DNA of 64,000 nt, taken from positions 25,146-89,145 of the forward strand of contig JAFYAZ010000034.1 of assembly GCA_017540455.1 (NCBI GenBank), given 5' to 3'. The notes beneath the pieces were generated by a model, which worked only from the letters and a program-made list of their open reading frames with translations, ran no database searches and was not told the DNA's origin. Of this stretch, positions 1-64,000 are shown one piece after another. This DNA comes from Bacilli bacterium. GTDB lineage: Bacteria > Bacillota_I > Bacilli_A > RFN20 > CAG-826. How positions within the stretch are numbered: the stretch's first letter is position 1; each line of letters starts with the position of its first letter. A program made the translations under genes and the position numbers.

Positions 1-301
1 GATTCATTCTGTCTAAGAAGGTCTTAAGCTGACCGGAAATCGAATAATAATAGATAGGTGTGACGAAGATGAGGGTGTCTGCAGAATTGACGTCCTCAAT
101 CACATCTTTGACATCGTCATTAAGCACACACTTCCCAGTGTCTTGGCAAGTCATGCAGCCGATGCAGTATTTGAGATTCATGCGGGAAATGTCGATGATT
201 TTGACTTCGTGATGCTCTTTTAAGCCCCTAACCATCTCATTCATGAGGGTTTTGGAGGTACTTTTGGCTCTTAATGATGAAGTGATGACTGTTACTTTCA
301 T
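1..301 (-). CDS. NADPH-dependent FMN reductase / iron-sulfur flavoprotein-like, partial (C-terminus lies beyond window start)
   Basis: Manual translation of the minus strand from the ATG at 301 gives MKVTVITSSLRAKSTSKTLMNEMVRGLKEHHEVKIIDISRMNLKYCIGCMTCQDTGKCVLNDDVKDVIEDVNSADTLIFVTPIYYYSISGQLKTFLDRMN. It has a flavodoxin-like FMN_red signature (TPIYyySISGqLKtFLDR) and a CxxCxxCxxxxxC cluster motif. Confidence 0.5.
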   Translation of the reverse strand, partial: MKVTVITSSLRAKSTSKTLMNEMVRGLKEHHEVKIIDISRMNLKYCIGCMTCQDTGKCVLNDDVKDVIEDVNSADTLIFVTPIYYYSISGQLKTFLDRMN

Positions 302-311
302 ATTTGTTCCC

Positions 312-1076
312 CTATTTGATTGTCTTAACAGAGTCGTTTGTGTATATGAGGGTCGTATCCTCAACGACGGAGTTGACGATGAAGACGTTTGAACCGATGG
401 TGACGTTGTCTCCGATGACGGTGTCCCCTCCTAAGATGGAGGCACCGCTATAAATGGTGACATTGTCCTTGATGGTTGGGTGGCGTTTCTTGCCGCTTAG
501 AGCCCTGCCTTCCTTAAGAGACAAAGCGCCTAAGGTCACGCCATGGTAGATCTTGACGCGTTTGCCGATCTCAGCGGTCTCACCGACGACGATGCCAGTG
601 CCATGGTCAATGAAGAAAGGAGAGCCGATCTTCGCACCAGGATGGATGTCGATTCCGGTCTTCGAATGGACGGTCTCGGAAATGATGCGAGGGATATACG
701 GGATATCAAGCTCATAGAGGGCGTGCGATATTCTGTAATAGACGATCGCTTTATAGCCTGGATAGGCATAGACGATTTCTAGGCGTGATTCACAAGCGGG
801 GTCACTTTCGTAGAAAAAGTCGAGGTCAGCGTATAATTCCTCTTCGATCGTTGGGATTTCCTTTAAGAAAGCCTCGCACTTCTTTTCGTCGTTAGAGATG
901 TATTCGAGGAAGGTGTTTTTGATGCGGGAAAGAAGGCTCTTCTTATGCTCTTCCACCCCTTCGTGAATCGTATCGAAAGCCCCAGGGAAAAGATACCTCT
1001 TCATGAGGTCGATGAATTTGGCGAGTTCCTCATAATGAGGCCTTCTCTCATTTTTGAACACTCTAGATGATTCCAT
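312..1076 (-). CDS. cysE: serine O-acetyltransferase
   Basis: 254 aa. Hexapeptide-repeat acyltransferase C-terminus (GAKIGSPFFIDHGTGIVVGETAEIGKRVKIYHGVTLGA) and an N-terminal SATase helical domain. Confidence 0.85.
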   Translation of the reverse strand: MESSRVFKNERRPHYEELAKFIDLMKRYLFPGAFDTIHEGVEEHKKSLLSRIKNTFLEYISNDEKKCEAFLKEIPTIEEELYADLDFFYESDPACESRLEIVYAYPGYKAIVYYRISHALYELDIPYIPRIISETVHSKTGIDIHPGAKIGSPFFIDHGTGIVVGETAEIGKRVKIYHGVTLGALSLKEGRALSGKKRHPTIKDNVTIYSGASILGGDTVIGDNVTIGSNVFIVNSVVEDTTLIYTNDSVKTIK

Positions 1077-1301
1077 TGTATCTGTTACCGCTATCTGAGA
1101 AGACGACGAGGATCTTCTTCCCTTTTTTCCTTTTTGCCGATCTCTAAGGCTCCTAAGAGGGCAGTGATTTTTTCAAAATAGTTCATGCGGTCATTTTACT
1201 ATGTTTCTTCTTTAGAGAAATCCTAAATGCATTTTCCAAGCGCAAAAACGGGAAAATATTTGCCCTTTGGAAATGCTTTGATAGCAAGACTGCCAGAGAG
1301 A

Positions 1302-2726
1302 TTAAAGCTCGATTCTCTCTTTCTTGGCGTCTTTTTTGTATCTAATGTAGGCGAAAGGGATGGAACCTAGTGCGATGATGGCCGCTCCCAGAGAGACGTA
1401 GCAGATGATGAACCCTAAACGCGCATTTCTTGCGTTTGCTCTTAAATACCCTTCATAGGATAGATAGGTCTTTGAATCGGTTTTGAAAACGTAAGCGTAG
1501 TTCCAAGCGGTTTTGTCTTGATATTTAAACGGATGGTTTTCTCTTGTCCCATCAACGTAGAGATAGACGGTGTCGCCGGCATGGAGTTCTTCTTTGAAGC
1601 TTCTGTCGGTTTCATGTAGTTCGATGCTGCTGATGCGATACTCAACCGGATTGTCTTTGAGTCCGATCACACAATCGTCGTTAAAATACCTAACGTATTC
1701 GAATTTACCGCTTACAAGGATGAGATTGCTCTCCTCCACTGGTTTTTGGAACGAGGAGATAAGGCCAGAGATGACGGCGACGACAAGCATTGCGCAGGCG
1801 ACTATGATGAAGTTTTTGAGGTTCGTTTTGAATCTTCTTTTTGCCGCGCCTTTGACGTCTTTCGAAAGAAGAAGATATTTTTTGCCTAGATATTCATCGC
1901 TTTGATTAAGGTCCTTTTCGTACTGTTTCTTCGTCATTGGCAGGGCAATAATGGGCAATAATAGCAAAACTAAGCCAACCACGATCGCGAAAATCAAGAG
2001 ACCCTTTTCAGAAAGCACAATAGAAACTCCTACAATAGTGCCAACGGCAATAAGAGTGAACGCAATCGTGGCAATCATGAGGGTTCGCCAATTCTTTTTG
2101 AAGGTAGGAATCATATCCCTGATCTCTTTGCCGACTTCGGAAAAGGTCGATTTCTCGGTGGCCGCCTCATCTATGGAATCAGACTCGTCGCTATTCTTTT
2201 TTCTTCTTTCGTCGAGCATTTTGATGAAATCGGCGACTTTTTGGGTCTTGGACGAAATCGAGAAAGCCGAACCATCTTTGCAGGTGAAGATATAACCGGA
2301 ATAAATAGCGTTAATGAAGACAATATCCTTGATTTTGATTTCCTTGACTCTGATGAATCTTCTAACGAAGACCGAATCCCCTTTGATGGCTTCGTATTGG
2401 AAAGTGAAGAAAAATAAGAACGCTAGGCCGAAAAGGGCGATAAAGTCACCGAGAACCAGAAGCGCGATAAAGGCCGGATGCTCGATGTTAAGAAAAGAAG
2501 CGCTGACAAAAACGATTCCGATCACGAAGAGGACGTGATTAATTACCTTGACCCAACGAGGGGAAACAGTCATGAGTTCATAAGGGTTATTCTTCAAACG
2601 GAAACCGAAGATGATTATGAGGAGATAGCTGATGAGAAGTAGAACAATAGAAATGATAGAAGCGATAAACATAACCATAAGGTTACACAAAATAGCCATT
2701 TGTAGCAATATCCTTCCGATTTGCAT
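1302..2726 (-). CDS. polytopic membrane protein with two TM-bundle plus cytoplasmic PH-like (bacterial PH / DUF304-type) modules
   Basis: Long ORF 1302..2849. Its first 41 codons overlap the upstream lipoprotein gene, so the start is placed at the internal Met (MQIGRILLQ...) at 2726. Multiple hydrophobic helices alternate with two soluble domains (IKIKDIVFINAIYSGYIFTCKDGSAF... and LILVSGKFEYVRYFNDDCVIGLK...). Confidence 0.5.
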   Translation of the reverse strand: MQIGRILLQMAILCNLMVMFIASIISIVLLLISYLLIIIFGFRLKNNPYELMTVSPRWVKVINHVLFVIGIVFVSASFLNIEHPAFIALLVLGDFIALFGLAFLFFFTFQYEAIKGDSVFVRRFIRVKEIKIKDIVFINAIYSGYIFTCKDGSAFSISSKTQKVADFIKMLDERRKKNSDESDSIDEAATEKSTFSEVGKEIRDMIPTFKKNWRTLMIATIAFTLIAVGTIVGVSIVLSEKGLLIFAIVVGLVLLLLPIIALPMTKKQYEKDLNQSDEYLGKKYLLLSKDVKGAAKRRFKTNLKNFIIVACAMLVVAVISGLISSFQKPVEESNLILVSGKFEYVRYFNDDCVIGLKDNPVEYRISSIELHETDRSFKEELHAGDTVYLYVDGTRENHPFKYQDKTAWNYAYVFKTDSKTYLSYEGYLRANARNARLGFIICYVSLGAAIIALGSIPFAYIRYKKDAKKERIEL

Positions 2727-2751
2727 GGGTTTTTGATGTTTGAGCAAGAAA

Positions 2752-2790
2752 AAAGGAGAGCCTTTCGGCCCTCCCTTTCCCTTGAAAGGA
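2752..2790 (-). terminator. rho-independent terminator for the lipoprotein gene 2797..4338
   Basis: GGAGAGCC-TTTC-GGCCCTCC hairpin. On the minus strand it is followed by TTTTTTCTTGC. Confidence 0.5.
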
Positions 2791-2796
2791 TATTTA

Positions 2797-4338
2797 TTAA
2801 GCGGCGATTGGCTTAAGAGAGAAGTAGTCAAGCTCTGGTCCGTCTTCAATAGCGGTCATCGCGATGGTGTTGGTGCCAACGGTGACATTAACGGTGCCAA
2901 GTTCGACCTGGACATAATCCGCTCCCCAACCGCTTGATAAGGCCTGGGCTGGGAGTGTTTTGCCAGTAAGAGGGACATCGACGGTGTTGAAGGTGAGGCT
3001 GACTGCCGCTCCAAGATCCATGTCTTCGTACTGGTAAGAGCTATTCATCTTCGGTTTGCCAGTCATGTAGAGTTTCATCTGCTTGGCTTCGGTGGCTTCG
3101 AAGGTGACGGTTAAGGTCTCGCCGGCTGGCCAAGTGGAGATAGTGGTTCCGCTTGCTGGGGTGCCTCCGCCCATGCTCCATGGGGAGGTAGCTTTGATGG
3201 CGCCCTCTTCGGTGACGCCGGTTTCGGCTTCGATTTGGATTTCGCCAACGGCTTTCTTAGGAGTGACGTTGATGGTGACTCTAGCGCCATACATGCCATC
3301 TTTCTTGGCAGTGATCTTGACCTGTCCGGTAGCAACGCCGGTGACAAGACCGTTTTCGTCGACGGTAGCGACTGTCTCATCGCTAGAGAGATAAGTAAGC
3401 TCAGTGGTCTCCGAGGTGATTTGGAGGGTATCCCCCACTTCGATTGTGAGACTCTCTTCGGTATTGGTGATGGCAATGGTTTCTTTGGCTGGGGCCGCGA
3501 CGGTTGCGATGGTCGTATCCGCGGAGCCATAGATCTCTAAGTAATCAAGAGAGAGGCCGCCTGCAAGCATCGTAAGCTCAAGGGTGTTCTCGCCTTGGAC
3601 GAGGTTGACGTTTCCTAAAGAGATCTCTGCCCAAGTGGTGCTATATCCATCGACCGTGATCTCACCTTGGATGGTAAGGTCGGCTCCATTGAACTTCGCT
3701 GACATGGCTTCTCCGACATTGACGGTCGAAGATGCTCCGATATAAGCAAGAAGCTCAGCTTGTCCGGCTTTGCTTGCGGTGAATTTGAGGGTTTCTTTAT
3801 CGCCTTCGCCGAAGCTTCCGATATAGGCGGTTCCGTCATCGTTTGTGGTGACTGGAGTGGCCGATCCGCTTCCGAATTCCATTCCGAAGAACGAGGTTGA
3901 ATACCAACCATCGGCAGCGACGTGATCGGCATCTTCGAATTCGACTTTGCCGCTGGCTGGGTGTCTTTCGACGGTGACGCTCATGCTTCCTTTGCGGTAG
4001 CCTTCTTTTTCGGCGCTGATGGAGGCAGTTCCAAGTCCGGTGGCGGTGACTTTGCCAGTCTGGTCGACGGTTGCGACTTTCTCATCGGATGACTTGTAGG
4101 TGACGCCTTCGACGCTCGATTTGATCTGGAGGGTTTCGCCGACATGGAGGGTCTTAGAACCTTCGGTGGTGAGCTCGATCTTCTCTAACTGACTGCTAGA
4201 GGCGGTGCTGGTTTGGCTTCCAGCTGGAGTTGACTCATCGGCTTTGCTTGCCTCGCCATTGCCATTGCCGCCGCAAGAGGCTAAGCACATCGTTAAAGCG
4301 AGGGAAGAAAGAAGGGTCAAGGCTTTGATTTTTTTCAT
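2797..4338 (-). CDS. surface lipoprotein with bacterial Ig-like (Big_2) repeats and a C-terminal CBM-like domain
   Basis: Signal peptide plus lipobox (MKKIKALTLLSSLALTMCLASCGG). Repeated segments of the form 'TL..GETLQI...VTYKSSDEKVATVDQTGKVTA' are Big_2-like. The C-terminus has LDYLEIYG / ELDYFSL motifs typical of carbohydrate-binding modules. Confidence 0.7.
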   Translation of the reverse strand: MKKIKALTLLSSLALTMCLASCGGNGNGEASKADESTPAGSQTSTASSSQLEKIELTTEGSKTLHVGETLQIKSSVEGVTYKSSDEKVATVDQTGKVTATGLGTASISAEKEGYRKGSMSVTVERHPASGKVEFEDADHVAADGWYSTSFFGMEFGSGSATPVTTNDDGTAYIGSFGEGDKETLKFTASKAGQAELLAYIGASSTVNVGEAMSAKFNGADLTIQGEITVDGYSTTWAEISLGNVNLVQGENTLELTMLAGGLSLDYLEIYGSADTTIATVAAPAKETIAITNTEESLTIEVGDTLQITSETTELTYLSSDETVATVDENGLVTGVATGQVKITAKKDGMYGARVTINVTPKKAVGEIQIEAETGVTEEGAIKATSPWSMGGGTPASGTTISTWPAGETLTVTFEATEAKQMKLYMTGKPKMNSSYQYEDMDLGAAVSLTFNTVDVPLTGKTLPAQALSSGWGADYVQVELGTVNVTVGTNTIAMTAIEDGPELDYFSLKPIAA

Positions 4339-4701
4339 AAAATCTGAATTTGCTTTATTGCAAATCTCCTTTCATCTTCAGGGTTTTGTGTTCCACGCGT
4401 CCGCCCTGAGAAGGCGCACGGAAGAGATAACGAATGGCGAAGGCGCCAAAAAGGCGCGATCTCTATTTTGTTAAGCCACTTCGATTATACGTTCAATTAA
4501 AGAAAATGATTTGCTTTTTATTGGTTATATTGGGACATAGAACTGTCATAAGTAAGCCACTACCTTGTGTTTGCGAGTTTTGTAAAATTTGTTTCTTTTG
4601 TAGTGTTTTCAATAACTTTCCAGTTTTGTTCTTTTATAAAGGTGAATAAAGATTGAATGTCGTTTTTAAGATTTATTAAGATTATGTTGTTCGAAGAATT
4701 T

Positions 4702-6774
4702 ATGAAAACCAAACGTAAAACGTTCATCCCGCTTTTGCTTGCGGCATCGTGTGTCAGCGCGATCGCTAGCTGCGGATTAAACGAAACCCTTAGCAAATCT
4801 GTCACTTTTCATATTGGAGAAGAGACTTACATAGTAAAAGGCCATGACCATTTCTCTCTCGAAGAAGGCGTTGAGCAAGAACACCGCCGCTTCCTCGGCT
4901 GGAGCGTGGATTCCACAAAGACCGGCATCGTTTCAACTGATGCCGATATAAGCCTTGAGGAAGTTGAGAAATACTTTGAGAATGCCGATAACCTCGATTT
5001 ATATGCCCTCTACTCAGATGTCTTGACCGTCAGCTTCGTCTTAGATACCACGACCACTTTCACCTTGGATTCGGATTTAGAAAACAAAGAAAAGGTCCCT
5101 AACCATTTCAAGGAGAATTTCATTTTCCAGGGATGGTCGCTTGAGCAAAACGGCACTTCGATTGCCCTAAGGGATTTCTCGGAAGTTAGTTATAGCATCG
5201 TCGCCCCTATTCTTAAGGGCGAATACGAAGTCTCCTTCTACCCTGTTTATGTGTCCGAAGACGCTAACAGCATCAGCCTTTACGCCTACGACACCTCATC
5301 TGAGATGGCGGAAATCCATATCGACACCGCAAATTCTTTGGCGATTGACGATGAATCCCTCATCGATCCAGTCGAAAAGAAAGGCAAAAACGGAGAGGTT
5401 CCGGTCTATAACTATGTTAATGCAACCATCTCCGTTGACCATTGCGACGACAAATACGCGCTTAACCAAGTGAGCGGCAAGGTCAAAGTAAGAGGCAACT
5501 ACACCTCCACTTACGCCAAAAAGCCAATCAGAATCAAATTCGATAACAAGCAATCGATGCTTGGGCTCAATAACAACAGCAAACTCAAGAGCTGGGTTTT
5601 GCTTGCGTGTTGGAAAGATACATCTCTTTTGAGAGACGCTAGCGCCTTCTATCTAGGGAACGCCCTTGTCGAAAGCGATGGCTTCTATTGCTCTGACTTC
5701 AGGTTCGTGAAGGTCTATCTCAATAACGAATACAATGGCGTCTATCTTTTGGCGGAACAACAGCAAATCGATGGCAAACGCGTCGATATCCCTGAATCCA
5801 AAAGCGAGTCCGACTCAGTCAATACCGGCTACTTCCTTGAATTCGATGGCTATTACATGAATGAGCCTGATATTCAGAAATTCACCGTTTCCTATAATTC
5901 CATCAAGACCGGGAACAATGGTTTCACCATTACGAATGACGTTATGAATACCGCTCAGCACGATTTCGCCCAAAAGGTCACTCAGAATATCTGGAAAGTC
6001 GCCTATGATGCGGTCAAGAATAGCCACGCCAATCTGACAAGCGCCCCTTACCACACCTTGGACGTTAATGGCGATTATGTCGTCGATACGACAATCGAGA
6101 CCCCTTATCAGGCCGTGAGCAAAGTCATCGATATTAATTCTTTGATTGATATGTATCTCCTTCACGAGATCTTAGAGGACCGCGATATTGGATTCTCTTC
6201 CTTCTATTTCTCGCTCGACTATAGCGAAACCGGGAACAAGAAACTCACTTTCACCGCTCCATGGGATTTCGATTATGCGACTGGAAACAGCACCTTTGAG
6301 AACGCACTCAAGATGACCCTCAATACGAATAAGCTCGCTAATGATGGAAGGCTTACCTCAAACAGGAAGAAACTCACTAGCAGCGCCAATTTGACCAAAG
6401 CGGACTTCACCTTTACGAACAAAGACGCCCTCTATTGCCAAAAGACCGATAATCCTTGGTTCCTCCTCTTCTCTAATGAGAGCTGGCTATGGAACAAGCT
6501 CTATGCCCGTTACCAAAAAGCAAGCGAGGCTGGTCTTTTCTCCTCTCTCTTAACGATGATCGACACTTATACGACCCAGTATGAGCAAGACTTCAACGAG
6601 AACTTCACCAAGTGGAGCGATTCCTTGGGAATCACTCTTTCTGGATATCAGCCAGATCTTGTGAAGATGTTCGTTAACCAAAAACAAGCCGCTCAGTACT
6701 TAAGGATCTGGCTTGAGGCGAGAATCGAAGGGCTTGGCTCTGCGCTTCAAAAGAAAGCCACCGCTTCTAATTAA
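4702..6774 (+). CDS. CotH kinase-family lipoprotein
   Basis: ORF 4657..6774. The likely start is Met16 (MKTKRKTFIPLLLAASCVSAIASCG; lipobox LAASC). The central region (VKVRGNYTSTYAKKPIRIKFDNKQSMLGL...SWVLLACWKDTSLLRDASAFYLGNAL...FRFVKVYLNNEYNGVYLLAEQQQI) matches the conserved core of the CotH family (PF08757). Confidence 0.6.
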   Translation: MKTKRKTFIPLLLAASCVSAIASCGLNETLSKSVTFHIGEETYIVKGHDHFSLEEGVEQEHRRFLGWSVDSTKTGIVSTDADISLEEVEKYFENADNLDLYALYSDVLTVSFVLDTTTTFTLDSDLENKEKVPNHFKENFIFQGWSLEQNGTSIALRDFSEVSYSIVAPILKGEYEVSFYPVYVSEDANSISLYAYDTSSEMAEIHIDTANSLAIDDESLIDPVEKKGKNGEVPVYNYVNATISVDHCDDKYALNQVSGKVKVRGNYTSTYAKKPIRIKFDNKQSMLGLNNNSKLKSWVLLACWKDTSLLRDASAFYLGNALVESDGFYCSDFRFVKVYLNNEYNGVYLLAEQQQIDGKRVDIPESKSESDSVNTGYFLEFDGYYMNEPDIQKFTVSYNSIKTGNNGFTITNDVMNTAQHDFAQKVTQNIWKVAYDAVKNSHANLTSAPYHTLDVNGDYVVDTTIETPYQAVSKVIDINSLIDMYLLHEILEDRDIGFSSFYFSLDYSETGNKKLTFTAPWDFDYATGNSTFENALKMTLNTNKLANDGRLTSNRKKLTSSANLTKADFTFTNKDALYCQKTDNPWFLLFSNESWLWNKLYARYQKASEAGLFSSLLTMIDTYTTQYEQDFNENFTKWSDSLGITLSGYQPDLVKMFVNQKQAAQYLRIWLEARIEGLGSALQKKATASN

Positions 6775-7067
6775 TATCTTTGTTTCAAATCTTTGATGGC
6801 AAGATAGACGAGTTCTTTTATTTCGTCAGGGTCTTCGCTATCGATAAGTAACATCGCTTTTGCGGATGGATATGGAATCTGGTCTTTAAGACCAAGCTTT
6901 TCGAGTGATTTGGTTTTCTTGATGAGGAAATCGTTATCAAAGACACCACCAAAAAGAGTGCCATCTTTATAAAGCAAATACTCACCCATCATCTTGCGAT
7001 AGGTGATTCCGTCCACTTCTCTTAATAGTTCGAGAACGTACTCTAGGTAATCGTTTGAGCTTGCCAT
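6771..7067 (-). CDS. TfoX/Sxy N-terminal domain protein
   Basis: ORF 6771..7103. The internal Met (MASSNDYLEYVLELLREVDGITYRKMMGEYLLYKDGTLFGGVFDNDFLIKK) matches the TfoX_N consensus (MFGGyglY.dG..F). Its stop overlaps the stop of the convergent CotH gene by 4 nt. Confidence 0.6.
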   Translation of the reverse strand: MASSNDYLEYVLELLREVDGITYRKMMGEYLLYKDGTLFGGVFDNDFLIKKTKSLEKLGLKDQIPYPSAKAMLLIDSEDPDEIKELVYLAIKDLKQRY

Positions 7068-7130
7068 GGTTCTATTATTCACAAAAAGAAAAAACTTTGA
7101 CACTCACGTATCAAAGCCTGAACTCCTTAA

Positions 7131-7204
7131 TGGTGCCCCGCCGCAGAGTCGAACTACGAATTGATCCTTACCATGGATCTGTTATGCCGTTTAACTAGCG
7201 GGGC
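7131..7204 (-). tRNA. tRNA-Thr (anticodon GGU), CCA encoded
   Basis: Reverse complement is GCCCCGCTAGTTAAACGGCATAACAGATCCATGGTAAGGATCAATTCGTAGTTCGACTCTGCGGCGGGGCACCA. It folds as a cloverleaf with a 7-bp acceptor stem, D stem GUUA/UAAC, anticodon stem GATCC/GGATC with loop AUGGUAA, and a TTCGACT T-loop. Confidence 0.85.
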
Positions 7205-7253
7205 AGCGAGTAGAATTATAGTTTCTTAAGAAACATCGCGCAAGTGGAATTGA

Positions 7254-8549
7254 TTAATTCGTTTCCTCGCCTATGAGATCGTAGACCATCGCGCTAGAGA
7301 TTCTGACCTTCGCGATGTCGCCTTCCTTGTGCATTTTAGTGCTATAGAAATAGATATTTCCATCGATGTCGTCTGGGGCATTCCAGTATGAGCGGAGAGT
7401 GTACATATCTCTTTTCTTATCGTATCCCGTGACGATTCCTTCCATCTCGTCCCCTATCCTCTCTTTGTTAAGGCGGTAGGAGATTTTCTTGGCGAGGGTC
7501 ATGATTTCGTCTTTTCTTTTGATCGCCGTCGCGCTTCTCACCTGATGGAGCATGTTATAGGCGGCAGTCCCTTCCTCGCGGGAGAAAGTAAAAACACCAA
7601 GGTGATCGAAAGGGATTTCCTTTAGGAATTTGACCGTTTCCTCATGCTCTTTCTTCGTTTCGCCAGGGAAACCGGTGATGAGGGTCGTCCTAAGGACGGC
7701 GTTAGGCATCATGGTTTTGATCTTGCGGAAAAGGGTCTTCATTTCTTCGACTGTGCCATGTCTATTCATAAGGCGAAGCATCTTATTGCTCGCGGTCTGA
7801 ATCGGGACGTCAAAATATGGGTCTATCGACTGGGAGTTCTTGATGAAACGGAGCTCCTCATCGGTGACCTCTTCTGGGTACATATAAAGGACTTTGATGC
7901 TATAGAAGCCCATCTTGTCGAGAGCGGACATGAGGTCGACCATGTTTGGCCCGCCTTTGATGTCGCAGCCATAATGCATCGGGTCTTGGGAGACGAGAGC
8001 GATTTCCTTGATGCCTTTGCTTCTAAGGATGAGGGCTTCTCCCACAATCTCTTCTAGTGGGCGGGATTTCATTCTCCCTCTGATATAAGGGATCGCGCAG
8101 AAAGAGCAGAAATTGTCGCAGCCATCGGAGATTCTTAGGTATGCGAAATATGGAGCGGTCGAGATCATCCTTCTCATTGGGTTGAGCTTGATGATGCCTT
8201 TTTCCCCAAGGAGTTCGGAGACCAGGAGATTCATCTTTGGGTAATCGCGGATCGGAACCCAAAGGTCGACTTCAGGAATGGCTTTCTTGAGTTCTTTGAG
8301 ATTACGCTCGACGAAGCAGCCGGTGACGATGAGCTTGGCTTGTTTATGCGAGGCCATCTCAAGGATGGTGTCGATCGCCTCTTTTTTGGCCGGCTCAATG
8401 AAACCGCAGGTATTGACGATGATGACGTCCGCTTCTTCTGGTCTTGGGGTAATCTCAAAACGGTCCCCTGGGAAGGAGGCAAGCATCATCTCACTGTCCA
8501 CTAGGTTCTTAGCGCAGCCTAGGGAGACCATTCCGATTTTCTTCTTCAT
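7254..8549 (-). CDS. rimO: radical-SAM methylthiotransferase, RimO-like (ribosomal protein S12 methylthiotransferase)
   Basis: 431 aa. N-terminal MTTase domain (MVSLGCAKNLVDSEMM), radical SAM CxxxCxxC (CDNFCSFCAIPYIRG) and a C-terminal TRAM-like domain. The N-terminal motif is closest to RimO rather than MiaB/MtaB. Confidence 0.7.
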   Translation of the reverse strand: MKKKIGMVSLGCAKNLVDSEMMLASFPGDRFEITPRPEEADVIIVNTCGFIEPAKKEAIDTILEMASHKQAKLIVTGCFVERNLKELKKAIPEVDLWVPIRDYPKMNLLVSELLGEKGIIKLNPMRRMISTAPYFAYLRISDGCDNFCSFCAIPYIRGRMKSRPLEEIVGEALILRSKGIKEIALVSQDPMHYGCDIKGGPNMVDLMSALDKMGFYSIKVLYMYPEEVTDEELRFIKNSQSIDPYFDVPIQTASNKMLRLMNRHGTVEEMKTLFRKIKTMMPNAVLRTTLITGFPGETKKEHEETVKFLKEIPFDHLGVFTFSREEGTAAYNMLHQVRSATAIKRKDEIMTLAKKISYRLNKERIGDEMEGIVTGYDKKRDMYTLRSYWNAPDDIDGNIYFYSTKMHKEGDIAKVRISSAMVYDLIGEETN

Positions 8550-8551
8550 GC

Positions 8552-10033
8552 TTATTTAAGAGCTTCTTTGAGGAAGGCGTCGTAGGCTTGCTGGCCTTTT
8601 TCGTCATCTTTGAAGACGGCGACGTTCCTTAAGATATTGCGGCAGACTTGGCCGATATAGGAACCGGCATCTAAAGATGGGTTCTCTTTCATGGCGTTGA
8701 TCATATCCTCAAAGAGAGACATGTCTGGGTATTTCTTGAGGTATTCCTCTTTGCTCAAATTGACCGATTCCTCAACCTCTTTGATTTGTCTCTCCAAACG
8801 GGCTGGGAGGACGAATTCACCCGCGCATTCGATGAGGCCGATGCCCTCTTTCTTGATGGCGTGGTATTCGGGATGGGCGTGGAAAACGCCATCTGGGTAT
8901 TTCTCGTTGGTGATGTTGCAACGTAAGACGATGATGAGCTGATATTCCTCGCCGTTTTTGATCGCGTAGGAAGTTACCGTGTTATGCCTATTGCCATCCG
9001 TCTCATGGAGGATGCCAAGCTCTTCGTTGTCATAGATTCTCCAGGCATTAAGGATCTTCTCACCGAGGTCCATAATCTCTTCTTTGTCTTTGCCAGAGAT
9101 GCGGAGAGTGTTCGTGAAAGAGTCCACTTTTGCGACTTTCGTGCCGGATTTGCTGGTGAAAATGACTTCTTTGTCTTTGGAAGCGAATAGTGGAAGGACT
9201 GGCGAACCGCCTTGGAAATGCTCATGGTTGAGGATGGAGCCACCGACGATTGGGAGGTCGCTATTGCTGCCCATGAAGAAACTTGGGAATTGCTCGACGA
9301 AGGAAAGGAGTCTATCAAAAGTCTTCCTTTCGACCTTCATCGGGATGTGGTCTTCTTTGAAGCAGATGCAATGGTTACGGAAATAGCCGTATGGGGAATA
9401 CTGGAGGTACCATCTCTCCCCTGCTAAATCGAGAGGGACGTATCTGATAGTCATTCTGGCGGCGTGCTTGTCATCGCCATAGAAGCCAATGTTCTCGACA
9501 CAGAGGGCGCACTTTGGATAGTTGGTGGACGCCGTGGTCAAGAGTTTGGCGATGTCTTTGTTGTTCTTCTCTGGCTTAGAGAGGTTGATGGAAAGGGTGA
9601 TGTTTGGGCCATCTTCAAAGGTCATGGTCCAGTCTTTGTTGCGCTCGACCTTGGTTTTCTGGAAGTAGTAATTGCTGGTTCCAAGAGACTTCAAGAACTG
9701 AAGGGCGGTCGCTGGATCGTTCTTTTTGAATTCTTCAAAAGCCCCATTAACAAGGCTTGGGAGAGGAGAGACGATGCCTAAAGCGAAATCGGCTTTTCTT
9801 TCCGCTTCTTTCTCATCGTCGCCACTAAGGAGGCAATGTTCAAAGATCTCGGAGACGATTTCGTCTGGGACTTCCATGCTCTCGATTCTGACTTTATCGA
9901 TTTCTCCTTCGTAAGGCTCATTAGCCCCGAAGAAATGGAGAAGGATATTCGTGAAATAGATCTTGTCGCTATCTAAAAGATAGAGATGCTTTTCAGCATA
10001 GTAAATAAGCTCGGCGATTGTCTTGCTAATCAT
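8552..10033 (-). CDS. galT: galactose-1-phosphate uridylyltransferase (type 2, Gram-positive form)
   Basis: 493 aa. Collinear with streptococcal GalT, including INLSKPEK...NYPKCALCVENIGFYG...LQYSPYGYFRNHCICF...FDRLLSFVEQFPSFFMGSNSDLPIVGGSILNHEHFQGG. Confidence 0.8.
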   Translation of the reverse strand: MISKTIAELIYYAEKHLYLLDSDKIYFTNILLHFFGANEPYEGEIDKVRIESMEVPDEIVSEIFEHCLLSGDDEKEAERKADFALGIVSPLPSLVNGAFEEFKKNDPATALQFLKSLGTSNYYFQKTKVERNKDWTMTFEDGPNITLSINLSKPEKNNKDIAKLLTTASTNYPKCALCVENIGFYGDDKHAARMTIRYVPLDLAGERWYLQYSPYGYFRNHCICFKEDHIPMKVERKTFDRLLSFVEQFPSFFMGSNSDLPIVGGSILNHEHFQGGSPVLPLFASKDKEVIFTSKSGTKVAKVDSFTNTLRISGKDKEEIMDLGEKILNAWRIYDNEELGILHETDGNRHNTVTSYAIKNGEEYQLIIVLRCNITNEKYPDGVFHAHPEYHAIKKEGIGLIECAGEFVLPARLERQIKEVEESVNLSKEEYLKKYPDMSLFEDMINAMKENPSLDAGSYIGQVCRNILRNVAVFKDDEKGQQAYDAFLKEALK

Positions 10034-10058
10034 GATGGTGGCTCCTTTGAGAAAGCAG

Positions 10059-11087
10059 TTACTTTGTTTTGAAGACGTAAGTGATCATATTGACCTGGAT
10101 TCTCCCCTTCTTTTGGAAGGCGCCAGGCTTCACAACGTCAAGATCATCGAAGCGGGGTTCTAAGGCTAAGCCTGAGTATTTCTCCTCTTCGTTCCCGTTG
10201 GTGAGCATTCCGCCCCCTGGGAAGTTATCAGCATAACATGTTATGGCCGGAAAAGTTGTAAAGATTTGCAAAGAGGCGACTGGACTCTCCAAAGTGAGGA
10301 GAGGTTTTTCCATAGGCGTTTTGTCTTTGCGATAGTCGACGCATCTGGCGTTTGTCCTAATGAAAACATGATCAAGGCCACCGGTAGGAAGTTTGGCTAA
10401 ATCCTTGTTTGGGAGGGCTTCATCAAGAGATACACCTTTACGAAAATCGAGATTTGATGGGACTTTGACAAAGTCAGTCGCGATGCAGCCTTCGTCAAAA
10501 AGAGAAACCCTATCGGCATCGAGAGTGAACTTATGGTTCCTGATGTTTTTGTATCCGCCTAGGTTGAAATAAGCGTGATTCGTCAGTCTTGTGTAGGTGT
10601 CTTTGGTTGGTTTGCCGGCGGTGAATTTGATGTCGATGACGTTCTCTTTCTTATGGATGATGTATCTCACGTTGATCATCTGCTCACCTGGTAGGCCTTC
10701 TTCACCGTCTTGGAGCATGTAGAAGAAATCGACCACCGCGCCTACTCTCTTTTCACGGATGTCATAGATCCATGGCTTGTAGCATAGAGCGCCTTTGCCA
10801 GTATGAAGGGTGTTCTTCCCATCGTTTTGGTCGAGATGGTATTCGTTGCCGCTGATGGTGATCTTCGCGTCTTTGACTCTGCCAGCGATTCTGCCGACCG
10901 TCTTGCCGAAGTAAGAACGGGTGTACATCCACTTCTCGAAGTCTTTGCATGCGATGGTCATCGGCTTGTCATTGATTCTGATTTCATAAATGGAAGCGCC
11001 GAAATCGCAGAGGGTGACCTCCATTCCGGCGTCATTTCTAATGACGACCATGCGGCAACGGCTATTCATCGTCTCGCCTATTTGCAT
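10059..11087 (-). CDS. galM: aldose 1-epimerase (galactose mutarotase)
   Basis: 342 aa with an aldose epimerase fold. There is a strong RBS (TGGAGGCTGACCC-ATG) at the 11087 start. It overlaps the 3' end of the upstream adh by 10 nt. It is co-oriented with galT. Confidence 0.75.
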   Translation of the reverse strand: MQIGETMNSRCRMVVIRNDAGMEVTLCDFGASIYEIRINDKPMTIACKDFEKWMYTRSYFGKTVGRIAGRVKDAKITISGNEYHLDQNDGKNTLHTGKGALCYKPWIYDIREKRVGAVVDFFYMLQDGEEGLPGEQMINVRYIIHKKENVIDIKFTAGKPTKDTYTRLTNHAYFNLGGYKNIRNHKFTLDADRVSLFDEGCIATDFVKVPSNLDFRKGVSLDEALPNKDLAKLPTGGLDHVFIRTNARCVDYRKDKTPMEKPLLTLESPVASLQIFTTFPAITCYADNFPGGGMLTNGNEEEKYSGLALEPRFDDLDVVKPGAFQKKGRIQVNMITYVFKTK

Positions 11088-12313
11088 GATGGGTCAGCCT
11101 CCATATAAATGGCTTTGAGCTCTTCTGCTCCGAGGATTTTCGGGACAGGATAGAGAGGGTTGGCTTCGTGGAGGGCAGCCTTCACAAGGTCATCGAGATC
11201 TTCCTTCTTGATGAGGTTATCGAAATGGGCTGGGATGCCAAGAGAGAACTTGAGCATCTTGATGTAATCGATGAAGGCTTGAGCGGCCTTATCAGTCTTC
11301 GATTCTGGATGGACGATTTCGATGAGTTTGGCCAAATCCGCAAGCTTTTTGTGGGCCTTTTTGCCATAAGCCTCAAGGACATATGGAAGAAGGACGGCAT
11401 TAGCAAAGCCATGTGGGACGTTATATTTGCCACCGATCGCATGGGCCAAGGCGTGGACATATCCGACGTATGAGCGGGTGAAAGCGACGCCTGCTAAATA
11501 TGAGCCAAAGATCATGTTCTTGCCTGCTGCGAGATTATGTGGGTCTTGGTACAGACCAAGAAGGTTGTGGTAAATGATGTTGACAGCGTAGAGAGCGCAC
11601 TTCTTCGTTTTCCTGGTGAGGGCGTTTCCGATATAGGCCTCAACCGCATGCGTCAAAGCGTCCATGCCGGTCGCGGCAATCATCTTTGGAGGAAGGGTTT
11701 CTAGGAGGGTCTCGTCGAGAATCGCATAATCAGGGACGAGCTTAGGGTCGTTGATTGCGTATTTGCTCCTTGTGGCTGGGTCGATGATGACCGCGGCGAC
11801 AGTTGCCTCGCTTCCCGTTCCGGCGGTCGTTGGGATGGCGATTAGGCAAGGGTATTTCTTCTTGACCTTGAAGAGGCCTTTGAGGGAAGAGATGTCTTTG
11901 GTGTCGTTAGAGATGCAAGCACCGATGATCTTGGCGACATCGATCGCTGAACCACCACCGAAAGCGATGATCGAATCGGTCCCGTTTTCTTTGACTGCGT
12001 CGATGGCAGGAAGCACGGAGTTAAAGGTTGGGTTAGGCTCAACTCCGTAGTAGATGGAATATTTAAGGCCTTTTTGCTCTAACTGATCGGTCAAAGGGCC
12101 CATCTTTCCGATTTGCTCTAAGATTGGGTCGGCGACGATGAGAGGCTTCTTATATCCGTTCTCAGCGAGAATCTCCGCTGCCCTGACATAAAAAGCAGGT
12201 CCTTTGAGGGTTTTTGGTTCCGGGAACTTGATGAAAGGCATCCCGATTTTGTTCATGACGAACTGAGTGGTGCGATACCAGGCTACTTTGAAAATATTCA
12301 TATCTTTGAGCAT
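11078..12313 (-). CDS. iron-containing (group III) alcohol dehydrogenase
   Basis: 411 aa. GGGSAIDVAKII NAD-binding motif and His-rich metal site (HALAHAIGGKYNVPHG). Confidence 0.75.
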   Translation of the reverse strand: MLKDMNIFKVAWYRTTQFVMNKIGMPFIKFPEPKTLKGPAFYVRAAEILAENGYKKPLIVADPILEQIGKMGPLTDQLEQKGLKYSIYYGVEPNPTFNSVLPAIDAVKENGTDSIIAFGGGSAIDVAKIIGACISNDTKDISSLKGLFKVKKKYPCLIAIPTTAGTGSEATVAAVIIDPATRSKYAINDPKLVPDYAILDETLLETLPPKMIAATGMDALTHAVEAYIGNALTRKTKKCALYAVNIIYHNLLGLYQDPHNLAAGKNMIFGSYLAGVAFTRSYVGYVHALAHAIGGKYNVPHGFANAVLLPYVLEAYGKKAHKKLADLAKLIEIVHPESKTDKAAQAFIDYIKMLKFSLGIPAHFDNLIKKEDLDDLVKAALHEANPLYPVPKILGAEELKAIYMEADPSCK

Positions 12314-12352
12314 ATTGTAAACCTTTAAAGGGTTTAATGCATTCTCAAAGCA

Positions 12353-13840
12353 CTACGCGTTTCTTAAAGCAAGTTTGTTATCGATCTCGGCAAAAGCCTT
12401 TTTGTTGTAGATAGGAAGGATTGGGACGTAGGCAAGGATGGAAAGAATCCAGCTGACAGGCCAGCAACCCCAAAGGAAGATAAGACTATGGATTTCAGGG
12501 ATATTTCTCCAGAAGAAGGTGATGAAGACGATTCTGAAGAGGGTGATGAAAAGGACGCTGTTGATGGTTGGGGTCTTTGAGTGACCTAAGCCCCTAAGGT
12601 AATAGGAACAGACATCCATGTAACCATCAAGGACGTAGGTAAGGCCAACGAGGGTGATGCGCATAGTGCCGACTTCAAGGGCTTTTTCAAAGGAATTCGC
12701 TAGGAATACTCCCGATTCATCGGTGAAAGCCTCAGGAGAGATAAATAAGCCAATGAGCTGATAACGGAGCAAATATGAGATAAGGCCTAAGGAAAGACCG
12801 ACGATCGTCTCATACATAATCGAAATCCAGAAGACCTTCTTGAGGTTCTCTTTCTTAAGAGCCCCATAGTTCTGCGAGATGATTGAGGATACGGCGACCG
12901 CAAAGCTATTCATAGCAATCCAGATATAGTGCTCAATCTGAATTGAGGCAGTGTTCCCTGCCACCGCAACATCGCTTGGCATGTCAGCGGTCGAGAAACC
13001 ATTAACACCAGCTTGGATGAAGATGTTTGAGAAAGAGAAAACGAATGACTGGATGCCGGCAGGGATACCGTTTTTGAGGATTTCCTTGGTCTCTTTCTTG
13101 TAGATGGTCCAATCCTTCCAGGAGAAGACCGCGAATGATTCTTTGTTATGCGAGAGGAAGAAAAGGATGAGAAGGGCTTCTAAGAACTCAGCGATGACGG
13201 TTGTGATGGCAACACCTACGACATCGAGGTTAAAGACCATGACGAAGAGGAAGTTAAGGCCGATATTGACGATGCCACAGATAAGCAAAACATAGAGAGG
13301 GCGCTTGGAATCGCCCATGCCCCTAAGGAGAGCGGAGCCGAAATTGAAGACCATCAAGAATGGCATGCCGAGGAAGTAAATGCGAAGATAGGCGATGGCT
13401 TTGTCGATATAGAGGTCCGGCGTCTGCATTAACTCCAAAAGAGCCGGGGCGACAAACCAGGCTGCAATAGCGAGGAAGACACCCGAGAACAAAGAAATGA
13501 TGACGGAACTTTGAACGGTTCTCCGAGCGGTCTCTTTGTCATTCATTCCCCTGGCTTTGGCGATGACGACGTTGGCACCTACTGATATGCCGACGAAGAG
13601 ACCGATGATGAGGTTGATGAGAGCGCTGTTGCTCCCAACCGCGTTCATCGAGGTATATCCACCGCCGAAATTGGAGACAACCAATTGGTCGACGGAGCTA
13701 TAGAACATCTGGAGGAAGGAAAGAAGAACCATCGGGATGGCATATAAAGGAATGGTCACGAAAAAATTGCCTTCCGTGAGGTTAAACTGACCGCTGAAGA
13801 TGCGGTGAAGTTTTTGGCTAAAGGACTCTTTTTTCTCCAC
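12353..13840 (-). CDS. MATE family efflux transporter
   Basis: 495 aa, about 12 TM helices, bipartite MatE-like organisation. Confidence 0.7.
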   Translation of the reverse strand: MEKKESFSQKLHRIFSGQFNLTEGNFFVTIPLYAIPMVLLSFLQMFYSSVDQLVVSNFGGGYTSMNAVGSNSALINLIIGLFVGISVGANVVIAKARGMNDKETARRTVQSSVIISLFSGVFLAIAAWFVAPALLELMQTPDLYIDKAIAYLRIYFLGMPFLMVFNFGSALLRGMGDSKRPLYVLLICGIVNIGLNFLFVMVFNLDVVGVAITTVIAEFLEALLILFFLSHNKESFAVFSWKDWTIYKKETKEILKNGIPAGIQSFVFSFSNIFIQAGVNGFSTADMPSDVAVAGNTASIQIEHYIWIAMNSFAVAVSSIISQNYGALKKENLKKVFWISIMYETIVGLSLGLISYLLRYQLIGLFISPEAFTDESGVFLANSFEKALEVGTMRITLVGLTYVLDGYMDVCSYYLRGLGHSKTPTINSVLFITLFRIVFITFFWRNIPEIHSLIFLWGCWPVSWILSILAYVPILPIYNKKAFAEIDNKLALRNA

Positions 13841-13917
13841 GAGGACATATTCTAGTTATTTCTAGGATAAATTCCTAGAAGAATGCGTTTCCTCTATTCC
13901 GATGAGCGATTGCCAAA

Positions 13918-13962
13918 AACAAAAAATCCCCCGCGTTTTGCAAGGGATTTTTTAATTTTATG
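13918..13962 (-). terminator. rho-independent terminator (nested hairpins) after the zinc-ribbon gene
   Basis: AAAAAATCCC-ccgcgttttgcaa-GGGATTTTTT. An outer CCCCCGC...GCGGGGG pairing is also possible. Confidence 0.5.
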
Positions 13963-13977
13963 CAGGTTTTGCGGGGG

Positions 13978-14385
13978 TTATTGGCCGTAGGTGTCAAGAT
14001 CTCTGATAATCATCATGACGCCGGCGACCGGAATGCCCATGAAGATAATTGAGCAAACGGAGAGGACGAGGCCATAAGGCTCTTTGCTGTCGGCTCTCTT
14101 ATAGGCCGCCATGGTCATTGGGACCATCCAGATGAGAGGGATGATGGCAAAGCCAAAGAGGATGGTTGGGATGAGCATGAAAATCTTGATGAGGGTGTCG
14201 AGCTCTCTCTTGGTCGATTCGTTGATTATCTTCTTTTTGCCTTCTGGTTTTGGTTCATCGACGACATCATCATATTCGCCTGGTCTCTCGCCGTATTCGT
14301 CTTCTTGGAGAAGGACTCCGCAGTGTGGGCAGAACTTATTTCCTCTGCCAACTTCTTTACCGCAATGGTGGCAATAGTAGCTCAT
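13978..14385 (-). CDS. zinc-ribbon domain membrane protein
   Basis: ORF 13978..14424. The start at MSYYCHHCGKEVGRGNKFCPHCG (14385) forms an ATGA overlap with the stop of the upstream ORF. Two C-terminal TM helices. Confidence 0.55.
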   Translation of the reverse strand: MSYYCHHCGKEVGRGNKFCPHCGVLLQEDEYGERPGEYDDVVDEPKPEGKKKIINESTKRELDTLIKIFMLIPTILFGFAIIPLIWMVPMTMAAYKRADSKEPYGLVLSVCSIIFMGIPVAGVMMIIRDLDTYGQ

Positions 14386-15146
14386 TTGTTTACCTCTTTT
14401 TTGTTTTCGTATGGGGCAGTCCAATCGATGCCCTCCTTAAGGAGAAGCTGACGTTTCTTGATGTTGTAATTCTCAAGAGTGAACTCATTCATGTGAGCGT
14501 CAAAATACCCCTTCAGCGCTATATTAACCCTATCGATTATTTTTGGGAAGAGAGGGTTGCTCTCTATTGGGTCATGGACCATCTCCGGTTCTTTTTTCTC
14601 AAGATCGAAGAGCTTCTTGCCGGTCTCTAAACCGAACATCATGATGAGAGATTCATAGGTTGGGAAGAGGTCTTTCCTTTGCTCTTCTGGATACCTCCAA
14701 ATTAGGCGTATTTCCTTTTCTTTGGCGGATAAGGCATCCTCTTTGGCCATGGTTTGGAAAGCGTAATAAGAGGCTTCGTCATAGCACTGCCTCTCCTTTT
14801 CGATATCCTCAAGATAGTCAAAGGCTTCCGCGACTTTGAGATAAGAGATGCGAAGCTCTTCTTTGGTGAAAGTGTCTTTTCTTGTCTCAAGGAGCTTAAA
14901 GGCTTCGTTGACGGCGTCTCTCCCCTTCCATGGCTCTAAAGCATTATTGACTGAATGGAAATAAAGAAGATCGAGAGCAATAAGCTCACCGAATGATTCG
15001 ACTTTGTTTTCTTTTAGAAGCTGTTCCCTGAAAGAAAGGACGAACTGAGAAAGGTCTGCTCTCTTGTCCTTCATGATTTTCTCAAAGAGATATAAGTATG
15101 AGGATTTGATTTCCTCTTCATTATTCGTATCGATCTTTTTCTTCAT
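14382..15146 (-). CDS. hypothetical all-alpha (TPR-like?) cytoplasmic protein
   Basis: 254 aa, charged helical repeats and no TM segments. Translationally coupled (ATGA) to the zinc-ribbon membrane protein. Confidence 0.5.
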   Translation of the reverse strand: MKKKIDTNNEEEIKSSYLYLFEKIMKDKRADLSQFVLSFREQLLKENKVESFGELIALDLLYFHSVNNALEPWKGRDAVNEAFKLLETRKDTFTKEELRISYLKVAEAFDYLEDIEKERQCYDEASYYAFQTMAKEDALSAKEKEIRLIWRYPEEQRKDLFPTYESLIMMFGLETGKKLFDLEKKEPEMVHDPIESNPLFPKIIDRVNIALKGYFDAHMNEFTLENYNIKKRQLLLKEGIDWTAPYENKKEVNK

Positions 15147-15262
15147 AACTAAACCCTAGATAGTATCGGTTTCCGATTCTTTATTTGCAAGTCATCATGA
15201 AAACTGGCTCGGTTTTTTATATATCATTTGATATATTTCCCAAAAATCCTCACAATTTAGAT

Positions 15263-16960
15263 ATGAATAAGATTAAACGCAACATACTATTGATCGGCCT
15301 TGTGTCATCATTCTCTCTTCTTGGGGCGGCTTCTTTGCCTATTTCTAGCTCTGAAACCCCTTCAGGACCAAGATATGAGACCAAGCTTCCGACCACGATT
15401 GATCTAAACGACTCCACCGAAGCGGAGATCAGGGACTACTACTCAAGCCTCAATCCATTAGAGGCTTCCGAAAGAAACGGAAACAACCTCCTTAAGAACC
15501 TCAAGCCAATCCTTCAGGATTTCGACTACTATACCTACGACAACGTCTGGAAGATCTACGAGATCACCGACAGAGACTGGAACCTTTCCCCTGCCGCCTC
15601 GGATAACGCCAACGGAATCACTTACGATTCCTCAACGAACACATATACAAAGTATTCCTACCTCTCTAACGCCAAATCGGACGCCGCATCAAACCCTTAC
15701 GTCCATACCCTCTACAGGAACGTGGATGAGAATGGCTCAATCGTTGAGGCAGGCCGCATCAAAGAATGGGGCGACCATAATGCGAGCGGCACGAACAGAG
15801 AGCACGTCTGGTGCCAGTCAAGAGGCTTCAAGGCCCCGTCGGGTGCTGAAGGCCCAGCCGGAACCGACGTCCACCACCTCATCTCAGGCGATGGCTTGGT
15901 CAACCAGTCCTACCACAACAACAACCCATACGGTTTCGTCAAGAAAGACGACGCCTCAACAAAAAACGCCGGAGACCAGAAAGCCTGGTTAAATGGCAAT
16001 TACCTTGGACCTCAGCTCCATACGCATAGCGAAGACCAGGCTAACGTGGTCTTTGAGCCACAGGACAGCGACAAAGGCGATATCGCCCGCGCTCTCTTCT
16101 ACATGGCTGCCTGCTATAACAACTTCTCAGGCACCGACATCATCACCGACTACAACCCTAACCTCCTTCTCGTCGATTACGCGACCGACAATGGAGCGGC
16201 TGAATCATCTAGCGCCACCCACCCTGTCTGCATGGGAATCCTTAGCGATCTCCTTGAGTGGCACAAGATGGATCCGGTTGATGAATATGAGATCCATAGA
16301 AACAACCTAATTTACAAAAACTTCCAGCATAACCGCAATCCTTTCATCGATTTCCCTGAATGGGTCGATGTGGTTTGGGGCAACAAAGCCAATCTATCCG
16401 CTAACCCTGCTACCGATAAAATCTCTTCAGGACAAAAAGGTCCTATCACCGTTACCCCTTCCACGCTTGAATTCAATCTTGATGAAGCCGACACCAGAAA
16501 AGAGGGAATCATCAAAGTCAAAGCCGACATCGATGATGAACTCGTTTGCGAAGTCAAAGACGAAACCCTAATCGAAGTCTTAAGAACCGGAACCTATACA
16601 ACCGACGGCATCAACGAAACCCACTATAACGTCATAGCCAAAGGTAAGACAGGTTCGACAACCATCACCTTCAAAGGTCACAAAGACGGACAAGAAGTCA
16701 GCGCGACCTGCACAGTGACAATTCACGAAACCGAAAAGACGCCTGAGCCTGAAGAACCGAAAAACCCATTCATTGAAGCGCTTAGAGGCGTCTTCGGCGA
16801 TGCGGCAGAGACCGTCTTTGCCATCATCATCGTCGTCATTGTGGTCATCGTTCTTGCAATTCTCATCCTCGCCCTTTTGATGATGAGCAAAAAGAACAGG
16901 AAAAAAGTCATCAAGAAAGCAACCAAAGCCGTTAAGAAAAGCTACAAAAGGAGGAAGTAG
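15263..16960 (+). CDS. extracellular endonuclease I-family nuclease with Ig-like domain and C-terminal TM anchor
   Basis: ORF 15185..16960 begins with TTG in the track, so the start is placed at the ATG at 15263. Signal peptide MNKIKRNILLIGLVSSFSLLGAAS. Endonuclease_1-like motifs (EHVWCQS...DVHHLISGDG...NQSYHNNNPYG). A Big-like segment is followed by a hydrophobic C-terminal anchor and a KR-rich tail (IIIVVIVVIVLAILILALLMMSKKNRKK). Confidence 0.65.
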   Translation: MNKIKRNILLIGLVSSFSLLGAASLPISSSETPSGPRYETKLPTTIDLNDSTEAEIRDYYSSLNPLEASERNGNNLLKNLKPILQDFDYYTYDNVWKIYEITDRDWNLSPAASDNANGITYDSSTNTYTKYSYLSNAKSDAASNPYVHTLYRNVDENGSIVEAGRIKEWGDHNASGTNREHVWCQSRGFKAPSGAEGPAGTDVHHLISGDGLVNQSYHNNNPYGFVKKDDASTKNAGDQKAWLNGNYLGPQLHTHSEDQANVVFEPQDSDKGDIARALFYMAACYNNFSGTDIITDYNPNLLLVDYATDNGAAESSSATHPVCMGILSDLLEWHKMDPVDEYEIHRNNLIYKNFQHNRNPFIDFPEWVDVVWGNKANLSANPATDKISSGQKGPITVTPSTLEFNLDEADTRKEGIIKVKADIDDELVCEVKDETLIEVLRTGTYTTDGINETHYNVIAKGKTGSTTITFKGHKDGQEVSATCTVTIHETEKTPEPEEPKNPFIEALRGVFGDAAETVFAIIIVVIVVIVLAILILALLMMSKKNRKKVIKKATKAVKKSYKRRK

Positions 16961-16962
16961 AA

Positions 16963-18477
16963 ATGGCCATTGAAGTCACCCCTTATATCCCAAACGAAGA
17001 TTACGACAACCCAGCGATGGTCGTCGATTTCTATGAGTTCGCGATGGCGAATTCCCTTTTCCTTCACGGATACAAAGACTCCGTGATGGTCTTCGACATG
17101 TTCTTCCGCGAGAACCCAGATAACCTTGGTTATGCGATCTCTTGCGGACAGGCCAAGCTCACCAAATTCCTTCTCAACTACCACTTCAACGAAGAAGACC
17201 TTATCTATCTCCGTGGCAAAGGAATGTCAGAGGAATTCCTTGAGTGCCTTCGCACCTACAGATGGAAAGGCGATATGTATGCGCTCAAAGAAGGATGCGT
17301 CGCCTATCCTCAGGTCCCAATGGTCAGGATCGAATGCGACATGATCGGCGCGATCCTTATCGAGACCTATCTCCTTCAAACCATGAACTTCCACTCTCTT
17401 ATCGCCACCAAAGCGACGAGAATCTCCGGTCTTTCCTCTGGAAAAGAGAGGTCGGTCATGGAATTCGGCACCAGACGCGCCCAAGGCGAAAGCGCAGGAA
17501 ACGATGGCGCATACGCCGCGGTTCTTGGCGGCTGCATCGGCACCGCTAACTGCTTGGCCGAAATGAAATACGGACCAGAGGTCAAGGCCGTCGGAACGAT
17601 CGCCCACTCCTTCATCGAATTTTTCCCGGATGAGCTTAGCGCCTTCCGTGCCTATGCTGAGACCTATCCAAATAACGTCTCCTTGCTCCTTGATACCTAT
17701 AGCGTCTTCGATTCTGGCCTTCCAAACCTCATCAAACTCGACGACGAACTCATCAAGAAGTATCCAAACGACCCAAATAAGAGGGTCAAATCCGCCCGTG
17801 TCGATTCTGGCGACCTCGCTAGAAGCTACAAGAGGCTCAGAAAAGCCCTCGATGCCGCTGGAAAGAGCTATGTTAAGCTCATCGCCTCCAATTCTCTCGA
17901 TGAGAGAAAGATCATGAACATGGAGGTTTATGAAGAGGCCAAGTTCGACGCCTATGGCGTTGGCGAGAACCTCATCACCTCCGCTACAGACCCTGTCCTT
18001 GGTGGTGTTTATAAGCTTGTCGCAGTCAAGAATGCCGATGGCTCATACACTCCGAAGATGAAATGCTCTGACTCCTCGGTCAAAGCCATCATCCCTGGAA
18101 AACTCATGGCCTACCGCATCTTTGATGAGAACGGCCAAGGCCAATGCGACCTCATCACCTTCGACGATGAAATCGTTGAAGAAGGCAAACCTGTCACCGT
18201 TTACGATTTCGACCCAACCTCCTTCAAGAGACAGAGGGTCATCACCCCTCTTAAAGTCGAGAAGCTTCTTGTCCCATTCATCATTGGTGGCAAGTTAGCA
18301 GGCCCTCTCCCATCGATCAGCGAGAAGAAGGCTTACATCAAAGACCAGCTTGAGAATAAGGTCTGGAAATCGGAGCTTAGGCCTGAATTGCCTCATGTCC
18401 ACTATGTGGATCTTAGCGAAAGGGTCTATAAAGTCCGTACCGAGCTATACGAAAAACTCCACGGCGGAAAGATCTAA
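16963..18477 (+). CDS. pncB: nicotinate phosphoribosyltransferase
   Basis: 504 aa. NAPRTase family N- and C-terminal domains; the start is 3 nt after the nuclease stop. Confidence 0.85.
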   Translation: MAIEVTPYIPNEDYDNPAMVVDFYEFAMANSLFLHGYKDSVMVFDMFFRENPDNLGYAISCGQAKLTKFLLNYHFNEEDLIYLRGKGMSEEFLECLRTYRWKGDMYALKEGCVAYPQVPMVRIECDMIGAILIETYLLQTMNFHSLIATKATRISGLSSGKERSVMEFGTRRAQGESAGNDGAYAAVLGGCIGTANCLAEMKYGPEVKAVGTIAHSFIEFFPDELSAFRAYAETYPNNVSLLLDTYSVFDSGLPNLIKLDDELIKKYPNDPNKRVKSARVDSGDLARSYKRLRKALDAAGKSYVKLIASNSLDERKIMNMEVYEEAKFDAYGVGENLITSATDPVLGGVYKLVAVKNADGSYTPKMKCSDSSVKAIIPGKLMAYRIFDENGQGQCDLITFDDEIVEEGKPVTVYDFDPTSFKRQRVITPLKVEKLLVPFIIGGKLAGPLPSISEKKAYIKDQLENKVWKSELRPELPHVHYVDLSERVYKVRTELYEKLHGGKI

Positions 18478-18490
18478 ATCATTATGAAAA

Positions 18491-18518
18491 AGGCCTGCAT
18501 CTGCAGGTCTTTTTTTAT
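18491..18518. terminator. bidirectional rho-independent terminator between pncB and the convergent FtsX gene
   Basis: AAAAAGGCCTGCATCTGCAGGTCTTTTTTTATT. Confidence 0.7.
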
Positions 18519-21076
18519 TCAACACTCTTGAGGGATTCAACCATCTTCACGCTCTCACTTTGGAAGGCATAGAAGCCATTGACAAGAAGAGCGACGACGA
18601 ACGTGAGAACGAAGGAAAGGATGAACGAGAGAGGGTTGATATGGAAGATATAATTGACGAGTTCGACTTTGTTGAGGGTCATGACGCCCATATGGAAAGG
18701 AATGCCGGCGAAGAGCCCTACTCCCACGCCAATAGCAACTAAGGCCATCATCTCAAAGATGAGAGGGTTGGCAATCTCAACGCGAGAGAAGCCTAAGACC
18801 TTAAGCGTAGCGATATCCCTCGTCCTGTCTTTGAAGTTCATGAGGGCGAGGTTATAAAGAACGGTAATGGCAAGGAGGATGGCGAAGACTTTGACGGCGT
18901 TCGTCATAATGAGGATGCCGCCCATGACGTCATTGATCGATTTTGTCCAGTCGCTTTGGGTTTGGGCTTGCATGACATATGGCAAAGAAAGAAGTTTTTC
19001 TTTGACCTCATCAGGGCTATAGCCATCAAGGACATCAAGGCTCGCTCCCGAATAGGAATCTCCCCAATCGCCAAGGATTGGAGAATCGCCATAGACAATG
19101 ACGCCGTTATACACGAAAGCGTCATACACATCATAAACGGTTGCCGAATAAGTGACGTTCGAATAGGTGAAAGTGACTGTGTCCCCTGCTTTCGCTCCTG
19201 TCGCGTCAGAGATTTTTCCTGATATCGCAACCTGGTCAAGAGGCATATCAGGAACGTATTTCATGTGGGTTTTGCTGCCGTTTTCGCCCAAAACATAGAT
19301 GAAAGAGTCAGCAGAATGGCCTTCTTCGTAACCGATTGTCGAGGTCGCTCTTGTATACATTTCAAAGGATTTGACACCTTCGATGGCGAGAAGATCGCTT
19401 TCGACATCCTCTTTCGTTTTTATTGAGGAGAAGGTCAGAGATATATCTTGGCTATTGCCCATTTTCATATCGTGATCAAGGCCATAGTTAATCGTGTCTT
19501 CGATGCCAAAGCCACAGACAAGAAGGGCCGTGCATCCGACGATGCCGACGATGACCATGATGGACTTGACGACGTCGCTAAACATGTTTCTCAAAGCCAT
19601 TTTGAGAGATAAGAAAGCGATGCCATGCTTAGGTTCGTTCTTAAGCGAATAAGATTTCATAACCCTTGGACGAGGCCTCATCGATTCGCAAGGCTTAAGG
19701 GAGATTTCTCTTCTGGCGATGAAATAAGTGACGCCTCCTGCGATAAGAAGGAAAGACACCGCGGTCAAGATGCCCGTTAACCAAGGGAAAACATAGCTAA
19801 GCTTAGGAAGGGTGTAGATAATCGCGTATTTCTTGTCCATGATCCATGGGATGAGGATAGGACCGACGATCTCTCCAATAAGGGTTCCTGCCCCCACCAA
19901 AGCGAGGGTAATCGAGACATACAAAGACATGACCTCGCTGTTTTTGAGGCCTAAGGCTTTCATCGTGCCAATCTGCATCCTTTCCTTGAGGATGATTTGC
20001 GAGGTGGTCGTTAAGATGACAAGAACGGCAACAAGGAAGAAGACGAACGGGAAAAGGAAGGTGAAATTACGGGCTTGCTCAACGTCATTATGGACGGTGA
20101 TGACGAAAGGCATATCGCTTCTATCGTTAGCGGACAGAAGGTTATTCGCCGTCTTCGATTTGAAATAGTCGGTGATGGAGGTTTTGATGGAAGAAGAATC
20201 CTCCCCTCCATTCAGTTTGATGAGGTATTGGTTTGGGCAAAGGAGTCGACCACCATAATCCACCGTGCCGTCTCCATTGAAGAAAGAGGCTTCGGTAAGG
20301 ATCTCATGGAGAACGTTCATCTCCTCGATCTTGTCTTCTTCTGAGATGTCGCTTCTCATGTTGTCATGAAGCATCGCGTCAAAGGCTTTGTGGAAAGCTT
20401 TGTCACTGATGAGGACGGTTGAGTTGTTATATGAGGATTTAGCGATGTTCTCTGGGAATTTCATAAGTCCTGTGACTTTGAAATCGAGAATCAATGTCTT
20501 GGCTTTGAGAGGGTTCTTATCTTCTTCGTAATAGCGTTCTAGCTTAAGCAAATCGGAAAGCCAGGAAGACCTTGAGGTGAAGGCGCTCATATCGATGGTG
20601 ATATCGAAATCGCCACCCAAAACGTATGAGCCTAAAGCGGCTTTGCTAGGATCGGCCGAGCCAAGGGTTTCATCGATCCTCACGAAATAATCAGAAGTGT
20701 CTTGTTCGCTTTTCTGAAGATCATATGGATGAGAGATGGTAGGCTCACCATCGGTAACTCCGACATAGACGGAATGATGTCCCGCTTGGCCCATGGCCTC
20801 GAAACGGGATTCAACTGCGCCTTTATCTCCGACGATTTCTTTGATATTAGCCTCATCACGGCTGTCATAGCTTCTCGTCGTGACCCAGAGATCGGCCATG
20901 TTGCCGTTATCGAATGTTCGATTGACGCGGCTCTCGAAATTGTCGGCATTGGCCATAAGGCCAACGAAAAGAGTCACCGCGATCGTTCCGATGGCGATGA
21001 TGGCGAGGAATTGTTTCCAGTTGTTCTTTATTTCCCTTAAGCCGAGTTTGGCGAGGATTCTTTTGACGCTCACCAC
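18515..21076 (-). CDS. ABC transporter permease, FtsX/MacB-like with two FtsX domains
   Basis: 853 aa. An N-terminal TM, a large extracytoplasmic domain, a 4-TM FtsX block, a second extracytoplasmic domain and a second FtsX block. Confidence 0.75.
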   Translation of the reverse strand: MVSVKRILAKLGLREIKNNWKQFLAIIAIGTIAVTLFVGLMANADNFESRVNRTFDNGNMADLWVTTRSYDSRDEANIKEIVGDKGAVESRFEAMGQAGHHSVYVGVTDGEPTISHPYDLQKSEQDTSDYFVRIDETLGSADPSKAALGSYVLGGDFDITIDMSAFTSRSSWLSDLLKLERYYEEDKNPLKAKTLILDFKVTGLMKFPENIAKSSYNNSTVLISDKAFHKAFDAMLHDNMRSDISEEDKIEEMNVLHEILTEASFFNGDGTVDYGGRLLCPNQYLIKLNGGEDSSSIKTSITDYFKSKTANNLLSANDRSDMPFVITVHNDVEQARNFTFLFPFVFFLVAVLVILTTTSQIILKERMQIGTMKALGLKNSEVMSLYVSITLALVGAGTLIGEIVGPILIPWIMDKKYAIIYTLPKLSYVFPWLTGILTAVSFLLIAGGVTYFIARREISLKPCESMRPRPRVMKSYSLKNEPKHGIAFLSLKMALRNMFSDVVKSIMVIVGIVGCTALLVCGFGIEDTINYGLDHDMKMGNSQDISLTFSSIKTKEDVESDLLAIEGVKSFEMYTRATSTIGYEEGHSADSFIYVLGENGSKTHMKYVPDMPLDQVAISGKISDATGAKAGDTVTFTYSNVTYSATVYDVYDAFVYNGVIVYGDSPILGDWGDSYSGASLDVLDGYSPDEVKEKLLSLPYVMQAQTQSDWTKSINDVMGGILIMTNAVKVFAILLAITVLYNLALMNFKDRTRDIATLKVLGFSRVEIANPLIFEMMALVAIGVGVGLFAGIPFHMGVMTLNKVELVNYIFHINPLSFILSFVLTFVVALLVNGFYAFQSESVKMVESLKSVE

Positions 21077-21774
21077 TTGACCTCCGAAGGCTTAAGAGGA
21101 TTTTCGACTATTCTATTCTCTTCGATCTTGCCGTCTCTTATGCGGATAAGGCGCTGAGCGCATTCGCTGATCTTGCTGTTATGGGTAACAAGGATGACGG
21201 TTTTCTTATATTCGACCGCAACTTCGTTAAGGAGTTCGATGATGGAGGCGCCGGTTTTGCTATCCAAAGCGCCGGTAGGCTCATCACAAAGGAGGAGCTT
21301 AGGGTTCTTGACGATGGCGCGGGCGATCGCGACTCTTTGCTGCTCGCCGCCAGAAAGCTGGGATGGGAAATTGTTGGCCCTTTTCTCTAAGCCAACCCTT
21401 TTAAGGATGTCTCTCGCGTCGAATGGGTCTTTGGCCACCGAAGCAGCAAGTTCGATGTTCTCAAGTGCCGTAAGGTTTGGCATCAGGTTATAGAACTGAA
21501 AAACGAATCCGATGTCGTTCCTTCTAAAGAGGGCGAGTTTACTGGATTTGTATTTGGCAATGTCTTCTCCTGCGACGAGATATTCGCCTGAAGTAGCGTT
21601 ATCCATTCCCCCTAAAAGATTGAGGAGGGTGCTTTTGCCAGCGCCTGAAGCACCGAGGATAACGACGAATTCACCCTCAATGAGGGTGAAAGAGACATCA
21701 TCCAAAGCTTTGACCTCGTTGTCTTGGCCTTGGTTGTATATCTTCGAAAGATGAGAGACCTTGATTTGTTCCAT
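21070..21774 (-). CDS. ABC transporter ATP-binding protein (MacB/LolD-type)
   Basis: 234 aa. Walker A GASGAGKST, signature LSGGEQQRVAIARA, Walker B LLLCDEPTGALD. Overlaps the permease start by 7 nt. Confidence 0.85.
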   Translation of the reverse strand: MEQIKVSHLSKIYNQGQDNEVKALDDVSFTLIEGEFVVILGASGAGKSTLLNLLGGMDNATSGEYLVAGEDIAKYKSSKLALFRRNDIGFVFQFYNLMPNLTALENIELAASVAKDPFDARDILKRVGLEKRANNFPSQLSGGEQQRVAIARAIVKNPKLLLCDEPTGALDSKTGASIIELLNEVAVEYKKTVILVTHNSKISECAQRLIRIRDGKIEENRIVENPLKPSEVKW

Positions 21775-21828
21775 GCTCTTGTTTTACCCCAAAACATTGG
21801 GGTTAACAAGAATTATGAACTTTGTACA

Positions 21829-23715
21829 TTAGATACAAAAAGCGCCGTAACCCCATCCATAGAGGTTATTCCACATGTTCTGCATGTGTTCAGGATGCTG
21901 ATTATTCTTGCCATGGAAAACCCCATTGGAGATGACTGACTGATAGCGGAACCAACTGATTTTATAGAAGCCGGCATTGTCCCAAATGGTGTTTTCGATA
22001 GTGATCCTGTTCGCGGTCATAATCGCGTACTCATTGTTGCTGTATTCGCCAAAAGAAGCGCAAATTGCAGAGGATTCTTTGGAAATCTTGAGGGCGTAGT
22101 AGCTATTACCCGCTCGGAGAATGTAGTAGTCATTGGCATGTGCTTTGGCGTGGTTTTTGACGACGACGGTGTTCTGGATTCCGCTTAAGGATTGGACTTG
22201 GCCCGCTCCACCATAAGCGACGAGGGTTCCGCCACTGATCTCAAGCGGCAAACCTGCGCCCGCTTCAAGAGGCGAGTGCGAGCTATTGGAGGCATAAGCG
22301 ATTATGAGGAGGCCTCCCCTCATTTCGAAACGGCCATCGCTATCGACGCCATCGCCTTCGGAATCGATGTAATGGTTGCCGCCTCTCACATCGACGAGGG
22401 TGTCGTTTCTGCTCGTGTTGATGTTGGTCGCTTTCCAACCATCATCAATGGAATTGACTAAAGTGATGCCGCCGCTTGCGGAGATCTTCTGAGCGGTGAA
22501 ACCTCTATAAGAGGTTGAGACGATGATTTGGCCGCCTCTAATATCGATAAGGATCTCAGCTCTGATACCTTGGAACTGGCTCTTGATTCCGGCATCGATT
22601 GTGTAAGTGCCGTCGTTAATCAAGACCGACGACGTCTCTGAACGAACGCCATCGCCATTATTGGCTTTGAGGTAGAAAGAACCGCCATCGATGAATAAAT
22701 CTTTCGCGGCAAAAAGGGCATGGGATTCGGTGGATTCGATCATGCCGTTTCCGCCTTCCATGTAGAGGTATCCCGCACTGCTAAGCGCAGCGCCAGGGGC
22801 ATTCATGAAATACTGGGCGTCCTTAAGCTCGATGCCAGCGATATCGTCATTTTCTTCGGTGTTCCCGAATACTGGGATTTTGACATTCGTGTCAAGGTCT
22901 GTGACTTCAACGCCATGGCCTTTTTCGACGGTTGAGATGAAGGCGAAAGAACCGCCTTCCTCAGCTCCGCCTAAAACGATGGAGTTCTTGGCTTTGAGAC
23001 AGCTTCCCGGGGAAAGGATGGCCAAGGTGACGCCATAGGCATCGATTCCCTTTCTCGACTCAATGCCGTTATTGCAGAAAGCGTTGACCCTTAAGGAACC
23101 TTCGCCACGGATTTTGATTTTCGAATAAGCGTATATAGAGGCATCGTTTTGCTCATCGACAATATGGCCGTCGCGGTTATCGACGACGATGGAGGCGGTA
23201 TCAGCAGGGAGGCTCAAAAGGAGATTCGAGCTTCCGCTTGAATAGATTGGGCCAGGGACGATTGTCTCTTCATCTAAGCTGAAAGAGTAAGCCCCACTGC
23301 ATCCGATATAGACGCCATTCATGAAGATCCTGACGGTGTCGTTATTCTCAAGAGCGTCGGCTTTGTTGAGGATGACGCCACCGGAAAGGTTGCCGCTCAT
23401 GACGAAGTCACCAACGGAATTGATGGTGATGACGTCATTGACGTTGTCGATTTCGACTCTTGATGGGTCGGTCGTTGTTGAGGCGCCGTCTTTGAGGTCG
23501 ATGCGGACCGTGCTAGAGGATAGGTTTTGTTGGCCGACTATTACGCTATTGGCCGCGGAGTCGATGTTGAAGTCGCTTTCGTTGATCGACATTGCGCTAT
23601 CTTCGACGGTTGGAATCGATGGCGAGGCTTCTACGCTTGAGGTCGGCTCGAATTGGCACGAAGGCAAAAGGAAAAGCGAGAGCGCAAGCGGAAGAATGAA
23701 TGAACGTTTCTTCAT
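21829..23715 (-). CDS. secreted lipoprotein, predicted beta-helix / carbohydrate-binding-like (Cthe_2159-like family guess)
   Basis: 628 aa. Lipobox MKKRSFILPLALSLFLLPSCQ. Gly/Asn/Ser/Thr-rich repeats (GGITLVNS, TLVAYGGAG) suggest a parallel beta-helix. The family assignment is from memory only. Confidence 0.5.
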   Translation of the reverse strand: MKKRSFILPLALSLFLLPSCQFEPTSSVEASPSIPTVEDSAMSINESDFNIDSAANSVIVGQQNLSSSTVRIDLKDGASTTTDPSRVEIDNVNDVITINSVGDFVMSGNLSGGVILNKADALENNDTVRIFMNGVYIGCSGAYSFSLDEETIVPGPIYSSGSSNLLLSLPADTASIVVDNRDGHIVDEQNDASIYAYSKIKIRGEGSLRVNAFCNNGIESRKGIDAYGVTLAILSPGSCLKAKNSIVLGGAEEGGSFAFISTVEKGHGVEVTDLDTNVKIPVFGNTEENDDIAGIELKDAQYFMNAPGAALSSAGYLYMEGGNGMIESTESHALFAAKDLFIDGGSFYLKANNGDGVRSETSSVLINDGTYTIDAGIKSQFQGIRAEILIDIRGGQIIVSTSYRGFTAQKISASGGITLVNSIDDGWKATNINTSRNDTLVDVRGGNHYIDSEGDGVDSDGRFEMRGGLLIIAYASNSSHSPLEAGAGLPLEISGGTLVAYGGAGQVQSLSGIQNTVVVKNHAKAHANDYYILRAGNSYYALKISKESSAICASFGEYSNNEYAIMTANRITIENTIWDNAGFYKISWFRYQSVISNGVFHGKNNQHPEHMQNMWNNLYGWGYGAFCI

Positions 23716-23726
23716 CTGAGGCTCTC

Positions 23727-23861
23727 CTTTCTCCTAGTAGGCGATTGACCCTTTCGTGATGGTGTTTCCACCAAAGGAAAGAACGAGGCTTCCTGGAGTC
23801 TCTGAATTATCGGTAATAAACAAGGCGCTTGGAATCGTTGTAACGAGTGGTGTTCTTTTCA
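23727..23861 (-). CDS. small ORF (42 aa) immediately upstream of the beta-helix lipoprotein
   Basis: Manual translation is MKRTPLVTTIPSALFITDNSETPGSLVLSFGGNTITKGSIAY. A plausible SD (AGGGCAGGT) lies 7 nt upstream. Its stop is 8 nt before the lipoprotein RBS. Confidence 0.3.
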
Positions 23862-23915
23862 TGTTTTACCTGCCCTACAACTAATTAACGCACCAAGGAC
23901 CAATATTTATTGGTT

Positions 23916-25259
23916 TTAGTCAGCGAGGGTTCCCATTGGGTCCCATGGGTGGAGTTTGGTTGGGGCGTGTTTGGTGGCCTCGAGCTCCTCTTTGGTGAGG
24001 TATTTCTTCATGATGACGGCCTGATAGACGAATTTGTCGAACCAGGATTCGCTCATGACGTAGTAGCCACTAAGGGCGTGCTCATTGCCCCAACTGTTCT
24101 CGATTTTCCATCTGTTGGCTTTGCCATCTTTGATGTTGACGCCGGTGATGACCATGGCGTGGTTCATGGCGCTATGCCAGTAATCGAGCATCTTCTCTTT
24201 TTCGAATTCGACGCTTAAGCCGAATGGGGACTCATAGTCGAAGGAATTGTCATCCCAGGCGAAGAGCTTTGGATCGCGGTAGAAAGAGACGTCGCTGCCA
24301 AACCAGACTGGCTCGCCATCGGAGAGCTGCTTGATGATGAGCTCTTTGATGCGCTCCATTGGGAGGTTGAGGTGATTGATCGGTTTGCCTTCTTTGACGT
24401 TGCCAAGATACTCGATGGTGAAGTTCTTCATGTATGGCTTGTCGCTGGTTGGCGAGTTGATGAGGGACTGATATTCGTCGATTCTCTCACCGATGTACTT
24501 CTCGAAGAATGATTTTGGGGTGAGGTCTTTGTCGATGTGGTAGCCCTTCTCGTTCTCATATTCGAAGTCGAATGATTTTGGAGGGACGCCGAAGCAGTTA
24601 AGGAAGAGATGGTAGATCTTTTCCATGACCTCATCCTTCATCTTTCTAGCGGTCACGATATCGCCTTTTTTGAGGAAAGAGGCGGAATCTGCAGCGAATT
24701 TTCTGATTGCGGCGTTAACAAGGAAGTCGCTTTCCTGGGTGTTTTCGCTCTGGAAAGTCTCTGGGAATTTGTTCTGTGGGACTAAGCCATATTTCTTGAC
24801 GAGGTTGACGAACATATCCCACTGGCCACCGTCGGAGACAGGCATGGCGAGGATGAAATGAAGCTCTCTGTCGTCATGGTCGCGGCCACCGAGCTCGAGG
24901 ATGGTCTCGAGGGCGAAGTTGGCTTTCTCGATCTTGTCATAGAGGGAGATATAGTTCTGGGAGAGCTCAAAGCTCTTGAGTTCGCATTTCTTGGCGATGA
25001 TTTCACGGAGGACGTTAAGACCGGCGAAGATCCAGCAGCGGCCACTTCTTCTTTGGTTGGCGACTGGGAGGGTCTTAAGGTCGATTGAGAAAGCTGGGGC
25101 GACATCGCCAAGGGCGCCAGGTTCATAGATGGCGGCGGAGATGTTGCCTTTGCTGAGGGCGTGCCTCACGATAGTGTTCTTTTTGTCTTCTGAATAGTCT
25201 TTGACGATTTTGGCGGTGACTTCTTCGTTAAGTGCGCCGATAAGTTTTTCTTTTGACAT
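23916..25259 (-). CDS. pepC: aminopeptidase C (bleomycin hydrolase, peptidase C1B)
   Basis: 447 aa. Active-site QRRSGRCWIFAGLN and a C-terminal His/Asn region typical of PepC. Confidence 0.85.
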   Translation of the reverse strand: MSKEKLIGALNEEVTAKIVKDYSEDKKNTIVRHALSKGNISAAIYEPGALGDVAPAFSIDLKTLPVANQRRSGRCWIFAGLNVLREIIAKKCELKSFELSQNYISLYDKIEKANFALETILELGGRDHDDRELHFILAMPVSDGGQWDMFVNLVKKYGLVPQNKFPETFQSENTQESDFLVNAAIRKFAADSASFLKKGDIVTARKMKDEVMEKIYHLFLNCFGVPPKSFDFEYENEKGYHIDKDLTPKSFFEKYIGERIDEYQSLINSPTSDKPYMKNFTIEYLGNVKEGKPINHLNLPMERIKELIIKQLSDGEPVWFGSDVSFYRDPKLFAWDDNSFDYESPFGLSVEFEKEKMLDYWHSAMNHAMVITGVNIKDGKANRWKIENSWGNEHALSGYYVMSESWFDKFVYQAVIMKKYLTKEELEATKHAPTKLHPWDPMGTLAD

Positions 25260-25403
25260 TTTTCTGATTCCTTTCTTTGAAAGACGTTCCCATTTTAGCG
25301 AATTCGCACTACATGTGGTAGCGTATTGACCTTTAAAAAGGTCTTTCCTTAGTGTTTTCCTTCTTTTTGCGTTACAATAACCGAGTTATAAGAGGCTAAC
25401 ACC

Positions 25404-26603
25404 ATGAACGAAAATTTAGAAAGATTCCTTAGATACATCAAAATCGATACCCAGTCGGATGATAATTCCACCTCTACTCCAAGCGCCAAAAAAGAGTACG
25501 ACCTTCTTAACCTCTTAAGAAAGGAACTCCTTGAGCTTGGCATCGAAGGCGAGATCACCAAAGAGGGAAGGTTATACGCTTTCCTCGACGGCGAAAAAGG
25601 ATTGGACGTTATTGGTTTAAACTCCCATGTTGACACCGCTCTAGAGATGCCTGGCAAAAACGTCAAAGCTCAGATCATCGAGAACTATGACGGCGGTTAT
25701 ATCAAACTCAACGACGAATACCAGATGAGCCCAAAAGAGTTCTCTTCCCTTAAGGGACACGAGGGAGACACCCTTGTCGTCACGAGCGGAGACACCCTTT
25801 TAGGCGGAGATGACAAAGCCGGCGTCGCCGTCATCATGTCGGTCCTTGCCTACTTGGTCAAAAATAAAGAAGTCAAACACCATCCAATCGCCATCCTCTT
25901 CACCCCTGACGAAGAGATTGGAAGAGGCCCAGAGCACTTCGATGCGAAGAAATTCGGTGCCGATTACGCTTACACGATCGATGGCGATTACCCAGACCAT
26001 ATCGATATCGAGAACTTCAACGCCGCGCACGCCGATGTCACCATCCATGGCGTAGGCATCCACCCAGGCGAAGCCAAAGGCAGAATGGTGAACGCCATCA
26101 GCTTAGGCGTCCTCTTCGATTCCATGCTTGGACAAGAAGCCCGTCCAGAGAATACCGATGGACATAACGGCTTCAACCACTGCGGTTCCTTCAGCGGAGA
26201 CGTTTCCAAAGCCGAGCTCCACTACATCATCAGAAACCACGACAAAGCCAAATTCGAAGCTCAGAAGAAGAAGTTCTTGGAGATCAAGGAATTCATTGAG
26301 AATAAATACCCAACTGCCAAAATCGACCTTGAGATGGGTGACGATTACAGAAACATGAAGGAAATCATCGATGAGGATCCACGTGCTCTCAACCATGCCG
26401 TTGAGGTCTTCAAGAAGATGGGAATCAAGCCTGTCCATGCCCCAGTCAGAGGCGGAACCGATGGAGCGACCTTCTCATTCCATGGCTGCCCAACCCCAAA
26501 CCTTGGCACTGGCTCATATAACCACCACAGCCGCTACGAATTCCTCTCAGTCAGAGACTTTAATCAGATGATTGAGATCGTCAAAGAACTCGTCAAAGCC
26601 TAA
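25404..26603 (+). CDS. pepT: peptidase T (tripeptide aminopeptidase, M20B)
   Basis: 399 aa. The N-terminus MNENLERFLRYIKIDTQSDDNSTSTPS matches PepT, with M20 metal ligands. Confidence 0.85.
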   Translation: MNENLERFLRYIKIDTQSDDNSTSTPSAKKEYDLLNLLRKELLELGIEGEITKEGRLYAFLDGEKGLDVIGLNSHVDTALEMPGKNVKAQIIENYDGGYIKLNDEYQMSPKEFSSLKGHEGDTLVVTSGDTLLGGDDKAGVAVIMSVLAYLVKNKEVKHHPIAILFTPDEEIGRGPEHFDAKKFGADYAYTIDGDYPDHIDIENFNAAHADVTIHGVGIHPGEAKGRMVNAISLGVLFDSMLGQEARPENTDGHNGFNHCGSFSGDVSKAELHYIIRNHDKAKFEAQKKKFLEIKEFIENKYPTAKIDLEMGDDYRNMKEIIDEDPRALNHAVEVFKKMGIKPVHAPVRGGTDGATFSFHGCPTPNLGTGSYNHHSRYEFLSVRDFNQMIEIVKELVKA

Positions 26604-26606
26604 CAA

Positions 26607-26640
26607 AAAAAGAAAACGGGGAATGTCCCCGTTTTTTGTT
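26607..26640. terminator. rho-independent terminator after pepT (also serves the convergent XRE operon)
   Basis: AAAAAAAGAAAACGGGGAATGTCCCCGTTTTTTGTT. Confidence 0.7.
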
Positions 26641-26649
26641 GGTTTGTTT

Positions 26650-26856
26650 TTAGAAGAAGAACAAGTCTTCAAATTTCTTATCAAGAGCGACGCAAAGGAG
26701 CAAGGCTAATTTGGCGGTTGGCTGGTATTGGCCGGTTTCAATTGAACTGATTGTGTTTCTTGAAACGCCTACGAGTTCAGCGAGTTCGGATTGAGACATT
26801 CTTTTCTCCTTCCTAACCGCTGCCACGTTGTTATGTAAAGTTAACGACTGATCCAT
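26650..26856 (-). CDS. XRE-family HTH transcriptional regulator
   Basis: 68 aa. Canonical HTH_3 (VRKEKRMSQSELAELVGVSRNTISSIETGQYQP). Confidence 0.8.
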   Translation of the reverse strand: MDQSLTLHNNVAAVRKEKRMSQSELAELVGVSRNTISSIETGQYQPTAKLALLLCVALDKKFEDLFFF

Positions 26857-26858
26857 AA

Positions 26859-27185
26859 CTAAAATGGGTGAACGAGTCTAACGATCCACGAGGCTATCGC
26901 TGCTGCAGCGCATAACGTGTAAAGGATGCCAATGATGATTTCATGACGCTTCTTGCTGTAATACGATTTGACGAAGAAGGCCACCGCCAACATGACGAAG
27001 AGTCCACCGAGAATCTCGAAATGGGCCACCTTGGTAACAATCAAATCAACGATGATGATTGCTATGAAAGTGAGTCCACCGACCGTATAGGCGATGTTCG
27101 TTCCTTTTCTTTGTGCTTCAAGATCGGCGATATCCGCTCCTTTGTTTTCTTTTTGAGCCTTAGCCAAGATTTCTTCTTTTTCCAT
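26859..27185 (-). CDS. small 3-TM membrane protein co-transcribed with the XRE regulator
   Basis: The track ORF starts at TTG 27206. The ATG at 27185 (MEKEEILAKAQ...) has a perfect SD (AAGAGGAGGAACAAA-ATG). Three hydrophobic helices. Confidence 0.6.
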   Translation of the reverse strand: MEKEEILAKAQKENKGADIADLEAQRKGTNIAYTVGGLTFIAIIIVDLIVTKVAHFEILGGLFVMLAVAFFVKSYYSKKRHEIIIGILYTLCAAAAIASWIVRLVHPF

Positions 27186-27200
27186 TTTGTTCCTCCTCTT

Positions 27201-27252
27201 TGCCAAGCGAACTTGTCACGAACATAATAAGGAATGCCAAGCGAACTTGTCA
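27201..27252 (-). promoter_or_regulatory. tandem 18-bp operator repeats overlapping a sigma-A-type promoter of the membrane-protein/XRE operon
   Basis: TGCCAAGCGAACTTGTCA occurs at 27201..27218 and again at 27235..27252. Each copy is an imperfect palindrome TGNCAAG-N4-CTTGNCA. The distal copy contains a TTGACA -35 followed 17 nt later by TATTAT. The proximal copy abuts the SD. Confidence 0.5.
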
Positions 27253-27265
27253 ACAACAAAATGGT

Positions 27266-27296
27266 GAATTTCCCTTAGAAAAGAAAAAGAACCAAT
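27266..27296 (-). terminator. terminator after tRNA-Gln
   Basis: Minus strand reads AGAACCATTAAATTGGTTCTTTTTCTTTTC. Confidence 0.5.
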
Positions 27297-27318
27297 TTAA
27301 TGGTTCTGTCTCTTCAAA

Positions 27319-27393
27319 TGGCTGGGGTGACTGGGTTCGAACCAGTGCATCTCGGATTCAGAGTCCGATGCCTTACCGCTTGGCTACACCCCA
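27319..27393 (-). tRNA. tRNA-Gln (anticodon CUG), CCA encoded
   Basis: Reverse complement is TGGGGTGTAGCCAAGCGGTAAGGCATCGGACTCTGAATCCGAGATGCACTGGTTCGAACCCAGTCACCCCAGCCA. U1-A72 is typical of tRNA-Gln. Anticodon loop is CUCUGAA. Confidence 0.85.
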
Positions 27394-27435
27394 ATGCGCA
27401 ACGATAATTTTACTCAAAGACAGCCTCTTGGCAAG

Positions 27436-28053
27436 TTATTTCTTTACCTCGATTTCCTTCACTTCCGCATCAACTGCCGGAATAGCCTTAGGGGTCTCTT
27501 CTATTTTGGCTGGCTCAGAGTATTTTGAGTGGGTTTTGCCAGGGTTTTTTACTGGTGCCCTGCTGTTATTGACTTCTTTGATGGCGAATTTGCCATATAT
27601 TCTCTCAGGGTTTTCTTTGATCCAGGCCATTTTCCATAAGCCATAGACAAAGAGGATGAGTTCGATGACTGCAATGAATATCGAGTAGACTCTAACTGCT
27701 AGATCCATGCCACTGCTATTTGTTCCAACGCCGATAGCAAGGAAGGCGTGGGCGGCCAAGACGGCGCCTCTAATAATCTGCTTCACCACATCTATCGCTT
27801 TGAAACGGGCGATGGTGAATCCATCTTTTCGTCCAACGAACATTAAGCCGATTCTGACAGCGGTCATGACCAAGGCAAGTACGCAAAGGCCAAAGAAGAT
27901 GAAACCGACGACCTGGTTTGTATTTGCGACAAGCAAGAAAGCAGATAAAAGAGTCGAAGAATAAACGACTACGCAAGAGGCGATGAAAGTCGCGAGGTTG
28001 ATGTTCTTCGTGATCTTGTTTTTATAGACAAGGCGCGCTTCTCTTTCGTTCAT
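27436..28053 (-). CDS. hypothetical 4-TM membrane protein
   Basis: 205 aa with four hydrophobic helices and a charged C-terminal tail. Last gene of the permease operon. Confidence 0.55.
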   Translation of the reverse strand: MNEREARLVYKNKITKNINLATFIASCVVVYSSTLLSAFLLVANTNQVVGFIFFGLCVLALVMTAVRIGLMFVGRKDGFTIARFKAIDVVKQIIRGAVLAAHAFLAIGVGTNSSGMDLAVRVYSIFIAVIELILFVYGLWKMAWIKENPERIYGKFAIKEVNNSRAPVKNPGKTHSKYSEPAKIEETPKAIPAVDAEVKEIEVKK

Positions 28054-28067
28054 AGTGACATTCTACA

Positions 28068-28220
28068 CTAAGCAGCGTCTTCGTGGTCCTTGTATTTTTC
28101 GCTTCCGGCTTTTGAAGAATCCCCATCAAGCTCTTTTTCGTTAAGCATATCAAGGTCTTCTCCGGTGTATTTCTTTTTGATGTATTTGCGGTAAAGCGCT
28201 TCAGTTTTCTTGTCTCTCAT
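28068..28220 (-). CDS. micro-ORF (50 aa), translationally coupled (ATGA) to the upstream permease
   Basis: Manual translation is MRDKKTEALYRKYIKKKYTGEDLDMLNEKELDGDSSKAGSEKYKDHEDAA. Its ATG overlaps the TGA stop of the 306-aa permease. It is a hydrophilic, charged peptide. Confidence 0.35.
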   Translation of the reverse strand: MRDKKTEALYRKYIKKKYTGEDLDMLNEKELDGDSSKAGSEKYKDHEDAA

Positions 28221-29137
28221 ACATTAACCCACATGAAAGCGTAACCCATTATGAGGCCAAAGGCGATAAGCAAGCCTTCGATGACGAAAGCCGACTTGAT
28301 GGTTTTCTTTTGTTTGAATAGATATAACGGGCCAAGGCCAGCGTTGACGGCAAGGCCAGCAAGGAGGGCGCCGAAAGGAAGGGTGCCGCTCACATAAAGC
28401 TCGGCAAGAAGGACGCTGGACGCGCAGTTTGGAATAAGTCCGATGAGGACGGCAAATAATGGTGAGAACCAATAGGAAGAAGTGAGGAAAGCCTGAAGAT
28501 CGGTCACGGATTCAAGCCATCCGAAGAAGGTTCCGAAAAGAAGGGAAATCACAAAGGCATAGGCGAAGATCTTAAGCGAATGGAGAAGAGGGTGGACGAG
28601 ATGTTCGTGAAGAGGGCTCTCTTTGCCTCCGTCTTCGACTTCGTGGCCACAGCATCCATGGTGGATGTCATGGTTGCCTTCGCAGTGTTCAAGGTGCTCA
28701 TCAACGACGTGTTCCTTCTTTCTCCAGATGAAGTCGACCATGTATCCGAAGAAAGCGCCAAAGACGATCTTTAGGCCAATTAGGGCGAACGCCATCGGCC
28801 ATTTCCCCTCGAAGTTTCCAAACATGACAGGAAGAGCCTCGTCGGAACAAGCGATGAAGATGGCAACAAGCGTGCCTAAAGTGATGTGGTCCTTTGTGTA
28901 TAAATCACCGGCAACGACGGAGATGCCACACTGCGGAACCACGCCAACCAAAGAGCCAAATAGAGGCGCTTGCTTCTTCTTCCTCTCTAAAAGAGAGGCG
29001 ATTTTGCCTTCGAAGAAGGAAAGGATGAAATAAATGGCGAAAGCAAAAGCCAAGACCTTGAGGGAGTCGAGGAGGCTATCTAACGCTATGTCGCCAAAAG
29101 TTTCTAAATCCATATCGCATAGTATAGTCACTTTCAC
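28217..29137 (-). CDS. putative permease with an internal two-fold repeat and a His/Cys-rich cytoplasmic loop (ArsP_2/DUF2899-like guess)
   Basis: 306 aa. Repeated motifs VPQCGISVVAGDLY and IPNCASSVLLAELY sit in two TM halves. The central loop is HVVDEHLEHCEGNHDIHHGCCGHEVEDGGKESPLHEHLVH. The family assignment is from memory. Confidence 0.55.
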   Translation of the reverse strand: MKVTILCDMDLETFGDIALDSLLDSLKVLAFAFAIYFILSFFEGKIASLLERKKKQAPLFGSLVGVVPQCGISVVAGDLYTKDHITLGTLVAIFIACSDEALPVMFGNFEGKWPMAFALIGLKIVFGAFFGYMVDFIWRKKEHVVDEHLEHCEGNHDIHHGCCGHEVEDGGKESPLHEHLVHPLLHSLKIFAYAFVISLLFGTFFGWLESVTDLQAFLTSSYWFSPLFAVLIGLIPNCASSVLLAELYVSGTLPFGALLAGLAVNAGLGPLYLFKQKKTIKSAFVIEGLLIAFGLIMGYAFMWVNV

Positions 29138-29193
29138 CGCTTAGTGGAACTAAGATGATTCGGTGTTTATAATACCGAGGTGAGGTAAGACCC

Positions 29194-30012
29194 ATGACAG
29201 AAGACGAGAACAAGTACAACCCCTTCGCCCGTGCGGCGGAGAAAAACGGCATCAAGCAATATAAGCCACACCCATTAAGCAAAATCAAAAAGACCATCGC
29301 CGTCATCTCCGGCAAAGGAGGCGTTGGCAAATCGATGGTCACTTCCCTCCTTGCCGTTCAGCTTATGAAACAAGGACTCAAAGTCGGCATCTTAGATGCT
29401 GACGTGACCGGACCATCGATCGCTAAGACATTTGGCAAAGACGATTACCGTCCAATGGGCGATGACAATGGCATCTTCCCAGCCAAAACCGACAAAGGAC
29501 TTCTCCTTATCGGAGCGAACAACCTTCTCGACGATCCAAGCACCCCTGTCATCTGGAGAGGATCGCTCATCTCCAACTTGGTTACTTCCTTATATTCCCA
29601 AGTCATCTTTGATGAGCTGGATGTCCTTCTCATCGATATGCCGCCAGGAACCGGAGATGTTCCTCTCACCGTTTTCCAGAGCATCCCGATCGATGGAGTC
29701 ATCGTCGTCTCTTCCCCTCAGGACCTTGTCTCGATGGTCGTCAAGAAATCTCTTACGATGGCGTCCATGATGCACATCAACGTCCTTGGTGTCATTGAGA
29801 ATATGGCCTACATAACCTGCCCAGATTGCGGCAAAAAGATCAAAATCTTCGGCGAAACCCCTCTCGATTGCCTAGCGGCCATGATGGGAGCCAACCTCAT
29901 CGATGAGCTTCCGATGGACGGCAAACTCGCCGCGCTTGTCGACGCTGGCAAGCTTGAGGACTTCGAAGGCGATTACCTCAAGAACGCGGTTGAAGCGATC
30001 AAGAAACTCTAA
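29194..30012 (+). CDS. Mrp/NBP35 (ApbC) family Fe-S cluster carrier ATPase
   Basis: 272 aa. Deviant Walker A GKGGVGKS. The Mrp signature includes a CPDCGKKI cysteine pair. Confidence 0.85.
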   Translation: MTEDENKYNPFARAAEKNGIKQYKPHPLSKIKKTIAVISGKGGVGKSMVTSLLAVQLMKQGLKVGILDADVTGPSIAKTFGKDDYRPMGDDNGIFPAKTDKGLLLIGANNLLDDPSTPVIWRGSLISNLVTSLYSQVIFDELDVLLIDMPPGTGDVPLTVFQSIPIDGVIVVSSPQDLVSMVVKKSLTMASMMHINVLGVIENMAYITCPDCGKKIKIFGETPLDCLAAMMGANLIDELPMDGKLAALVDAGKLEDFEGDYLKNAVEAIKKL

Positions 30013-30019
30013 AAAGAAA

Positions 30020-30049
30020 AGACCCCCAATCGGAGGTCTTTTTTATTTG
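30020..30049. terminator. bidirectional terminator between the Mrp gene and the convergent lipoprotein gene
   Basis: AAAAGACCCCCAATCGGAGGTCTTTTTTATTT. Confidence 0.6.
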
Positions 30050-30612
30050 AAATAGATGGTTTCGTATAGGCCGTTGCCGTCATAGAACTGGTCTTTGTGA
30101 TTTAGGATCACACCAGCATAGAAGACTTCCATGTTCGTTCTGAGTTTTCCCTCATAGAGCGAACGTTTTATGTAGAAGCCCACTCCAACTACATCTGTTT
30201 CCCTTATGACTGAAGCGGATTCAGTATCTTTTCCTTCTGTCTCTTGGGTGATCTTATCGTGGAGTTTGCCTGCCACTAAGGTCGTTTCGCTTTGACTTAA
30301 TTCTACTTTGTAGAAATGGTATTCGTTTTCGTACTTGCTCTTGATGCCGATCTCATTGGTGACTTCCCTTTCGAGTTCGGTTCTTTCGCTAAGTTTGGCC
30401 AGCTTTGATGGCGAAGACTCAAAACCATCGAAGGTTACTTTGACGGTCTCGGTGTCTTTATCGAGGTTGAGCGTTAGCTCAGTGAACATACCGGTGCCCT
30501 CGATTTTCTCTCTTTCAAAGATTTTGGCGACTTGCACACCCGGTGTATACCAGCAAGAGGCTAGGAGAAATGGGGTCAATAGAAAGGTTGTCAGAGCGCT
30601 TAGTTTTTTCAT
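30043..30612 (-). CDS. lipoprotein, last gene of the ABC-2 operon
   Basis: 189 aa. Lipobox MKKLSALTTFLLTPFLLASC. Confidence 0.6.
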   Translation of the reverse strand: MKKLSALTTFLLTPFLLASCWYTPGVQVAKIFEREKIEGTGMFTELTLNLDKDTETVKVTFDGFESSPSKLAKLSERTELEREVTNEIGIKSKYENEYHFYKVELSQSETTLVAGKLHDKITQETEGKDTESASVIRETDVVGVGFYIKRSLYEGKLRTNMEVFYAGVILNHKDQFYDGNGLYETIYFK

Positions 30613-31268
30613 AAATCGATGTTTAAGAAGGCCTTCGCACCGCTCTTATAGCCAAGGAAGCTGAAGAGGACATAGAGAATGATTCCCGCTCCCAAGGTTA
30701 ATAGCTGTGTGATTAATCCTATAGCGTCATATTCCCTCAAAGCAGGGATGAAGGCAATAACCAACGATCCTGCGGTAAGGAGGAGAACGCAGACAATAAG
30801 GGAGACGATGCTAGGTCCGGTGAGCCTCTTATATGGATCGCGGTAATACATGCTTAAGAGGACAAGGTTCATGACGCCGAAGGACATGAAGGCGAAACCT
30901 AATAAGGAGATGCTAGGTCTAGTGGCCATGAAATAGGCAAGCTCCTCAGGTTTCTCTGGGGCTGGATATAAGAAGAACCTGACAAGGCCAGCAATCGCGG
31001 CCAATAGGATCACCACAATCTCGACAAGGCCTAAATAAAGGGCTTTTGCCTTGACAATGTCGGTCTTCTTAATCGGGAGAAGAGATGTGTATTCGATGTC
31101 TTTGTTGGCAAGACAAGTTGGGAATAACGCCATCAGTCCGCTTAAAGGATAGACGAAGGCGATTGCCGGTGGCCATGATGGGATAAGGACGAAAACGGCA
31201 AAACAGGTGAAAAGGATAATTTGGATGTTTGTGCAAAGCACAATCTCTTTATAAAGAAGCTTTTTCAT
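30609..31268 (-). CDS. ABC-2 type transporter permease
   Basis: 219 aa, 6 TM. Start and stop overlap the neighbouring genes by 4 nt each. Confidence 0.65.
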   Translation of the reverse strand: MKKLLYKEIVLCTNIQIILFTCFAVFVLIPSWPPAIAFVYPLSGLMALFPTCLANKDIEYTSLLPIKKTDIVKAKALYLGLVEIVVILLAAIAGLVRFFLYPAPEKPEELAYFMATRPSISLLGFAFMSFGVMNLVLLSMYYRDPYKRLTGPSIVSLIVCVLLLTAGSLVIAFIPALREYDAIGLITQLLTLGAGIILYVLFSFLGYKSGAKAFLNIDL

Positions 31269-32116
31269 TCTTGCTCACCCCTTTCGAAAGCGACCATGAT
31301 TTCTTCCATGGAAGCCTTTCTTTTCTCGACGCCTTCTTTAGCGTCAATCTCTTCTTCTTTTTTCATGATGCCTTCGAATTTTCCAAGGCGGTCACGATAG
31401 AAGATGAATCTGTCTTTCTCTTTGGCGAGAATCTCGCTTGGTCCTTCGTAATGGAGATAGGCGGATTCGAAGGTTGAGACGCTTTCGTTAACGATGACCT
31501 CCCCTTTCTTGATGTAGATGATGTCATCCGCGCATTTCTCTAAGTCAGAGATGACGTGCGTGGAGAAGAGGATTGAGTGTTCCTTGTCGCTTACGAGATC
31601 AAGGAAGATATCGAGGAGCTCATCCCTGCTCACTGGATCTAAACCAGAGGTTGGCTCATCAAGAAGGAGGATTTTTGCGCCTCTAGATAAAGCGAGAGCG
31701 AGGCCATATTTGACCTTCATACCGGTTGAGAGGGCTTTGATTTGCTTGGTCTCGTCGATATTGAAGGTTTCAAGGTATCTGTGATAAAGGTCCTCGTCCC
31801 AGTTCTTATAGAACTTCTTGGTGACGTTCGTTAATGATTTGACGGTTTTGGTGCCGTAATAGTTCATCTCGCCGATGAGCATCGCGGCTTCTTGTTTGTA
31901 GTCCGCTTCAACATCGATGATTGGTTTTGAGTCGTATAGGACCTCACCGCTAGTTGGCTTAGCAAGGTTATAAATGCACTTGAGGGTTGTGGTTTTGCCT
32001 GCGCCGTTTCTTCCGATGAAGCCGATGATTTTGCCTGGCTTGATCTCAAAAGAGACGTCTTTGAGGTCGAACTTCTCGTAGTGCTTGCAAAGGTTCTTCA
32101 CCTCGAGGATCTTCAT
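31265..32116 (-). CDS. ABC transporter ATP-binding protein
   Basis: 283 aa. Walker A GRNGAGKTT, signature LSTGMKVKYGLALAL, Walker B ILLLDEPTSGLD. Has a C-terminal extension. Confidence 0.85.
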   Translation of the reverse strand: MKILEVKNLCKHYEKFDLKDVSFEIKPGKIIGFIGRNGAGKTTTLKCIYNLAKPTSGEVLYDSKPIIDVEADYKQEAAMLIGEMNYYGTKTVKSLTNVTKKFYKNWDEDLYHRYLETFNIDETKQIKALSTGMKVKYGLALALSRGAKILLLDEPTSGLDPVSRDELLDIFLDLVSDKEHSILFSTHVISDLEKCADDIIYIKKGEVIVNESVSTFESAYLHYEGPSEILAKEKDRFIFYRDRLGKFEGIMKKEEEIDAKEGVEKRKASMEEIMVAFERGEQE

Positions 32117-32316
32117 TTTTTCTCTCCTTGTTCCATGATTTCGTAGAAAAGGTCAGTCTTCAAAAGGGCGAGGCCTCTTTTCTTATCGCCCATGACCATA
32201 AGGGTATCCCCTTCTTTGATGTCGAACATCTTTCTTCCCTGGACTGGGATGGTGATCTGGCCTTTAGGGCCCACTCTGACGCTGACGATGAATCTATTGT
32301 CTTCGATTACTTTCAT
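32113..32316 (-). CDS. AbrB/MazE/SpoVT-family DNA-binding protein
   Basis: The track ORF extends to 32418. The start is placed at the ATG at 32316 with a strong SD (GACGGAGGAAAGAC-ATG). The protein is MKVIEDNRFIVSVRVGPKGQITIPVQGRKMFDIKEGDTLMVMGDKKRG, a swapped-hairpin domain. Confidence 0.7.
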   Translation of the reverse strand: MKVIEDNRFIVSVRVGPKGQITIPVQGRKMFDIKEGDTLMVMGDKKRGLALLKTDLFYEIMEQGEKK

Positions 32317-32350
32317 GTCTTTCCTCCGTCTTACTTTTCTTACTTTTCTT

Positions 32351-32379
32351 ATTCTACTATTCCCTTCGTTTTTGTGCAA
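32351..32379 (-). promoter_or_regulatory. sigma-A-type promoter of the AbrB-ABC operon
   Basis: Minus strand has TTGCAC, a 17-nt spacer, then TAGAAT. The leader is about 17 nt and contains a 9-bp tandem repeat (GAAAAGUAA x2). Confidence 0.5.
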
Positions 32380-32454
32380 TATCCCCCACAAAAATAAAAA
32401 AGAGCGGGGTTTTGCCACTCATTTTTAAAAAAGAAAGGTTCTTTTAAATAACAA

Positions 32455-32655
32455 AAAGGGCCCACCACTTCTGATGAGCCCGCTTTTTTGATAGAGATGA
32501 GGAGGGTGGAACTATAGGATAATCCTCATTCTATGAATGGATGCTGGAGCGGGGAAAGGAGATACCGCTCACCGGTGCATCCATGAAACAGGAAATGCCA
32601 GAGGCAATTGTGTTTTCATTTGCTTAAGCCCAAAAAGGGAAGGAACAGGATTTTA
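32455..32655 (-). ncRNA. candidate small structured RNA (strand uncertain), flanked by terminator hairpins
   Basis: A 340-bp protein-free interval. Possible promoter TTGCTT-N17-GATAAA. It contains an 8-bp helix AUGGAUGC/GCAUCCAU enclosing a GAGCGG/CCGCUC helix, and CU-rich single-stranded tracts (UCUCCUUUCCCC, CCACCCUCCUCAUCUC). It ends in GGGC...GCCC-UUUUUGUUAUUU. Confidence 0.3.
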
Positions 32656-32756
32656 TCGCCTCTATATGGATCTTAAGCAAAGGTATGTTAACACCCCACT
32701 TGTCACAAAAGTGCAACGGATAAGGCTAATTTTCAAAAGTTTTTTCGAAAACGTAT

Positions 32757-32787
32757 GAAAAAGCAGCCATTTTGGCTGCTTTTACCT
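32757..32787. terminator. bidirectional terminator after the LytTR response-regulator gene
   Basis: AAAAAGCAGCCATTTTGGCTGCTTTTACC. Confidence 0.65.
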
Positions 32788-32798
32788 TTTTCCGATTC

Positions 32799-33557
32799 TT
32801 AGAAGGTTTCGAAGACCGGCCAAGAATACTGAATCATGTATTCCCCACGGTACATGCGTACCGCGTCAGGATTCCCTTTCTTGTATTCGTAGGCATCGCA
32901 TTCGACTTTATCGACGTCGATCGAATACCCGTTATGGCTTTTCACGAAGACATCTTGGCAGCCAACGTCCTTAAGGGTTTTCTGAATATCGGCGATAAGG
33001 TTCCTTAAATAGGACTTATGGTCTTCTTCCCAAAGGACAGCATTGAGTTCGTTGATGTTGATCGCCGAACCTTCTCTGTCGACTAAATAGGCGAAGAGCT
33101 CTTTTGACTTCGAATATGAGAAGCGAAGAGGTTTGGCGTCATAGAAGACCTCAAAATTGCCAAAGCATTTGATCTGAAGGTCTTTGGATGGCCTAAGTTC
33201 GATTGGATAGCGGAGTCCCTCCACTTCTTCTTTGACTTTGGCTTCGCTGACAGGCTTAGAGACATATCCTGAAGCGTGGAGCTTCATCGCTTCTCTTGCG
33301 TAGTTGTCATAGGCAGTCACGAAGATGATGTTGATCTTTGGGTTGATGGCTTTGAGCTTTTTGGCGAGCGCGACCCCATTGAGTCCAGGCATTTCGATAT
33401 CGAGGAAAGCTATGTCGATTTGGCTCTTCTCATTCTCGCTATAAGCTTGCAGAGGGTTGATATATGAAAGGGTCTCCGCGTCAGGAAGGACTTTCTTGAC
33501 CGCGCCCTCAAGCCTCATGAGCTGAAGCTTTTCATCATCGACTAGCAACACTTTCAT
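32799..33557 (-). CDS. LytTR-family two-component response regulator
   Basis: The track ORF extends to 33638. The start is placed at MKVLLVDDE (33557; SD AGGTGAG). It has a REC domain and a C-terminal LytTR DNA-binding domain. Confidence 0.85.
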   Translation of the reverse strand: MKVLLVDDEKLQLMRLEGAVKKVLPDAETLSYINPLQAYSENEKSQIDIAFLDIEMPGLNGVALAKKLKAINPKINIIFVTAYDNYAREAMKLHASGYVSKPVSEAKVKEEVEGLRYPIELRPSKDLQIKCFGNFEVFYDAKPLRFSYSKSKELFAYLVDREGSAININELNAVLWEEDHKSYLRNLIADIQKTLKDVGCQDVFVKSHNGYSIDVDKVECDAYEYKKGNPDAVRMYRGEYMIQYSWPVFETF

Positions 33558-33565
33558 AATCTCAC

Positions 33566-34822
33566 CTATTTGTAGAAGAAAACCGTGACGGTCGTTCCTT
33601 GATCGATCACGCTTTCGACCTGAACATCGCCTTTGCACATCGAAGAGATGCGGTATTTGATGTTATTGAGTCCGAAATGGTCGTCTCCTTTGATGGCATC
33701 GACTTTGAAACCAATGCCATTGTCGCTGACAACCACGACATAAGCGTCCCTGTCCTCATAGGTCTTGATGGTAAGGGTCCCACCTTCGATCTTCTTGAGG
33801 ATGCCATGTTTGATCGCGTTCTCGACGATTGGTTGCAAGGACAAAGCTGGGACCATGAAGTCTTTCGTCTGGATGTCATAAACGACCTCCAAACGGTCTT
33901 CGAACCTCATCTTCTCTAAAGAGATGTAGGTTTCGATGTGCTTTAATTCATCGGAGAAATTGACTAGGCCGTTCTTTGATAAGGATGAAAGGTTGGCCCT
34001 AAGGTAATCGGTGAAATGGTCGAGGCCTTGCTGGGCTTTTTCCGGATCAATCGGGATGAGGGTCGAGATCGAAGCGAGGACGTTATAGATGAAGTGAGGC
34101 TGAATTTGGGAGATCATGATTTTCACTTCCGCATCCTTGATCTTTTTCGCCTCATCGGCAAGCTTCATGTTCTTCCTGACGTTGACGAAGAGGAAGAGAA
34201 TCTCAACGCCGATGAAGACGGAAAGATAGGCAATCGCATATCCTGGGAAGATGTTTTGAAGGATTATCGCGACCAAAGGCAACAAACAATAGACGGCAAA
34301 GGAGATTTTCTCGCCAACCGTGACTTTCTTATGAAATAAGGCTAAGCATAGGACCATCGCAAAGGTAACGAATTGATAGCCTTGTGAGAGGATCATCATC
34401 TTTGATCTCATGTAAACTCCATTCTCCGCGTAGAAGAACATGTGGTTGAAGATATTCATGACATCTAAGGCGATGAAGACGGCATATAAGCTCAAGCTTA
34501 TGACAAGAAGGATGTTGAAGGTCTCCTTTTTGACTGGCATATAGGAAGTCGCGTAGACAAAAAGAAGGAGAACCTGGAAGTTGTTCATCACGTAGAAGCT
34601 TGTGTAGAAGCCGATGATGAACTCATTGCTCGTGTAATACATCTTGATGATGGTGAAGGTGAGATACACGGCAAGATGGAAGGCATAGAAAGCGATGAAA
34701 AAGAGGAGATTGTTCTCATCTCTTCTTCTGTTCTTTTTGAGAAGTACGTCTACCGTATGAATAAGCAAAAGGGCAATGCCGATAATGCATACGGTTGCAT
34801 TGAATACGCTTTTATTATCCAT
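33566..34822 (-). CDS. sensor histidine kinase, LytS/YehU-type (His_kinase PF06580 + HATPase), polytopic N-terminus
   Basis: 418 aa with about 6 N-terminal TM helices. The QIQPHFIYNVLASI H-box is typical of LytTR-partner kinases. A GHKL ATPase C-terminus. A TATAAT box lies 8 nt upstream of the ATG, so the mRNA is nearly leaderless. Confidence 0.85.
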   Translation of the reverse strand: MDNKSVFNATVCIIGIALLLIHTVDVLLKKNRRRDENNLLFFIAFYAFHLAVYLTFTIIKMYYTSNEFIIGFYTSFYVMNNFQVLLLFVYATSYMPVKKETFNILLVISLSLYAVFIALDVMNIFNHMFFYAENGVYMRSKMMILSQGYQFVTFAMVLCLALFHKKVTVGEKISFAVYCLLPLVAIILQNIFPGYAIAYLSVFIGVEILFLFVNVRKNMKLADEAKKIKDAEVKIMISQIQPHFIYNVLASISTLIPIDPEKAQQGLDHFTDYLRANLSSLSKNGLVNFSDELKHIETYISLEKMRFEDRLEVVYDIQTKDFMVPALSLQPIVENAIKHGILKKIEGGTLTIKTYEDRDAYVVVVSDNGIGFKVDAIKGDDHFGLNNIKYRISSMCKGDVQVESVIDQGTTVTVFFYK

Positions 34823-34968
34823 CTGTTGCTTAATATTATACGATTTTTGGACATTTTATAAAAGCAATGCGCACGTAAAAAGAAAAAGGCCCCTGTGGCG
34901 CAAGGACCTTGTGGTTACAAGCCGCGTAACCTTTTGACTAAGTTAGGGTGTTAACCCTTGGCTTCTAA

Positions 34969-35160
34969 TTAATGGGCGCCAAGTCCGAAGACGAGTCCAA
35001 GGACAAGGACGAGGATGGTAAGAAGGCCGATTCCAGAGATGAGGAGAACGTATTTGGCCTTCTTCTCTTTCTTTTGAGCCTTTGCCGTCTCTGATCCGTA
35101 CTGCTTAAAGGCTTCTTTGTCCCATTCGGAACCTTCTTCTTCATACCAGAAGTTGTCCAT
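34969..35160 (-). CDS. small single-TM protein (63 aa) upstream of the LytTR TCS
   Basis: Strong SD (AAGGAGGAAAAAC-ATG). An acidic N-terminus, a Lys-rich segment, and a C-terminal TM helix with small-xxx-small motifs (GIGLLTILVLVLGLVFGLGAH). Confidence 0.5.
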   Translation of the reverse strand: MDNFWYEEEGSEWDKEAFKQYGSETAKAQKKEKKAKYVLLISGIGLLTILVLVLGLVFGLGAH

Positions 35161-35573
35161 GTTTTTCCTCCTTACGAAACAAAGTGGCTTTTCGGCAGAA
35201 TATGACGAAAACGCTTTTGGTGAACCAAATATAAATCACAGAGTGTCACAGAAGCGCCACAAAGAAGGGATATTTTTCCCTAAAGATGAAAAAAAGCCTG
35301 ATTTATAAATCAGGCAATTTTCCAAAGGGTTATTTGGCCTTCTTAACAGTGCCTCCTTCAAGGAGAACCATCTTGACCGCTTGGATGGAATAATCCCATA
35401 TCCTAAAGATGCCTGCGCAATAAAAGTGCCACACTTTATGTGATTTTTATTTTCTTTATATCTTTGATATAAACGATACTATATTATGTCTAAATTACTA
35501 AAATATGCGTGTTTTGTACAACAAAACAAATTTTTACAAAAAGTACGTTTTTGATATTTTGAGAAGACAAAGA

Positions 35574-35605
35574 AAAAACGGCAGGTTCGTCTGCCGTTAA
35601 ATTCT
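35574..35605 (-). terminator. terminator 3' of tRNA-His
   Basis: AAAAAACGGCAGGTTCGTCTGCCGTTAAATT, a bidirectional-looking hairpin. Confidence 0.55.
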
Positions 35606-35610
35606 CATTC

Positions 35611-35688
35611 TGGGGCGGAATAGGAGATTTGAACTCCCGAATGACCGGTTCACAGCCGGTTGTGTTAGACCACTTCACCAATTCCGCC
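35611..35688 (-). tRNA. tRNA-His (anticodon GUG) with encoded G-1 and CCA
   Basis: Reverse complement is GGCGGAATTGGTGAAGTGGTCTAACACAACCGGCTGTGAACCGGTCATTCGGGAGTTCAAATCTCCTATTCCGCCCCA. An extra 5' G pairs with discriminator C73. Anticodon loop is CUGUGAA. A promoter TTGCTA-N17-TAAACT lies upstream. Confidence 0.85.
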
Positions 35689-35841
35689 GTGCCGTATTAG
35701 TTTAGCCACATTGTCTATCCTTAGCAAGGAAGAAATAACTATCTTTTCATTATTCTTTTCTTTACCATAGAAAGTACATTTCTCCCCTTATGTTTATGAC
35801 CTCTCTTGAAAAGAGGAGGAAAAAGAGGAAAATATAGCCCC

Positions 35842-36549
35842 ATGGTTATCAGAGACAGACTTATTGCACTTATATACCGTATCGTGATCCTCGCTCTCGG
35901 AGTCTGGACTCTCACGGTTCAGCTGACCACCAATGCGGTCAATAATTTCTGGGTGGGCTTTGGAAACTATGCCTCCATCGTTACCTTGTTTGGATGCGTC
36001 ATCATCCTTTCTGAGATAATCGCCAATGCCATCGGCATGAGAGAAAAGAGAAACACGATCGCCCCTGGCGTTGTGTCTTTCCTTTTCCATGGTGCCCTTG
36101 TCCTTCTCGTATCTCTTGCCGCCATCCATCCTCTCTACTGCTATTTCGTCGGTGCCGACTACATAAAAGCAGACACCTTCCTTTATTCCCTGCTCTCCTT
36201 TATCCTCTTCCCGCTTGCCATCCTTCTTGATTGGATTCTTTTCGGAGAAAAGGGAACGGTCAAATGGTCTTATGGGATGTTCCCATTATTCGTCCCTATC
36301 TTCTATTACCTCTTCTCTGCGATGAGAAAGCTTCTTGTCAGCGGTTCGACCTACAGCACCCTCATCTTCGATTCAAACACATTCATCATGGTCAGAGAGC
36401 TCCCAGAGGCCTTCTCAGCCGGAAATGGATGGGCTGGCGTCTTCATCTCCATCTTCTCCATCTTCGCGGTCATTGTTTTTGTTGATTACGCTCTCATTCT
36501 CATCAACAACCTCTTGGCGAGAAGATACATCCACGAGACCGGTTATTAA
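35842..36549 (+). CDS. hypothetical polytopic membrane protein
   Basis: The track ORF begins at TTG 35806. The ATG at 35842 (MVIRDRLIALIYRIVILALGVW...) is preceded by a purine-rich AAGAGGAGGAAAAAGAGG. About 6-7 TM helices. Confidence 0.55.
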   Translation: MVIRDRLIALIYRIVILALGVWTLTVQLTTNAVNNFWVGFGNYASIVTLFGCVIILSEIIANAIGMREKRNTIAPGVVSFLFHGALVLLVSLAAIHPLYCYFVGADYIKADTFLYSLLSFILFPLAILLDWILFGEKGTVKWSYGMFPLFVPIFYYLFSAMRKLLVSGSTYSTLIFDSNTFIMVRELPEAFSAGNGWAGVFISIFSIFAVIVFVDYALILINNLLARRYIHETGY

Positions 36550-36926
36550 GACTTGGCTGCAACGAATCTAGTGGTCCTCGAAATGAGGGCCATTTTCTTT
36601 TCGTCGAGAGCGATGATGTCCATTAGGGAAAGCTGCTTCTCAAAAGAAAGGATAAGGCAGGCCTTTTTGAAAGCGGAGTTATTCACGATGTACTCTTTTA
36701 CATAGTAAAGTCTCTTGTTTTTCGTATCGATTCCTACATAAAGAGGGTTCTTCATTATGTGAGCGGACTCCTCTACTTTCTTAAGGTAACCGCTTGGCCA
36801 CCTTGAAGCGAATTCTCTAAGTTTCTCTTCGCTGATGTAGCAAAAGATGTTCTCCCCGAAATCGTATCCGAGGGCTTTTTCGACTTTGATGTTGATGCGA
36901 CCTATTCTGACTGGATCTCTATCCAT
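36546..36926 (-). CDS. hypothetical protein (126 aa)
   Basis: Internal start MDRDPVRIGRINIKVEK with a perfect SD (AGTAGGAGGTCAAAAT-ATG). No recognisable motifs. Convergent with, and overlapping by 4 nt, the preceding membrane-protein gene. Confidence 0.55.
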   Translation of the reverse strand: MDRDPVRIGRINIKVEKALGYDFGENIFCYISEEKLREFASRWPSGYLKKVEESAHIMKNPLYVGIDTKNKRLYYVKEYIVNNSAFKKACLILSFEKQLSLMDIIALDEKKMALISRTTRFVAAKS

Positions 36927-36996
36927 ATTTTGACCTCCTACTTTCATATAGAGAGGAAGAGGCTCATTTTCCGAAAAATGTCGCTATAATTTAGGG

Positions 36997-37707
36997 GTGG
37001 AAAAATATAGCAAGAACAACGATACCTCTTACGCGTTAGGCACAACCCTCACGATTGAGATGCTCAAACGCAAAAAATCCGTGGCAAAACGCGTGTATAT
37101 TAACCCAAAACAGAAAAGGGACGAGACTTTTGACAAGCTTGTTTCTTTGGCCAGGGAAGCCAAAATCCCTGTCATTTTGAACAACGAAAAAATCTTCACC
37201 GCTTTATCTGGCAAAGACAATGTCATGGCCATCGGCGAATTCATGAAGTTTGAATCCAAATTAGACGAGAAGAAGAATCACCTTGTCCTCGTTAACCCTT
37301 CCAATATGGGTAACCTTGGAACCATATTGAGATCAGGTGCCGCTTTCGAGATCGGTGGTATTGCCATCATCAAACCAGCAGCCGATTGCTTCGATCCTAA
37401 GTGCGTCCGTTCCTCGATGGGCGCCATCTTCTCTTTGCCTTTCCGCTATTATTCCTCATTTGAGGAATACGAAAAGGAATTCCCTAACCACCACCTCTAT
37501 CCGTTCATGCTTCAGGCCAAGACGGAATTAAGAGAAGCCAAGAAACAAGAACCATATTCTTTGGTCTTCGGTAATGAGGCTACCGGACTTCCTGCCGAGT
37601 ATTTAAAAAAGGGCGATCCTTTGATAATCGCCCAATCAAGTGAAATTGATTCGCTTAACCTTGATAACGCCGTATCGATCGGCCTATATCATTTCAAAAA
37701 CAACTAG
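36997..37707 (+). CDS. TrmH/SpoU-family RNA 2'-O-methyltransferase
   Basis: 236 aa. SPOUT motifs LVLVNPSNMGNLGTILRSGAAFEIGGIAII...LVFGNEATGL. Confidence 0.75.
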   Translation: MEKYSKNNDTSYALGTTLTIEMLKRKKSVAKRVYINPKQKRDETFDKLVSLAREAKIPVILNNEKIFTALSGKDNVMAIGEFMKFESKLDEKKNHLVLVNPSNMGNLGTILRSGAAFEIGGIAIIKPAADCFDPKCVRSSMGAIFSLPFRYYSSFEEYEKEFPNHHLYPFMLQAKTELREAKKQEPYSLVFGNEATGLPAEYLKKGDPLIIAQSSEIDSLNLDNAVSIGLYHFKNN

Positions 37708-38339
37708 TCGATATTCTTTAAGTTGAGATATCTATGCCAGAGGACGGCTAAGGAAGATGCCATGTTGACGTCTTCGATGACGACTCCTGCTGGAACATTG
37801 ATATGGATTGGAGCAAAGTTCCAAATGGCTCTGGCTCCTGATTTCACTGCGAAGTCAGTGACTTTTTGAGCGACATTAGCCGGAACCGTAAGGATGACGA
37901 TGTGGGCTTTATAGTCCTTGATATAACGAGGAAGCTCCTTCATATCGAGGATCTTCTTTCCGTTCGTGAAAGTGCCGATTTTGGCTGGATCCTCATCAAA
38001 GCCCGTCAGGATGGTGATGCCCATTTCCTCAAAGAACGGGTAATTCATGAGAGCGTTGCCTAAGTGGCCTGCGCCGATAAGAAGGGCATTGGCTTGTGAA
38101 CTATATCCAAGGAAGTTCTCAAGGGTCTCAATAAGCTTATCGATATTTCTTCCCTTCTTTGGACGTCCGGCTTCATTGCTTACGAGTTGAAGGTCTTTTC
38201 TGATTTGCTCCTCGCTATAGCCAAGTTCTTTGGCGATGAGAGGCGAAGAAACCGATGTGTACCCCTGCTCTTTTAACTGGCGAAGGTACTTGAGATAAAT
38301 CGGGTATCTTTGGAGTTGGTTTTTGGAATACTTTTTCAT
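37704..38339 (-). CDS. rex: redox-sensing transcriptional repressor Rex
   Basis: 211 aa. N-terminal winged-helix (PIYLKYLRQLKEQGYTSVSSPLIAKELGYSEEQIRKDL) plus a Rossmann fold (LLIGAGHLGNALMNY). Confidence 0.85.
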   Translation of the reverse strand: MKKYSKNQLQRYPIYLKYLRQLKEQGYTSVSSPLIAKELGYSEEQIRKDLQLVSNEAGRPKKGRNIDKLIETLENFLGYSSQANALLIGAGHLGNALMNYPFFEEMGITILTGFDEDPAKIGTFTNGKKILDMKELPRYIKDYKAHIVILTVPANVAQKVTDFAVKSGARAIWNFAPIHINVPAGVVIEDVNMASSLAVLWHRYLNLKNID

Positions 38340-38427
38340 AAGTGGTTTACCGATTTACCGATTATAAAAGGCACAATCTCTTTTGTAAACAAAAAAGATA
38401 ACCGATTTACCGATTTATTTATTCACT

Positions 38428-39693
38428 CTATTTGCAATAATCAGGGAGTTCTTTGATGACGCCTGATTTTATGAGTTTTTTGAAGATCTTTTTAGCGTGT
38501 TCTTTATCTTTCTTATCGGGATAAAGAGTTGGGAAATCTTGGCCGTTTTCGATGTCGTGCATCGCATCGCCGAGCATCTCTTCCATGGCGTCTACCATAC
38601 GAGGCAAGGCAAACTTCTTGGAGAACTCTAAATAGAGGCTGGAAAGTTTCCTCTTCTCTTGGCGGTTCTCATACATGAAGTCGATGCGGTCACAGAGGCT
38701 ATCCGCATCGCCTGCTTTAAAGACGCATTCCTTGTCGTTGAGGGAGAAGGATTTGGTCGCGGATTCATCGGAATCGCTGACGACTGGGACAGCGCCGCAG
38801 GCAAAGGCCTCGATGCAGGAGATTCCTTCGATTTCGTATGTGCTAGCGTGTACATAAAGGTCGGTGTAATTAAGGACTTCGCGGAGTTCCTCTTGCTTGC
38901 AGAACTTGATGATGAGAGGGTTCGCGAGTTTGACTTTTTTCGCAAGTTTCTCGTACTTTTTCTTATTTTGGCCAGCGCCGCAAAGGATGATTTGGATGTA
39001 TTCGTTGAAGCGGGATTTGGCGACCGCTTTGATGATGAGATCCTGCCTCTTCTCATCGGCAAGACGACCGACCATCGTGACGATGAATTTGCCTTGCAAT
39101 TCCTCTGGCTTAAGGATCTCGATCGGGTGGAAGAAATCGGAAACGCCATTTGAGATGACGTGGTATTCGTTTTTCTCATAACCATGGTTCTTAAGGGTGG
39201 TTGCAATCATCTCTGAAGGACAATGGATGCGTTTTGTGTTCTTGTAGATATAGTTGTTAAAGGCCTTATACAAAACATTGTTTGGCCAAGCTCTTGTTCC
39301 ACAACCAAGAGCGCTTGTGATGTTCTGTGGCTGCATATGGAAAGCACCCGTCACCGGTTTATGAAGGGCCTGAGCGATAAGACGAGTCTTATTGGCAAGC
39401 TTGAACGGCAAGAAATAATGGACGATGTCCGCCCATTCCACTGCCTTATACAGAACTTCATAATCAAGATGAGCAAAATTAAAGCCTTCTTTCTCGATGA
39501 TCCATTGGAAGAAAGGGAAACGGAAATTCCTTAATCCGATATAGTTTGGGTCGCTTTCGGTGTTCTTGTCGCCGACCCCGAGGATCTTGACTTCGTGTCC
39601 GCGTTTGCGAAGCTCTTCAGCGAACCTTAAACAAGTGGCACTTGTGCCATTCGTGAGTCTGTTCGCGCATTCAAGGACAAAGAGGATTTTCAT
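38428..39693 (-). CDS. GT4-family glycosyltransferase (possible membrane glycolipid synthase)
   Basis: The start is placed at MKILFVLECANRLTNGTSATCLRFAEELRKRGHEV (39693). GT-B fold with a C-terminal EX7E-like region (YVHASTYEIEGISCIEAFACG). Confidence 0.7.
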   Translation of the reverse strand: MKILFVLECANRLTNGTSATCLRFAEELRKRGHEVKILGVGDKNTESDPNYIGLRNFRFPFFQWIIEKEGFNFAHLDYEVLYKAVEWADIVHYFLPFKLANKTRLIAQALHKPVTGAFHMQPQNITSALGCGTRAWPNNVLYKAFNNYIYKNTKRIHCPSEMIATTLKNHGYEKNEYHVISNGVSDFFHPIEILKPEELQGKFIVTMVGRLADEKRQDLIIKAVAKSRFNEYIQIILCGAGQNKKKYEKLAKKVKLANPLIIKFCKQEELREVLNYTDLYVHASTYEIEGISCIEAFACGAVPVVSDSDESATKSFSLNDKECVFKAGDADSLCDRIDFMYENRQEKRKLSSLYLEFSKKFALPRMVDAMEEMLGDAMHDIENGQDFPTLYPDKKDKEHAKKIFKKLIKSGVIKELPDYCK

Positions 39694-39847
39694 TCTGCGT
39701 AATATTACTATATTTTGTTCAAAAAGGATAGCCTTGTTCTTAAGAACAGACTTTATCATTTTTAAAAAGGCCCGTTTTTTCGCAAAAACCCCTACATTTT
39801 AATAAAAAAGCCCCTTTTTGCAGGGGATTTTTATTGTGTTTTGGTTA

Positions 39848-40864
39848 TTAGAACTTGCCGTCTAATTCGTCATCCATGAGGACGGAACGACCGCATTTCG
39901 GACAACGGTCAACGGTGCCTTTGTAGTATGAGGCGCCACAGTGCTTGCACTGCTTCATGACAATCGAATCTGGGTTCTCGATCTTCTGGGCTTTCGCGTA
40001 ATCCTTCGAGTTGATTTGGCTCTTGATGGTGATGGCCGCCATCGCAACAACGAAGATTTCCCAGATTACGGTGAAGGCGATTAATCCTCCGTCGATATAG
40101 AAGGAATCCTTCATAAGGTTTGGGATGATAAAGTTATAAGCTTCGATGAAGGACTCGCCTACGGTCATCTCTCCGCTTAGGCAATTGTAGAGTTTCTCAT
40201 TGAAGGCGTTCGTAACATTCTCAAAGAGAATGCCATCGGTGTTGTCACCCTGCATCCCTTCAAAAGCGAAGTTTCCTTTGGTCGTCCCTCTATCGCAGGA
40301 ATAGACGATAAGCCAGTGTGACTCATCATCGAAATGGTTGACGTATTGCATATAGGCTTCGTCTTCCAAGGCATAAGTCTTATCGCTGAAGATTCCCCAG
40401 AAATCACGGGTCCACTCACCATTGTTCACTGTGACGATTGATGGGGTGACTCCAGAGGTTTTTCTGAATTCTTCAAAGACGCTTAAAAGCTGAAATTGTT
40501 CCGAAGCGCTAAAAACACCGGCCCCATCATCGAGGACGACGGTTGTGTTGTAGTTCTGTCCAACCCTTTGAGGATGTTGGTTTGCCGTTAAAGCAATAAA
40601 AGCGATCGGCAAAAGGGCAAAAATACCCAAGATGACGTAGCTTAAAGGTCCGGCACTTTTAGGTGTCTGGGTTATATCTTGTGAGCTATAGACGATATGT
40701 GGGACGCCGCGGGAAGTGTAATAAAGCCAAGCGTGGGCTCCTGGGTAATGGAAACGGGAAATGATCGGCGCACTTCTGGCACCGCGTCCATAATGGTGGC
40801 CGCTAAAGCCTCCACCACCATGGAATCCGCCTCCATGGAATCCTCCGCCTGAAGAATGTGGCAT
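39848..40864 (-). CDS. membrane protein with N-terminal Gly/His-rich repeats, extracytoplasmic TPM(YgcG)-like domain between two TM helices, and C-terminal zinc ribbon
   Basis: 338 aa. It begins MPHSSGGGFHGGGFHGGGGFSGHHYG, encoded by a tandem duplication of CCATGGAATCC. TM1 is followed by a TPM-like VVLDDGAGVFSASEQFQLLSVFEEFRKTSGVTPSIVTV. After TM2 there is a CKHCGASYYKGTVDRCPKCG zinc ribbon. Confidence 0.55.
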   Translation of the reverse strand: MPHSSGGGFHGGGFHGGGGFSGHHYGRGARSAPIISRFHYPGAHAWLYYTSRGVPHIVYSSQDITQTPKSAGPLSYVILGIFALLPIAFIALTANQHPQRVGQNYNTTVVLDDGAGVFSASEQFQLLSVFEEFRKTSGVTPSIVTVNNGEWTRDFWGIFSDKTYALEDEAYMQYVNHFDDESHWLIVYSCDRGTTKGNFAFEGMQGDNTDGILFENVTNAFNEKLYNCLSGEMTVGESFIEAYNFIIPNLMKDSFYIDGGLIAFTVIWEIFVVAMAAITIKSQINSKDYAKAQKIENPDSIVMKQCKHCGASYYKGTVDRCPKCGRSVLMDDELDGKF

Positions 40865-41070
40865 AATCTTTAATTCTCTAGTTGTTTTTGAGCCCAGCGG
40901 ACTCTGATAAAGATTATAAATCTTAGCGGGAATTTGAAAACATTTATCGGGGCCTTTTCATAAGAATCGTCACGAAAAACAAGAAAAGGTGATGCAATAT
41001 GCCCAAAATCCTCATTTCTCACTATATTTTGTAGTTGTTTAGAAGCCCGCCAAACGCTAAAATTTCTTAT

Positions 41071-41904
41071 ATGCTTTTTACGATTATCCATGGGATAGTT
41101 TCGCTCAGCATCAGTGCTTGGTTTGGCTATCTCTTCTATACCAACCTCGGTCCATGGTACGCCCTTATCGCCATCCCTTTGACCGTACCGATTTTCTATA
41201 TCCTTTATCTTCTTGTTCTTACCATCCTTTTCCTCTATGCGATGCTTATCAAAAACAAGAAGGCTCCTGAGGATCTAAGCAAATTCTACCTTTGGTTCCT
41301 CCGTCAGAATGACTATCTCCTTATGAGCGTCCTCCGCGTCAAGATCATCATGCGCGGCCAGGAGCTTCTTCCAAAGGGACAGCGTTTCCTTATTGTCACG
41401 AACCACCGCTCCAACTTCGACCAGATGGTCATGATCAAAGCTCTCAAAGAGTCTCCGATGATCTACATCTCCAAACCTGACAACTTCAAGATGCCGATCG
41501 CCGGCCCATTCATCAAGGCCGCCGGTTTCATCCCGATCGACAGAGAGAACCCGACCGAAGGCATCAAGAGCATCGTCAAGGCCATCGATCTCATCAAAGA
41601 AGACAAAGCCTCCATCGCCATCTCACCAGAAGGAACGAGAAACAAGGGCGAAGATATCCTTCTCCCATTCCACCCAGGTTCTTTCCAAACCGCTGTTAAG
41701 AGCGGCTGCCCTATCGTCATCGCCTCGCTTAACGGCACGGCCCAAATCCATAAGAGGAGCCCTTGGAGAAAGACAAAAGTCTACTTCAACATCCTCCGCA
41801 CCCTTTATCCAGAGGATTACGCGGGAATGTCCACGGTCGATTTGGCCAAATTATCCATGAACCTAATAACAGAAAAACTAAATGAGGAGGGTTTAATGTT
41901 ATGA
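41071..41904 (+). CDS. plsC: 1-acyl-sn-glycerol-3-phosphate acyltransferase (LPLAT/PlsC family)
   Basis: The start is placed at the ATG at 41071 (MLFTIIHGIVSL...). HX4D motif NHRSNFD. FIPIDRE and PEGTR blocks. Two N-terminal TM helices. Confidence 0.8.
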   Translation: MLFTIIHGIVSLSISAWFGYLFYTNLGPWYALIAIPLTVPIFYILYLLVLTILFLYAMLIKNKKAPEDLSKFYLWFLRQNDYLLMSVLRVKIIMRGQELLPKGQRFLIVTNHRSNFDQMVMIKALKESPMIYISKPDNFKMPIAGPFIKAAGFIPIDRENPTEGIKSIVKAIDLIKEDKASIAISPEGTRNKGEDILLPFHPGSFQTAVKSGCPIVIASLNGTAQIHKRSPWRKTKVYFNILRTLYPEDYAGMSTVDLAKLSMNLITEKLNEEGLML

Positions 41905-42764
41905 AAAACTATTTGCTTTTCAATCCTTACGCCGATGGCGGAAAGGGAAAAGAGAACGCTGAGGCGCTTCTTCCAGAGATAGCCAAGCGTTTCAAAGAGC
42001 CTGAGACTCTTTCGATGGTCGACCTCGACACCGAAAAGTTCATGAAAGGCTTAGAGAAAGACGACAACGTCGTCATGCTCGGAGGAGATGGCACTCTCAA
42101 CCACTTCATCAACCGCGTTGATGTTGAGAATCTTCCATGCAACTACTATCTCTACCCAAGCGGAACCGGAAACGATTTCCTTAACGATATCAAAGAGGCT
42201 GACAAAGAGAACGAGCCATTCTATCTCTTGAACCCATATCTCAAGAAGCTTCCAATCGTTGAGATCGAAGGCAAGAAATACCGCTTCATCAACGGTATCG
42301 GATACGGCATCGATGGACAGTGCTGCGTCGTCGCCGAAGAAAAGAAGAAAAAAGGCGAGAAAGTCGACTATGGCAAGATCACCGTCGGCCTTCTCTTCAA
42401 AGGATTCACTCCAAGAAACGCCACCATCAAAGTCGATGACAAAGAGGAAATCCAGCTTAAGAAAGTCTATATCTGCTCCACCATGCACGGCCGCTTCTAT
42501 GGCGGAGGCATGAACGTTGCCCCAGAGCAGAAGCGTAACTCCGGCATGCTCACCCTTGCCACCATCTTCGGCAAAGGCAAACTCGGAACCTTGTTGCTCT
42601 TCCCAACTCTCTTCAAAGGCACTCACGTCAAGAAATACCCAAAGAACGTCAAGATCATCCCTGGCAAACGTTTCGAGGTCTCTTATGACACCCCATGCGC
42701 TCTCCAGATCGATGGCGAGGTCGTGAACGACGTCAAGAAGTTCACCGCCTACATCCCTGAATAA
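41901..42764 (+). CDS. diacylglycerol/lipid kinase, DAGK_cat (YegS/DgkB-like)
   Basis: 287 aa. GGDGTLNHFIN catalytic motif. ATGA overlap with plsC. Confidence 0.75.
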   Translation: MKNYLLFNPYADGGKGKENAEALLPEIAKRFKEPETLSMVDLDTEKFMKGLEKDDNVVMLGGDGTLNHFINRVDVENLPCNYYLYPSGTGNDFLNDIKEADKENEPFYLLNPYLKKLPIVEIEGKKYRFINGIGYGIDGQCCVVAEEKKKKGEKVDYGKITVGLLFKGFTPRNATIKVDDKEEIQLKKVYICSTMHGRFYGGGMNVAPEQKRNSGMLTLATIFGKGKLGTLLLFPTLFKGTHVKKYPKNVKIIPGKRFEVSYDTPCALQIDGEVVNDVKKFTAYIPE

Positions 42765-42778
42765 GAGATAAAAGGCAA

Positions 42779-42808
42779 AAGCCCCTGCAAAACGGGGCTT
42801 TTTTGTTA
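42779..42808 (+). terminator. rho-independent terminator after the plsC-dagK operon
   Basis: AAAGCCCCTGCAAAACGGGGCTTTTTTGTTATTTT. Confidence 0.7.
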
Positions 42809-42839
42809 TTTTGTCAAGGATTTTGGCTTTTCATGTGGT

Positions 42840-43556
42840 ATGATATTCAGCATGAAAAACCGCACCGCTTTTTTTATTGTTCCAACCCTTGCTACCATCC
42901 TCTTTGGCTGCGCGCAAGGAACCGTCTCTTTAGAAGAAAGACTCCATAACGCCTACATGGACTCCATCGAGGCGAAAGAAGAGAATATCCGCCCGCTCGT
43001 TAACCTCACCAAAGACGACAAGAAGGTTGAGATGAACGATAAAGGCGAGGTTTTGCTCTTCACCTTAAACCGTTACCCAGATTCCTATCCCGATGGGCAA
43101 GAGATCACGATCACCTGGGGCGAATCATGGCTTTGCTCAGTGAAAGAGTTCGAAAACTGGTACTTAGACAACAAGAGCAACATCAAAGACCCGCTTCTTA
43201 GGGTTAAGCAAGTCCTTGGCATGAGCCACGAGAGCAAGAACACCTACATCAGCTCGTTATGGTTTAGTCCTAGCGATGTGAAGCGCCCTGCTTATGTCAC
43301 CGACGTCACAAAGCAAATGGAGCTTAAGTTCGCTGAGGATGAGAGTGAAGACTATAAGAGTTGGTTCGCCAACCAGTTCTACTACTCCTATGATGTTAGC
43401 AAACTCCCATGGACGAGACTCGGTTACACCTACGATTGGAGTGAGGAAGCCATAGATAGATACGGACTCAGCGAGTTCATCGCCTTCAAAGGCACTAAGG
43501 CCGTAGTTGAAAAGACTCTCCTCGTCGAAGATTATCTGAAGACGTTTGATAAATAA
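42840..43556 (+). CDS. hypothetical lipoprotein
   Basis: 238 aa. Signal plus lipobox (FFIVPTLATILFGCAQG). The start is either 42840 or 42852. Confidence 0.55.
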   Translation: MIFSMKNRTAFFIVPTLATILFGCAQGTVSLEERLHNAYMDSIEAKEENIRPLVNLTKDDKKVEMNDKGEVLLFTLNRYPDSYPDGQEITITWGESWLCSVKEFENWYLDNKSNIKDPLLRVKQVLGMSHESKNTYISSLWFSPSDVKRPAYVTDVTKQMELKFAEDESEDYKSWFANQFYYSYDVSKLPWTRLGYTYDWSEEAIDRYGLSEFIAFKGTKAVVEKTLLVEDYLKTFDK

Positions 43557-43580
43557 TAAAAGCCCCGATTTGGGGCTTTT
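43551..43580. terminator. bidirectional terminator between the lipoprotein gene and the TA operon
   Basis: AAAAGCCCCGATTTGGGGCTTTTTCTTTTATT. Confidence 0.65.
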
Positions 43581-43584
43581 TCTT

Positions 43585-43860
43585 TTATTCGTCGTAGATT
43601 TTGCTTCTATGGCCAACGTTCAAGACGAGAACGATAACCCTGTCATCTTCGATCTTGCAGATAACTCGATAATTGCCGATTCGGTAACGCCACTGTCCAG
43701 ATCGGTTGGAAGTGAGCCCTTTTCCATGAGCTCTTGGATTCTCACATCCATCTATGTTCTTTTTCATCCAAGCATAGATTACGCGAGAAACGGAATTATC
43801 GAGTTTCAGTAAGTCTTTGAGGGCTCCTTTGGAATATTCGAGCTTATAGGACTTCTTCAT
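43585..43860 (-). CDS. type II toxin, RelE/ParE (YafQ/RelE-like) family
   Basis: 91 aa. MKKSYKLEYSKGALKDLLKLDNSVSRVIYAWMKKNI...GQWRYRIGNYRVICKIEDDRVIVLVLNVGHRSKIY, a canonical RelE/StbE architecture. Confidence 0.8.
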   Translation of the reverse strand: MKKSYKLEYSKGALKDLLKLDNSVSRVIYAWMKKNIDGCENPRAHGKGLTSNRSGQWRYRIGNYRVICKIEDDRVIVLVLNVGHRSKIYDE

Positions 43861-44081
43861 AGTATCCCGAGTTTTTTCGCCACTTCTTCACTTGAATAGG
43901 TCACAGGGTCTTTGAGGTATTCGGCATATGCTTTATCGAAAGCCTCTAGATCATATTGGTCCTCAAGCATCTCAAAAAAAGCATCCTTGATGGCCTTATT
44001 CATCGAAATGTCGTTTGCTTTTGCAAAACTATCAAGCGCTTTATATTCCGCATCGCTTAGTCTCACAGATAAAACAGCCAT
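43857..44081 (-). CDS. type II antitoxin (RelB/DinJ-like, RHH)
   Basis: 74 aa. MAVLSVRLSDAEYKALDSFAKANDISMNKAIKDAFFEMLED. ATGA overlap with the toxin gene. Confidence 0.7.
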   Translation of the reverse strand: MAVLSVRLSDAEYKALDSFAKANDISMNKAIKDAFFEMLEDQYDLEAFDKAYAEYLKDPVTYSSEEVAKKLGIL

Positions 44082-44167
44082 GTTATTCCTCCCCTACTTT
44101 TGTAGTCACTACAATTGTAGTTGCTTTGAGCCAATAAGAAAAGCCCCAATGTGGGGCTCGTTTCTTT

Positions 44168-45292
44168 TTAGGCTGTGGCTTTTGCTGCGGTGAAGGTCAA
44201 GGTCGACATATCGATGGTGATATTGTAAGTACCTTCCTCTTTGAAGCGGTAATAAGACCTTGGCTCACCTTTGTATTCGTATTCGTAGAACTCGATGGTC
44301 TCGCTTGAATAGGTGAATGGGAGTTTATTAACGTGCTTGCCATAGAGATCTGGAACTTCCGTAATGTATTGAGGGGTCGTGTACTGGCAAGTAAAGAGAT
44401 ATGGATGGGATGGGTCCACCACTGGATCGGTAAGACGGCTGTTTCCAAGATTTTGCACATAGAACGTTGAATGCTCTTTATCGGCGATTTCGCCACGTAA
44501 GACGTAAGTCTTCTTGTTGAGGTAGAGATTCATCTTGCCATCGAATGTGCTATAGAAGGATTTATCTCTTTCAAGTGAGGTATAGAGGGCAAGGTCTTTC
44601 GAAGAAGAATCGATTGTGAGCTTATACATGCTGATATGGGTCGTGGTATCAACGATTGAACAGCCTTTGCTGACATCGAATTCAACGCCCTTGCACTCAA
44701 GCTCATCAGGGTTTGAAGCACTTTGAGTCATAGAGATGTAGCTCTTGGTCTTGCCGTTATAGAGGTCTGCTTTCTCGATTGGGAAATACTTAGGCTCAGT
44801 GATATCGCTCTTATAAATAACCGACGCTTTCTTGGTTTCGATGTTGAATTTGATCGTGTAGACGCCGTCTTTGAGGACGTTGATGCGGATATCATAGCCT
44901 GCTTCTTTTTCCTCTTCGACGCAGGTTTTGTCATAGCCTTCTTCTAAAGAAGCCCAGAGGTATTTGACATCTTTGGTGACGAAATAGAAATAGTCCTTCT
45001 CATAGAAGTACATGTTGTCGTAGACACGGAGGTTCTTATCATTCTCGTCGAGGTAGAAATACGAGTAATTGGTGAAGTAACCGTTGCACTCAAGGGACAT
45101 AAGGATGTCTTCGCTCGTGTAATAGGTCTGGCTTTCTTCCTGGTTGACGAACTCTGGGATGGATTCGCTTGGGAGAGAGGAAAGATTCTCGTTGCCATAT
45201 TTGATGGCGGCCGCTCCTTCTCCTCCAAAGAATGAGCAAGAGGCAAGGAGTAACGTTGAAAGGGAAATGACACTTAAAGCGGTTTTCTTCAT
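44168..45292 (-). CDS. hypothetical lipoprotein
   Basis: 374 aa. Lipobox MKKTALSVISLSTLLLASCS. Terminator hairpin (GAGCCCCACATTGGGGCTT) just after the stop. Confidence 0.6.
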   Translation of the reverse strand: MKKTALSVISLSTLLLASCSFFGGEGAAAIKYGNENLSSLPSESIPEFVNQEESQTYYTSEDILMSLECNGYFTNYSYFYLDENDKNLRVYDNMYFYEKDYFYFVTKDVKYLWASLEEGYDKTCVEEEKEAGYDIRINVLKDGVYTIKFNIETKKASVIYKSDITEPKYFPIEKADLYNGKTKSYISMTQSASNPDELECKGVEFDVSKGCSIVDTTTHISMYKLTIDSSSKDLALYTSLERDKSFYSTFDGKMNLYLNKKTYVLRGEIADKEHSTFYVQNLGNSRLTDPVVDPSHPYLFTCQYTTPQYITEVPDLYGKHVNKLPFTYSSETIEFYEYEYKGEPRSYYRFKEEGTYNITIDMSTLTFTAAKATA

Positions 45293-45418
45293 AGATGGAC
45301 CTCGGTTCTTATTTTAGTATTTTATACTTAAAATCCTCGGATATCCTGCCAAAAATGAAAAATCGTTTAGACGGTTTATCCAAAAAGGAAAATCCCCAAC
45401 AAAAAAGGGGGTTTTTCA

Positions 45419-46201
45419 TTAGAAACCCCTGTTTTTCAAATCCTCACACAAGGTTGAGTAGAATCCGTAGATCCTCTCCTTCTTGCTTTTCTTCGCCATG
45501 AAATCGAAGACGTCGCTATGGGAGATGGAACCTTCTAGCATGAGGCCCTTATATTCGCCGAATTTGGCGGACTCTTTGCTGACTAGACCGTCGCTAGGCT
45601 CCCCTTTCTCGACGTGATGGCAAAAGGCTAACGGAATGCCAAGAACGAAATCGTCCCTGCTTCTTTCAAGCGTGGCCGAATAGCTTTGGCAGTAGATTCC
45701 GCTTCCAGCCTTGAGAATCACCTCTTCAACAGGATTCCAGGAAGCGAGCTGCTCTAATGATTTTAAGGAATTTGGATGCCTATCTCCGAGGATGCGGTAC
45801 CAAAGGTTGACGAAGAAGGCCATGACATGGAGCATCCAGCGAGGGAGTTTCGCCACTCCTCTGGCGACTGGGGTTCCTTTATGTGGGGTGCACATGGTCG
45901 TAAAGCTTGCGACATGTTCCGCCATATCTAGCTTCTCAATCATGTATTTGGCATCAAGGCCGCCTTTTGAGTGGGCGATGATGTTCACTTTGTCGACTTT
46001 GTTCTCTTCGAGAATCTTGAGGATTTCCTTCTTAAGGACCTCTGCGTTGTGCTCAATTGGGGCAAAAGCCTCAACTTTGCTTCTAGATACGACAAAACCT
46101 TCCTCTTTGAGTTTGCGTTCAATCTGACCAAAAGGCTTCATGAAGATGCAGTCTCTGACGGCAAGGCCATGCACAAGGATGATTGGATAAGCGGTTTGCA
46201 T
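45419..46201 (-). CDS. alpha/beta-hydrolase esterase/lipase
   Basis: 260 aa. Nucleophile elbow AHSKGG. Small-lipase-like N-terminus (ILVHGLAV). Confidence 0.7.
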   Translation of the reverse strand: MQTAYPIILVHGLAVRDCIFMKPFGQIERKLKEEGFVVSRSKVEAFAPIEHNAEVLKKEILKILEENKVDKVNIIAHSKGGLDAKYMIEKLDMAEHVASFTTMCTPHKGTPVARGVAKLPRWMLHVMAFFVNLWYRILGDRHPNSLKSLEQLASWNPVEEVILKAGSGIYCQSYSATLERSRDDFVLGIPLAFCHHVEKGEPSDGLVSKESAKFGEYKGLMLEGSISHSDVFDFMAKKSKKERIYGFYSTLCEDLKNRGF

Positions 46202-46264
46202 CCCGTTGATGATAGCACTTTTGTTAAGAGCGAGTAAACAGACCGGGGTCCCTAGAAAAAGAAA

Positions 46265-46296
46265 AGACCGCCCATTTTAAGGGCGGTCAATTTTTT
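46265..46296. terminator. terminator after fhs, i.e. end of the pur-fhs operon
   Basis: GACCGCCCATTTTAAGGGCGGTC flanked by T-tracts on both strands. Confidence 0.7.
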
Positions 46297-46304
46297 TGTG
46301 GGGA

Positions 46305-47969
46305 TTAGAATAAGCCAGAGATGTTGCCATCTTCATCGACGTCGATGCTATTGGCGGCTGGAACTTTTGGAAGTCCTGGCATGGTCATGATTTCGCCAGT
46401 TAAGGCAACGATGAAGCCTGCGCCTGCGCTGACTTTGATGTTTCTGACCGTGACCTCGAAGTTCTCTGGGGCGCCAAGTTTGTTCTGGTCATCAGAGAAT
46501 GAGTATTGGGTCTTGGCAACGCAGATTGGGAGTTTTCCGAATCCGAGCTCTTCAAGCTTAGCGGCCTGCTTTTTGGCGGTTGGAGTAAGGACTACGCCAC
46601 TGCCATGGTAGATCTTCTTGACGATCTGATCGAGTTTCTCTTCGATCGAAGCGTCGAGTTCATAGCTGAAGCTGAAGTTATTTGGTTCTTCGCAAAGGCG
46701 GACGACTTCTTTAGCAAGTTCGATGCCACCATTGCCACCATCGGCCCAAACGGTCGAGAGCTTGACGTTGACGCCGAGCTCTTTGCATTTCCTCTCGACA
46801 AGTTCGATTTCGGCATCGGTGTCGGTTGGGAAGCGGTTGATTGCGACGACGCATGGAAGATGATAGACGGAGACGATGTTGTCGATGTGTCTAAGAAGGT
46901 TTGGAAGGCCTTTTTCAAGGGCGACGAGATCTTCCTTGCCAAGTTCGGTCTTCTTTAAGCCACCGTGCATCTTAAGGGCTCTAACGGTTGCGACCATGAC
47001 GACACAGTCAGGTTTGAGACCGGCTAAACGGCATTTGATGTCGAGGAACTTCTCAGCGCCTAAGTCAGCACCGAATCCGGCTTCTGTGACGGTGTAGTCA
47101 GCAAGCGACATAGCCATGTTCGTGGCGGTGACGGAGTTGCAGCCATGGGCGATATTGGCGAATGGGCCACCATGGACGAAGCATGGGGTGCCTTCGAGGG
47201 TCTGAACGAGGTTTGGCTTGATGGCGTCTTTGAGAAGAGCGGTCATCGCGCCGACGGCGTGGAGGTCTTTGGCGGTGACTGGTTTGTCGTCATAGGTGTA
47301 GGCGACGACCATTCTGCCGATTCTTTCCTTTAAGTCGTTGATGGAGGTGGCAAGGCAGAAGATAGCCATCATCTCAGTTGCGACGGTGATGTCGAATCCA
47401 TCTTCTCTTGGGGTGCCATTGGCTTTTCCGCCAAGGCCATCGACGACGAATCTAAGCTGGCGATCATTCATATCAAGGCATCTCTTGATGACGATTTTGC
47501 GGTTATCGATTCCTAAAGGATTGCCTTGCTGAATTGAGTTATCGAGAAGAGCGCAAAGAAGGTTGTTGGCTGTGGTGATGGCGTGGAAGTCACCGGTGAA
47601 GTGAAGGTTGATGTCTTCCATTGGGACGACTTGGGCGTATCCACCGCCGGCAGCGCCGCCTTTGATACCAAAGACTGGACCAAGAGATGGTTCTCTCAAA
47701 GCTGCGATTGTGTTCTTGCCGATCTTTCTAAGACCATCGGCAAGGCCAATGCTTGTTGTGGTTTTGCCTTCGCCCGCAGGGGTTGGGGTGATCGCGGTGA
47801 CGAGGATCAACTTGCCTTTCTTGCGGCCTTCCTTTAAGAGGGCGTAGTCAACCTTGGCTTTGTATTTGCCATAAGGCTCGAGGTATTTATCGTCGACTCC
47901 GGCGACTTTTGCGATTTCGAAGATTGTCTTCTTCTCGCACTGTTGAGCGATTTCGATGTCTGTAAGCAT
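46305..47969 (-). CDS. fhs: formate--tetrahydrofolate ligase
   Basis: 554 aa, full-length FTHFS ([14 protein letters not shown]...[11 protein letters not shown]). Strong SD. Only 22 nt separate it from the purL stop with no intervening hairpin, so it is probably co-transcribed. Confidence 0.9.
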
Positions 47970-47991
47970 CTTTTTTTCCTCCTAATTTTTT

Positions 47992-50900
47992 TTATTTGAA
48001 GAACTCAACAGCGGACTTAAACATTTCCATGTCGTATTCGCCGTAGACGTTCTTATATAATCCATTTCCGATACGTTCGCTATGACCCATCTTGCCAAGG
48101 ACTCGGCCATCGAACGAGGTAATGCCTTCGACGGCTAAGACTGAGTTATTTGGGTTGTAACGTATATCGTCGGTTGCTTCACCATTGAGATTAACATATT
48201 GCGTAGCAATTTGCCCATTTTTTGCAAGTTCTCTTACGAGATCCTCACTTGCGAAGAAGCGGCCTTCGCCATGGGAGATGGCAACGTTATAGACGTCGCC
48301 GACCTTGGTTCTCGCTAACCATGGTGATTTATTTGATGCGATTCTGGTTCTAACAATCTTGGACTGGTGTCTAGCGATTGTGTTGAAGGTAAGGGTTGGG
48401 AAGGATTCGTCAGTATCCATGATCTTGCCGTATGGAACGAGACCGAGTTTGATGAGGGCTTGGAAGCCATTGCAGATGCCAAGCATGAGGCCTTCTCTAT
48501 TCTCAAGAAGGTCGGTGACCGCGTTCTTGATTGCTTCGTTTCTGAAGAAAGAAGTGATGAATTTAGCGGAACCGTCTGGTTCATCGCCACCGCTGAATCC
48601 GCCTGGAACGAAGATGATCTGACTCTTCTTCACTTCTTCGGCGAAGTCTTTGATGGACTTATTGAGGTGTTCGGTATCGAGGTTGTTGATGACGAAGATC
48701 TTGACTTTTGCCCCTGCGTCCCTCATCGCCTTAGCGGAATCGAACTCGCAGTTGGTTCCTGGGAAGACTGGGATGAGGACTCTCACTTCGTCATAGTGTT
48801 TCGAAGCGTGGGCCTTGGATTCTGCCTTGTAGGAGAAAGACTCATAGATCTTGCTCTCTTTCTTTTCGAGGGTTGGGTAAACGCTTTCGAGCTTGCCTTC
48901 GTATAAGGCGTCGATGTCGCTAACCGCGACTTCTTCGTTTTTATAGACGTATTTGGCGTCGTTAGTGACTTCGCCAACATAGAGGCCATCGAGTTTTTCG
49001 TTAGTTTCGACCATGAATGAACCATAGGCATAGCCATAGATGTCACTAAGGGTCAATTCGTCATTGAACTTGAAGCCATAGCCATTGCCGATAGCGGCTT
49101 TCATGACGGCTTCGGCGACACCGCCAAGGGTTGGGGTGAAGCAGGATTTGATTAAACCTTTTGAATTAAACTCTTCGATTCTCTTGAAGAGAGCTTTGAC
49201 GCTTTCGGCGTTTGGAAGGCCATTCTCATCATAAGATGGCTTTAAGAGATAGACTTTGCTGCCCGCCTCTTTGAATTCGTTGGTGAGGACTTCATTGACG
49301 TTACCCGTGGTGACGGCGAAGGAGACAAGGGTTGGAGGAACGTCGAGTTTCTCGAATGATCCTGACATCGAGTCTTTGCCACCGATTGCGGCAACACCGA
49401 AATCGAGCTGGGCTTTGAAGGCGCCAAGGAGAGCGCTTAAAGGCTCGCCCCAACGTCTGGCGTCTTTCATCGGCTTCTTGAAGTATTCCTGGAAGGTGAG
49501 GTAGACGTCTTCGAATTTGGCGCCCGCAGCAATGAGCTTGGAGATGCTTTCGACGACGGAAAGATAGGCGCCTTGATATGGGTTCTTCTCCATGATGAAT
49601 GGGTTATATCCCCATGACATGAAGGAGCAATCGTCGGTGTGTTTTTCTTCAACCGAGATCTTGGTGACCATTGTCTGGACAGGGGTTCTCTGGTATTTGC
49701 CACCAAATGGCATGGTGACGGCACCTGCGCCGATGGTTGAGTCGAATCTCTCGCTGAGACCGCGCTTCGAGCAGATGTTGAGATCGCCAGCGAGGGCTTT
49801 GAGATTTGAAGCGAAATCCCCTTCCACCTCTTTCTTGTAGTCAAGAGGCTTGGAGGCAAGGATGTCGATATGCTTCTCAGCGCCGTTGGAATTGAGGAAT
49901 TCACGGCTGACATCGACGATGACCTTGTCGTTCCATTTCATGACAAGGCGAGGGTTCTTGGTAACGGTAGCAACCACGGTTGCTTCGAGGTTTTCTTTGT
50001 TAGCGATAGCAAGGAAGGCGTCGACGTTTTCTTTTTCGACGACCACTGCCATTCTTTCTTGCGATTCGCTGATAGCGAGTTCGGTGCCATCAAGGCCTTC
50101 GTATTTCTTTGGGACGGCATTGAGGTTGATCGATAAGCCATCCGCGAGCTCGCCGATTGCGACCGAAACGCCGCCGGCACCGAAGTCGTTGCAGCGTTTG
50201 ATCATTTGGCAGGCTTCTTTGTTTCTAAAGAGCCTTTGGAGTTTTCTTTCTTCTGGGGCGTTTCCTTTTTGGACTTCCGCGCCGCAGGTTTCGACTGAGT
50301 GGGCGTTATGGGCTTTGGAGGAGCCGGTTGCGCCACCGACGCCATCTCTGCCGGTTCTACCACCAAGAAGGATGACGACATCGCCATCGACTGGGCATTC
50401 GCGTCTGACGTTCTCGGCTGGGGTTGCGGCGATGACTGCGCCGATTTCCATACGTTTTGCGACGTATCCTGGATGATAGATCTCATCAACGATGCCAGTA
50501 GCTAAGCCGATCTGGTTGCCATATGAGGAATAGCCGGCCGCAGCGGTTTGGACGAGCTTACGCTGTGGGAGTTTGCCAGGGATGGTCTCACTGAGCGGGA
50601 CGGTTGGGTCGCCAGCGCCGGTGACACGCATCGCGGCATAGACGTAGCTTCTGCCTGAAAGAGGGTCACGGATTGCGCCGCCGATACAGGTAGCCGCGCC
50701 GCCGAAAGGTTCGATTTCGGTTGGGTGGTTATGGGTCTCGTTCTTGAAGAGGAGGAGCCATTTCTCGGTTTCACCATCGACCTTGACGTCGATCTTGACG
50801 GTGCAGGCATTGATTTCCTCCGATTCATCGAGCTTTTGGAGCATGCCTCTCTTCTTGAGGACTTTGGCAGCGAGGGTGCCAATATCCATGAGGTTGACTG

Positions 50901-51678
50901 GTTTGGTTCTGTTGAGCTCTTTGCGGCACTCAATGTATTCTTCGTAGGCCGCTTGGATCTCTTTGTCTTCGAAAGAGACGTTGTCGATCGTGGTTAAGAA
51001 GGTCGTGTGACGGCAGTGATCGGACCAATAGGTGTCGATCATCTTGATCTCGGTGATGGTTGGGTCTCTTTGCTCGCTTCTGAAGTAGGCTTGGCAGAAA
51101 GCGATGTCATCGAGGTCCATGGCTAAGCCGTTTTCCTTGACGAAGGCATCAAGCTCATCTCTCGATTTGCCAATGAATCCAGTCAAGGTTTTGACTGTCG
51201 TTGGGATGACGTATTGGGTTTTGAGGGTACTAGGAAGCTCTAAGCTCGCTTCTCTGGCCTCGACAGGGTTAATGACGTATTTCTTGACGGCGGCCACTTC
51301 TTCTTTTGAGAGCTCGCCTTCTAAGATATACACCTTAGCGGTTTTGATGATTGGCTTATCGATGACCGCCATGATCTGGATGCACTGGGCGGCGGAATCG
51401 GCTCTTTGGTCGAATTGGCCTGGGAGGTATTCGACGGCGAAGACTAAGCCTTTTGAAGCTGGGAGCTCAGTGTAGACATCATCAAGCTGAGGTTCGGAAA
51501 GGACGGTGCGGATGGCTTTCTCTAAGACTTTGGCGTCGATGTTCTCAAGGTCGTAGCGGTTAAGGATCCTAAGCGATTTGAGCCCTTTGATGCCAAGAAG
51601 GTTCTTGAATTCGCTATACAAAGCGTTCGCTTCATTCTGAAGACCTGGCTTTTTCTCTACGTAAACTCTATTGACCAT
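47992..51678 (-). CDS. purL: phosphoribosylformylglycinamidine synthase, single-chain large form
   Basis: 1228 aa with an N-terminal PurS-like region, an AIRS/FGAM synthetase core, and a C-terminal glutamine amidotransferase. Confidence 0.9.
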   Translation of the reverse strand: MVNRVYVEKKPGLQNEANALYSEFKNLLGIKGLKSLRILNRYDLENIDAKVLEKAIRTVLSEPQLDDVYTELPASKGLVFAVEYLPGQFDQRADSAAQCIQIMAVIDKPIIKTAKVYILEGELSKEEVAAVKKYVINPVEAREASLELPSTLKTQYVIPTTVKTLTGFIGKSRDELDAFVKENGLAMDLDDIAFCQAYFRSEQRDPTITEIKMIDTYWSDHCRHTTFLTTIDNVSFEDKEIQAAYEEYIECRKELNRTKPVNLMDIGTLAAKVLKKRGMLQKLDESEEINACTVKIDVKVDGETEKWLLLFKNETHNHPTEIEPFGGAATCIGGAIRDPLSGRSYVYAAMRVTGAGDPTVPLSETIPGKLPQRKLVQTAAAGYSSYGNQIGLATGIVDEIYHPGYVAKRMEIGAVIAATPAENVRRECPVDGDVVILLGGRTGRDGVGGATGSSKAHNAHSVETCGAEVQKGNAPEERKLQRLFRNKEACQMIKRCNDFGAGGVSVAIGELADGLSINLNAVPKKYEGLDGTELAISESQERMAVVVEKENVDAFLAIANKENLEATVVATVTKNPRLVMKWNDKVIVDVSREFLNSNGAEKHIDILASKPLDYKKEVEGDFASNLKALAGDLNICSKRGLSERFDSTIGAGAVTMPFGGKYQRTPVQTMVTKISVEEKHTDDCSFMSWGYNPFIMEKNPYQGAYLSVVESISKLIAAGAKFEDVYLTFQEYFKKPMKDARRWGEPLSALLGAFKAQLDFGVAAIGGKDSMSGSFEKLDVPPTLVSFAVTTGNVNEVLTNEFKEAGSKVYLLKPSYDENGLPNAESVKALFKRIEEFNSKGLIKSCFTPTLGGVAEAVMKAAIGNGYGFKFNDELTLSDIYGYAYGSFMVETNEKLDGLYVGEVTNDAKYVYKNEEVAVSDIDALYEGKLESVYPTLEKKESKIYESFSYKAESKAHASKHYDEVRVLIPVFPGTNCEFDSAKAMRDAGAKVKIFVINNLDTEHLNKSIKDFAEEVKKSQIIFVPGGFSGGDEPDGSAKFITSFFRNEAIKNAVTDLLENREGLMLGICNGFQALIKLGLVPYGKIMDTDESFPTLTFNTIARHQSKIVRTRIASNKSPWLARTKVGDVYNVAISHGEGRFFASEDLVRELAKNGQIATQYVNLNGEATDDIRYNPNNSVLAVEGITSFDGRVLGKMGHSERIGNGLYKNVYGEYDMEMFKSAVEFFK

Positions 51679-52949
51679 TAGTCTCTCTCCTTTGCTTTGA
51701 GTGCTCTAGCGCCGATATCGTGACGGTAGAAGCTGTTATCGAAATGGATTTTGTTAACTTTTTCGTATGAGGCTTTGATGGCGCACTTAAGGCATCCGCC
51801 AACTGAGGTGACGCCTAAGACGCGGCCACCATTCGTGAGAAGCTTATCGCCATCGAGTTTGGCGCCTGCGAAATAGATATCGTTTTTGACATCTTCATCA
51901 CAGGTGATCTCATAGCCCTTCTCATAATGGGTTGGGTATCCTTTTGAGGCCATGATGACGCAGCAGGCCGATTTGTCGCTCCATTTGACTTCAGTCTTAT
52001 CAAGCGTTCCGTTAGTGGTCGCCATCATGATGGTGAGAAGGTCGCTTTCTAGAAGCGGGAGGACGACTTGGGCCTCTGGGTCACCGAAACGGCAATTGTA
52101 TTCGATTACCTTCGGTCCGTCTTTCGTGATCATAAGGCCGAAATAGAGGCAGCCTTTGAAGGTTCTTCCTTCTTTGTTCATGGCTTCGATCGTTGGAAGG
52201 AAGATCTTTTCCATGCACTCTTTAGCGACTTCTTCGGTGTAATAAGGGTTTGGGGCGATTGTGCCCATGCCGCCGGTATTTAGGCCCTCATCGTTATCAA
52301 GGGCGCGCTTGTGGTCCATGCTGGAAACCATTGGCTTAAGGGTCTTGCCATCGGTGAAGGAAAGGACGGAAACCTCTGGTCCTTCTAAGAATTCCTCGAT
52401 GACGATATGATCGCCCGAGGCACCGAACTGGTGATTGCTCATGGCGGAGATGACGGCTTGCTTAGCTTCTTCCCTAGTCATAGCAATGACAACGCCCTTG
52501 CCAAGAGCGAGGCCATCGGCTTTGACGACGGTTGGGATTGGGCACTTTTCGACATACGCAAGAGCCTTATTGACGTCATCGAAGACCTCATAGGCGGCGG
52601 TTGGGATGCCGTATTTCTTCATTAGGTTCTTGGAGAAGACTTTGCTGCCTTCGATGATGGCGGCGTTCTTCTTTGGGCCAAAGCAAGGGATGCCTTCTTT
52701 TTCGAGAGCATCGACCATGCCTAAGACAAGCGGATCATCTGGGGTGACGACGACATAGTCGACCTTGTTTGCCTTCGCGAAAGAGACGACTCCTTCGATG
52801 TCGGTTGCCGAGCCGCTCACTAAAACCGCGTCATCCTTCATGCCTCCATTGCCTGGATAGGCATAAATGGTTTCGACGTTTTTGTTTTCTTTGATTTTCT
52901 TGATGATGGCGTGTTCTCTGCCACCGCTTCCAACGACTAAGACTTTCAT
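51678..52949 (-). CDS. purD: phosphoribosylamine--glycine ligase
   Basis: 423 aa. MKVLVVGSGGREHAI, ATP-grasp. Confidence 0.9.
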   Translation of the reverse strand: MKVLVVGSGGREHAIIKKIKENKNVETIYAYPGNGGMKDDAVLVSGSATDIEGVVSFAKANKVDYVVVTPDDPLVLGMVDALEKEGIPCFGPKKNAAIIEGSKVFSKNLMKKYGIPTAAYEVFDDVNKALAYVEKCPIPTVVKADGLALGKGVVIAMTREEAKQAVISAMSNHQFGASGDHIVIEEFLEGPEVSVLSFTDGKTLKPMVSSMDHKRALDNDEGLNTGGMGTIAPNPYYTEEVAKECMEKIFLPTIEAMNKEGRTFKGCLYFGLMITKDGPKVIEYNCRFGDPEAQVVLPLLESDLLTIMMATTNGTLDKTEVKWSDKSACCVIMASKGYPTHYEKGYEITCDEDVKNDIYFAGAKLDGDKLLTNGGRVLGVTSVGGCLKCAIKASYEKVNKIHFDNSFYRHDIGARALKAKERD

Positions 52950-52964
52950 CGGTTATCCCTAAGA

Positions 52965-54149
52965 CTAGTGATGGAATAAACGCATTCCGGTGAAGGCCAT
53001 GACCATATCGTATTTGTCAGCGCATTCAATGACGAGGTCGTCTCTCACGGAACCGCCAGGTTCAGCGATATAGGAGACGCCAGAGCGCTTGGCTCTTTCG
53101 ATATTGTCGAAGAACGGGAAGAAAGCGTCGCTGCCTAAAGAGACGCCGGTGATGGTCGAAAGATAGGCTTTCTGCTCTTCGCGGGTGAATCTTTCTGGCT
53201 GTTTGGTGAAGTATTTCTGCCAGATTCCGTCAGCGCAGACATCCTCTTCGTTTTGGTTGATGTAGCCATCGATGACGTTATCTCTGTCTGGACGCTTGAT
53301 GGTTGGGAGGAATGGGAGGTTAAGGACCTTGTCATGCTGACGGAGGAAGAAGGTGTCGGCCTTGCTGCCGGCTAAGCGGGTGCAGTGAATTCTCGATTGC
53401 TGACCGGCGCCGACGCCGATAGCCTGGCCTTTGTAGGCGTAGCAGACGGAATTCGATTGGGTGTATTTGAGGGTGATTAAAGCGATGATGAGATCTTGGA
53501 CCGCGCTTTCTGGGAGATTTTTGTTCTTGGTGACGATATTGGAAAGAAGTTCGCGGTTGATCTTGAAGTTGTTTCTGCCTTGCTCGAAGGTGATGCCATA
53601 GACCTGCTTGGTCTCCTTTTCTTGTGGGACGTAGCTTGGGTCAATCTTAACGACGTTATAGGTGCCGTTTCTCTTGGCTTTGAGGACTTCGAGGGCTTCT
53701 GGAGAGTAGCTAGGAGCAATGATGCCGTCGCTGACTTCGCGTTTGACCATCAAAGCGGTTGTGAGGTCAACTTCATCGCTGAAGGCGACCCAATCGCCGA
53801 ATGAGCACATTCTGTCGGTGCCCCTGGCTCTGGCGTAAGCGCAGGCGACAGGAGATTCGTCTAAGCCTTTGACGTCATCGACGAAGCAGGCCTTCTTGAG
53901 TTTCTCATCAAGAGGGAGGCCGATGGCGGCGCTGGTTGGAGAGACATGCTTGAAGGAAGCGCAGGCAACGTATCCAAGGGCTTCTTTGAGCTCTTTGACG
54001 AGCTGGTAAGAGTTGAAGGCGTCAAGGAAGTTGATGTAGCCTGGGCGGCCATTGAGGATCTCGATTGGGAGATCTTCTCCGTTAGCCATGTAGATCTTCG
54101 ATGGCTTCTGATTTGGGTTGCAACCGTATTTGAGTTCGAATTCTTTCAT
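52965..54149 (-). CDS. purH: AICAR transformylase-only PurH (lacks the N-terminal MGS-like IMP cyclohydrolase domain)
   Basis: 394 aa. Begins at the AICARFT domain (ELKYGCNPNQ ~ LRYGENPHQ). Conserved GVGAGQQSRI and SDAFFPF...EPGGSVRDD...FTGMRLFHH blocks. Confidence 0.8.
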   Translation of the reverse strand: MKEFELKYGCNPNQKPSKIYMANGEDLPIEILNGRPGYINFLDAFNSYQLVKELKEALGYVACASFKHVSPTSAAIGLPLDEKLKKACFVDDVKGLDESPVACAYARARGTDRMCSFGDWVAFSDEVDLTTALMVKREVSDGIIAPSYSPEALEVLKAKRNGTYNVVKIDPSYVPQEKETKQVYGITFEQGRNNFKINRELLSNIVTKNKNLPESAVQDLIIALITLKYTQSNSVCYAYKGQAIGVGAGQQSRIHCTRLAGSKADTFFLRQHDKVLNLPFLPTIKRPDRDNVIDGYINQNEEDVCADGIWQKYFTKQPERFTREEQKAYLSTITGVSLGSDAFFPFFDNIERAKRSGVSYIAEPGGSVRDDLVIECADKYDMVMAFTGMRLFHH

Positions 54150-54163
54150 TGTTTTTCTCCTTT

Positions 54164-55597
54164 TTAGACTTTCAAAGTAGCGGTGATTGTCTCACCTTGG
54201 TATTTCTTAAGAAGTGGGTCGACAAAGTCGGCGATAAATTCGACGACTTGGGAAGCGGCTCTACCAGTGTATTTGGCAGGATCGAGCTCTTTTTCGATGT
54301 CTTCCTTTTTGAGGTTGAACATCGGGTCGGCGACGAGTCTGTCGATGAGGTCGTTTGGTTTGCCATTCATCTTGACTTCGTAGGCGGCCGCTTGCGAGTG
54401 GACGCGGATCGCTTCATGGAGCTCTTGACGGTTGCCACCGCGTTTGACGGCTTCCATCATGATGTTCTCGGTGGCCATGAATGGAAGTTTTTCCATGACA
54501 CGGCGACGGATGACGTTCTCATAGACGACGAGGTTCGATGAGATGTTGATGTAGATGTTGAGGATGGCATCCACCGCTAAGAAAGCCTCAGCGACGGAGA
54601 CACGCTTATTGGCGCTGTCATCAAGGGTTCTTTCAAACCATTGGGTGCCAGCGGTAAGACCTGGGTTGATCGAGTCAACGATGACGTATCTCGCAAGGGA
54701 AGAGATTCTTTCGCTTCTCATTGGGTTGCGTTTGTATGGCATCGCGGAACTGCCGATCTGGGTCTTCTCAAATGGCTCTTCAATCTCTTCGAAGGATTGG
54801 AGGATACGGAGGTCATTCGAGAATTTGTAGGCGGATTGCGCAAAACCCGAAAGGACGCTTAAGAAATAGCTATCGACCTTGCGGGAATAGGTCTGTCCTG
54901 AAACAGGGACGCAGGCTTCAAAGCCCATATCGGTTGCGATGAGTTTCTCAAGTTCTTTGACTTTGGCTTCATCACCGCCGAAAAGATCCATGAATGAAGC
55001 TTGGGTTCCTGTGGTGCCTTTTTGGCCAAGGAGTTTGAGGTTGTCCATTTGATAGACGAGGTTTTCGACGTCCATCACGAGCTCATTCATCCACAAAGTG
55101 GCCCTCTTGCCGACCGTGGTAAGCTGGGCTGGCTGGAGATGGGTGTAAGCAAGGCAAGGAAGGTCTTTGTACTTGAGGGCAAAGGCTTTGAGGTTGCTTA
55201 AGACCTGAGCGGCTTTCTTAAGGACGATCTTGCTTGCTTCCCTAAGGATGATGACGTCGGTGTTATCGCCAACATAGCAGGATGTGGCGCCTAAATGGAT
55301 GATGCCCGCCGCTTTTGGGCATTGCTGTCCGTAAGCGTAGACGTGAGACATGACGTCATGCCTGACGATTCTTTCTCTTTCTTCAGCGACATCGTAGTTG
55401 ATGTCACTCACGTGGGCTTCGAGCTCAGCGATCTGCTCATCGGTGATATCTAAGCCTAACTTCTTTTCGCTTTTGGCCAAAGAAACCCAGAGTTTTCTCC
55501 AAGTCTGGAACTTGAAATCGTTAGAGAAAACGTACTGCATCTCTTCGCTTGCGTAGCGGGTCGAGAATGGTGAAATGTATCCTTTTCTTTCTTCCAT
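54164..55597 (-). CDS. purB: adenylosuccinate lyase
   Basis: 477 aa. Lyase_1 fold with a C-terminal ADSL domain. Confidence 0.85.
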   Translation of the reverse strand: MEERKGYISPFSTRYASEEMQYVFSNDFKFQTWRKLWVSLAKSEKKLGLDITDEQIAELEAHVSDINYDVAEERERIVRHDVMSHVYAYGQQCPKAAGIIHLGATSCYVGDNTDVIILREASKIVLKKAAQVLSNLKAFALKYKDLPCLAYTHLQPAQLTTVGKRATLWMNELVMDVENLVYQMDNLKLLGQKGTTGTQASFMDLFGGDEAKVKELEKLIATDMGFEACVPVSGQTYSRKVDSYFLSVLSGFAQSAYKFSNDLRILQSFEEIEEPFEKTQIGSSAMPYKRNPMRSERISSLARYVIVDSINPGLTAGTQWFERTLDDSANKRVSVAEAFLAVDAILNIYINISSNLVVYENVIRRRVMEKLPFMATENIMMEAVKRGGNRQELHEAIRVHSQAAAYEVKMNGKPNDLIDRLVADPMFNLKKEDIEKELDPAKYTGRAASQVVEFIADFVDPLLKKYQGETITATLKV

Positions 55598-55607
55598 CTT
55601 TGCCTCC

Positions 55608-56327
55608 TTATTTGTTTTTATTGATAAGTCTTGTGGTGACTTCTTTGGTAGCTAAGTCAACGTATCTGACGTAGAGGGAGATCTTGTTGTTCTCGTTTAA
55701 GCCAGTCCAGATATCGTTAGCGAATTCGTCGATATCGTTAGGGACGGCCACTCTTTCAGGCTCGCCTTGGAAGGTTGGGATTGGGTTTCCATCGGTGACG
55801 TAGGTATGGATGAAATGTCCAAGTCCTGGGAGGGCGTCATATTCGAAATAGTAACGGTTGCAGGAGGTTCCTTTCTCGTCAGCGGATTTGAGGATCGACA
55901 TCTCATAGGAGAAATCGTTTCCCTCGAATTTGAGAACGCCGGAGATGCGTGGGGTGAGGTTAGGGAAGTCTGGCTCAAAGGCGCGGCTCTTGAGGGAGCA
56001 CTTCATGCATTTGCCGGCTTTAAGGCCTTCGTAGATGGTATCGGTCTGATCGCCGTTGGTGACAATCATCTTGTTGTCGATGTCTCTCACCGCCGCATAG
56101 ATGATAAGCGATGGGTCCTGGACTTTTGAGGCGTCGAATGGTTCGGTGTAGAGGACGTTGTCCTTGAAGGTGAAGACTCTGTTTCTTGAGTTCTCGCTTC
56201 TGCCCATGATGAAGTAAGCGAAAGCCGCTTTCTTGCCATCACTAGTTTTGCCAATGATGATGCCACGTCCGACATATGGGTTGTCCTTGATGAGTTCCTT
56301 TATGTTGCTAACAGCGTAGATGTTCAT
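55608..56327 (-). CDS. purO: PurO-type (archaeal-like) IMP cyclohydrolase
   Basis: 239 aa. YVGRGIIIGKTSDGKKAAFAYFIMGRSENSRNR, TNGDQTDTIYEG and TPRISGVL match the PurO (IMP_cyclohyd, PF07826) core as recalled from Methanocaldococcus PurO. Confidence 0.65.
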   Translation of the reverse strand: MNIYAVSNIKELIKDNPYVGRGIIIGKTSDGKKAAFAYFIMGRSENSRNRVFTFKDNVLYTEPFDASKVQDPSLIIYAAVRDIDNKMIVTNGDQTDTIYEGLKAGKCMKCSLKSRAFEPDFPNLTPRISGVLKFEGNDFSYEMSILKSADEKGTSCNRYYFEYDALPGLGHFIHTYVTDGNPIPTFQGEPERVAVPNDIDEFANDIWTGLNENNKISLYVRYVDLATKEVTTRLINKNK

Positions 56328-56942
56328 TTACTTTTCCTCCAATAACTGTTTTGAGACCATTTCAACCGCTTGAGGGAGAATCTTCCATTCGGCTTCTTCC
56401 ATGACGCGGCGCTGTAAGATTTCTGGGGTGTCCCCTTCTTTTACTTCGACCGCCTTCTGAAGGATGATCTTTCCTCCATCGGTGATCTCGTTGACGAAGT
56501 GGACTGTGGCGCCTGTGACCTTTACTCCTTTTGCAAGGGCGGCCTCATGAACATGAAGTCCATAGAAGCCATCGCCGCAGAAGGATGGGATGAGGGATGG
56601 GTGAACGTTGATGATTCGGTTAGGATATTCCTTTACGAATCTCTCTGAGAGAATGGCTAAGAATCCGGCAAGAACGATGAGGTCGATGTCTCTTTCCTTT
56701 AGAGCCTTCAAGAGAGCGTCTTCGAAGGCTTCTTGGGAACCGAGTTCTTTCTTTAGGAGGACTAGCGATTCGATGTTATGGTTCTTCGCTCTTTCTAAGG
56801 CATAGACGTCTTTTTTGTTTGAGACGACGAGGGTGACCTTTCCAGAAAGGATGATTCCTTTGTCGATTGCGTCAAGAATCGCCTGGAGGTTGGTGCCTCC
56901 CCCTGAAACGAAGACTGCGATGTTAGCTAATTCTTTTTTCAT
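56328..56942 (-). CDS. purN: phosphoribosylglycinamide formyltransferase
   Basis: The track ORF extends to 57020. The start is placed at MKKELANIAVFVSGGGTNLQAIL (56942), 4 nt after the purM stop. NHGSL-type formyltransferase. Confidence 0.85.
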   Translation of the reverse strand: MKKELANIAVFVSGGGTNLQAILDAIDKGIILSGKVTLVVSNKKDVYALERAKNHNIESLVLLKKELGSQEAFEDALLKALKERDIDLIVLAGFLAILSERFVKEYPNRIINVHPSLIPSFCGDGFYGLHVHEAALAKGVKVTGATVHFVNEITDGGKIILQKAVEVKEGDTPEILQRRVMEEAEWKILPQAVEMVSKQLLEEK

Positions 56943-56946
56943 TGTC

Positions 56947-57996
56947 TTAGAGATTGATTTCGATCTTTTCGTCGCTAGTTGATTTTTCGATATGGCCGAT
57001 GACGTAAGCGTCTTCGCCATGGGCTTTTAAGATGGCAAGGGATTTCTCGACGTCCTCTGGTTTGACGATGATGGACATGCCGACACCCATGTTGTAGGTG
57101 TTGAACATATCTCTTTCTGGGATGTTTCCCTTTGACTGGATGAGTTTGAAGATCGGGAGGACCTTGACGTCTTCTTTCTTGATGACGACTTTAAGTCCGT
57201 CTGGGATGGAGCGAGGCATATTCTCATAGAAGCCTCCTCCCGTGATATGGGAGATGCCTTTGACCTCGACTTCATCAAGAAGGGCGAGGACTGGTTTGAC
57301 ATAGATTTTGGTTGGGGTGAGAAGGGTCTCGCCAAGAGACTTTCCACCAAGTTCTGGGAGAGGTTTCTTGATGTCAGCGTTCTCAATATCGAAGACTTTT
57401 CTGACAAGGGAGAAGCCGTTGGAGTGAACGCCGCTAGATGGGAGAGCGATCATGACATCCCCTGCCGCCATCTTCTTGTTATCGATGACTTTGTCTTTGT
57501 CGACGATGCCGACTGAGAAACCGGCGAGGTCATATTCATCAACTGGGTAGAACCCTGGCATTTCTGCCGTTTCGCCACCGACGAGCTCGCTATGAGCCAT
57601 GACACAGCCATCGCAGATGCCAGAAACGATATCGGCGATCTTCTCTGGGTAGTTCTTGCCACAGGCGATGTAGTCAAGGAAGAAGAGAGGCTTGGCGCCG
57701 CAGCAGATGACGTCATTGACGCACATGGCGACGCAGTCGATGCCGACGGTGTCATGCTTGTCCATCAAGAAAGCGATCTTGAGTTTGGTGCCAACGCCAT
57801 CGGTTCCTGAAACGAGGATTGGATGTTTGTAGCCTTCGAGGTCAAGGGTGAAAAGTCCGCCGAATCCGCCAATATCGTCTGGTTTGGCCTGGACGATGGT
57901 TCTGGCGATATGAGCCTTCATGAGCTCAACGGCCTTGTATCCTGCCGTGATGTCTACGCCTGCAGCTGCGTATGATTCTGATTTTGAGTTTTTCAT
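56947..57996 (-). CDS. purM: phosphoribosylformylglycinamidine cyclo-ligase (AIR synthetase)
   Basis: 349 aa. AIRS N- and C-terminal domains. Confidence 0.9.
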
Positions 57997-58011
57997 GTTT
58001 CTCTCCCCTAC

Positions 58012-59430
58012 TTATTCTTTATCTGAGATCTTGTTTTCAAATCTTGATTTTCTTGTGTCGCTAGGAATCGCCGTTGGGTAACTTCCATCGAAGCAAGCCG
58101 TGCAGCATTCCCCTCCCGCGATGTCCTTGACGTTTTCGACCGAGAGGAAGCCTAGCGAATCCGCGCCGATGATCTTCGCGATTTCCTCCACCGAATGGTG
58201 GCAGGCGATGAGGTAATCCCTCGAATCGATGTCCGTGCCATAGTAGCAAGGATTGAGGAAGGTCGGCGACGATATCCTCATGTGGATTTCTTTGGCGCCC
58301 GCATCGCGAAGAAGCTTGATTGTCTTCTTGCTTGTCGTGCCTCTGACGATTGAGTCATCGATGACCACCACTCGCTTGCCTTTGACGACCGAGGAGACAG
58401 GATTGAGCTTGAGTTTGACTTTGTCTTCTCTGTTATCTTGGCCGGGAGCGATGAACGTGCGGCCGATGTATTTGTTTTTGATATATCCGATTTCGTAAGG
58501 AATGCCCGATTCCTTTGAATAACCGATCGCGGCATCAAGACCGGAATCCGGGACACCGATGACGATATCGGCTTCGACTGGATGGGATTTTGCGAGGTAT
58601 TCGCCCGCTTTGACCCTGGCGGAATGGACGGAGATGCCATCGATCACTGAGTCAGGTCTGGCGAAATAGACGAATTCGAAGGCGCAGATGTGCTTCTTTT
58701 GCTTGCCGCAGTGCGTCTTGATTGAGTGAACGCCGTCCTTGTCGAAATAGACGACTTCGCCTGGGAGGACGTCACGGACGAACTTGGCGCCGACGGAATC
58801 GAGGGCGCAGGTTTCGCTAGCGGCGATATAGGTGCCATCGTCTCTCACGCCATAGCAAAGAGGCCTGAAACCGAATGGGTCACGGGCGATGACGAGTTTT
58901 GTCGGTGACATCAAAACAAGAGAATAGGAACCCTTGATGGTGTACATCGCGCGTTCCACCGCCTCTTCGATTGAGTTCGAGGTGATTCTTTCTCTGGTGA
59001 CTATGTAGGAAATGACCTCAGTGTCTGAGGTTGTATGGAAGATTGAGCCTTGGAGTTCAAGCTGGGAGCGGAGTTCCAAGGAGTTGGTGATATTGCCATT
59101 GTGGGCGATGGCGATATGGCCATGGATATGATTGACGACAAGAGGCTGGGCGTTATGCCTATCTGTGCAGCCTGTGGTGCCATATCTGACATGACCGACG
59201 GCGATGTTTCCTTGTCCAAGGCGGGCAAGGTGGCGTTCGGTGAAGACCTCTTCGACAAGGCCTAAGTCTTTGTATGTCGAGAAAACGCCATCGTCACAGA
59301 CGACGATGCCGCAGGACTCTTGTCCACGGTGCTGGAGGGCGAATAAACCGTAGTATGCGGTTCTGGCGACGTCTTGCTTTGCTGGCGAATAGACGCCGAA
59401 GATTCCGCATTCTTCATGTAACGATGACAT
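58012..59430 (-). CDS. purF: amidophosphoribosyltransferase (canonical, with propeptide and Cys1)
   Basis: 472 aa. MSSLHEE propeptide followed by CGIFGVYS...[10 protein letters not shown], PRTase DDSIVRGTT, and C-terminal Fe-S cysteines [10 protein letters not shown]. Confidence 0.9.
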
Positions 59431-59462
59431 TCTCTTACCCTCCTTCCCTTATGTTTGTTTGC

Positions 59463-59957
59463 TTATTTGTTAAAGGTTTCTGCGATTTCCTTATCTTTTT
59501 CGAGGGCGGCTTTTGCTCCTTCTTCTCTAAGGGCAACGAGCTTGGCGTCAAGCTCTTTGTCGCTTAAGGCGAGGATTTCCGCGGCTAAGAGGGCAGCGTT
59601 CTTCGCTCCGTCGATCGCGACGGTCGCGACTGGAATCCCGGAAGGCATCATGACGGTTGAGAGAAGGGCGTCCATGCCATCAAGCGCGGCGGATTTGCAA
59701 GGGATACCAATGACTGGAAGGGTGGTTCTTGCAGCGATTGCGCCCGCTAAGTGAGCGGCCATGCCCGCTGCTGCGATGAGGACCCCGAAGCCGTTTGCCT
59801 TTGCGCTAGCGGCAAAGGTCCCCGCTTCTTCTGGAGTTCTATGAGCCGAATAGACGTGAGCCTCATAAGGAACGCCAAGGGCATCGAGTTGCTCGAATGC
59901 TTTCTTGAGGATTGGAAGATCGCTCGCGCTTCCCATGATGATTCCGACTTTCTTCAT
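59463..59957 (-). CDS. purE: N5-carboxyaminoimidazole ribonucleotide mutase
   Basis: 164 aa. GSASDLP...AHLAG motifs. First gene of the operon with SD GGAGGAAAACCAAT-ATG. Confidence 0.9.
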
Positions 59958-60017
59958 ATTGGTTTTCCTCCAAAAAATAAAAAGACACGCTGCTAGAAAA
60001 TGACGACAAAGATCAAT

Positions 60018-60115
60018 TCTACGAGTGTGCCCAGACGGTCGACGTAATTACTGAATTTTTATTATTGCTCCACTGCGTTAATTCGCATCTACCGTCAGTC
60101 ACAATAATACTTTCG
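60018..60115 (-). promoter_or_regulatory. candidate ZTP (pfl-motif) riboswitch in the purE leader, with overlapping terminator-like expression platform down to about 59975
   Basis: Minus-strand transcript is GUAUUAUUGUGACUGACGGUAGAUGCGAAUUAACGCAGUGGAGCAAUAAUA...(19-nt linker)...CGACCGUCUGGGCACACUCGUAG. It has a P1 helix AUUAUUG/CAAUAAU and a UGACUG-ACGG segment that resembles the conserved UGACUGGCG. A P2 hairpin UGCG-aauuaa-CGCA is followed by GUGGAGC. The 3' CCGUC-UGGGCA can pseudoknot with GACGG and shows covariation relative to GGCG/CGCC. A downstream imperfect hairpin CACACUCGUAGAA...UUCUAGCAGCGUG is followed by UCUUUUUAUUUUUU. Confidence 0.45.
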
Positions 60116-60190
60116 ATTTTCAGTACATGGATAATTTATTTTATTTATAAAAGATATTCAATGTAATGCTCTCTGAAAGTGGTTACATAA

Positions 60191-60217
60191 AGAAAAAAGG
60201 CCCCTTTTGAGAGGCCT
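60191..60217 (-). terminator. terminator of the ACT/UPF0210 operon
   Basis: Minus strand reads AGGCC-ucucaaaagg-GGCCU followed by UUUUUUCUUU. Confidence 0.55.
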
Positions 60218-60228
60218 AATTGTAAGCG

Positions 60229-61602
60229 TTAGTTCTTAAGAGAATTAAGAGGTGCCGGTATCTGACCGCCACGGTCGATGAAGGTCTTTGGGGACTGACG
60301 TCTGATGGCCATGATCGGAGCATGGCCAAGAAGCCCGCCGAAATTGAGCTCTTCCCCTTCTTTTCTGCCGATGGCTGGGATGACTCTCACCGCGGTTGTC
60401 TTGGAGTTGATCATGCCGATAGCCGCTTCATCGGCGATAAGGGCGGAAATCACTTCTGGAGTGGTGTCTCCTGGGATGACGATCATATCCAAACCGACTG
60501 AGCAAACAGCGGTCATCGCTTCAAGTTTCTCAATGCAAAGAGCGCCCGACTTCGCGGCGTCGATCATGCCTTGGTCTTCGCTCACCGGGATGAAAGCGCC
60601 TGACAATCCACCGACTCTCGAAGAGGCCATGACGCCTCCTTTTTTGACGGCGTCGTTAAGGATGGCAAGGCAGGCTGTCGTGCCGACTCCACCGCACTGT
60701 TCTAAGCCCATTTCCTCTAAGATGTGGGCGACCGAATCGCCAATCGCTGGGGTTGGGGCAAGGGAAAGGTCGACGATGCCGAATTCGACACCGAGCATCC
60801 TTGACGCTTCAACACCGACGAGTTGACCCATTCTCGTGACTTTGAAGGCGGTCTTTTTGATGACGTCGGCGATCTCGGAGATCGAAGCGTCTTTTGGGCA
60901 TTTGGCAACGGCTGCGCGGACTGCGCCTGGGCCGCTCACGCCTACATTGATGACGCAATCGGCTTCACCAATGCCATGGAAGGCGCCAGCCATGAATGGG
61001 TTATCCTCTACGGCATTGCAGAAAATAACCATCTTGGAGGCGGCGATGCATTCTCTATCTTTGGATAATTCGGCTGCTTCGAGGACTTTTTGGCCCATGA
61101 TTTTGACGGCGTCGAGATTGATGCCGGCACGGGTTGAGCCAACGTTGACCGAAGAGCAGACGAAAGAGGTTTCGTTTAAGGCCCTAGGAATCGAATCGAT
61201 GAGTTCTTTGTCGCCAGGAGCGAAGCCCTTTTGGACAAGGGCGCTATATCCGCCAATGAAATCGATGCCGATGTCTTTGGCGACTTTATCTAAGGTTTTC
61301 GCGTATAGGACAGGGTCTCCCCCAGAAACGCCGACAAGGATGGAGATTGGGGTGACCGAAACGCGCTTGTTGACGATCGGGATGCCGTATTTCTTGGAGA
61401 TCTCGTTTCCGACTTTCACGAGGTCTTTCGCATATCTATAGATTTTGTTGTAGACCTTCTCGCATGACTTATTGATATCGTTATCGATGCAATCGACTAG
61501 CGAAATGCCCATCGTGATGGTTCTCACGTCGAGGTTCTCTTCCTCGATCATGCGTATGGTCTCAATAATCTCGTCTCTATTGTTGATCATTTTTCTCACC
61601 AA
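60229..61602 (-). CDS. UPF0210 (DUF711) family protein
   Basis: 457 aa. The N-terminus [22 protein letters not shown] and overall length match the UPF0210 family of unknown function, conserved in Firmicutes and archaea. Confidence 0.7.
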
Positions 61603-61872
61603 TTAGATCTTGTGCATGAGGTTGAAGATGTCTTCATGCATGCATTCGATCTTGAGGTTCTTCTCCTCACCCACTTTGTGGATCTCATCAACGAAGGAGG
61701 TGAAATCGATCGTCAGGTTATCGATGCTGACAACCATGTACATTGTAAAGAGCTCACCGATGATGGTTTGGTTGACGTCTTGGATGTTGACTTTGTATTC
61801 TGCGCATTTGGTTGCGACAGCGGCTAAAATACCGACTGTATCTTTGCCAACGACTGAAATGATAGCTTTCAT
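61603..61872 (-). CDS. ACT-domain protein (UPF0237 family)
   Basis: 89 aa. MKAIISVVGKDTVGILAAVATKCAEYKVNIQDVNQTI. The canonical partner gene sits immediately upstream of UPF0210. Confidence 0.75.
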   Translation of the reverse strand: MKAIISVVGKDTVGILAAVATKCAEYKVNIQDVNQTIIGELFTMYMVVSIDNLTIDFTSFVDEIHKVGEEKNLKIECMHEDIFNLMHKI

Positions 61873-62050
61873 GATAGGCTCCTTCTTCCACTCTTTTGGG
61901 GCTTTTGTCGTATAAATGATAGTCTAGAAAACCCCCTCTCGAAAACACGAAAAAAATATTTTTTAGATGAAAGCGCTTTTATCTTTATCGCCTCTTTTTT
62001 CCCTCACATAATGAGAAAGTGCAAAGAGCACGACATAAAGGGTAATTACT

Positions 62051-63454
62051 ATGGGCGGATTTTTCGGAGTTGTCAGCAAAAGCGATTGCGTATTTGATCT
62101 TTTCTACGGTGTCGACTACCACTCACATTTAGGCACGAGAAGAGGCGGTTTGGCCGTTTGGAAGGATGGCAAAATCAGCAAGGCGATCCACAAGATCGAG
62201 AACTCCCCTTTCAGAACCAAATTCGAGAAAGAAGCCATGGAGATGAAAGGCAACATGGGCATCGGATGCATTTCCGACTTCGATTCCCAGCCTCTCGTCG
62301 TGAGATCGAACCACGGCACTTACGCCATCACCTGCGTTGGCAAAATCAACAACGCCAAAGAACTCGAAGAGAAATTCCTTAGCAATAACGCCCACTTCCT
62401 TGAAACCTCAACCGGCGACATCAATAACACCGAGCTTGTCGCTAGCATCATCAACCAAAAGAAAAACCTCATCGAAGGTTTGCAATATGTCCAAGAAGTC
62501 ATTGAAGGCTCAATGACCGTCCTCCTTCTTAACGAAAAGGGCATCTACTGCTCTAGAGATAAATATGGCAGGACCCCTATCGTCATCGGCAAGAAAGACG
62601 GCGCTTATTGCGCTTCATTTGAATCTTTCGCCTTCCTTAATTTAGGATACACGCCTTATAAGAATCTCGGCCCAGGCGAAATCGCCGTCATCAATGCCGA
62701 GACAGGCCTTAGGACCTTAGTCGAACCAGGGAACAAGATGCGAATCTGCACCTTCCTTTGGATCTACTATGGCTACCCGTCAACCGTCTACGAAGGACTC
62801 TCAGTCGAGAAACTCAGGTGCAAGTGCGGCGAATTCATCGCGAAACGCGATAACGTCAAACCTGATTCCGTTGCCGGCGTCCCTGATTCCGGCCTTGGAG
62901 CCGCAATCGGCTACTCAAACGCCTCAGGAATCCCGTTCCAAAGACCATTTGTCAAATACACCCCTACTTGGCCTCGTTCCTTCATACCGACGATGCAGAC
63001 CAAACGCAACCTCATCGCCCACATGAAGCTCATCCCGATCCACGATTTGATCGAAGGCAAGAAGCTTCTTCTCATCGATGACTCGATCGTCAGAGGCACC
63101 CAGATGAGAGAGACGACGGAATTCCTATATAAGTCCGGCGCCGCTGAGGTTCATGTCCGTTCCTCATGCCCTCCAATCCTTTATGGCTGCAAATACCTCA
63201 ACTTCTCCGTTTCGACTAGCGATATGGACCTTATTGCAAGACGCGCCATCATGGAACTTGAAGGAAACGTTGAGCCAGAAACGATCAAGAAGTATCTCAA
63301 CCCAGATGGCAAAGAATACGCCAACATGGTCGAGTGCATTCGCAAAAAGCTCAACTTCACATCCCTTGGCTACATGAGACTCGATGATCTCAAAGAAGCC
63401 GTCGAGATGGATCCTGAAAAGATCTGCACCTACTGCTGGGATGGCAGAGAATAA
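62051..63454 (+). CDS. amidophosphoribosyltransferase paralog lacking the N-terminal catalytic cysteine (PurF-like)
   Basis: 467 aa and full-length collinear with PurF. Begins MGGFFGVVSKSD, where canonical PurF has (M)CGI(F/V)G. An in-frame TAA 15 nt upstream excludes a longer N-terminus. It retains the PRTase motif [13 protein letters not shown] and Fe-S ligand-like cysteines (ICTFLW, SSCPP, CTYCWDG). SD AAAGGG lies 9 nt upstream. Confidence 0.75.
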   Translation: MGGFFGVVSKSDCVFDLFYGVDYHSHLGTRRGGLAVWKDGKISKAIHKIENSPFRTKFEKEAMEMKGNMGIGCISDFDSQPLVVRSNHGTYAITCVGKINNAKELEEKFLSNNAHFLETSTGDINNTELVASIINQKKNLIEGLQYVQEVIEGSMTVLLLNEKGIYCSRDKYGRTPIVIGKKDGAYCASFESFAFLNLGYTPYKNLGPGEIAVINAETGLRTLVEPGNKMRICTFLWIYYGYPSTVYEGLSVEKLRCKCGEFIAKRDNVKPDSVAGVPDSGLGAAIGYSNASGIPFQRPFVKYTPTWPRSFIPTMQTKRNLIAHMKLIPIHDLIEGKKLLLIDDSIVRGTQMRETTEFLYKSGAAEVHVRSSCPPILYGCKYLNFSVSTSDMDLIARRAIMELEGNVEPETIKKYLNPDGKEYANMVECIRKKLNFTSLGYMRLDDLKEAVEMDPEKICTYCWDGRE

Positions 63455-63461
63455 ATAATAA

Positions 63462-63492
63462 AAAAAGGCCCGTATTCATACGGGTCTTTTAA
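63462..63492. terminator. bidirectional terminator between the PurF-like gene and convergent purC
   Basis: AAAAAAAGGCCCGTATTCATACGGGTCTTTTAATTT. Confidence 0.7.
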
Positions 63493-63503
63493 TTTGCGGT
63501 TTT

Positions 63504-64000
63504 TTATTTGAGAGGCTTGCCGGTTAAGAGTTCGTAACCCTGGAGATATTTAGCGATGGTTTTCTCAACGACCTCTTCTGGAAGGGTCCAGTCATGATCA
63601 TGGGACTTAAGCCAATCTCTGGCGAATTGCTTATCGAAGGATGGCTGGCTCTTTCCTCTTTCGTATCCTTCAAGAGGCCAGAATCTCGATGAATCTGGGG
63701 TGAGCATTTCATCAGCGACGACAACTTCACCATTCTCATCGAGGCCGAATTCGAATTTGGTGTCGGCGATGATGATGCCTTTTGTGAGGGCGTAGTCAGC
63801 GCATTTCTTATATAGGGCGATGGTGTATTCCTTTAATTTGGTCGCGTATTCAAGGCCTTTGCCTGGGAATTCCTTTTCAAGAACCTCAACCGATCTTTCG
63901 AAGGAGATGTTCTCGTCGTGATCGCCGATCTCCGCTTTGGTGGATGGGGTGTAGATCGGTTCAGGAAGCTTATCGGATTCCACTAAACCTTTTGGAAGGG
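63504..64000 (-). CDS. purC: SAICAR synthetase, C-terminal part (N-terminus beyond window end)
   Basis: The reading frame stays open to position 64000. ...[24 protein letters not shown]...TPDSSRFW matches the PurC core. The track start at 63983 is only a GTG artefact. Confidence 0.85.

What the first reader, a model, noticed from the sequence alone, without database searches (positions are those of the whole stretch)
32420..32756. Terminator-flanked, highly structured 340-bp protein-free interval: candidate sRNA gene
No convincing ORF with an RBS lies between the LytTR-RR terminator (32757..32787) and the AbrB-operon promoter (32351..32379).

The interval contains a plausible promoter (TTGCTT-N17-GATAAA on the minus strand). 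It also has a long nested hairpin (AUGGAUGC...GAGCGG..CCGCUC..GCAUCCAU). There are several single-stranded CU-rich tracts (UCUCCUUUCCCC, CCACCCUCCUCAUCUC) that could act as anti-SD seeds, as in RsaE/RoxS-type sRNAs. It ends in a GC hairpin plus U-tract (32455..32495).

On the opposite strand the same region is bounded by terminator-like hairpins at both ends, so the orientation is ambiguous. It does not resemble SRP, RNase P or tmRNA, and whether it is a 6S RNA cannot be judged from sequence alone.
Basis: seen in the sequence. Interest (0 to 1): 0.55.

Follow-up and report, generated by a model that had tools for sequence, protein, structure and literature searches.

The report
Response-regulator-driven small RNA gene
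The protein-free gap very likely holds a 226-nt non-coding RNA gene on the minus strand, switched on by the neighbouring two-component sensor system; it is a new RNA family of a familiar kind.

Summary

- **Orientation and extent.** The RNA lies on the minus strand at 32678..32453 (226 nt). It ends at the intrinsic terminator 32481..32458 plus a U-tract.
- **Promoter.** The conserved element is a direct repeat, GTTGCACTTTTGTGACA (32717..32701), then 10 nt, then the -10 box TAACAT.
- **Operator evidence.** The same repeat-plus-(-10) module occurs 44 times, always on the regulator's strand, in 590 kb around homologous regulators. There it precedes peptide-precursor, radical-SAM-like and secreted-protein genes, and the sensor operon itself (window 35260..35244).
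- **The regulator.** It is OmpR/PhoB-type, not LytTR.
- **Homologues.** Seventeen distinct RNAs of three types sit behind regulators at least 82% identical, whatever gene follows. They are far more conserved than synonymous sites of the regulator gene. They fold well only on this strand and contain no conserved ORF. All show a CU-rich (anti-Shine-Dalgarno-like) hairpin loop.
- **Rfam.** No match.
- **Missing.** Expression data and targets.

The closest analogues are FasX/fasBCA and the CiaR-dependent csRNAs. It is a new member of a known kind.

The parts
32799..33557 (-). Response-regulator gene (252 aa): REC domain plus OmpR/PhoB-type winged-helix domain. Inferred activator of the sRNA promoter.
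   Evidence: Pfam finds Response_reg only. There is a weak Trans_reg_C hit in the C-terminal half. JGI's name for homologues is 'two-component SAPR family response regulator'. The AlphaFold model's best full-length PDB matches are all OmpR/PhoB-family regulators.
33566..34822 (-). Histidine-kinase gene (418 aa) with a multi-pass membrane N-terminus.
   Evidence: Pfam His_kinase PF06580 plus HATPase_c.
34969..35160 (-). 63-aa small membrane-protein gene, first gene of the sensor operon.
   Evidence: ORF with the SD AAGGAGG. It is conserved upstream of the kinase in relatives.
35244..35260 (-). Second copy of the direct-repeat operator, GTGGCGCTTCTGTGACA. It is followed after 10 nt by TATATT, upstream of the sensor operon, and implies autoregulation.
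   Evidence: These are the only two sites in the 64-kb window (0.09 expected by chance).
32759..32783 (-). Terminator of the sensor operon (GCAGCC..GGCUGC plus U5).
   Evidence: Conserved in all relatives.
32701..32717 (-). Direct-repeat operator GTTGCACTTTTGTGACA: two GTGRC units 11 bp apart, occupying the -35 region.
   Evidence: one mismatch to the consensus. Consensus TGTGGCACTTtTGTGaCA from 43 unique sites, all 44 occurrences on the regulator's strand.
32685..32694 (-). Extended -10 GTGTTAACAT. The -10 hexamer TAACAT is at 32690-32685, 10 nt after the repeat.
   Evidence: Invariant TG[TC]TA[AC]CAT in all homologues. The same 10-nt spacing to a TAnnnT box is the commonest at other sites of the operator.
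32453..32678 (-). The sRNA, 226 nt, from the inferred start 7 nt after the -10 box to the last U of the terminator.
32622..32678 (-). SL1: a three-tier 5' stem-loop (P1 GCUUAAG/CUUAAGC, then P1b, then P1c) with a 15-nt loop UAAAAUCCUGUUCCU at 32655-32641.
   Evidence: P1 is kept in all 17 RNAs. P1b has a different sequence in each type but still pairs.
32585..32606 (-). Small hairpin UGCC-UCU-GGCA (32606-32596) followed by the conserved motif CCUGUUUC (32592-32585).
   Evidence: CC[UA]GU[UC]UC is present in all three types.
32537..32584 (-). SL3: the nested hairpin that presents the CU-rich loop UAUCUCCUUUCC (32564-32553).
   Evidence: A G-C to A-U compensatory change occurs in the outer stem (window versus L004/L005/L010/L104).
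32491..32534 (-). SL4 hairpin AUAGAAUGAGGA / UCCUCAUCUCUAU. In type-B relatives the same hairpin is followed by U7 and acts as the terminator.
32453..32481 (-). Intrinsic terminator: a 10-bp stem with 6 G-C pairs, plus UUUUU.
32402..32420 (-). Second, weaker terminator-like hairpin plus a U-run, between the sRNA and the next promoter.
   Evidence: The stem is not kept in L005.
32351..32378 (-). Separate sigma-70-type promoter (TGCACA-N16-TAGAAT) of the AbrB-like / ABC-transporter operon. Not part of the sRNA.
   Evidence: Conserved in type A and type B loci.

Best explanation
The interval carries a stand-alone gene for a 226-nt non-coding RNA on the minus strand (32678..32453).

Proposed mechanism:
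1. The OmpR/PhoB-type response regulator encoded just upstream is phosphorylated by its membrane kinase.
2. It binds as a tandem dimer to the direct repeat GTTGCAC-TTTT-GTGACA, which replaces a -35 box, and recruits RNA polymerase to the extended -10 TGTTAACAT.
3. Transcription starts about 7 nt downstream, at GCUUAAG, and stops at the GC-rich hairpin plus U-tract.
4. The RNA folds into a 5' three-tier stem-loop, a small central hairpin, a nested hairpin displaying UCUCCUUUCC in its apical loop, a fourth hairpin and the terminator.
5. The CU-rich loops resemble the anti-Shine-Dalgarno 3' tail of 16S rRNA (CCUCCUUUCU in Bacillus subtilis; from general knowledge). They most likely pair with ribosome-binding sites of target mRNAs and so change their translation or stability.

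The RNA would thus be a post-transcriptional output of the sensor system. In relatives the equivalent promoter drives peptide-precursor and radical-SAM-like genes instead.

Shown by comparison:
- the promoter/operator module;
- the terminator;
- linkage to the regulator gene;
- sequence constraint and strand-specific structure;
- absence of a conserved ORF.

Inferred:
- binding by this regulator and its dependence on phosphorylation;
- the exact start site;
- base-pairing as the mode of action;
- the targets.
For: Promoter/operator:
- The repeat occurs twice in the window, against 0.09 expected.
- GTGRC-N6-GTGRC occurs 44 times in 590 kb around homologous regulators, always on the regulator's strand, giving the consensus TGTGGCACTTtTGTGaCA-N10-TAtaaT.
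- It precedes Nif11-like precursor peptides, radical-SAM-like genes, large signal-peptide proteins and the sensor operon.

Regulator type:
- Foldseek places the full-length model with PhoP, VanR, DrrB, PrrA, KdpE and similar regulators.
- Regulators of that family are known to bind direct repeats (general knowledge).

Stand-alone unit:
- Promoter, RNA and terminator follow the regulator gene whether the next gene is AbrB-like/ABC (types A and B) or a 2-hydroxyacid dehydrogenase or LysR-like gene (type C).
- The downstream genes have promoters of their own.

Constraint (RNA identity versus four-fold-site identity of the regulator gene):
- window-L010: 92% versus 64%.
- L008-L206: 83% versus 52%.
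- L006-L215: 89% versus 74%.

Structure:
- z = -4.6, -4.7 and -4.4 for types A, B and C; -1.1 for the opposite strand.
- 36 of 312 paired columns vary, against 98 of 356 unpaired columns.
- Compensatory or wobble-path changes occur in SL3, SL2 and P1b.

Non-coding:
- No conserved frame.
- No similarity to precursor peptides.

CU-rich loop:
- Present in a hairpin loop in all 17 RNAs.
Against: - There are no transcript data; all sequences come from metagenomes or MAGs.
- The start site and regulator binding are inferred only from position and analogy.
- Only 17 distinct sequences in three clusters exist, so covariation is thin. RNAalifold on the global alignment keeps only the SL3 stem.
- Within-type alignments show about as many broken pairs as compensated ones in type A.
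- The paired-versus-unpaired test is partly circular, because the structure was predicted from the same alignments.
- The central part of the RNA folds differently in type B.
- Target prediction inside the window gave only generic strong-SD hits, with z about -2.5 to -2.8.
- The first half-site in the window deviates from the consensus (GTTGC instead of GTGGC).
Confidence: 0.65

Rival explanations
1. It is a cis-acting leader or attenuator. The regulator-dependent promoter exists to drive the downstream operon (AbrB-like regulator plus PmtA-like ABC exporter). The structured RNA is then a 5' leader whose terminator(s) are conditionally read through.
For: In relatives the equivalent promoter drives protein-coding operons. 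The RNA and the AbrB/ABC operon are co-oriented and adjacent in types A and B. The SL1 loop CCCUGUUCC is 8-9 nt complementary to the ABC ATPase start region in L005/L104/L010.
Against: - Type C has the RNA but a different downstream gene.
- The downstream genes keep their own sigma-70-type promoters.
- Type A has two tandem terminators, the first a strong 10-bp GC-rich stem.
- No alternative antiterminator pairing was seen.
- No riboswitch or leader family matched.
Confidence: 0.12
2. It is a protein-binding or sponge RNA rather than a base-pairing RNA. The repeated CCUGUUYC and CU-rich motifs would be binding sites for an RNA-binding protein, or would titrate another RNA.
For: CCUGUU[UC]C occurs twice in types A and B (in the SL1 loop and after SL2) and once in type C. 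No specific mRNA target emerged.
Against: No known protein-sequestering RNA family matched. The motifs are unlike the GGA loops of CsrB-type RNAs (general knowledge). CU-rich loops are the classic seed of Firmicute base-pairing sRNAs.
Confidence: 0.1
3. It is an evolutionary remnant. The regulator-dependent promoter once drove a peptide (RiPP-like) operon that has decayed. The transcript, if made, would have no function.
For: The same promoter position drives Nif11-like precursors and radical-SAM-like genes in more distant relatives. The RNA body differs strongly between types A, B and C, at about 57-60% identity.
Against: Within types the RNA is much more conserved than synonymous sites. A terminator is maintained in all three types. 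There is no residual similarity to precursor peptides. Strand-specific stability is seen in all types.
Confidence: 0.08
4. It encodes a very small peptide or is a dual-function RNA, as RNAIII is with hld.
For: Short ATG ORFs of 16-17 codons exist on the minus strand (read directly from the sequence).
Against: None has a Shine-Dalgarno sequence, since this strand is CU-rich. The ATG of the first ORF is lost in L004, L005 and L104, and the second is frame-shifted in L005 and L010. Plus-strand ORFs change frame between the window and L010.
Confidence: 0.04

Closest known systems
FasX and the fasBCAX locus of Streptococcus pyogenes (PMC12675982)
   Same: A sensor-kinase/response-regulator operon is followed directly, on the same strand, by an independently transcribed sRNA gene. 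The promoter of that gene carries the regulator's binding site, and the sRNA is the system's effector.
   Different: FasA is a ComE-like regulator, whereas this one is OmpR/PhoB-type. There is no sequence or structure match in Rfam. The operator here is GTGRC-N6-GTGRC and replaces the -35 box, rather than lying upstream of one. The hosts here are uncultured rumen Bacilli. Here the operator also precedes the sensor operon itself, and in relatives it precedes protein-coding operons.
CiaR-dependent csRNAs of streptococci (PMC3091779)
   Same: The sRNA genes are recognised as a response-regulator direct-repeat promoter in an intergenic region followed by a terminator. Anti-SD sequences lie in unpaired regions.
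   Different: The CiaR box is TTTAAG-N5-TTTAAG. csRNAs are 51-202 nt with two stem-loops flanking a single-stranded seed, and there are two to six copies per genome. Here there is one copy per locus, 190-240 nt long, with four or five hairpins, and the seeds sit in hairpin loops.
RsaE/RoxS-type C-rich sRNAs of Firmicutes
   Same: Pyrimidine-rich loops are predicted to pair with Shine-Dalgarno regions, and expression is controlled by a two-component system.
   Different: No hit to any Rfam family, RsaE included if it is in the library. This RNA is longer, and its motif is CUCCUUUC rather than CCCC.
OmpR/PhoB- and SARP-type activator promoters (general knowledge)
   Same: Tandem direct repeats with 11-bp periodicity overlap the -35 region at a fixed distance from the -10 box.
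   Different: The repeat sequence is specific to this regulator clade. Binding has not been tested.

Membership tests
Any Rfam 15 family (including 6S, RsaE, RNAIII, SRP, RNase P, tmRNA, riboswitches and leaders) | Covariance-model score at or above the family's gathering threshold. | tested here: not met
   There is no hit in the interval at gathering thresholds. At E<=10 the listed matches score 11-25 bits against cut-offs of 45-100 bits. The three printed alignments, and the coordinates of most others, centre on the terminator hairpins.
6S RNA | The 5' and 3' ends pair into a long closing stem around a central bubble. | tested here: not met
   In all three types the 5' end pairs locally (P1, within the first 57 nt) and the 3' end is a terminator hairpin.
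csRNA (CiaR regulon) | A promoter with TTTAAG-N5-TTTAAG upstream of the -10 box. | tested here: not met
   The repeat here is GTTGCAC-TTTT-GTGACA.
csRNA (CiaR regulon) | An anti-SD sequence in an unpaired region, with a promoter plus terminator in an intergenic region. | tested here: met
   UCUCCUUUCC lies in the SL3 loop, and the promoter and terminator are defined.
FasX-like arrangement | An sRNA gene immediately downstream of, and co-oriented with, the regulator gene, separated from it by a terminator, and carrying the regulator's site at its promoter. | tested here: met
FasX-like arrangement | A ComE-like response regulator and homology to FasX RNA. | tested here: not met
   No LytTR domain was found in Pfam. 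The best full-length structural matches are all OmpR/PhoB-family regulators. No Rfam match.
Response-regulator-activated promoter (OmpR/PhoB type) | Tandem direct repeats about one helical turn apart at a fixed distance from the -10 box, recurring at several promoters next to the regulator gene. | tested here: met
   All 44 sites lie on the regulator's strand, with 11-bp periodicity, and a 10-nt spacing to TAnnnT is the commonest arrangement. There are two sites in the window against 0.09 expected.
Response-regulator-activated promoter (OmpR/PhoB type) | Physical binding of the phosphorylated regulator, and regulator-dependent transcription. | not testable with these tools
   This needs EMSA or footprinting and expression data.
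Trans-acting base-pairing sRNA | A detectable discrete transcript and at least one mRNA target with a conserved pairing site. | tested here: inconclusive
   No expression data are available. The scan of start regions in the window gave only generic strong-SD hits. The 8-9-nt match to the ABC ATPase start region is not conserved.

The most novel reading that the evidence does not exclude
In one clade of uncultured rumen Bacilli, a peptide-cluster-associated two-component system may have swapped its output. The promoter that drives RiPP-like precursor and maturase genes in relatives now drives a fast-evolving sRNA. The hairpin loops of that sRNA copy the anti-Shine-Dalgarno tail of 16S rRNA, making the RNA the main effector of the system. 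This would be a FasX-like architecture that arose independently with an OmpR-type regulator.
Probability: 0.3. Interest if true: 0.55.

Novelty: new member of a known kind. Interest (0 to 1): 0.42.

Why it matters
- It would add a new, uncatalogued sRNA family with a clearly assignable regulator and operator, in a group of rumen bacteria that has never been cultured. Almost nothing is known about RNA regulation in that group.
- The operator consensus found on the way defines the regulon of a widespread family of peptide-cluster-associated regulators. That makes their target genes predictable from sequence alone.
- The locus also shows how one regulator-dependent promoter can be re-used for a protein operon or for an RNA.
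- The concept itself, a two-component system with an sRNA output, is well established, so the surprise for a specialist is moderate.

Tried and rejected
- **Rfam.** Searched at gathering thresholds and at E<=10. Nothing credible appeared.
Rejected: its -35 box is the 5' arm of the conserved P1 stem, and its -10 box is not conserved.
- **Coding potential on either strand.** Rejected on frame shifts and missing SD sequences.
- **Remnant of a RiPP precursor.** tblastn of Nif11-like precursors against the interval gave only noise, with E of 18 or more.
- **Extra copies.** An nhmmer profile of the 17 RNAs found one copy in the window. It found none in loci whose regulator is below about 82% identity, including L211-L214 and L224-L227.
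- **Metagenome pattern scan.** Only L088, L102, L104, L170 and L190 were real, and L201 is doubtful.
- **Global RNAalifold over all three types.** It kept only four pairs, all in SL3, because the MAFFT alignment between types is poor. Per-type folds were used instead.
- **An alternative long-range pairing in type C.** RNAalifold proposed that the 5' end pairs with UUCUUGGGY. It is not possible in types A or B, so it was not adopted.
- **Target search among 64 crude gene starts in the window.** The best hits were a Cthe_2159-domain protein, a PurF-like protein and a lipid-kinase-like protein. All simply have strong SD sequences.
- **SL1-loop match to the ABC ATPase start region.** The match is 9 nt in L010 and 8 nt in L005/L104, interrupted in the window and poor in type B. 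It is kept as a lead only.
- **Literature.** A search for COG3947 gave nothing relevant.

Full report
**1. The observation**

The interval 32420-32756 lies between two minus-strand units.
- Upstream is a response-regulator gene (32799-33557), preceded by a histidine-kinase gene and a 63-aa membrane-protein gene.
- Downstream is an operon for an AbrB-like protein, an ABC ATPase closest to PmtA, an ABC-2 permease and a lipoprotein-like protein.

The scan tool finds terminator-like hairpins at 32759-32783, 32481-32458 (minus) and 32420-32402 (minus). It also finds the downstream operon's promoter at 32378-32351.

The only ORFs in the interval are short and lack a Shine-Dalgarno sequence.

Folding is strongly strand-specific.
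- Whole interval: z = -6.2 on the minus strand against -1.7 on the plus strand.
- RNA proper: z = -4.6 against -1.1.

**2. No known RNA family**

Rfam 15 gives no hit in the interval at gathering thresholds. At E<=10 every listed match is far below its family's threshold, at 11-25 bits against 45-100 bits. The printed alignments centre on the terminator hairpins.

**3. Source and relatives**

Exact copies of the neighbouring ABC protein occur only on metagenome contigs whose intergenic region is identical.

A scan of species-representative genomes with the regulator protein returned 80 loci. All are MAGs, mostly labelled as from ruminants, and variously labelled Bacilli, Erysipelotrichaceae, Acholeplasmatales, Bacillales or Clostridia.

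nhmmer found the interval's sequence downstream of the regulator gene only in the closest relatives. Look-ups of regulator homologues added more.

In total there are 17 distinct RNA sequences in three types.
- **Type A:** the window, L004, L005, L104 and L010; about 226 nt.
- **Type B:** L006, L102, L170, L215, L217 and L218; about 190 nt.
- **Type C:** L007, L008, L204, L206, L210 and L221; 232-240 nt.

All sit behind regulators at least 82% identical to the window's. Loci with regulators at 79% identity (L211-L214, L224-L227) lack the RNA.

In type C the gene after the RNA is a 2-hydroxyacid dehydrogenase, or a convergent LysR-like gene, not the AbrB/ABC operon. The element therefore travels with the regulator, not with the downstream operon.

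**4. The promoter**

The best-conserved block in the whole intergenic region is, on the minus strand, GT[GT]GC[AG]CTT[TC]TGTG[AG]CA, then 10 nt ending in TG[TC], then the hexamer TA[AC]CAT, then 6 nt, then GCTTAAG.

The same direct repeat (GTGRC-N6-GTGRC) occurs 44 times in the 590 kb of the 80 regulator loci.
- All 44 lie on the regulator's strand.
- The 43 unique sites give the consensus TGTGGCACTTtTGTGaCA-N10-TAtaaT.
- The sites lie just after the regulator's stop codon, or in front of the following: Nif11-like precursor peptides (MKKELLKGLTEEQI...), radical-SAM-like genes, very large signal-peptide proteins, and the small-ORF/kinase/regulator operon itself.

In the 64-kb window the motif occurs exactly twice, at 32717-32701 (one mismatch) and 35260-35244. 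Only 0.09 occurrences are expected by chance. The second copy sits 10 nt before TATATT, upstream of the sensor operon.

The regulator has no LytTR domain.
- Pfam finds only the receiver domain.
- The C-terminal half gives a weak Trans_reg_C hit.
- JGI names homologues 'SAPR family response regulator'.
- An AlphaFold model (mean pLDDT 78) matches OmpR/PhoB-family regulators over about 220-230 alignment columns as its best full-length PDB hits.

Regulators of that family bind tandem direct repeats one helical turn apart (general knowledge). This fits the 11-bp periodicity and the fixed distance to the -10 box. I therefore read 32717-32685 as a regulator-dependent promoter. The start site would be about 7 nt after TAACAT, at G 32678. 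Binding and the start site are inferred, not shown.

Its '-35' box is the conserved P1 stem arm, and its '-10' box is not conserved in types B and C.

**5. The RNA**

From 32678 the transcript runs 226 nt to the U-tract at 32457-32453.

Predicted modules:
- **SL1 (32678-32622).** A three-tier stem-loop: P1 GCUUAAG/CUUAAGC, then P1b UCCA/UGGG, then P1c, closing a 15-nt loop UAAAAUCCUGUUCCU.
- **Central region.** A small hairpin UGCC-UCU-GGCA, followed by the conserved CCUGUUUC.
- **SL3 (32584-32537).** A nested hairpin with the apical loop UAUCUCCUUUCC.
- **SL4 (32534-32491).**
- **Terminator (32481-32458).**

Types B and C fold equally well, with z = -4.7 and -4.4.

Features shared by all 17 RNAs:
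- the P1 stem;
- a P1b helix whose sequence differs by type but still pairs: UCCA/UGGG, UCC/GGA, CCUUA/UAAGG, CCCAAA/UUUGGG, CUCAAA/UUUGGG, CCAAA/UUUGG;
- the CC[UA]GU[UC]UC motif;
- a hairpin that displays a CU-rich loop: UCUCCUUUCC in type A, CCCUUUCCUUUCUUUC in type B, UCUCCUUUCUCCUCC in type C.

Clean compensatory events are few.
- G-C to A-U in the SL3 outer stem of type A.
- C-G, then U·G, then U-A in the type C SL3 base (L007, L210, L204).
- C-G to U-A at the base of the type B central hairpin (L006 versus L215).
- In type B all four variable paired columns keep pairing.

Type A also has three broken pairs, two of them in the L004 MAG contig.

Over the three per-type alignments, 36 of 312 paired columns vary against 98 of 356 unpaired ones (Fisher p = 2e-7). 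This test is partly circular, because the structures were predicted from those same alignments.

**6. Constraint**

Within each type the RNA is much more conserved than four-fold-degenerate sites of the adjacent regulator gene.

| Pair | RNA identity | Four-fold-site identity |
|---|---|---|
| window-L005 | 95% | 80% |
| window-L010 | 92% | 64% |
| L006-L215 | 89% | 74% |
| L008-L204 | 82% | 62% |
| L008-L206 | 83% | 52% |

This argues for purifying selection on a non-coding sequence. Between types the RNA body has diverged to about 57-60% identity, with only the blocks listed above retained.

**7. Not coding**

- The minus strand is CU-rich and has no SD-ATG combination.
- The 16- and 17-codon ATG ORFs lose their start or change frame in L004, L005, L010 and L104.
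- Plus-strand ORFs change frame between the window and L010.
- Nif11-like precursors from relatives have no similarity to the interval.

**8. Mechanism**

The best-supported reading is a stand-alone sRNA activated by the two-component system.

The conserved loop CUCCUUUC(U) equals eight to nine bases of the 16S rRNA 3' tail (CCUCCUUUCU in Bacillus subtilis; general knowledge). It could therefore pair with strong Shine-Dalgarno sequences (GGAGG, AAAGGAG) and block or modulate translation initiation.

A duplex scan of four single-stranded regions against 64 crude gene starts in the window gave only generic strong-SD hits at z about -2.5 to -2.8.

One lead remains. The SL1 loop CCCUGUUCC is perfectly complementary over 9 nt (L010) or 8 nt (L005, L104) to GGAACAGGG in the start region of the adjacent ABC ATPase gene. 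The match is interrupted in the window (GGAACAAGG) and poor in type B. By a rough count, such a match is expected by chance with a probability of about 0.1 or more.

Targets are therefore unknown.

**9. Rivals**

- **Leader or attenuator for the downstream operon.** This is disfavoured because the downstream gene differs in type C, the downstream genes keep their own promoters, and type A has two terminators in tandem.
- **Decayed remnant.** This is disfavoured by the constraint data and by the maintained terminators.
- **Peptide-coding function.** This is disfavoured by the frame analysis.
- **Protein-binding role.** This cannot be excluded.

**10. Comparison with known systems**

The architecture matches fasBCAX of Streptococcus pyogenes. 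There the sensor operon is followed by the independently transcribed fasX, whose promoter carries the FasA site, and FasX is the effector (PMC12675982).

It also matches the logic used to find the CiaR-dependent csRNAs: a regulator direct-repeat promoter in an intergenic region followed by a terminator, with anti-SD sequences in unpaired regions (PMC3091779).

It is not a member of either family. The regulator class, the operator sequence, and the RNA's size and fold all differ, and no covariance model matches.

**11. Verdict**

This is a real feature and very probably a regulator-dependent sRNA gene of a new family. In concept it is a new member of a known kind. Interest is moderate. The most useful by-product is the operator consensus for a widespread family of peptide-cluster-associated regulators.

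Noticed in passing
window 35228-35260 (minus): A perfect copy of the direct-repeat operator (GTGGCGCTTCTGTGACA), then 10 nt, then TATATT, lies upstream of the 63-aa ORF / kinase / regulator operon. This implies autoregulation of the sensor system.
   Followed up: yes
L009, L011, L017, L021, L023, L026-L028, L035, L054, L057, L075, L105: In more distant relatives the same operator precedes Nif11-like precursor peptides (MKKELLKGLTEEQIAKVKAC..., some with GG motifs), radical-SAM-like genes and a C39-type ABC exporter. The regulator family therefore appears to control RiPP-like clusters.
   Followed up: partly
L033, L036, L044, L050, L056, L061, L065, L070, L078: In other relatives the operator right after the regulator gene drives very large proteins (about 580-1300 aa) with signal-peptide-like N-termini.
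   Followed up: no
window 32317-32350 (minus): The 5' UTR of the AbrB-like operon is a purine-rich tandem repeat (AAGAAAAGTAAG, twice, then ACGGAGGAAAGAC). It is almost identical in type A and type B loci although synonymous sites there have diverged about 40%. It may be a regulatory site in its own right.
   Followed up: partly
window 32113-32160 and L005/L010/L104 equivalents: The start region of the ABC ATPase gene (GGAACAGGG in L005/L010/L104, GGAACAAGG in the window) is complementary to the sRNA's SL1 loop CCCUGUUCC. The match is not conserved in type B.
   Followed up: partly
window 31265-32116 (minus): The ABC ATPase is closest to the PmtA model (phenol-soluble-modulin exporter), at 233 bits, below the 350-bit cut-off. 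With the ABC-2 permease this suggests a peptide export or immunity transporter.
   Followed up: no
window 60022-60112 (minus): A ZMP/ZTP riboswitch (pfl motif) scores 49.2 bits, above its gathering threshold. A PurF-like gene lies at 58012-59430 (minus).
   Followed up: no
window 27322-27393 and 35614-35687 (minus): Two tRNA genes. The second lies just upstream of the sensor-operon promoter region.
   Followed up: no
window 32402-32420 (minus): A second terminator-like hairpin lies between the sRNA terminator and the next promoter. Its stem is not maintained in L005, so it may be incidental.
   Followed up: partly
L201:291-620: A metagenome contig carries a similar repeat plus TGTTACCAT but has an unrelated, A-rich downstream sequence. 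It may be another target of a related regulator or a chance match.
   Followed up: no

Follow-up and report, generated by a model that had tools for sequence, protein, structure and literature searches.

A predicted ZTP riboswitch, an ordinary member of its family, in the leader of a ten-gene purine operon

The leader of purE carries an RNA element that, judged from its sequence, is an ordinary member of the known ZTP riboswitch family, with nothing new about it. We consider it very probable that this predicted riboswitch works as a transcriptional ON switch of a ten-gene purine and formyl-tetrahydrofolate operon, which lies directly downstream on the minus strand of the window (that is, the whole stretch of 64,000 nucleotides that was analysed). 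Every feature by which the sequence allows membership in the family to be tested was found, and the kind of element is one already known. Its importance beyond a correct annotation is small, and it raises no new question; for those who engineer ZTP switches, it is one more natural, A/U-rich sequence variant.

An earlier note on this DNA had recognized a probable ZTP riboswitch here and predicted a match to RF01750, the ZMP/ZTP riboswitch model of Rfam. The model matched the minus strand at 60022-60112 with 49.2 bits, above its gathering score of 39, and the alignment covered model positions 1-86 of 86, the full length, which supports the proposed identity. The E value was 5.4e-05 when the whole 64-kb window was compared with 4227 Rfam families, and 3.4e-07 in a permissive Rfam scan of the 401-nt leader region (59900-60300); the match is far beyond chance. 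In this region, the permissive scan gave no other RNA family above 19 bits, which is the level of noise. The aptamer is detectable by any Rfam-based annotation pipeline, and at gathering thresholds the scan of the whole window returned three matches, RF01750 and two tRNAs. Neither Rfam nor a covariance model built from relatives (E values up to 10) revealed a further ZTP copy in the window. Within its group, the aptamer of the window has the lowest score, since the relatives scanned with Rfam reached 51.6-65.4 bits. The ZMP/ZTP riboswitch, or pfl motif, is reportedly also the subject of work by Kim, Nelson and Breaker from 2015. As for the tRNAs, those for Gln and His were found by both ARAGORN and Rfam; a third, tRNA-Thr (GGT) at 7131-7204 on the minus strand, was called by ARAGORN and not reported by the Rfam tRNA model at the gathering threshold.

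The aptamer and its parts are the following.

60022-60112, minus strand: ZTP (ZMP/ZTP, pfl-motif) aptamer, full-length RF01750 match
60101-60109, minus strand: 5' strand of P1, UAUUAUUGU, from the Rfam alignment
60092-60096, minus strand: J1/2 pseudoknot strand GACGG, complementary to CCGUC at 60038-60034
60074-60087, minus strand: P2 hairpin UGCG-AAUUAA-CGCA, 4 bp, followed by GUGGAGC, from the Rfam alignment and the fold
60060-60068, minus strand: 3' strand of P1, GCAAUAAUA, from the Rfam alignment
60044-60059, minus strand: variable linker between the subdomains, A/U-rich, 16 nt, an insert in the Rfam alignment
60029-60043, minus strand: P3 hairpin GUC-GACCGUCUG-GGC, which holds CCGUC, U60033 and G60032, from the sequence and the Rfam alignment

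The 5' subdomain shows the helix-junction-helix arrangement of P1, J1/2 and P2. P1 is formed by nine pairs (60109-60101 with 60068-60060), and the AUUAUUG/CAAUAAU helix described in the earlier note is part of it. The 5' core UGACUGACGG, with the UGACUG-ACGG previously pointed out, the small P2 hairpin and the GUGGAGC sequence are all present on the minus strand, as is the short A/U-rich linker (60059-60044), the length of which varies between ZTP members (PMC7337938). The 3' element GUCGACCGUCUGGGCAC contains the CCGUC sequence, which, as had been noticed, is the exact complement of GACGG (60038-60034 with 60096-60092), so that the pseudoknot has five Watson-Crick pairs. P3 consists of three pairs, GUC with GGC, closing a 9-nt loop, and the loop-3 residues U60033 and G60032 lie inside the invariant CUGGG block. 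According to the literature summarized by Strobel et al. (bioRxiv 10.1101/521930), the loop-3 U pairs with ZMP and the next G is the floor of the pocket; the roles of the contact nucleotides were taken second-hand from this source and from Binas et al. The conserved ZMP-contacting nucleotides, on which the earlier note had made its proposal depend, are present in the alignment. Among the 29 columns conserved in at least 90% of 65 related aptamers, 27 are matched by the window, and the two that mismatch (60083, 60078) belong to a single pair, the apical pair of P2, in which G-C is replaced by A.A.

This organization, P1-J1/2-P2 followed by a variable linker and P3, with a pseudoknot between J1/2 and loop 3, is that of the ZMP/ZTP family (RF01750; Weinberg et al. 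2010, PMC2864571), and so are the ACUG.CGG and CCG.CUGGGC blocks and a terminator overlapping the 3' part. Compared with the family, the differences are minor: a P2 with one pair fewer, a U.G wobble in P3, a linker that exceeds the Rfam consensus by 6 nt, and stems with an unusually high A/U content (41% G+C).

To place the element among its relatives, PurE was used to fetch 80 species-representative genome loci and 80 metagenome loci from the matches listed. All of them come from Clostridia-like gut or rumen organisms, and no PurE with more than 76% identity appeared among the matches listed in the searches of genomes and metagenome contigs. Of the first 20 loci scanned with Rfam, nine had an RF01750 match immediately before purE (51.6-65.4 bits). 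A covariance model built from these hits was then run on the 160 purE loci and detected the aptamer 50-150 nt upstream of the gene in 39 of the 80 genome loci and 34 of the 80 metagenome loci; in other words, the aptamer occupies this place in about half of the related loci. The purE aptamers of the relatives (loci L006-L080 and L086-L163) resemble that of the window in this position, in the A-U pair of the pseudoknot and in a terminator that starts at GGGC, whereas their P2 has the canonical GUGG...CCAC form, which the P2 of the window does not. In one of these organisms, Clostridiales bacterium UBA6386 (L018), two ZTP aptamers are found back to back on opposite strands, at 2607-2699 (minus) and 2857-2950 (plus), apparently controlling divergent operons.

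The alignment of 41 sequences (the window and 40 relatives) revealed that 94.3% of the cells of the proposed helices hold standard pairs; sliding the partners by 1-3 columns lowered this share to 34-46%. Changes on both sides were observed in all eight P1 pairs that were counted and in four of the five P2 pairs, and in the pseudoknot every cell (100%) is paired. At the second pair of the pseudoknot, 38 sequences have A-U and three have G-C, with no mismatch in any of them. The covariation of the pseudoknot relative to the consensus, which had been inferred from the window, is thus real as a switch between A-U and G-C, but the A-U form is not unusual, being the majority form in the relatives. 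The U.G wobble of P3 is shared by the window and six relatives (7 of 41).

Downstream of the pseudoknot, the following elements of a putative expression platform were recognized.

59983-60032, minus strand: bulged terminator hairpin, 17 bp, fold of -15.1 kcal/mol, with the 5' arm starting on the GGGC of P3
59972-59982, minus strand: terminator U-tract UUUUUAUUUUUU (U5AU6), directly after the hairpin, from the sequence and the fold
59967-59971, minus strand: Shine-Dalgarno sequence GGAGG, 9 nt before the purE ATG (59957) and downstream of the terminator, from the sequence

The 3' element had been described as overlapping the 5' arm of an imperfect, U-tailed hairpin, and we observed exactly this. 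The first six pairs of the terminator join GGGCAC with GUGUCU, and given that its 5' arm includes G60032 together with the GGC of the 3' strand of P3, P3 and the terminator are mutually exclusive. A terminator hairpin starting at the same GGGC was present in the nine relatives that were checked (9 of 9). The terminators of pfl motifs overlap the 3' region, and in the family the binding of the ligand keeps the terminator from forming (PMC2864571; PMC7337938; bioRxiv 10.1101/521930). The layout predicted here is that of the classic transcriptional ON switch of the ZTP family. The biochemically characterized pfl switch of Clostridium beijerinckii (Strobel et al., bioRxiv 10.1101/521930) shares with the window the GACGG/CCGUC pseudoknot, with its native A26:U94 pair, and the transcriptional ON layout in which a bulged terminator invades P3. 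However, the terminator of C. beijerinckii also pairs with the pseudoknot strand (91:119, 94:114; bioRxiv 10.1101/521930), whereas that of the window competes with P3 alone, because its stem does not begin until the G that follows the loop-3 U. The two also differ in their target, which is pfl in C. beijerinckii and, as predicted, the whole pur operon in the window.

The terminator hairpin taken alone is more stable than most shuffled sequences (z = -2.59; an equally good fold in only 4 of 200 shuffles). Its stem is long and much interrupted, with two G.U pairs closing the base, and it is weaker than the stems of the relatives, which are G+C-rich and nearly perfect (-19 to -42 kcal/mol for the whole tail, vs -17 in the window). 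A simple terminator scan did not report the hairpin (59983-60032), and the whole 88-nt tail folds no better than its shuffles (z = -0.07). From these observations, termination may be leaky. The sole non-standard feature of the leader is a perfect 7-bp complementarity between its extreme 5' part and the linker, UACUGAA (60125-60119) with UUCAGUA (60055-60049) on the minus strand, a putative clamp helix which appears in the minimum-energy fold; 7 bp were reached by only 1.3% of the linker shuffles. No equivalent was observed in any of the 40 related aptamers, and a function of this clamp is unproven. An exact-protein look-up recovered five metagenome contigs in which the leader is 100% identical, and since these copies are identical and no relative exceeds 76% PurE identity among the matches listed, the features specific to this leader are without comparative support. 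A tuned variant, in which the clamp helix, the short P2 and the long, bulged, G.U-closed terminator allow a high basal read-through of an essential purine operon that ZMP only boosts, is conceivable, and we regard it as unlikely. If it were true, the clamp could fasten the linker to the transcript's 5' end and pre-organize both subdomains.

The same weaknesses could be read as signs of a decaying relic that keeps the family match, has lost switching and leaves the operon constitutive through a weak hairpin; the lowest Rfam score of the group, the loss of the apical P2 pair, a P3 of 3 bp including a wobble and the weak, bulged terminator would all agree with it. We consider it very unlikely, given that the positions of the ligand pocket and the pseudoknot are all intact, that the P3 wobble recurs in relatives, that the hairpin with its 11-nt U-tract is still significantly structured, and that the native terminator of C. 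beijerinckii is functional although bulged, its bulges tuning the response (Strobel et al., bioRxiv 10.1101/521930).

The Shine-Dalgarno sequence (59971-59967) lies beyond the U-tract; it is not sequestered and does not pair with the aptamer. Other riboswitch classes include expression platforms that act on translation, and this, together with the imperfect terminator stem, would favor a genuine ZTP aptamer that acts through translation initiation or Rho-dependent termination instead of intrinsic termination. Such an output is highly improbable here, since GGAGG is located 11 nt beyond the hairpin without complementarity to the aptamer, and the 11 U/A residues that immediately follow the P3-overlapping hairpin reproduce the terminator layout of all the relatives checked. 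Whole pur operons of Bacillus-type Firmicutes are under the control of PurR and purine riboswitches, but control of this operon by a guanine/adenine riboswitch, by PurR and a PurBox or by a leader peptide, with an incidental ZTP match, is scarcely credible: the purine riboswitch model RF00167 gave no match in 59900-60300 even at E values up to 10, the permissive scan of the leader yielding only noise below 19 bits; the PurBox pattern AWWWCCGAACWWT, allowing two mismatches, had 28 hits, none informative and none in the promoter region, against about 40 expected by chance; and the leader contains only short, mechanical open reading frames, none of them credible as a leader peptide. The absence of a purine aptamer and of a PurBox, as well as of a family that fits better than RF01750, is in line with what the earlier note had anticipated.

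The start of the transcript bears on how much of the region upstream of purE belongs to the leader. Two elements are relevant.

60198-60217, minus strand: terminator of the upstream DUF711 gene, inside the 271-nt interval formerly taken as the leader
60138-60167, minus strand: promoter-like site ATTACA-18-TAAAAT, from a consensus scan only, 9/12 matches

All the elements listed for the 271-nt leader of purE were found inside this interval, but its upstream part corresponds to the DUF711 terminator and the promoter-like site. Given the positions of this terminator (60217-60198) and of the promoter-like site (60167-60138), the transcribed leader is probably about 170 nt long. The promoter-like site is the sole one in the region, with a match no better than chance there; its position fits that of a TATAAT-like box present in the relatives 15-25 nt upstream of P1, and from it transcription would start near 60131. 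The gene directly upstream of the riboswitch (60229-61602, minus strand) is annotated as DUF711 / PRK05313 'hypothetical protein', and an 89-aa open reading frame (61603-61872, minus strand) abuts it upstream.

For the transcriptional ON switch that we favor, the following sequence of events can be proposed. From a start probably near 60131, the nascent RNA would fold P1-J1/2-P2 first and then the small P3 hairpin, and CCGUC in loop 3 would pair with GACGG in J1/2, the resulting pseudoknot creating the pocket for the ligand. Under a shortage of 10-formyl-tetrahydrofolate, ZMP/ZTP would accumulate and bind between the pseudoknot and P3, where ZMP is expected to pair with U60033 and stack on G60032. 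The bound ZMP would hold P3 closed, so that GUGUCU could not capture GGGCAC; the terminator would fail and the RNA polymerase would continue into purE...fhs. If ZMP is absent, P3 would be invaded by the 3' arm, the hairpin 60032-59983 would form before UUUUUAUUUUUU and transcription would stop. The higher levels of purH, purN and fhs obtained by read-through would relieve the metabolic block.

The genes placed under this predicted control, and the terminator that closes them, are the following.

46305-59957, minus strand: regulated operon of ten genes, gaps between open reading frames of at most 32 nt, from NCBIfam and Pfam
59463-59957, minus strand: purE, start codon at 59957, NCBIfam/Pfam
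58012-59430, minus strand: purF, NCBIfam/Pfam
56947-57996, minus strand: purM, NCBIfam/Pfam
56328-about 56924, minus strand: purN, NCBIfam/Pfam
55608-56327, minus strand: PurO-like IMP cyclohydrolase, Pfam PF07826, 3.1e-60
54164-55597, minus strand: purB, NCBIfam/Pfam
52965-54149, minus strand: purH, short form with AICAR formyltransferase only, NF005492, 669 bits
51678-52949, minus strand: purD, NCBIfam/Pfam
47992-51678, minus strand: purL, large single-chain form, TIGR01857
46305-47969, minus strand: fhs (formate-tetrahydrofolate ligase), NCBIfam/Pfam
46266-46288, minus strand: strong intrinsic terminator closing the operon after fhs, 8-bp stem with 7 G-C pairs and a T-run

The matches of the operon genes to NCBIfam and Pfam are above the cut-offs, with the PurO-like protein passing that of Pfam only. 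The gene order purEFMN-purO-purB-purH-purD-purL-fhs had been read as a typical ZTP regulon, and it fits, since the pfl motif is associated with purH, fhs and other genes of purine synthesis (PMC2864571). Two assignments were refined. The purO gene is backed by PF07826, but with the archaeal PurO equivalog models the protein does not reach the cut-off (62 bits vs 150); purH is present, in the short form. The last two steps of purine synthesis are split between this short purH and the separate IMP cyclohydrolase-like protein. The ZTP family is already described from the context found here, a Clostridia-like anaerobe with a pur operon that includes purH and fhs. According to the prediction, the whole de novo purine pathway and fhs of this uncultured Clostridia-like bacterium are wired to ZMP, a folate-stress signal, and not to a sensor of the purine end product. 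About half of the relatives share the arrangement, and this is of use in modelling the metabolism of anaerobes from gut and rumen.

Some observations concern the surrounding genes. The terminator at 46266-46288 is bidirectional, with T-runs on both strands, and lies between fhs and an alpha/beta-hydrolase gene (45419-46201). The C-terminal part of purC (SAICAR synthetase) was found at 63504-64000 on the minus strand, outside the operon under predicted ZTP control; its reading frame is open to the end of the window, which therefore truncates the gene. A purF-like paralogue of 467 aa (62051-63454, plus strand), distinct from the true purF of the operon, is convergent with purC; it matches GATase_7 and scores 191.6 bits with TIGR01134, well below the cut-off of 350.

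Follow-up and report, generated by a model that had tools for sequence, protein, structure and literature searches.

PurF catalyses the feedback-regulated reaction that commits a cell to purine synthesis, provides 5-phosphoribosylamine (PRA) for the thiamine branch as well, and acts as a dimer or tetramer; it is taught and annotated as a glutamine-dependent enzyme. In the NH3-dependent activity of the canonical protein, external ammonia has been proposed to enter by the glutamine site and channel. Elsewhere, the carbamoyl-phosphate synthetase I (CPS I) of ureotelic vertebrates works on free ammonia, keeps a glutaminase-like domain that lacks the catalytic Cys, and is found alongside a paralogue that depends on glutamine; it is, however, a eukaryotic enzyme whose fold (class I GATase plus ATP-grasp) is unrelated, and it needs N-acetylglutamate. 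The beta-lactam and carbapenam synthetases are AsnB homologues without Cys1 in which the class II (Ntn) N-domain is kept as a structural domain and the synthetase domain has changed its reaction. There is literature precedent for the use of ambient NH3 by PPAT, and replacement of Cys1 in Escherichia coli PurF abolishes glutamine use and leaves NH3-dependent PRA synthesis, according to the passages of two later papers (PMC3261824, PMC12017579) in which the original work is cited (Mantsala & Zalkin, 1984; Mei & Zalkin, 1989). A paralogue in the archaeon Methanocorpusculum labreanum, Mlab_0150, has been described as a recent duplicate of that organism's own purF (PMC3261824). In our literature search we met with no published account of a bacterial PurF that lacks the cysteine, the remark on Mlab_0150 being the sole related item, and with no biochemical assay of any member of the clade reported here.

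The gene considered here lies in a window of 64,000 nucleotides (the whole stretch of DNA analysed) from a rumen or hindgut Bacilli genome; its features are collected in Table 1. It encodes a two-domain PurF homologue with the N-terminus MGGFFGVVSKSDCVFDLFYGVDYHSHLGTRRGG, beginning MGGFFGVV. An earlier note on this DNA had reported a Gly in place of Cys1, an upstream in-frame stop that rules out another start, and a canonical purF with propeptide and Cys1 in the same window, and all three observations stand. Alignment places Gly2 at the Cys1 position, and neither a Cys at position 2 nor the HRGQ motif occurs in any of 354 full-length close family members. The frame upstream reads ...T*RVIT-M, with the stop five codons 5' of the ATG and no ATG, GTG or TTG among the four intervening sense codons (RVIT). 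The window's canonical PurF begins MSSLHEE followed by CGIFGV, and its alignment with the PurF-like protein covers the full length at 30% identity (BLASTP, E 4e-65). The concern, raised in the same note, that codon 2 might reflect a sequencing or assembly error is excluded because the codon varies between GGC, GGA and GGT in 11 related genomes, Gly being kept through synonymous change, and because Cys2 is missing from the whole set of close relatives.

Table 1. Features of the cysteine-less PurF-like gene and its surroundings, in window coordinates
Feature	Position	Strand	Evidence
Cysteine-less PurF-like CDS (467 aa)	62051..63454	+	ORF, TIGR01134 score, 1ao0 match, AF2 model
Ntn-fold N-domain (~residues 1-230), glutamine site remodelled: DYHSHLGT 22-29, ISD.D 74-78, N125	62051..62740	+	PF13537 8.8e-10, conservation, dN/dS
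Codon 2, GGC = Gly, at the catalytic Cys1 position	62054..62056	+	Alignment to canonical PurF and 1ao0
Type I PRTase domain (~residues 231-400)	62741..63250	+	Alignments to PurF; catalytic residue conservation
Cys233, aligned to [4Fe-4S] ligand Cys236 of B. subtilis PurF	62747..62749	+	1ao0 alignment; 100% conserved
PRTase flexible loop (residues 301-327; K302, R309-S-F-I, Q316, R319, K326)	62951..63031	+	Aligns with canonical KNxYxGRTFIxPxQxxR...KL
PRPP-binding loop (residues 340-351)	63068..63103	+	Alignment; DSxVRG in 352/354 close family members
Cys380, aligned to [4Fe-4S] ligand Cys382 of B. subtilis PurF	63188..63190	+	1ao0 alignment; 97% conserved
Family-specific insertion of ~26 aa (residues ~401-426), predicted helical	63251..63328	+	Alignment; AF2 model
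C459-x-x-C462, C-terminal CxxC aligned to the last two Fe-S ligands	63425..63436	+	Window canonical PurF alignment; 94% and 97% conserved
178-bp divergent intergenic region, presumed promoter region of PurF-like gene and ACT/UPF0210 pair	61873..62050	.	Sequence; Rfam scan
GC-rich hairpin with A-run and T-run flanks between convergent PurF-like gene and purC; candidate bidirectional terminator	63469..63484	.	Scan and sequence
purC (SAICAR synthase), 3' part, convergent with PurF-like gene	63504..64000	-	ORF; 100% identical to 291-aa gene in locus L001
Canonical purF (propeptide MSSLHEE, Cys1, HRGQ, HNGN)	58012..59430	-	TIGR01134 523.9 bits, cutoff 350
pur gene cluster, presumed operon: purE-purF-purM-purN-purO(like)-purB-AICARFT-purD-FGAM synthase-fhs	46305..59957	-	NCBIfam matches
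ZMP/ZTP riboswitch upstream of purE	60022..60112	-	RF01750, 49.2 bits vs gathering score 39

No riboswitch was found by Rfam in the intergenic region upstream of the gene, nor directly 5' of stand-alone PurF-like genes across the window and about 27 related loci, where only operon-level ZTP riboswitches were seen. At the hairpin that separates the gene from purC the terminator scan returned a minus-strand terminator-like site only, and it is the flanking A-run and T-run that make this a candidate bidirectional terminator.

Both domains of PurF, the Ntn-fold and the type I PRTase, are present and collinear. PDB entry 1ao0 is matched across residues 3-416 (E 5.6e-50), and an AF2 model (pLDDT 83.4) gives TM scores of 0.78-0.80 to the same structure in Foldseek, with 1jgt and 1m1z, of the beta-lactam and carbapenam synthetase type, among the distant matches; the N-domain is recognized by PF13537 (8.8e-10), and the PF00156 score is sub-threshold (18.7 bits against a gathering score of 26.3). 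The PRPP loop and the cysteines that ligate the Fe-S cluster, both noted before as retained, prove to be strongly conserved. The loop sequence DDSIVRGTQ (residues 343-351) fits the type I PRTase pattern hydrophobic-D-D/E-S-x-x-x-G-T, with D344, S345 and R348 97-100% conserved, and C233, C380, C459 and C462 occupy the four ligand positions of the B. subtilis-type Fe-S subclass, to which the protein is assigned with a predicted cluster. Across 37 representatives of a library clustered at 50% identity, conservation reaches 94-100% for the four cysteines and for the catalytic and loop residues of the PRTase domain, and all of these are invariant in a 46-sequence alignment; K302, R309, R319, K326, D344, S345 and R348 each reach at least 97%, and the aligned flexible-loop residues (K302, R309-S310-F-I, Q316, R319 and K326) at least 94%. 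Low pLDDT at the flexible loop is consistent with, though no proof of, a mobile loop.

The protein resembles the B. subtilis-type [4Fe-4S] PurF (PDB 1ao0, 1gph) in its two-domain fold, its PRPP and flexible loops, its four ligand-position cysteines and the placement of its relatives in pur operons. It differs in having no propeptide or Cys1, in its replaced glutamine-site residues, in a C-terminal insertion of about 26 aa that is missing from canonical PurF (helices at pLDDT 94-98), in the family-wide replacement of the canonical YFARPDS segment by YYGYPST, and in Q351, which substitutes the canonical Thr after the PRPP loop. It scores 191.6 bits against TIGR01134, the NCBIfam equivalog for glutamine-dependent purF (EC 2.4.2.14), and so falls under the curated cutoff of 350 bits; neither NCBIfam nor Pfam holds a dedicated model for cysteine-less PurF.

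The losses are concentrated in the glutamine site. With the window's canonical PurF as reference, Cys1 is replaced by Gly2, the Arg of HRGQ by Leu27, the Arg-Tyr of GHVRY by Ser75-Asp76, the first Asn of HNGN by Val96 (the Gly being kept as G97) and the Asp of TSDTE by Asn126, positions that we take to be R26, R73, Y74, N101 and D127 in E. coli PurF numbering. The protein has neither the N-terminal nucleophile Cys that removal of Met or a propeptide would expose nor the intact glutamine-binding and oxyanion set (HRGQ Arg, VRY Arg-Tyr, HNGN Asn-Gly, SDTE Asp). Because Cys1 and the glutaminase residues are lost, it follows directly that the protein cannot hydrolyse glutamine by the Ntn mechanism, and the earlier note, which had proposed the residue comparison, was right on this point. 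Its description of the region as degenerate holds for the glutaminase residues but not in the sense of simple decay, since the domain has conserved residues of its own and is under purifying selection. The dN/dS of the gene among relatives is 0.04-0.10 overall, and 0.04-0.12 for the N-domain against 0.04-0.09 for the PRTase and C-terminal part; the two domains are under constraint of about the same strength. Family-specific conserved polar residues of the N-domain are D22, Y23, H24, H47, S75, D76, D78 and N125. Of the N-domain set only Y23 and H26 are near-invariant across the whole family, H26 being common to canonical PurF, which weakens the case for DYHSH as a new metal or catalytic motif. 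At position 2 almost all members have G, S, T or A. A Ser or Thr there as an alternative Ntn nucleophile was considered and rejected, because the four residues interchange within the clade and members with Ser also lack the remainder of the glutamine site.

The gene is not the isolated paralogue that it had first appeared to be, but belongs to a very large, old family, all members of which carry the database label 'amidophosphoribosyltransferase'. The cysteine-less clade has members among the gut and rumen lineages of Bacilli, Lachnospiraceae, Oscillospiraceae and Bacteroidales, and in Planctomycetota and Omnitrophota, its sources being rumen, horse and human gut together with phyla of anoxic sediment and groundwater; rumen and gut are ammonia-rich environments. 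It is deep and separate, in contrast to Mlab_0150, a recent duplicate by its description. Between this Bacilli genome and Lachnospiraceae the PurF-like protein is 66-70% identical, against 55-58% for canonical PurF at the same loci.

Gene neighbourhoods were compared at 80 genome and 80 metagenome loci, with flanks of up to 8 kb on each side, and pur genes were present in 27 of the former and about nine of the latter. The cysteine-less gene occupies the purF slot of pur operons in Oscillospiraceae: four 21-kb loci (L172-L175) have the order ZTP riboswitch-purE-purC-[Cys-less PurF]-purM-purN-purO-AICARFT-purD-purL-guaB, in which its start overlaps the purC stop and no canonical purF is found, and a Lawsonibacter locus (L177) reads purE-purC-purC-[Cys-less PurF]-purM-purN..., likewise without a canonical purF in the 21-kb operon stretch fetched. 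In Dysosmobacter (L176) both forms share the operon, as purE-[Cys-less PurF]-purC-canonical purF-purM..., and shorter arrangements include purN-[Cys-less PurF]-purO-AICARFT (L133) and [Cys-less PurF]-purM (L139). Lachnospiraceae loci have purC-purF-purB-[Cys-less PurF]-purA and variants, the gene adjoining purB, purA, purC or purF there and in this window, and it directly adjoins canonical purF in L022, L039, L045 and L112. The majority of family members are stand-alone genes with uninformative neighbours; those of Planctomycetota, Omnitrophota and Acholeplasmatales offered no clue to function, and neighbourhood clustering found no recurrent neighbour across lineages besides pur genes, and specifically neither a transporter nor a separately encoded glutaminase subunit. 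In three unrelated groups the cysteine-less gene has a PlsC-like acyltransferase downstream of it, which is probably coincidental.

We consider that the gene probably encodes a catalytically competent, glutaminase-dead, Fe-S-type PurF isozyme that makes PRA for purine synthesis without glutamine hydrolysis. Three options had been put forward in the earlier note, an ammonia-dependent PRA synthase, a regulatory or sensor paralogue, and a part in another amidotransfer pathway, and the first is now clearly favoured because orthologues hold the purF slot in pur operons. A role in purine synthesis is well supported; since in some gut species the cysteine-less form stands in the usual purF position, it most likely yields the same product, and from free ammonia. 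The activity proposed is the one that the E. coli Cys1 mutants retain, but those are laboratory point changes in an otherwise intact glutamine site, whereas in the present clade the whole site is remodelled and the change is natural, ancient and fixed by selection. PRPP would be bound by the PRTase domain through the conserved DDSIVRGT loop, the flexible loop would close over it, and free NH3 would be added at C1, external ammonia probably entering by the remodelled glutamine pocket and the interdomain channel. The N-domain would be retained as lid, channel and oligomerization scaffold, and its eight family-specific polar residues may also form an NH4+ or ligand site. In this genome the isozyme would act beside the canonical glutamine-dependent PurF, under its own promoter and outside the ZTP-controlled operon, as a route that spares glutamine when ammonia is plentiful. 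It is not simply a replacement, because many carrier genomes, this one included, also keep canonical PurF. The pairing recalls CPS I and its glutamine-dependent paralogue, an analogy of logic only. Against an ammonia-dependent PRA synthase stand the stand-alone position of most family members, the sub-threshold PF00156 score and the strong constraint on the N-domain polar residues, which is more than would be expected of a passive scaffold and could point to a different ligand or nitrogen donor.

Two readings give the N-domain a larger part. In the broader one the clade is a new amidotransferase class, whose rebuilt Ntn pocket and free Gly, Ser, Thr or Ala N-terminus would take NH4+ or a non-glutamine nitrogen and channel it to PRPP; this is improbable, though far from negligible, and if true the committed purine step in many dominant gut anaerobes would run on non-glutamine nitrogen through undescribed chemistry. 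The narrower one, that the remodelled N-domain releases or captures NH3 from a non-glutamine donor by non-Ntn chemistry, would draw on Asp22, Tyr23, His24, His26, His47, Ser75, Asp76, Asp78, Asn125 and the free N-terminal amine, and we hold it to be unlikely. The new polar set supplants the glutamine-binding set in a manner that is not random decay, the N-domain is about as constrained as the PRTase domain, the residues found at position 2 permit N-terminal Met excision, so that the freed N-terminus may retain a role where the active site used to be, and the channel-forming flexible-loop residues of canonical PurF (F-I) are retained. However, near-invariance across the family is confined to Y23 and H26, the latter shared with canonical PurF, the neighbourhoods contain no recurrent donor candidate, transporter or accessory gene, and we know of no precedent.

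A non-catalytic role, in which the protein forms hetero-oligomers with canonical PurF and tunes its activity or feedback, or senses a metabolite through the N-domain pocket, is distinctly improbable. Coexistence with canonical purF in the window, its adjacency or shared operon in the five loci named above and the conserved polar residues of the N-domain agree with it, and the change to YYGYPST, at what we presume to be the allosteric region, may mean altered nucleotide regulation. A pure regulator, however, would have no need of the PRPP loop, the flexible-loop Lys, Arg, Phe-Ile, Gln and Arg and the Fe-S ligands kept across a deep clade; in L172-L175 and L177 the cysteine-less form, in the purF slot, is the only purF-type gene of the fetched operon stretch, and the stand-alone genes of Planctomycetota and Omnitrophota have no adjacent partner.

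It is very unlikely that the PRTase domain has acquired a different acceptor and a product unrelated to PRA, in parallel to the beta-lactam and carbapenam synthetases, with which the protein shares an Ntn domain kept after loss of Cys1. The score under the equivalog cutoff, Q351, the insertion and the location of most family members away from pur genes would fit such a change. The operon context argues that, unlike in those synthetases, the pathway is unchanged: the only recurrent functional neighbours across several Bacillota families are purB, purA, purC, purF, purM, purN and purE, the gene sits in the exact purF slot of Oscillospiraceae operons, one of them ZTP-riboswitch controlled, and the PurF-specific flexible loop is retained. 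A sequencing error, wrong start codon or decaying pseudogene can be dismissed, as the frame, codon and selection checks gave nothing in its favour, the upstream stop, synonymous Gly codons and low dN/dS all speak against it, and the same N-terminus recurs in hundreds of independent assemblies.

If the family is ammonia-dependent, abundant gut and rumen Oscillospiraceae, Lachnospiraceae, Bacteroidales and uncultured Bacilli, and many anaerobic environmental phyla, would start purines from free ammonia, coupling purine synthesis to ammonia availability and not to the glutamine pool. The nitrogen donor would then be wrong in thousands of 'EC 2.4.2.14' annotations and in the metabolic models that depend on them, and bacteria would have, in the two PurF forms, a natural equivalent of the CPS I/CPS II split. 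The clade also provides a system in which the roles of the PurF N-domain and ammonia channel can be studied without glutaminase chemistry. Carriers in culture make the hypothesis directly testable: Hominifimenecus is represented among the matches by named isolate and complete-genome records, and the Dysosmobacter and Lawsonibacter matches are metagenomic or MAG records from genera of which cultured isolates exist.

The earlier note described a second PurF homologue with Gly at the Cys1 position, an upstream in-frame stop and a nearby canonical purF with propeptide and Cys1, and this description is borne out by the ORF reading, by alignment and by database scores. The 5' in-frame reading is ...T*RVIT-M, with the stop five codons before the ATG and no start codon among the four intervening codons. 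The paralogue aligns end to end with the canonical PurF of the window (30% identity, E 4e-65), and among solved structures the nearest are two of B. subtilis PurF, 1ao0 and 1gph, which match residues 3-416 at E about 6e-50. Against TIGR01134, the NCBIfam purF equivalog model with a cutoff of 350 bits, the canonical protein scores 523.9 bits and the paralogue 191.6, under the cutoff; in Pfam the paralogue matches GATase_7 (8.8e-10), and Pribosyltran below threshold. An AlphaFold model built from a 46-sequence family alignment (pLDDT 83.4, pTM 0.82) superimposes on 1ao0 with a TM of 0.78-0.80. Its confidence is low only at residues 113-122 and 301-327; the second stretch aligns with the flexible loop in the PRTase domain of canonical PurF, and a mobile loop is consistent with the low values there.

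Features of the window discussed in the text
Feature	Position	Strand	Remarks
Cysteine-less PurF-like CDS	62051..63454	+	467 aa, starts MGGFFGVVSKSDCVFDLFYGVDYHSHLGTRRGG
Canonical purF	58012..59430	-	Starts MSSLHEE/CGIFGV; TSDTE present
ZMP/ZTP riboswitch	60022-60112	-	RF01750, 49.2 bits; 5' of purE
ACT-domain protein (89 aa, UPF0237-like) and UPF0210/DUF711 protein (457 aa), pair	60229-61872	-	NF003700 'hypothetical protein', 732 bits (UPF0210/DUF711)
PurO-like IMP cyclohydrolase and AICAR formyltransferase (final two purine steps, split)	55608-56327 and 52965-54149	both -	Profile matches
purN ORF as listed	56328-57020	-	74-nt overlap with purM
Two tRNA genes	27322-27393 and 35614-35687	both -	Rfam RF00005; unrelated to the PurF-like gene

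Residue roles were taken from alignment to canonical PurF and from the known structural biology of the E. coli and B. subtilis enzymes rather than from atomic coordinates, and conservation refers to 37 full-length family representatives. The flexible-loop residues K302, R309, S310, R319 and K326, the PRPP-loop residues D344, S345 and R348, and C233, C380, C459 and C462, which align with the residues that ligate the [4Fe-4S] cluster in B. subtilis PurF, are all 94-100% kept, and a family-specific Q351 follows the PRPP loop; the PRTase half looks fully competent. In the glutamine site G, S, T or A stands in place of Cys1, Leu replaces the HRGQ Arg and Ser-Asp the VRY Arg-Tyr, and the first Asn of HNGN and the Asp of SDTE are variable. 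The retention of PRPP loop and Fe-S cysteines alongside lost glutaminase residues, first noticed in the single gene, thus holds across the representatives, and with all glutamine-site residues lost we agree that the paralogue cannot use the Ntn mechanism to hydrolyse glutamine. Judged by its sequences, the family is PurF without a glutaminase, analogous in its logic to CPS I beside CPS II, or to beta-lactam synthetase beside AsnB. Residues 239-245 (window 62765-62785) read YYGYPST in place of the canonical YFARPDS, a segment that in canonical PurF contributes to the binding of nucleotide feedback inhibitors; the loss of its Arg and Asp would imply altered feedback regulation. The family also has an insertion of its own of about 26 residues, modelled as helical with high confidence.

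A search for orthologues lacking Cys1, together with a reading of their neighbourhoods, revealed a large family with pur-gene neighbours in several lineages. The first homologue search returned at least 8000 clusters at the 90% identity level, and the gene was found in at least 565 species genomes as well as in 548 or more contigs from metagenomes. The carriers include rumen, horse and sheep MAGs labelled 'Bacilli' or 'Erysipelotrichaceae' (in one of which, L001, the copy matches the window gene at 99% identity), Acholeplasmatales, Lachnospiraceae, Eubacterium, Oscillospiraceae (Dysosmobacter, Lawsonibacter), Bacteroidales and Muribaculaceae, with a Ser-type subfamily in Planctomycetota (Sedimentisphaerales), Omnitrophota and Latescibacterota. 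Of the 354 full-length close members, 217 have G and 130 have S at position 2, and none has Cys there or an HRGQ motif; the representatives from a library clustered at 50% identity have G, S, T or A. In a rough neighbour-joining distance tree, midpoint-rooted and without support values, the cysteine-less proteins form a deep clade apart from canonical PurFs, with a few intermediate lineages between, some having Cys and HRGQ. Among these intermediates, P0209 and P0250 keep Cys1 and HRGQ and have lost the VRY Arg and HNGN Asn, P0252 and P0195 keep HRG and lack Cys1, and P0244 and P0265 are also listed from alignment and tree. The intermediates suggest that the glutaminase site was lost in steps or more than once.

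Family members are uniformly annotated at source as 'amidophosphoribosyltransferase'. We found no dedicated Pfam or NCBIfam model and, in full-text searches, no literature on a cysteine-less bacterial PurF family, nor, in literature or profile databases, the characterized family with a non-purine role that the earlier note had considered. The nearest mention, in PMC3261824, is of an uncharacterised archaeal Ser-variant PurF (Mlab_0150). The window gene is thus an ordinary member of a family that itself appears undescribed.

Genomic context is the decisive evidence on function. A Lachnospiraceae locus (L093) reads purC-purF-purB-[paralogue]-purA, and others purF-purB-[paralogue], purB-[paralogue]-purA, [paralogue]-purC or [paralogue]-purF. 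Oscillospiraceae have the gene within the pur operon, as purE-purC-purC-[paralogue]-purM-purN... in Lawsonibacter (L177) and purE-[paralogue]-purC-canonical purF-purM... in Dysosmobacter (L176), where the canonical protein has a propeptide, CGVFGIY, HRGQ and HNGN. Four loci (L172-L175) from a very abundant human-gut lineage (a 90%-identity cluster of 3295 members) have the order ZTP riboswitch-purE-purC-[paralogue]-purM-purN-purO-AICARFT-purD-purL-guaB; the ATG of the paralogue overlaps the stop codon of purC, and the 21 kb contain no canonical purF. Two further Oscillospiraceae loci read purN-[paralogue]-purO-AICARFT (L133) and [paralogue]-purM (L139). Outside the groups with pur neighbours most copies stand alone, and no neighbours other than pur genes were found to recur across lineages in the fetched loci.

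Three lines agree: a conserved PurF PRTase apparatus, a glutaminase site lost entirely, and a place in the purF slot of pur operons under riboswitch control. The paralogue very probably functions in purine or PRA synthesis; free ammonia would be the simplest nitrogen donor in the absence of a glutaminase, and we favour, with less assurance, the full reading in which NH3 is that donor. A distribution among anaerobes would fit an O2-labile Fe-S enzyme, and an origin in gut and rumen would suit an enzyme that needs much ammonia. PMC3261824 (citing Mei & Zalkin, 1989) and PMC12017579 (where Mantsala & Zalkin, 1984, is cited too) describe an NH3 side activity of canonical PurF that outlasts Cys1 replacement, and the latter mentions proposed entry of external NH3 through the glutamine site and channel (citing Chen et al.). 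Passage of NH3 through the former glutamine site and channel of the paralogue would explain selection on its N-domain and channel-forming loop residues.

The N-domain is remodelled, not abandoned, with family-specific conservation of D22 (86%), Y23 (97%), H24 (73%), H47 (84%), F54 (97%), S75 (89%), D76 (65%), D78 (76%) and N125 (86%). A rebuilt pocket of this kind might handle a different nitrogen donor, which is unlikely but heads the alternatives to an ammonia-dependent PurF; a regulatory or hetero-oligomeric pseudoenzyme, second in weight, is also doubtful beside so well kept a PRTase site, and a different PRTase reaction, third, is improbable for a gene found among pur genes. An artefact has next to no weight: the error at codon 2 that the earlier note had allowed for is not the case, since the Gly codon is GGC in the window and, across eleven related genomes, is GGC, GGA or else GGT, and these synonymous codons, with low dN/dS in both domains, rule out a sequencing error or a decaying gene. 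In pairwise comparison with close relatives dN/dS comes to 0.04-0.10 (N-domain 0.04-0.12; PRTase and C-terminal part 0.04-0.09), similar to the 0.02-0.08 of canonical purF in the same genomes; between the Bacilli genome that holds the window and Lachnospiraceae, identity is 66-70% for the paralogue and 55-58% for the canonical PurF of the same loci.

In the window the paralogue is monocistronic, convergent with purC and divergent from the ACT/UPF0210 pair. Some 2 kb away is a cluster of ten genes, presumably a single operon (purE-purF-purM-purN-purO-purB-AICARFT-purD-FGAM synthase-fhs), which the riboswitch upstream of purE heads; no riboswitch was found before the paralogue. In L172, L177 and L002, too, a ZMP/ZTP riboswitch heads or interrupts the pur operon. 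The ACT/UPF0210 pair separates the pur operon from the PurF-like gene and shares a 178-bp divergent intergenic region with the latter; it also occurs within a few kb of PurF-like genes in two unrelated Clostridia loci (L025, L028), and the ACT homologue alone in L122. The stand-alone AICAR formyltransferase matches NF005492 (668.9 bits), and the PurO-like cyclohydrolase is a weak match to archaeal PurO models (62 bits, cutoff 150); Oscillospiraceae operons have the same split (PF07826, PF01808). The TIGR00639 match of purN begins at residue 33, so its true start is probably the internal Met27 (MKKELANIAVF...), which removes the overlap with purM.

Three unrelated groups, Acetatifactor-like Lachnospiraceae, Acholeplasmatales and a metagenomic lineage with a Ser-type gene (loci L037, L047, L050, L057, L069, L070; L083-L086; L090-L091), have a PlsC-like acyltransferase (PF01553, HxxxxD) directly or nearly 3' of the PurF-like gene, probably by coincidence. 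TwoAYGGAY RNAs in L053 (4650-4815, 5305-5468, 5637-5802), L093 (9011-9174) and L095 (12110-12276), and a glmS ribozyme in L053, lie a few kb away, non-adjacent, and are likely unrelated to the PurF-like gene.
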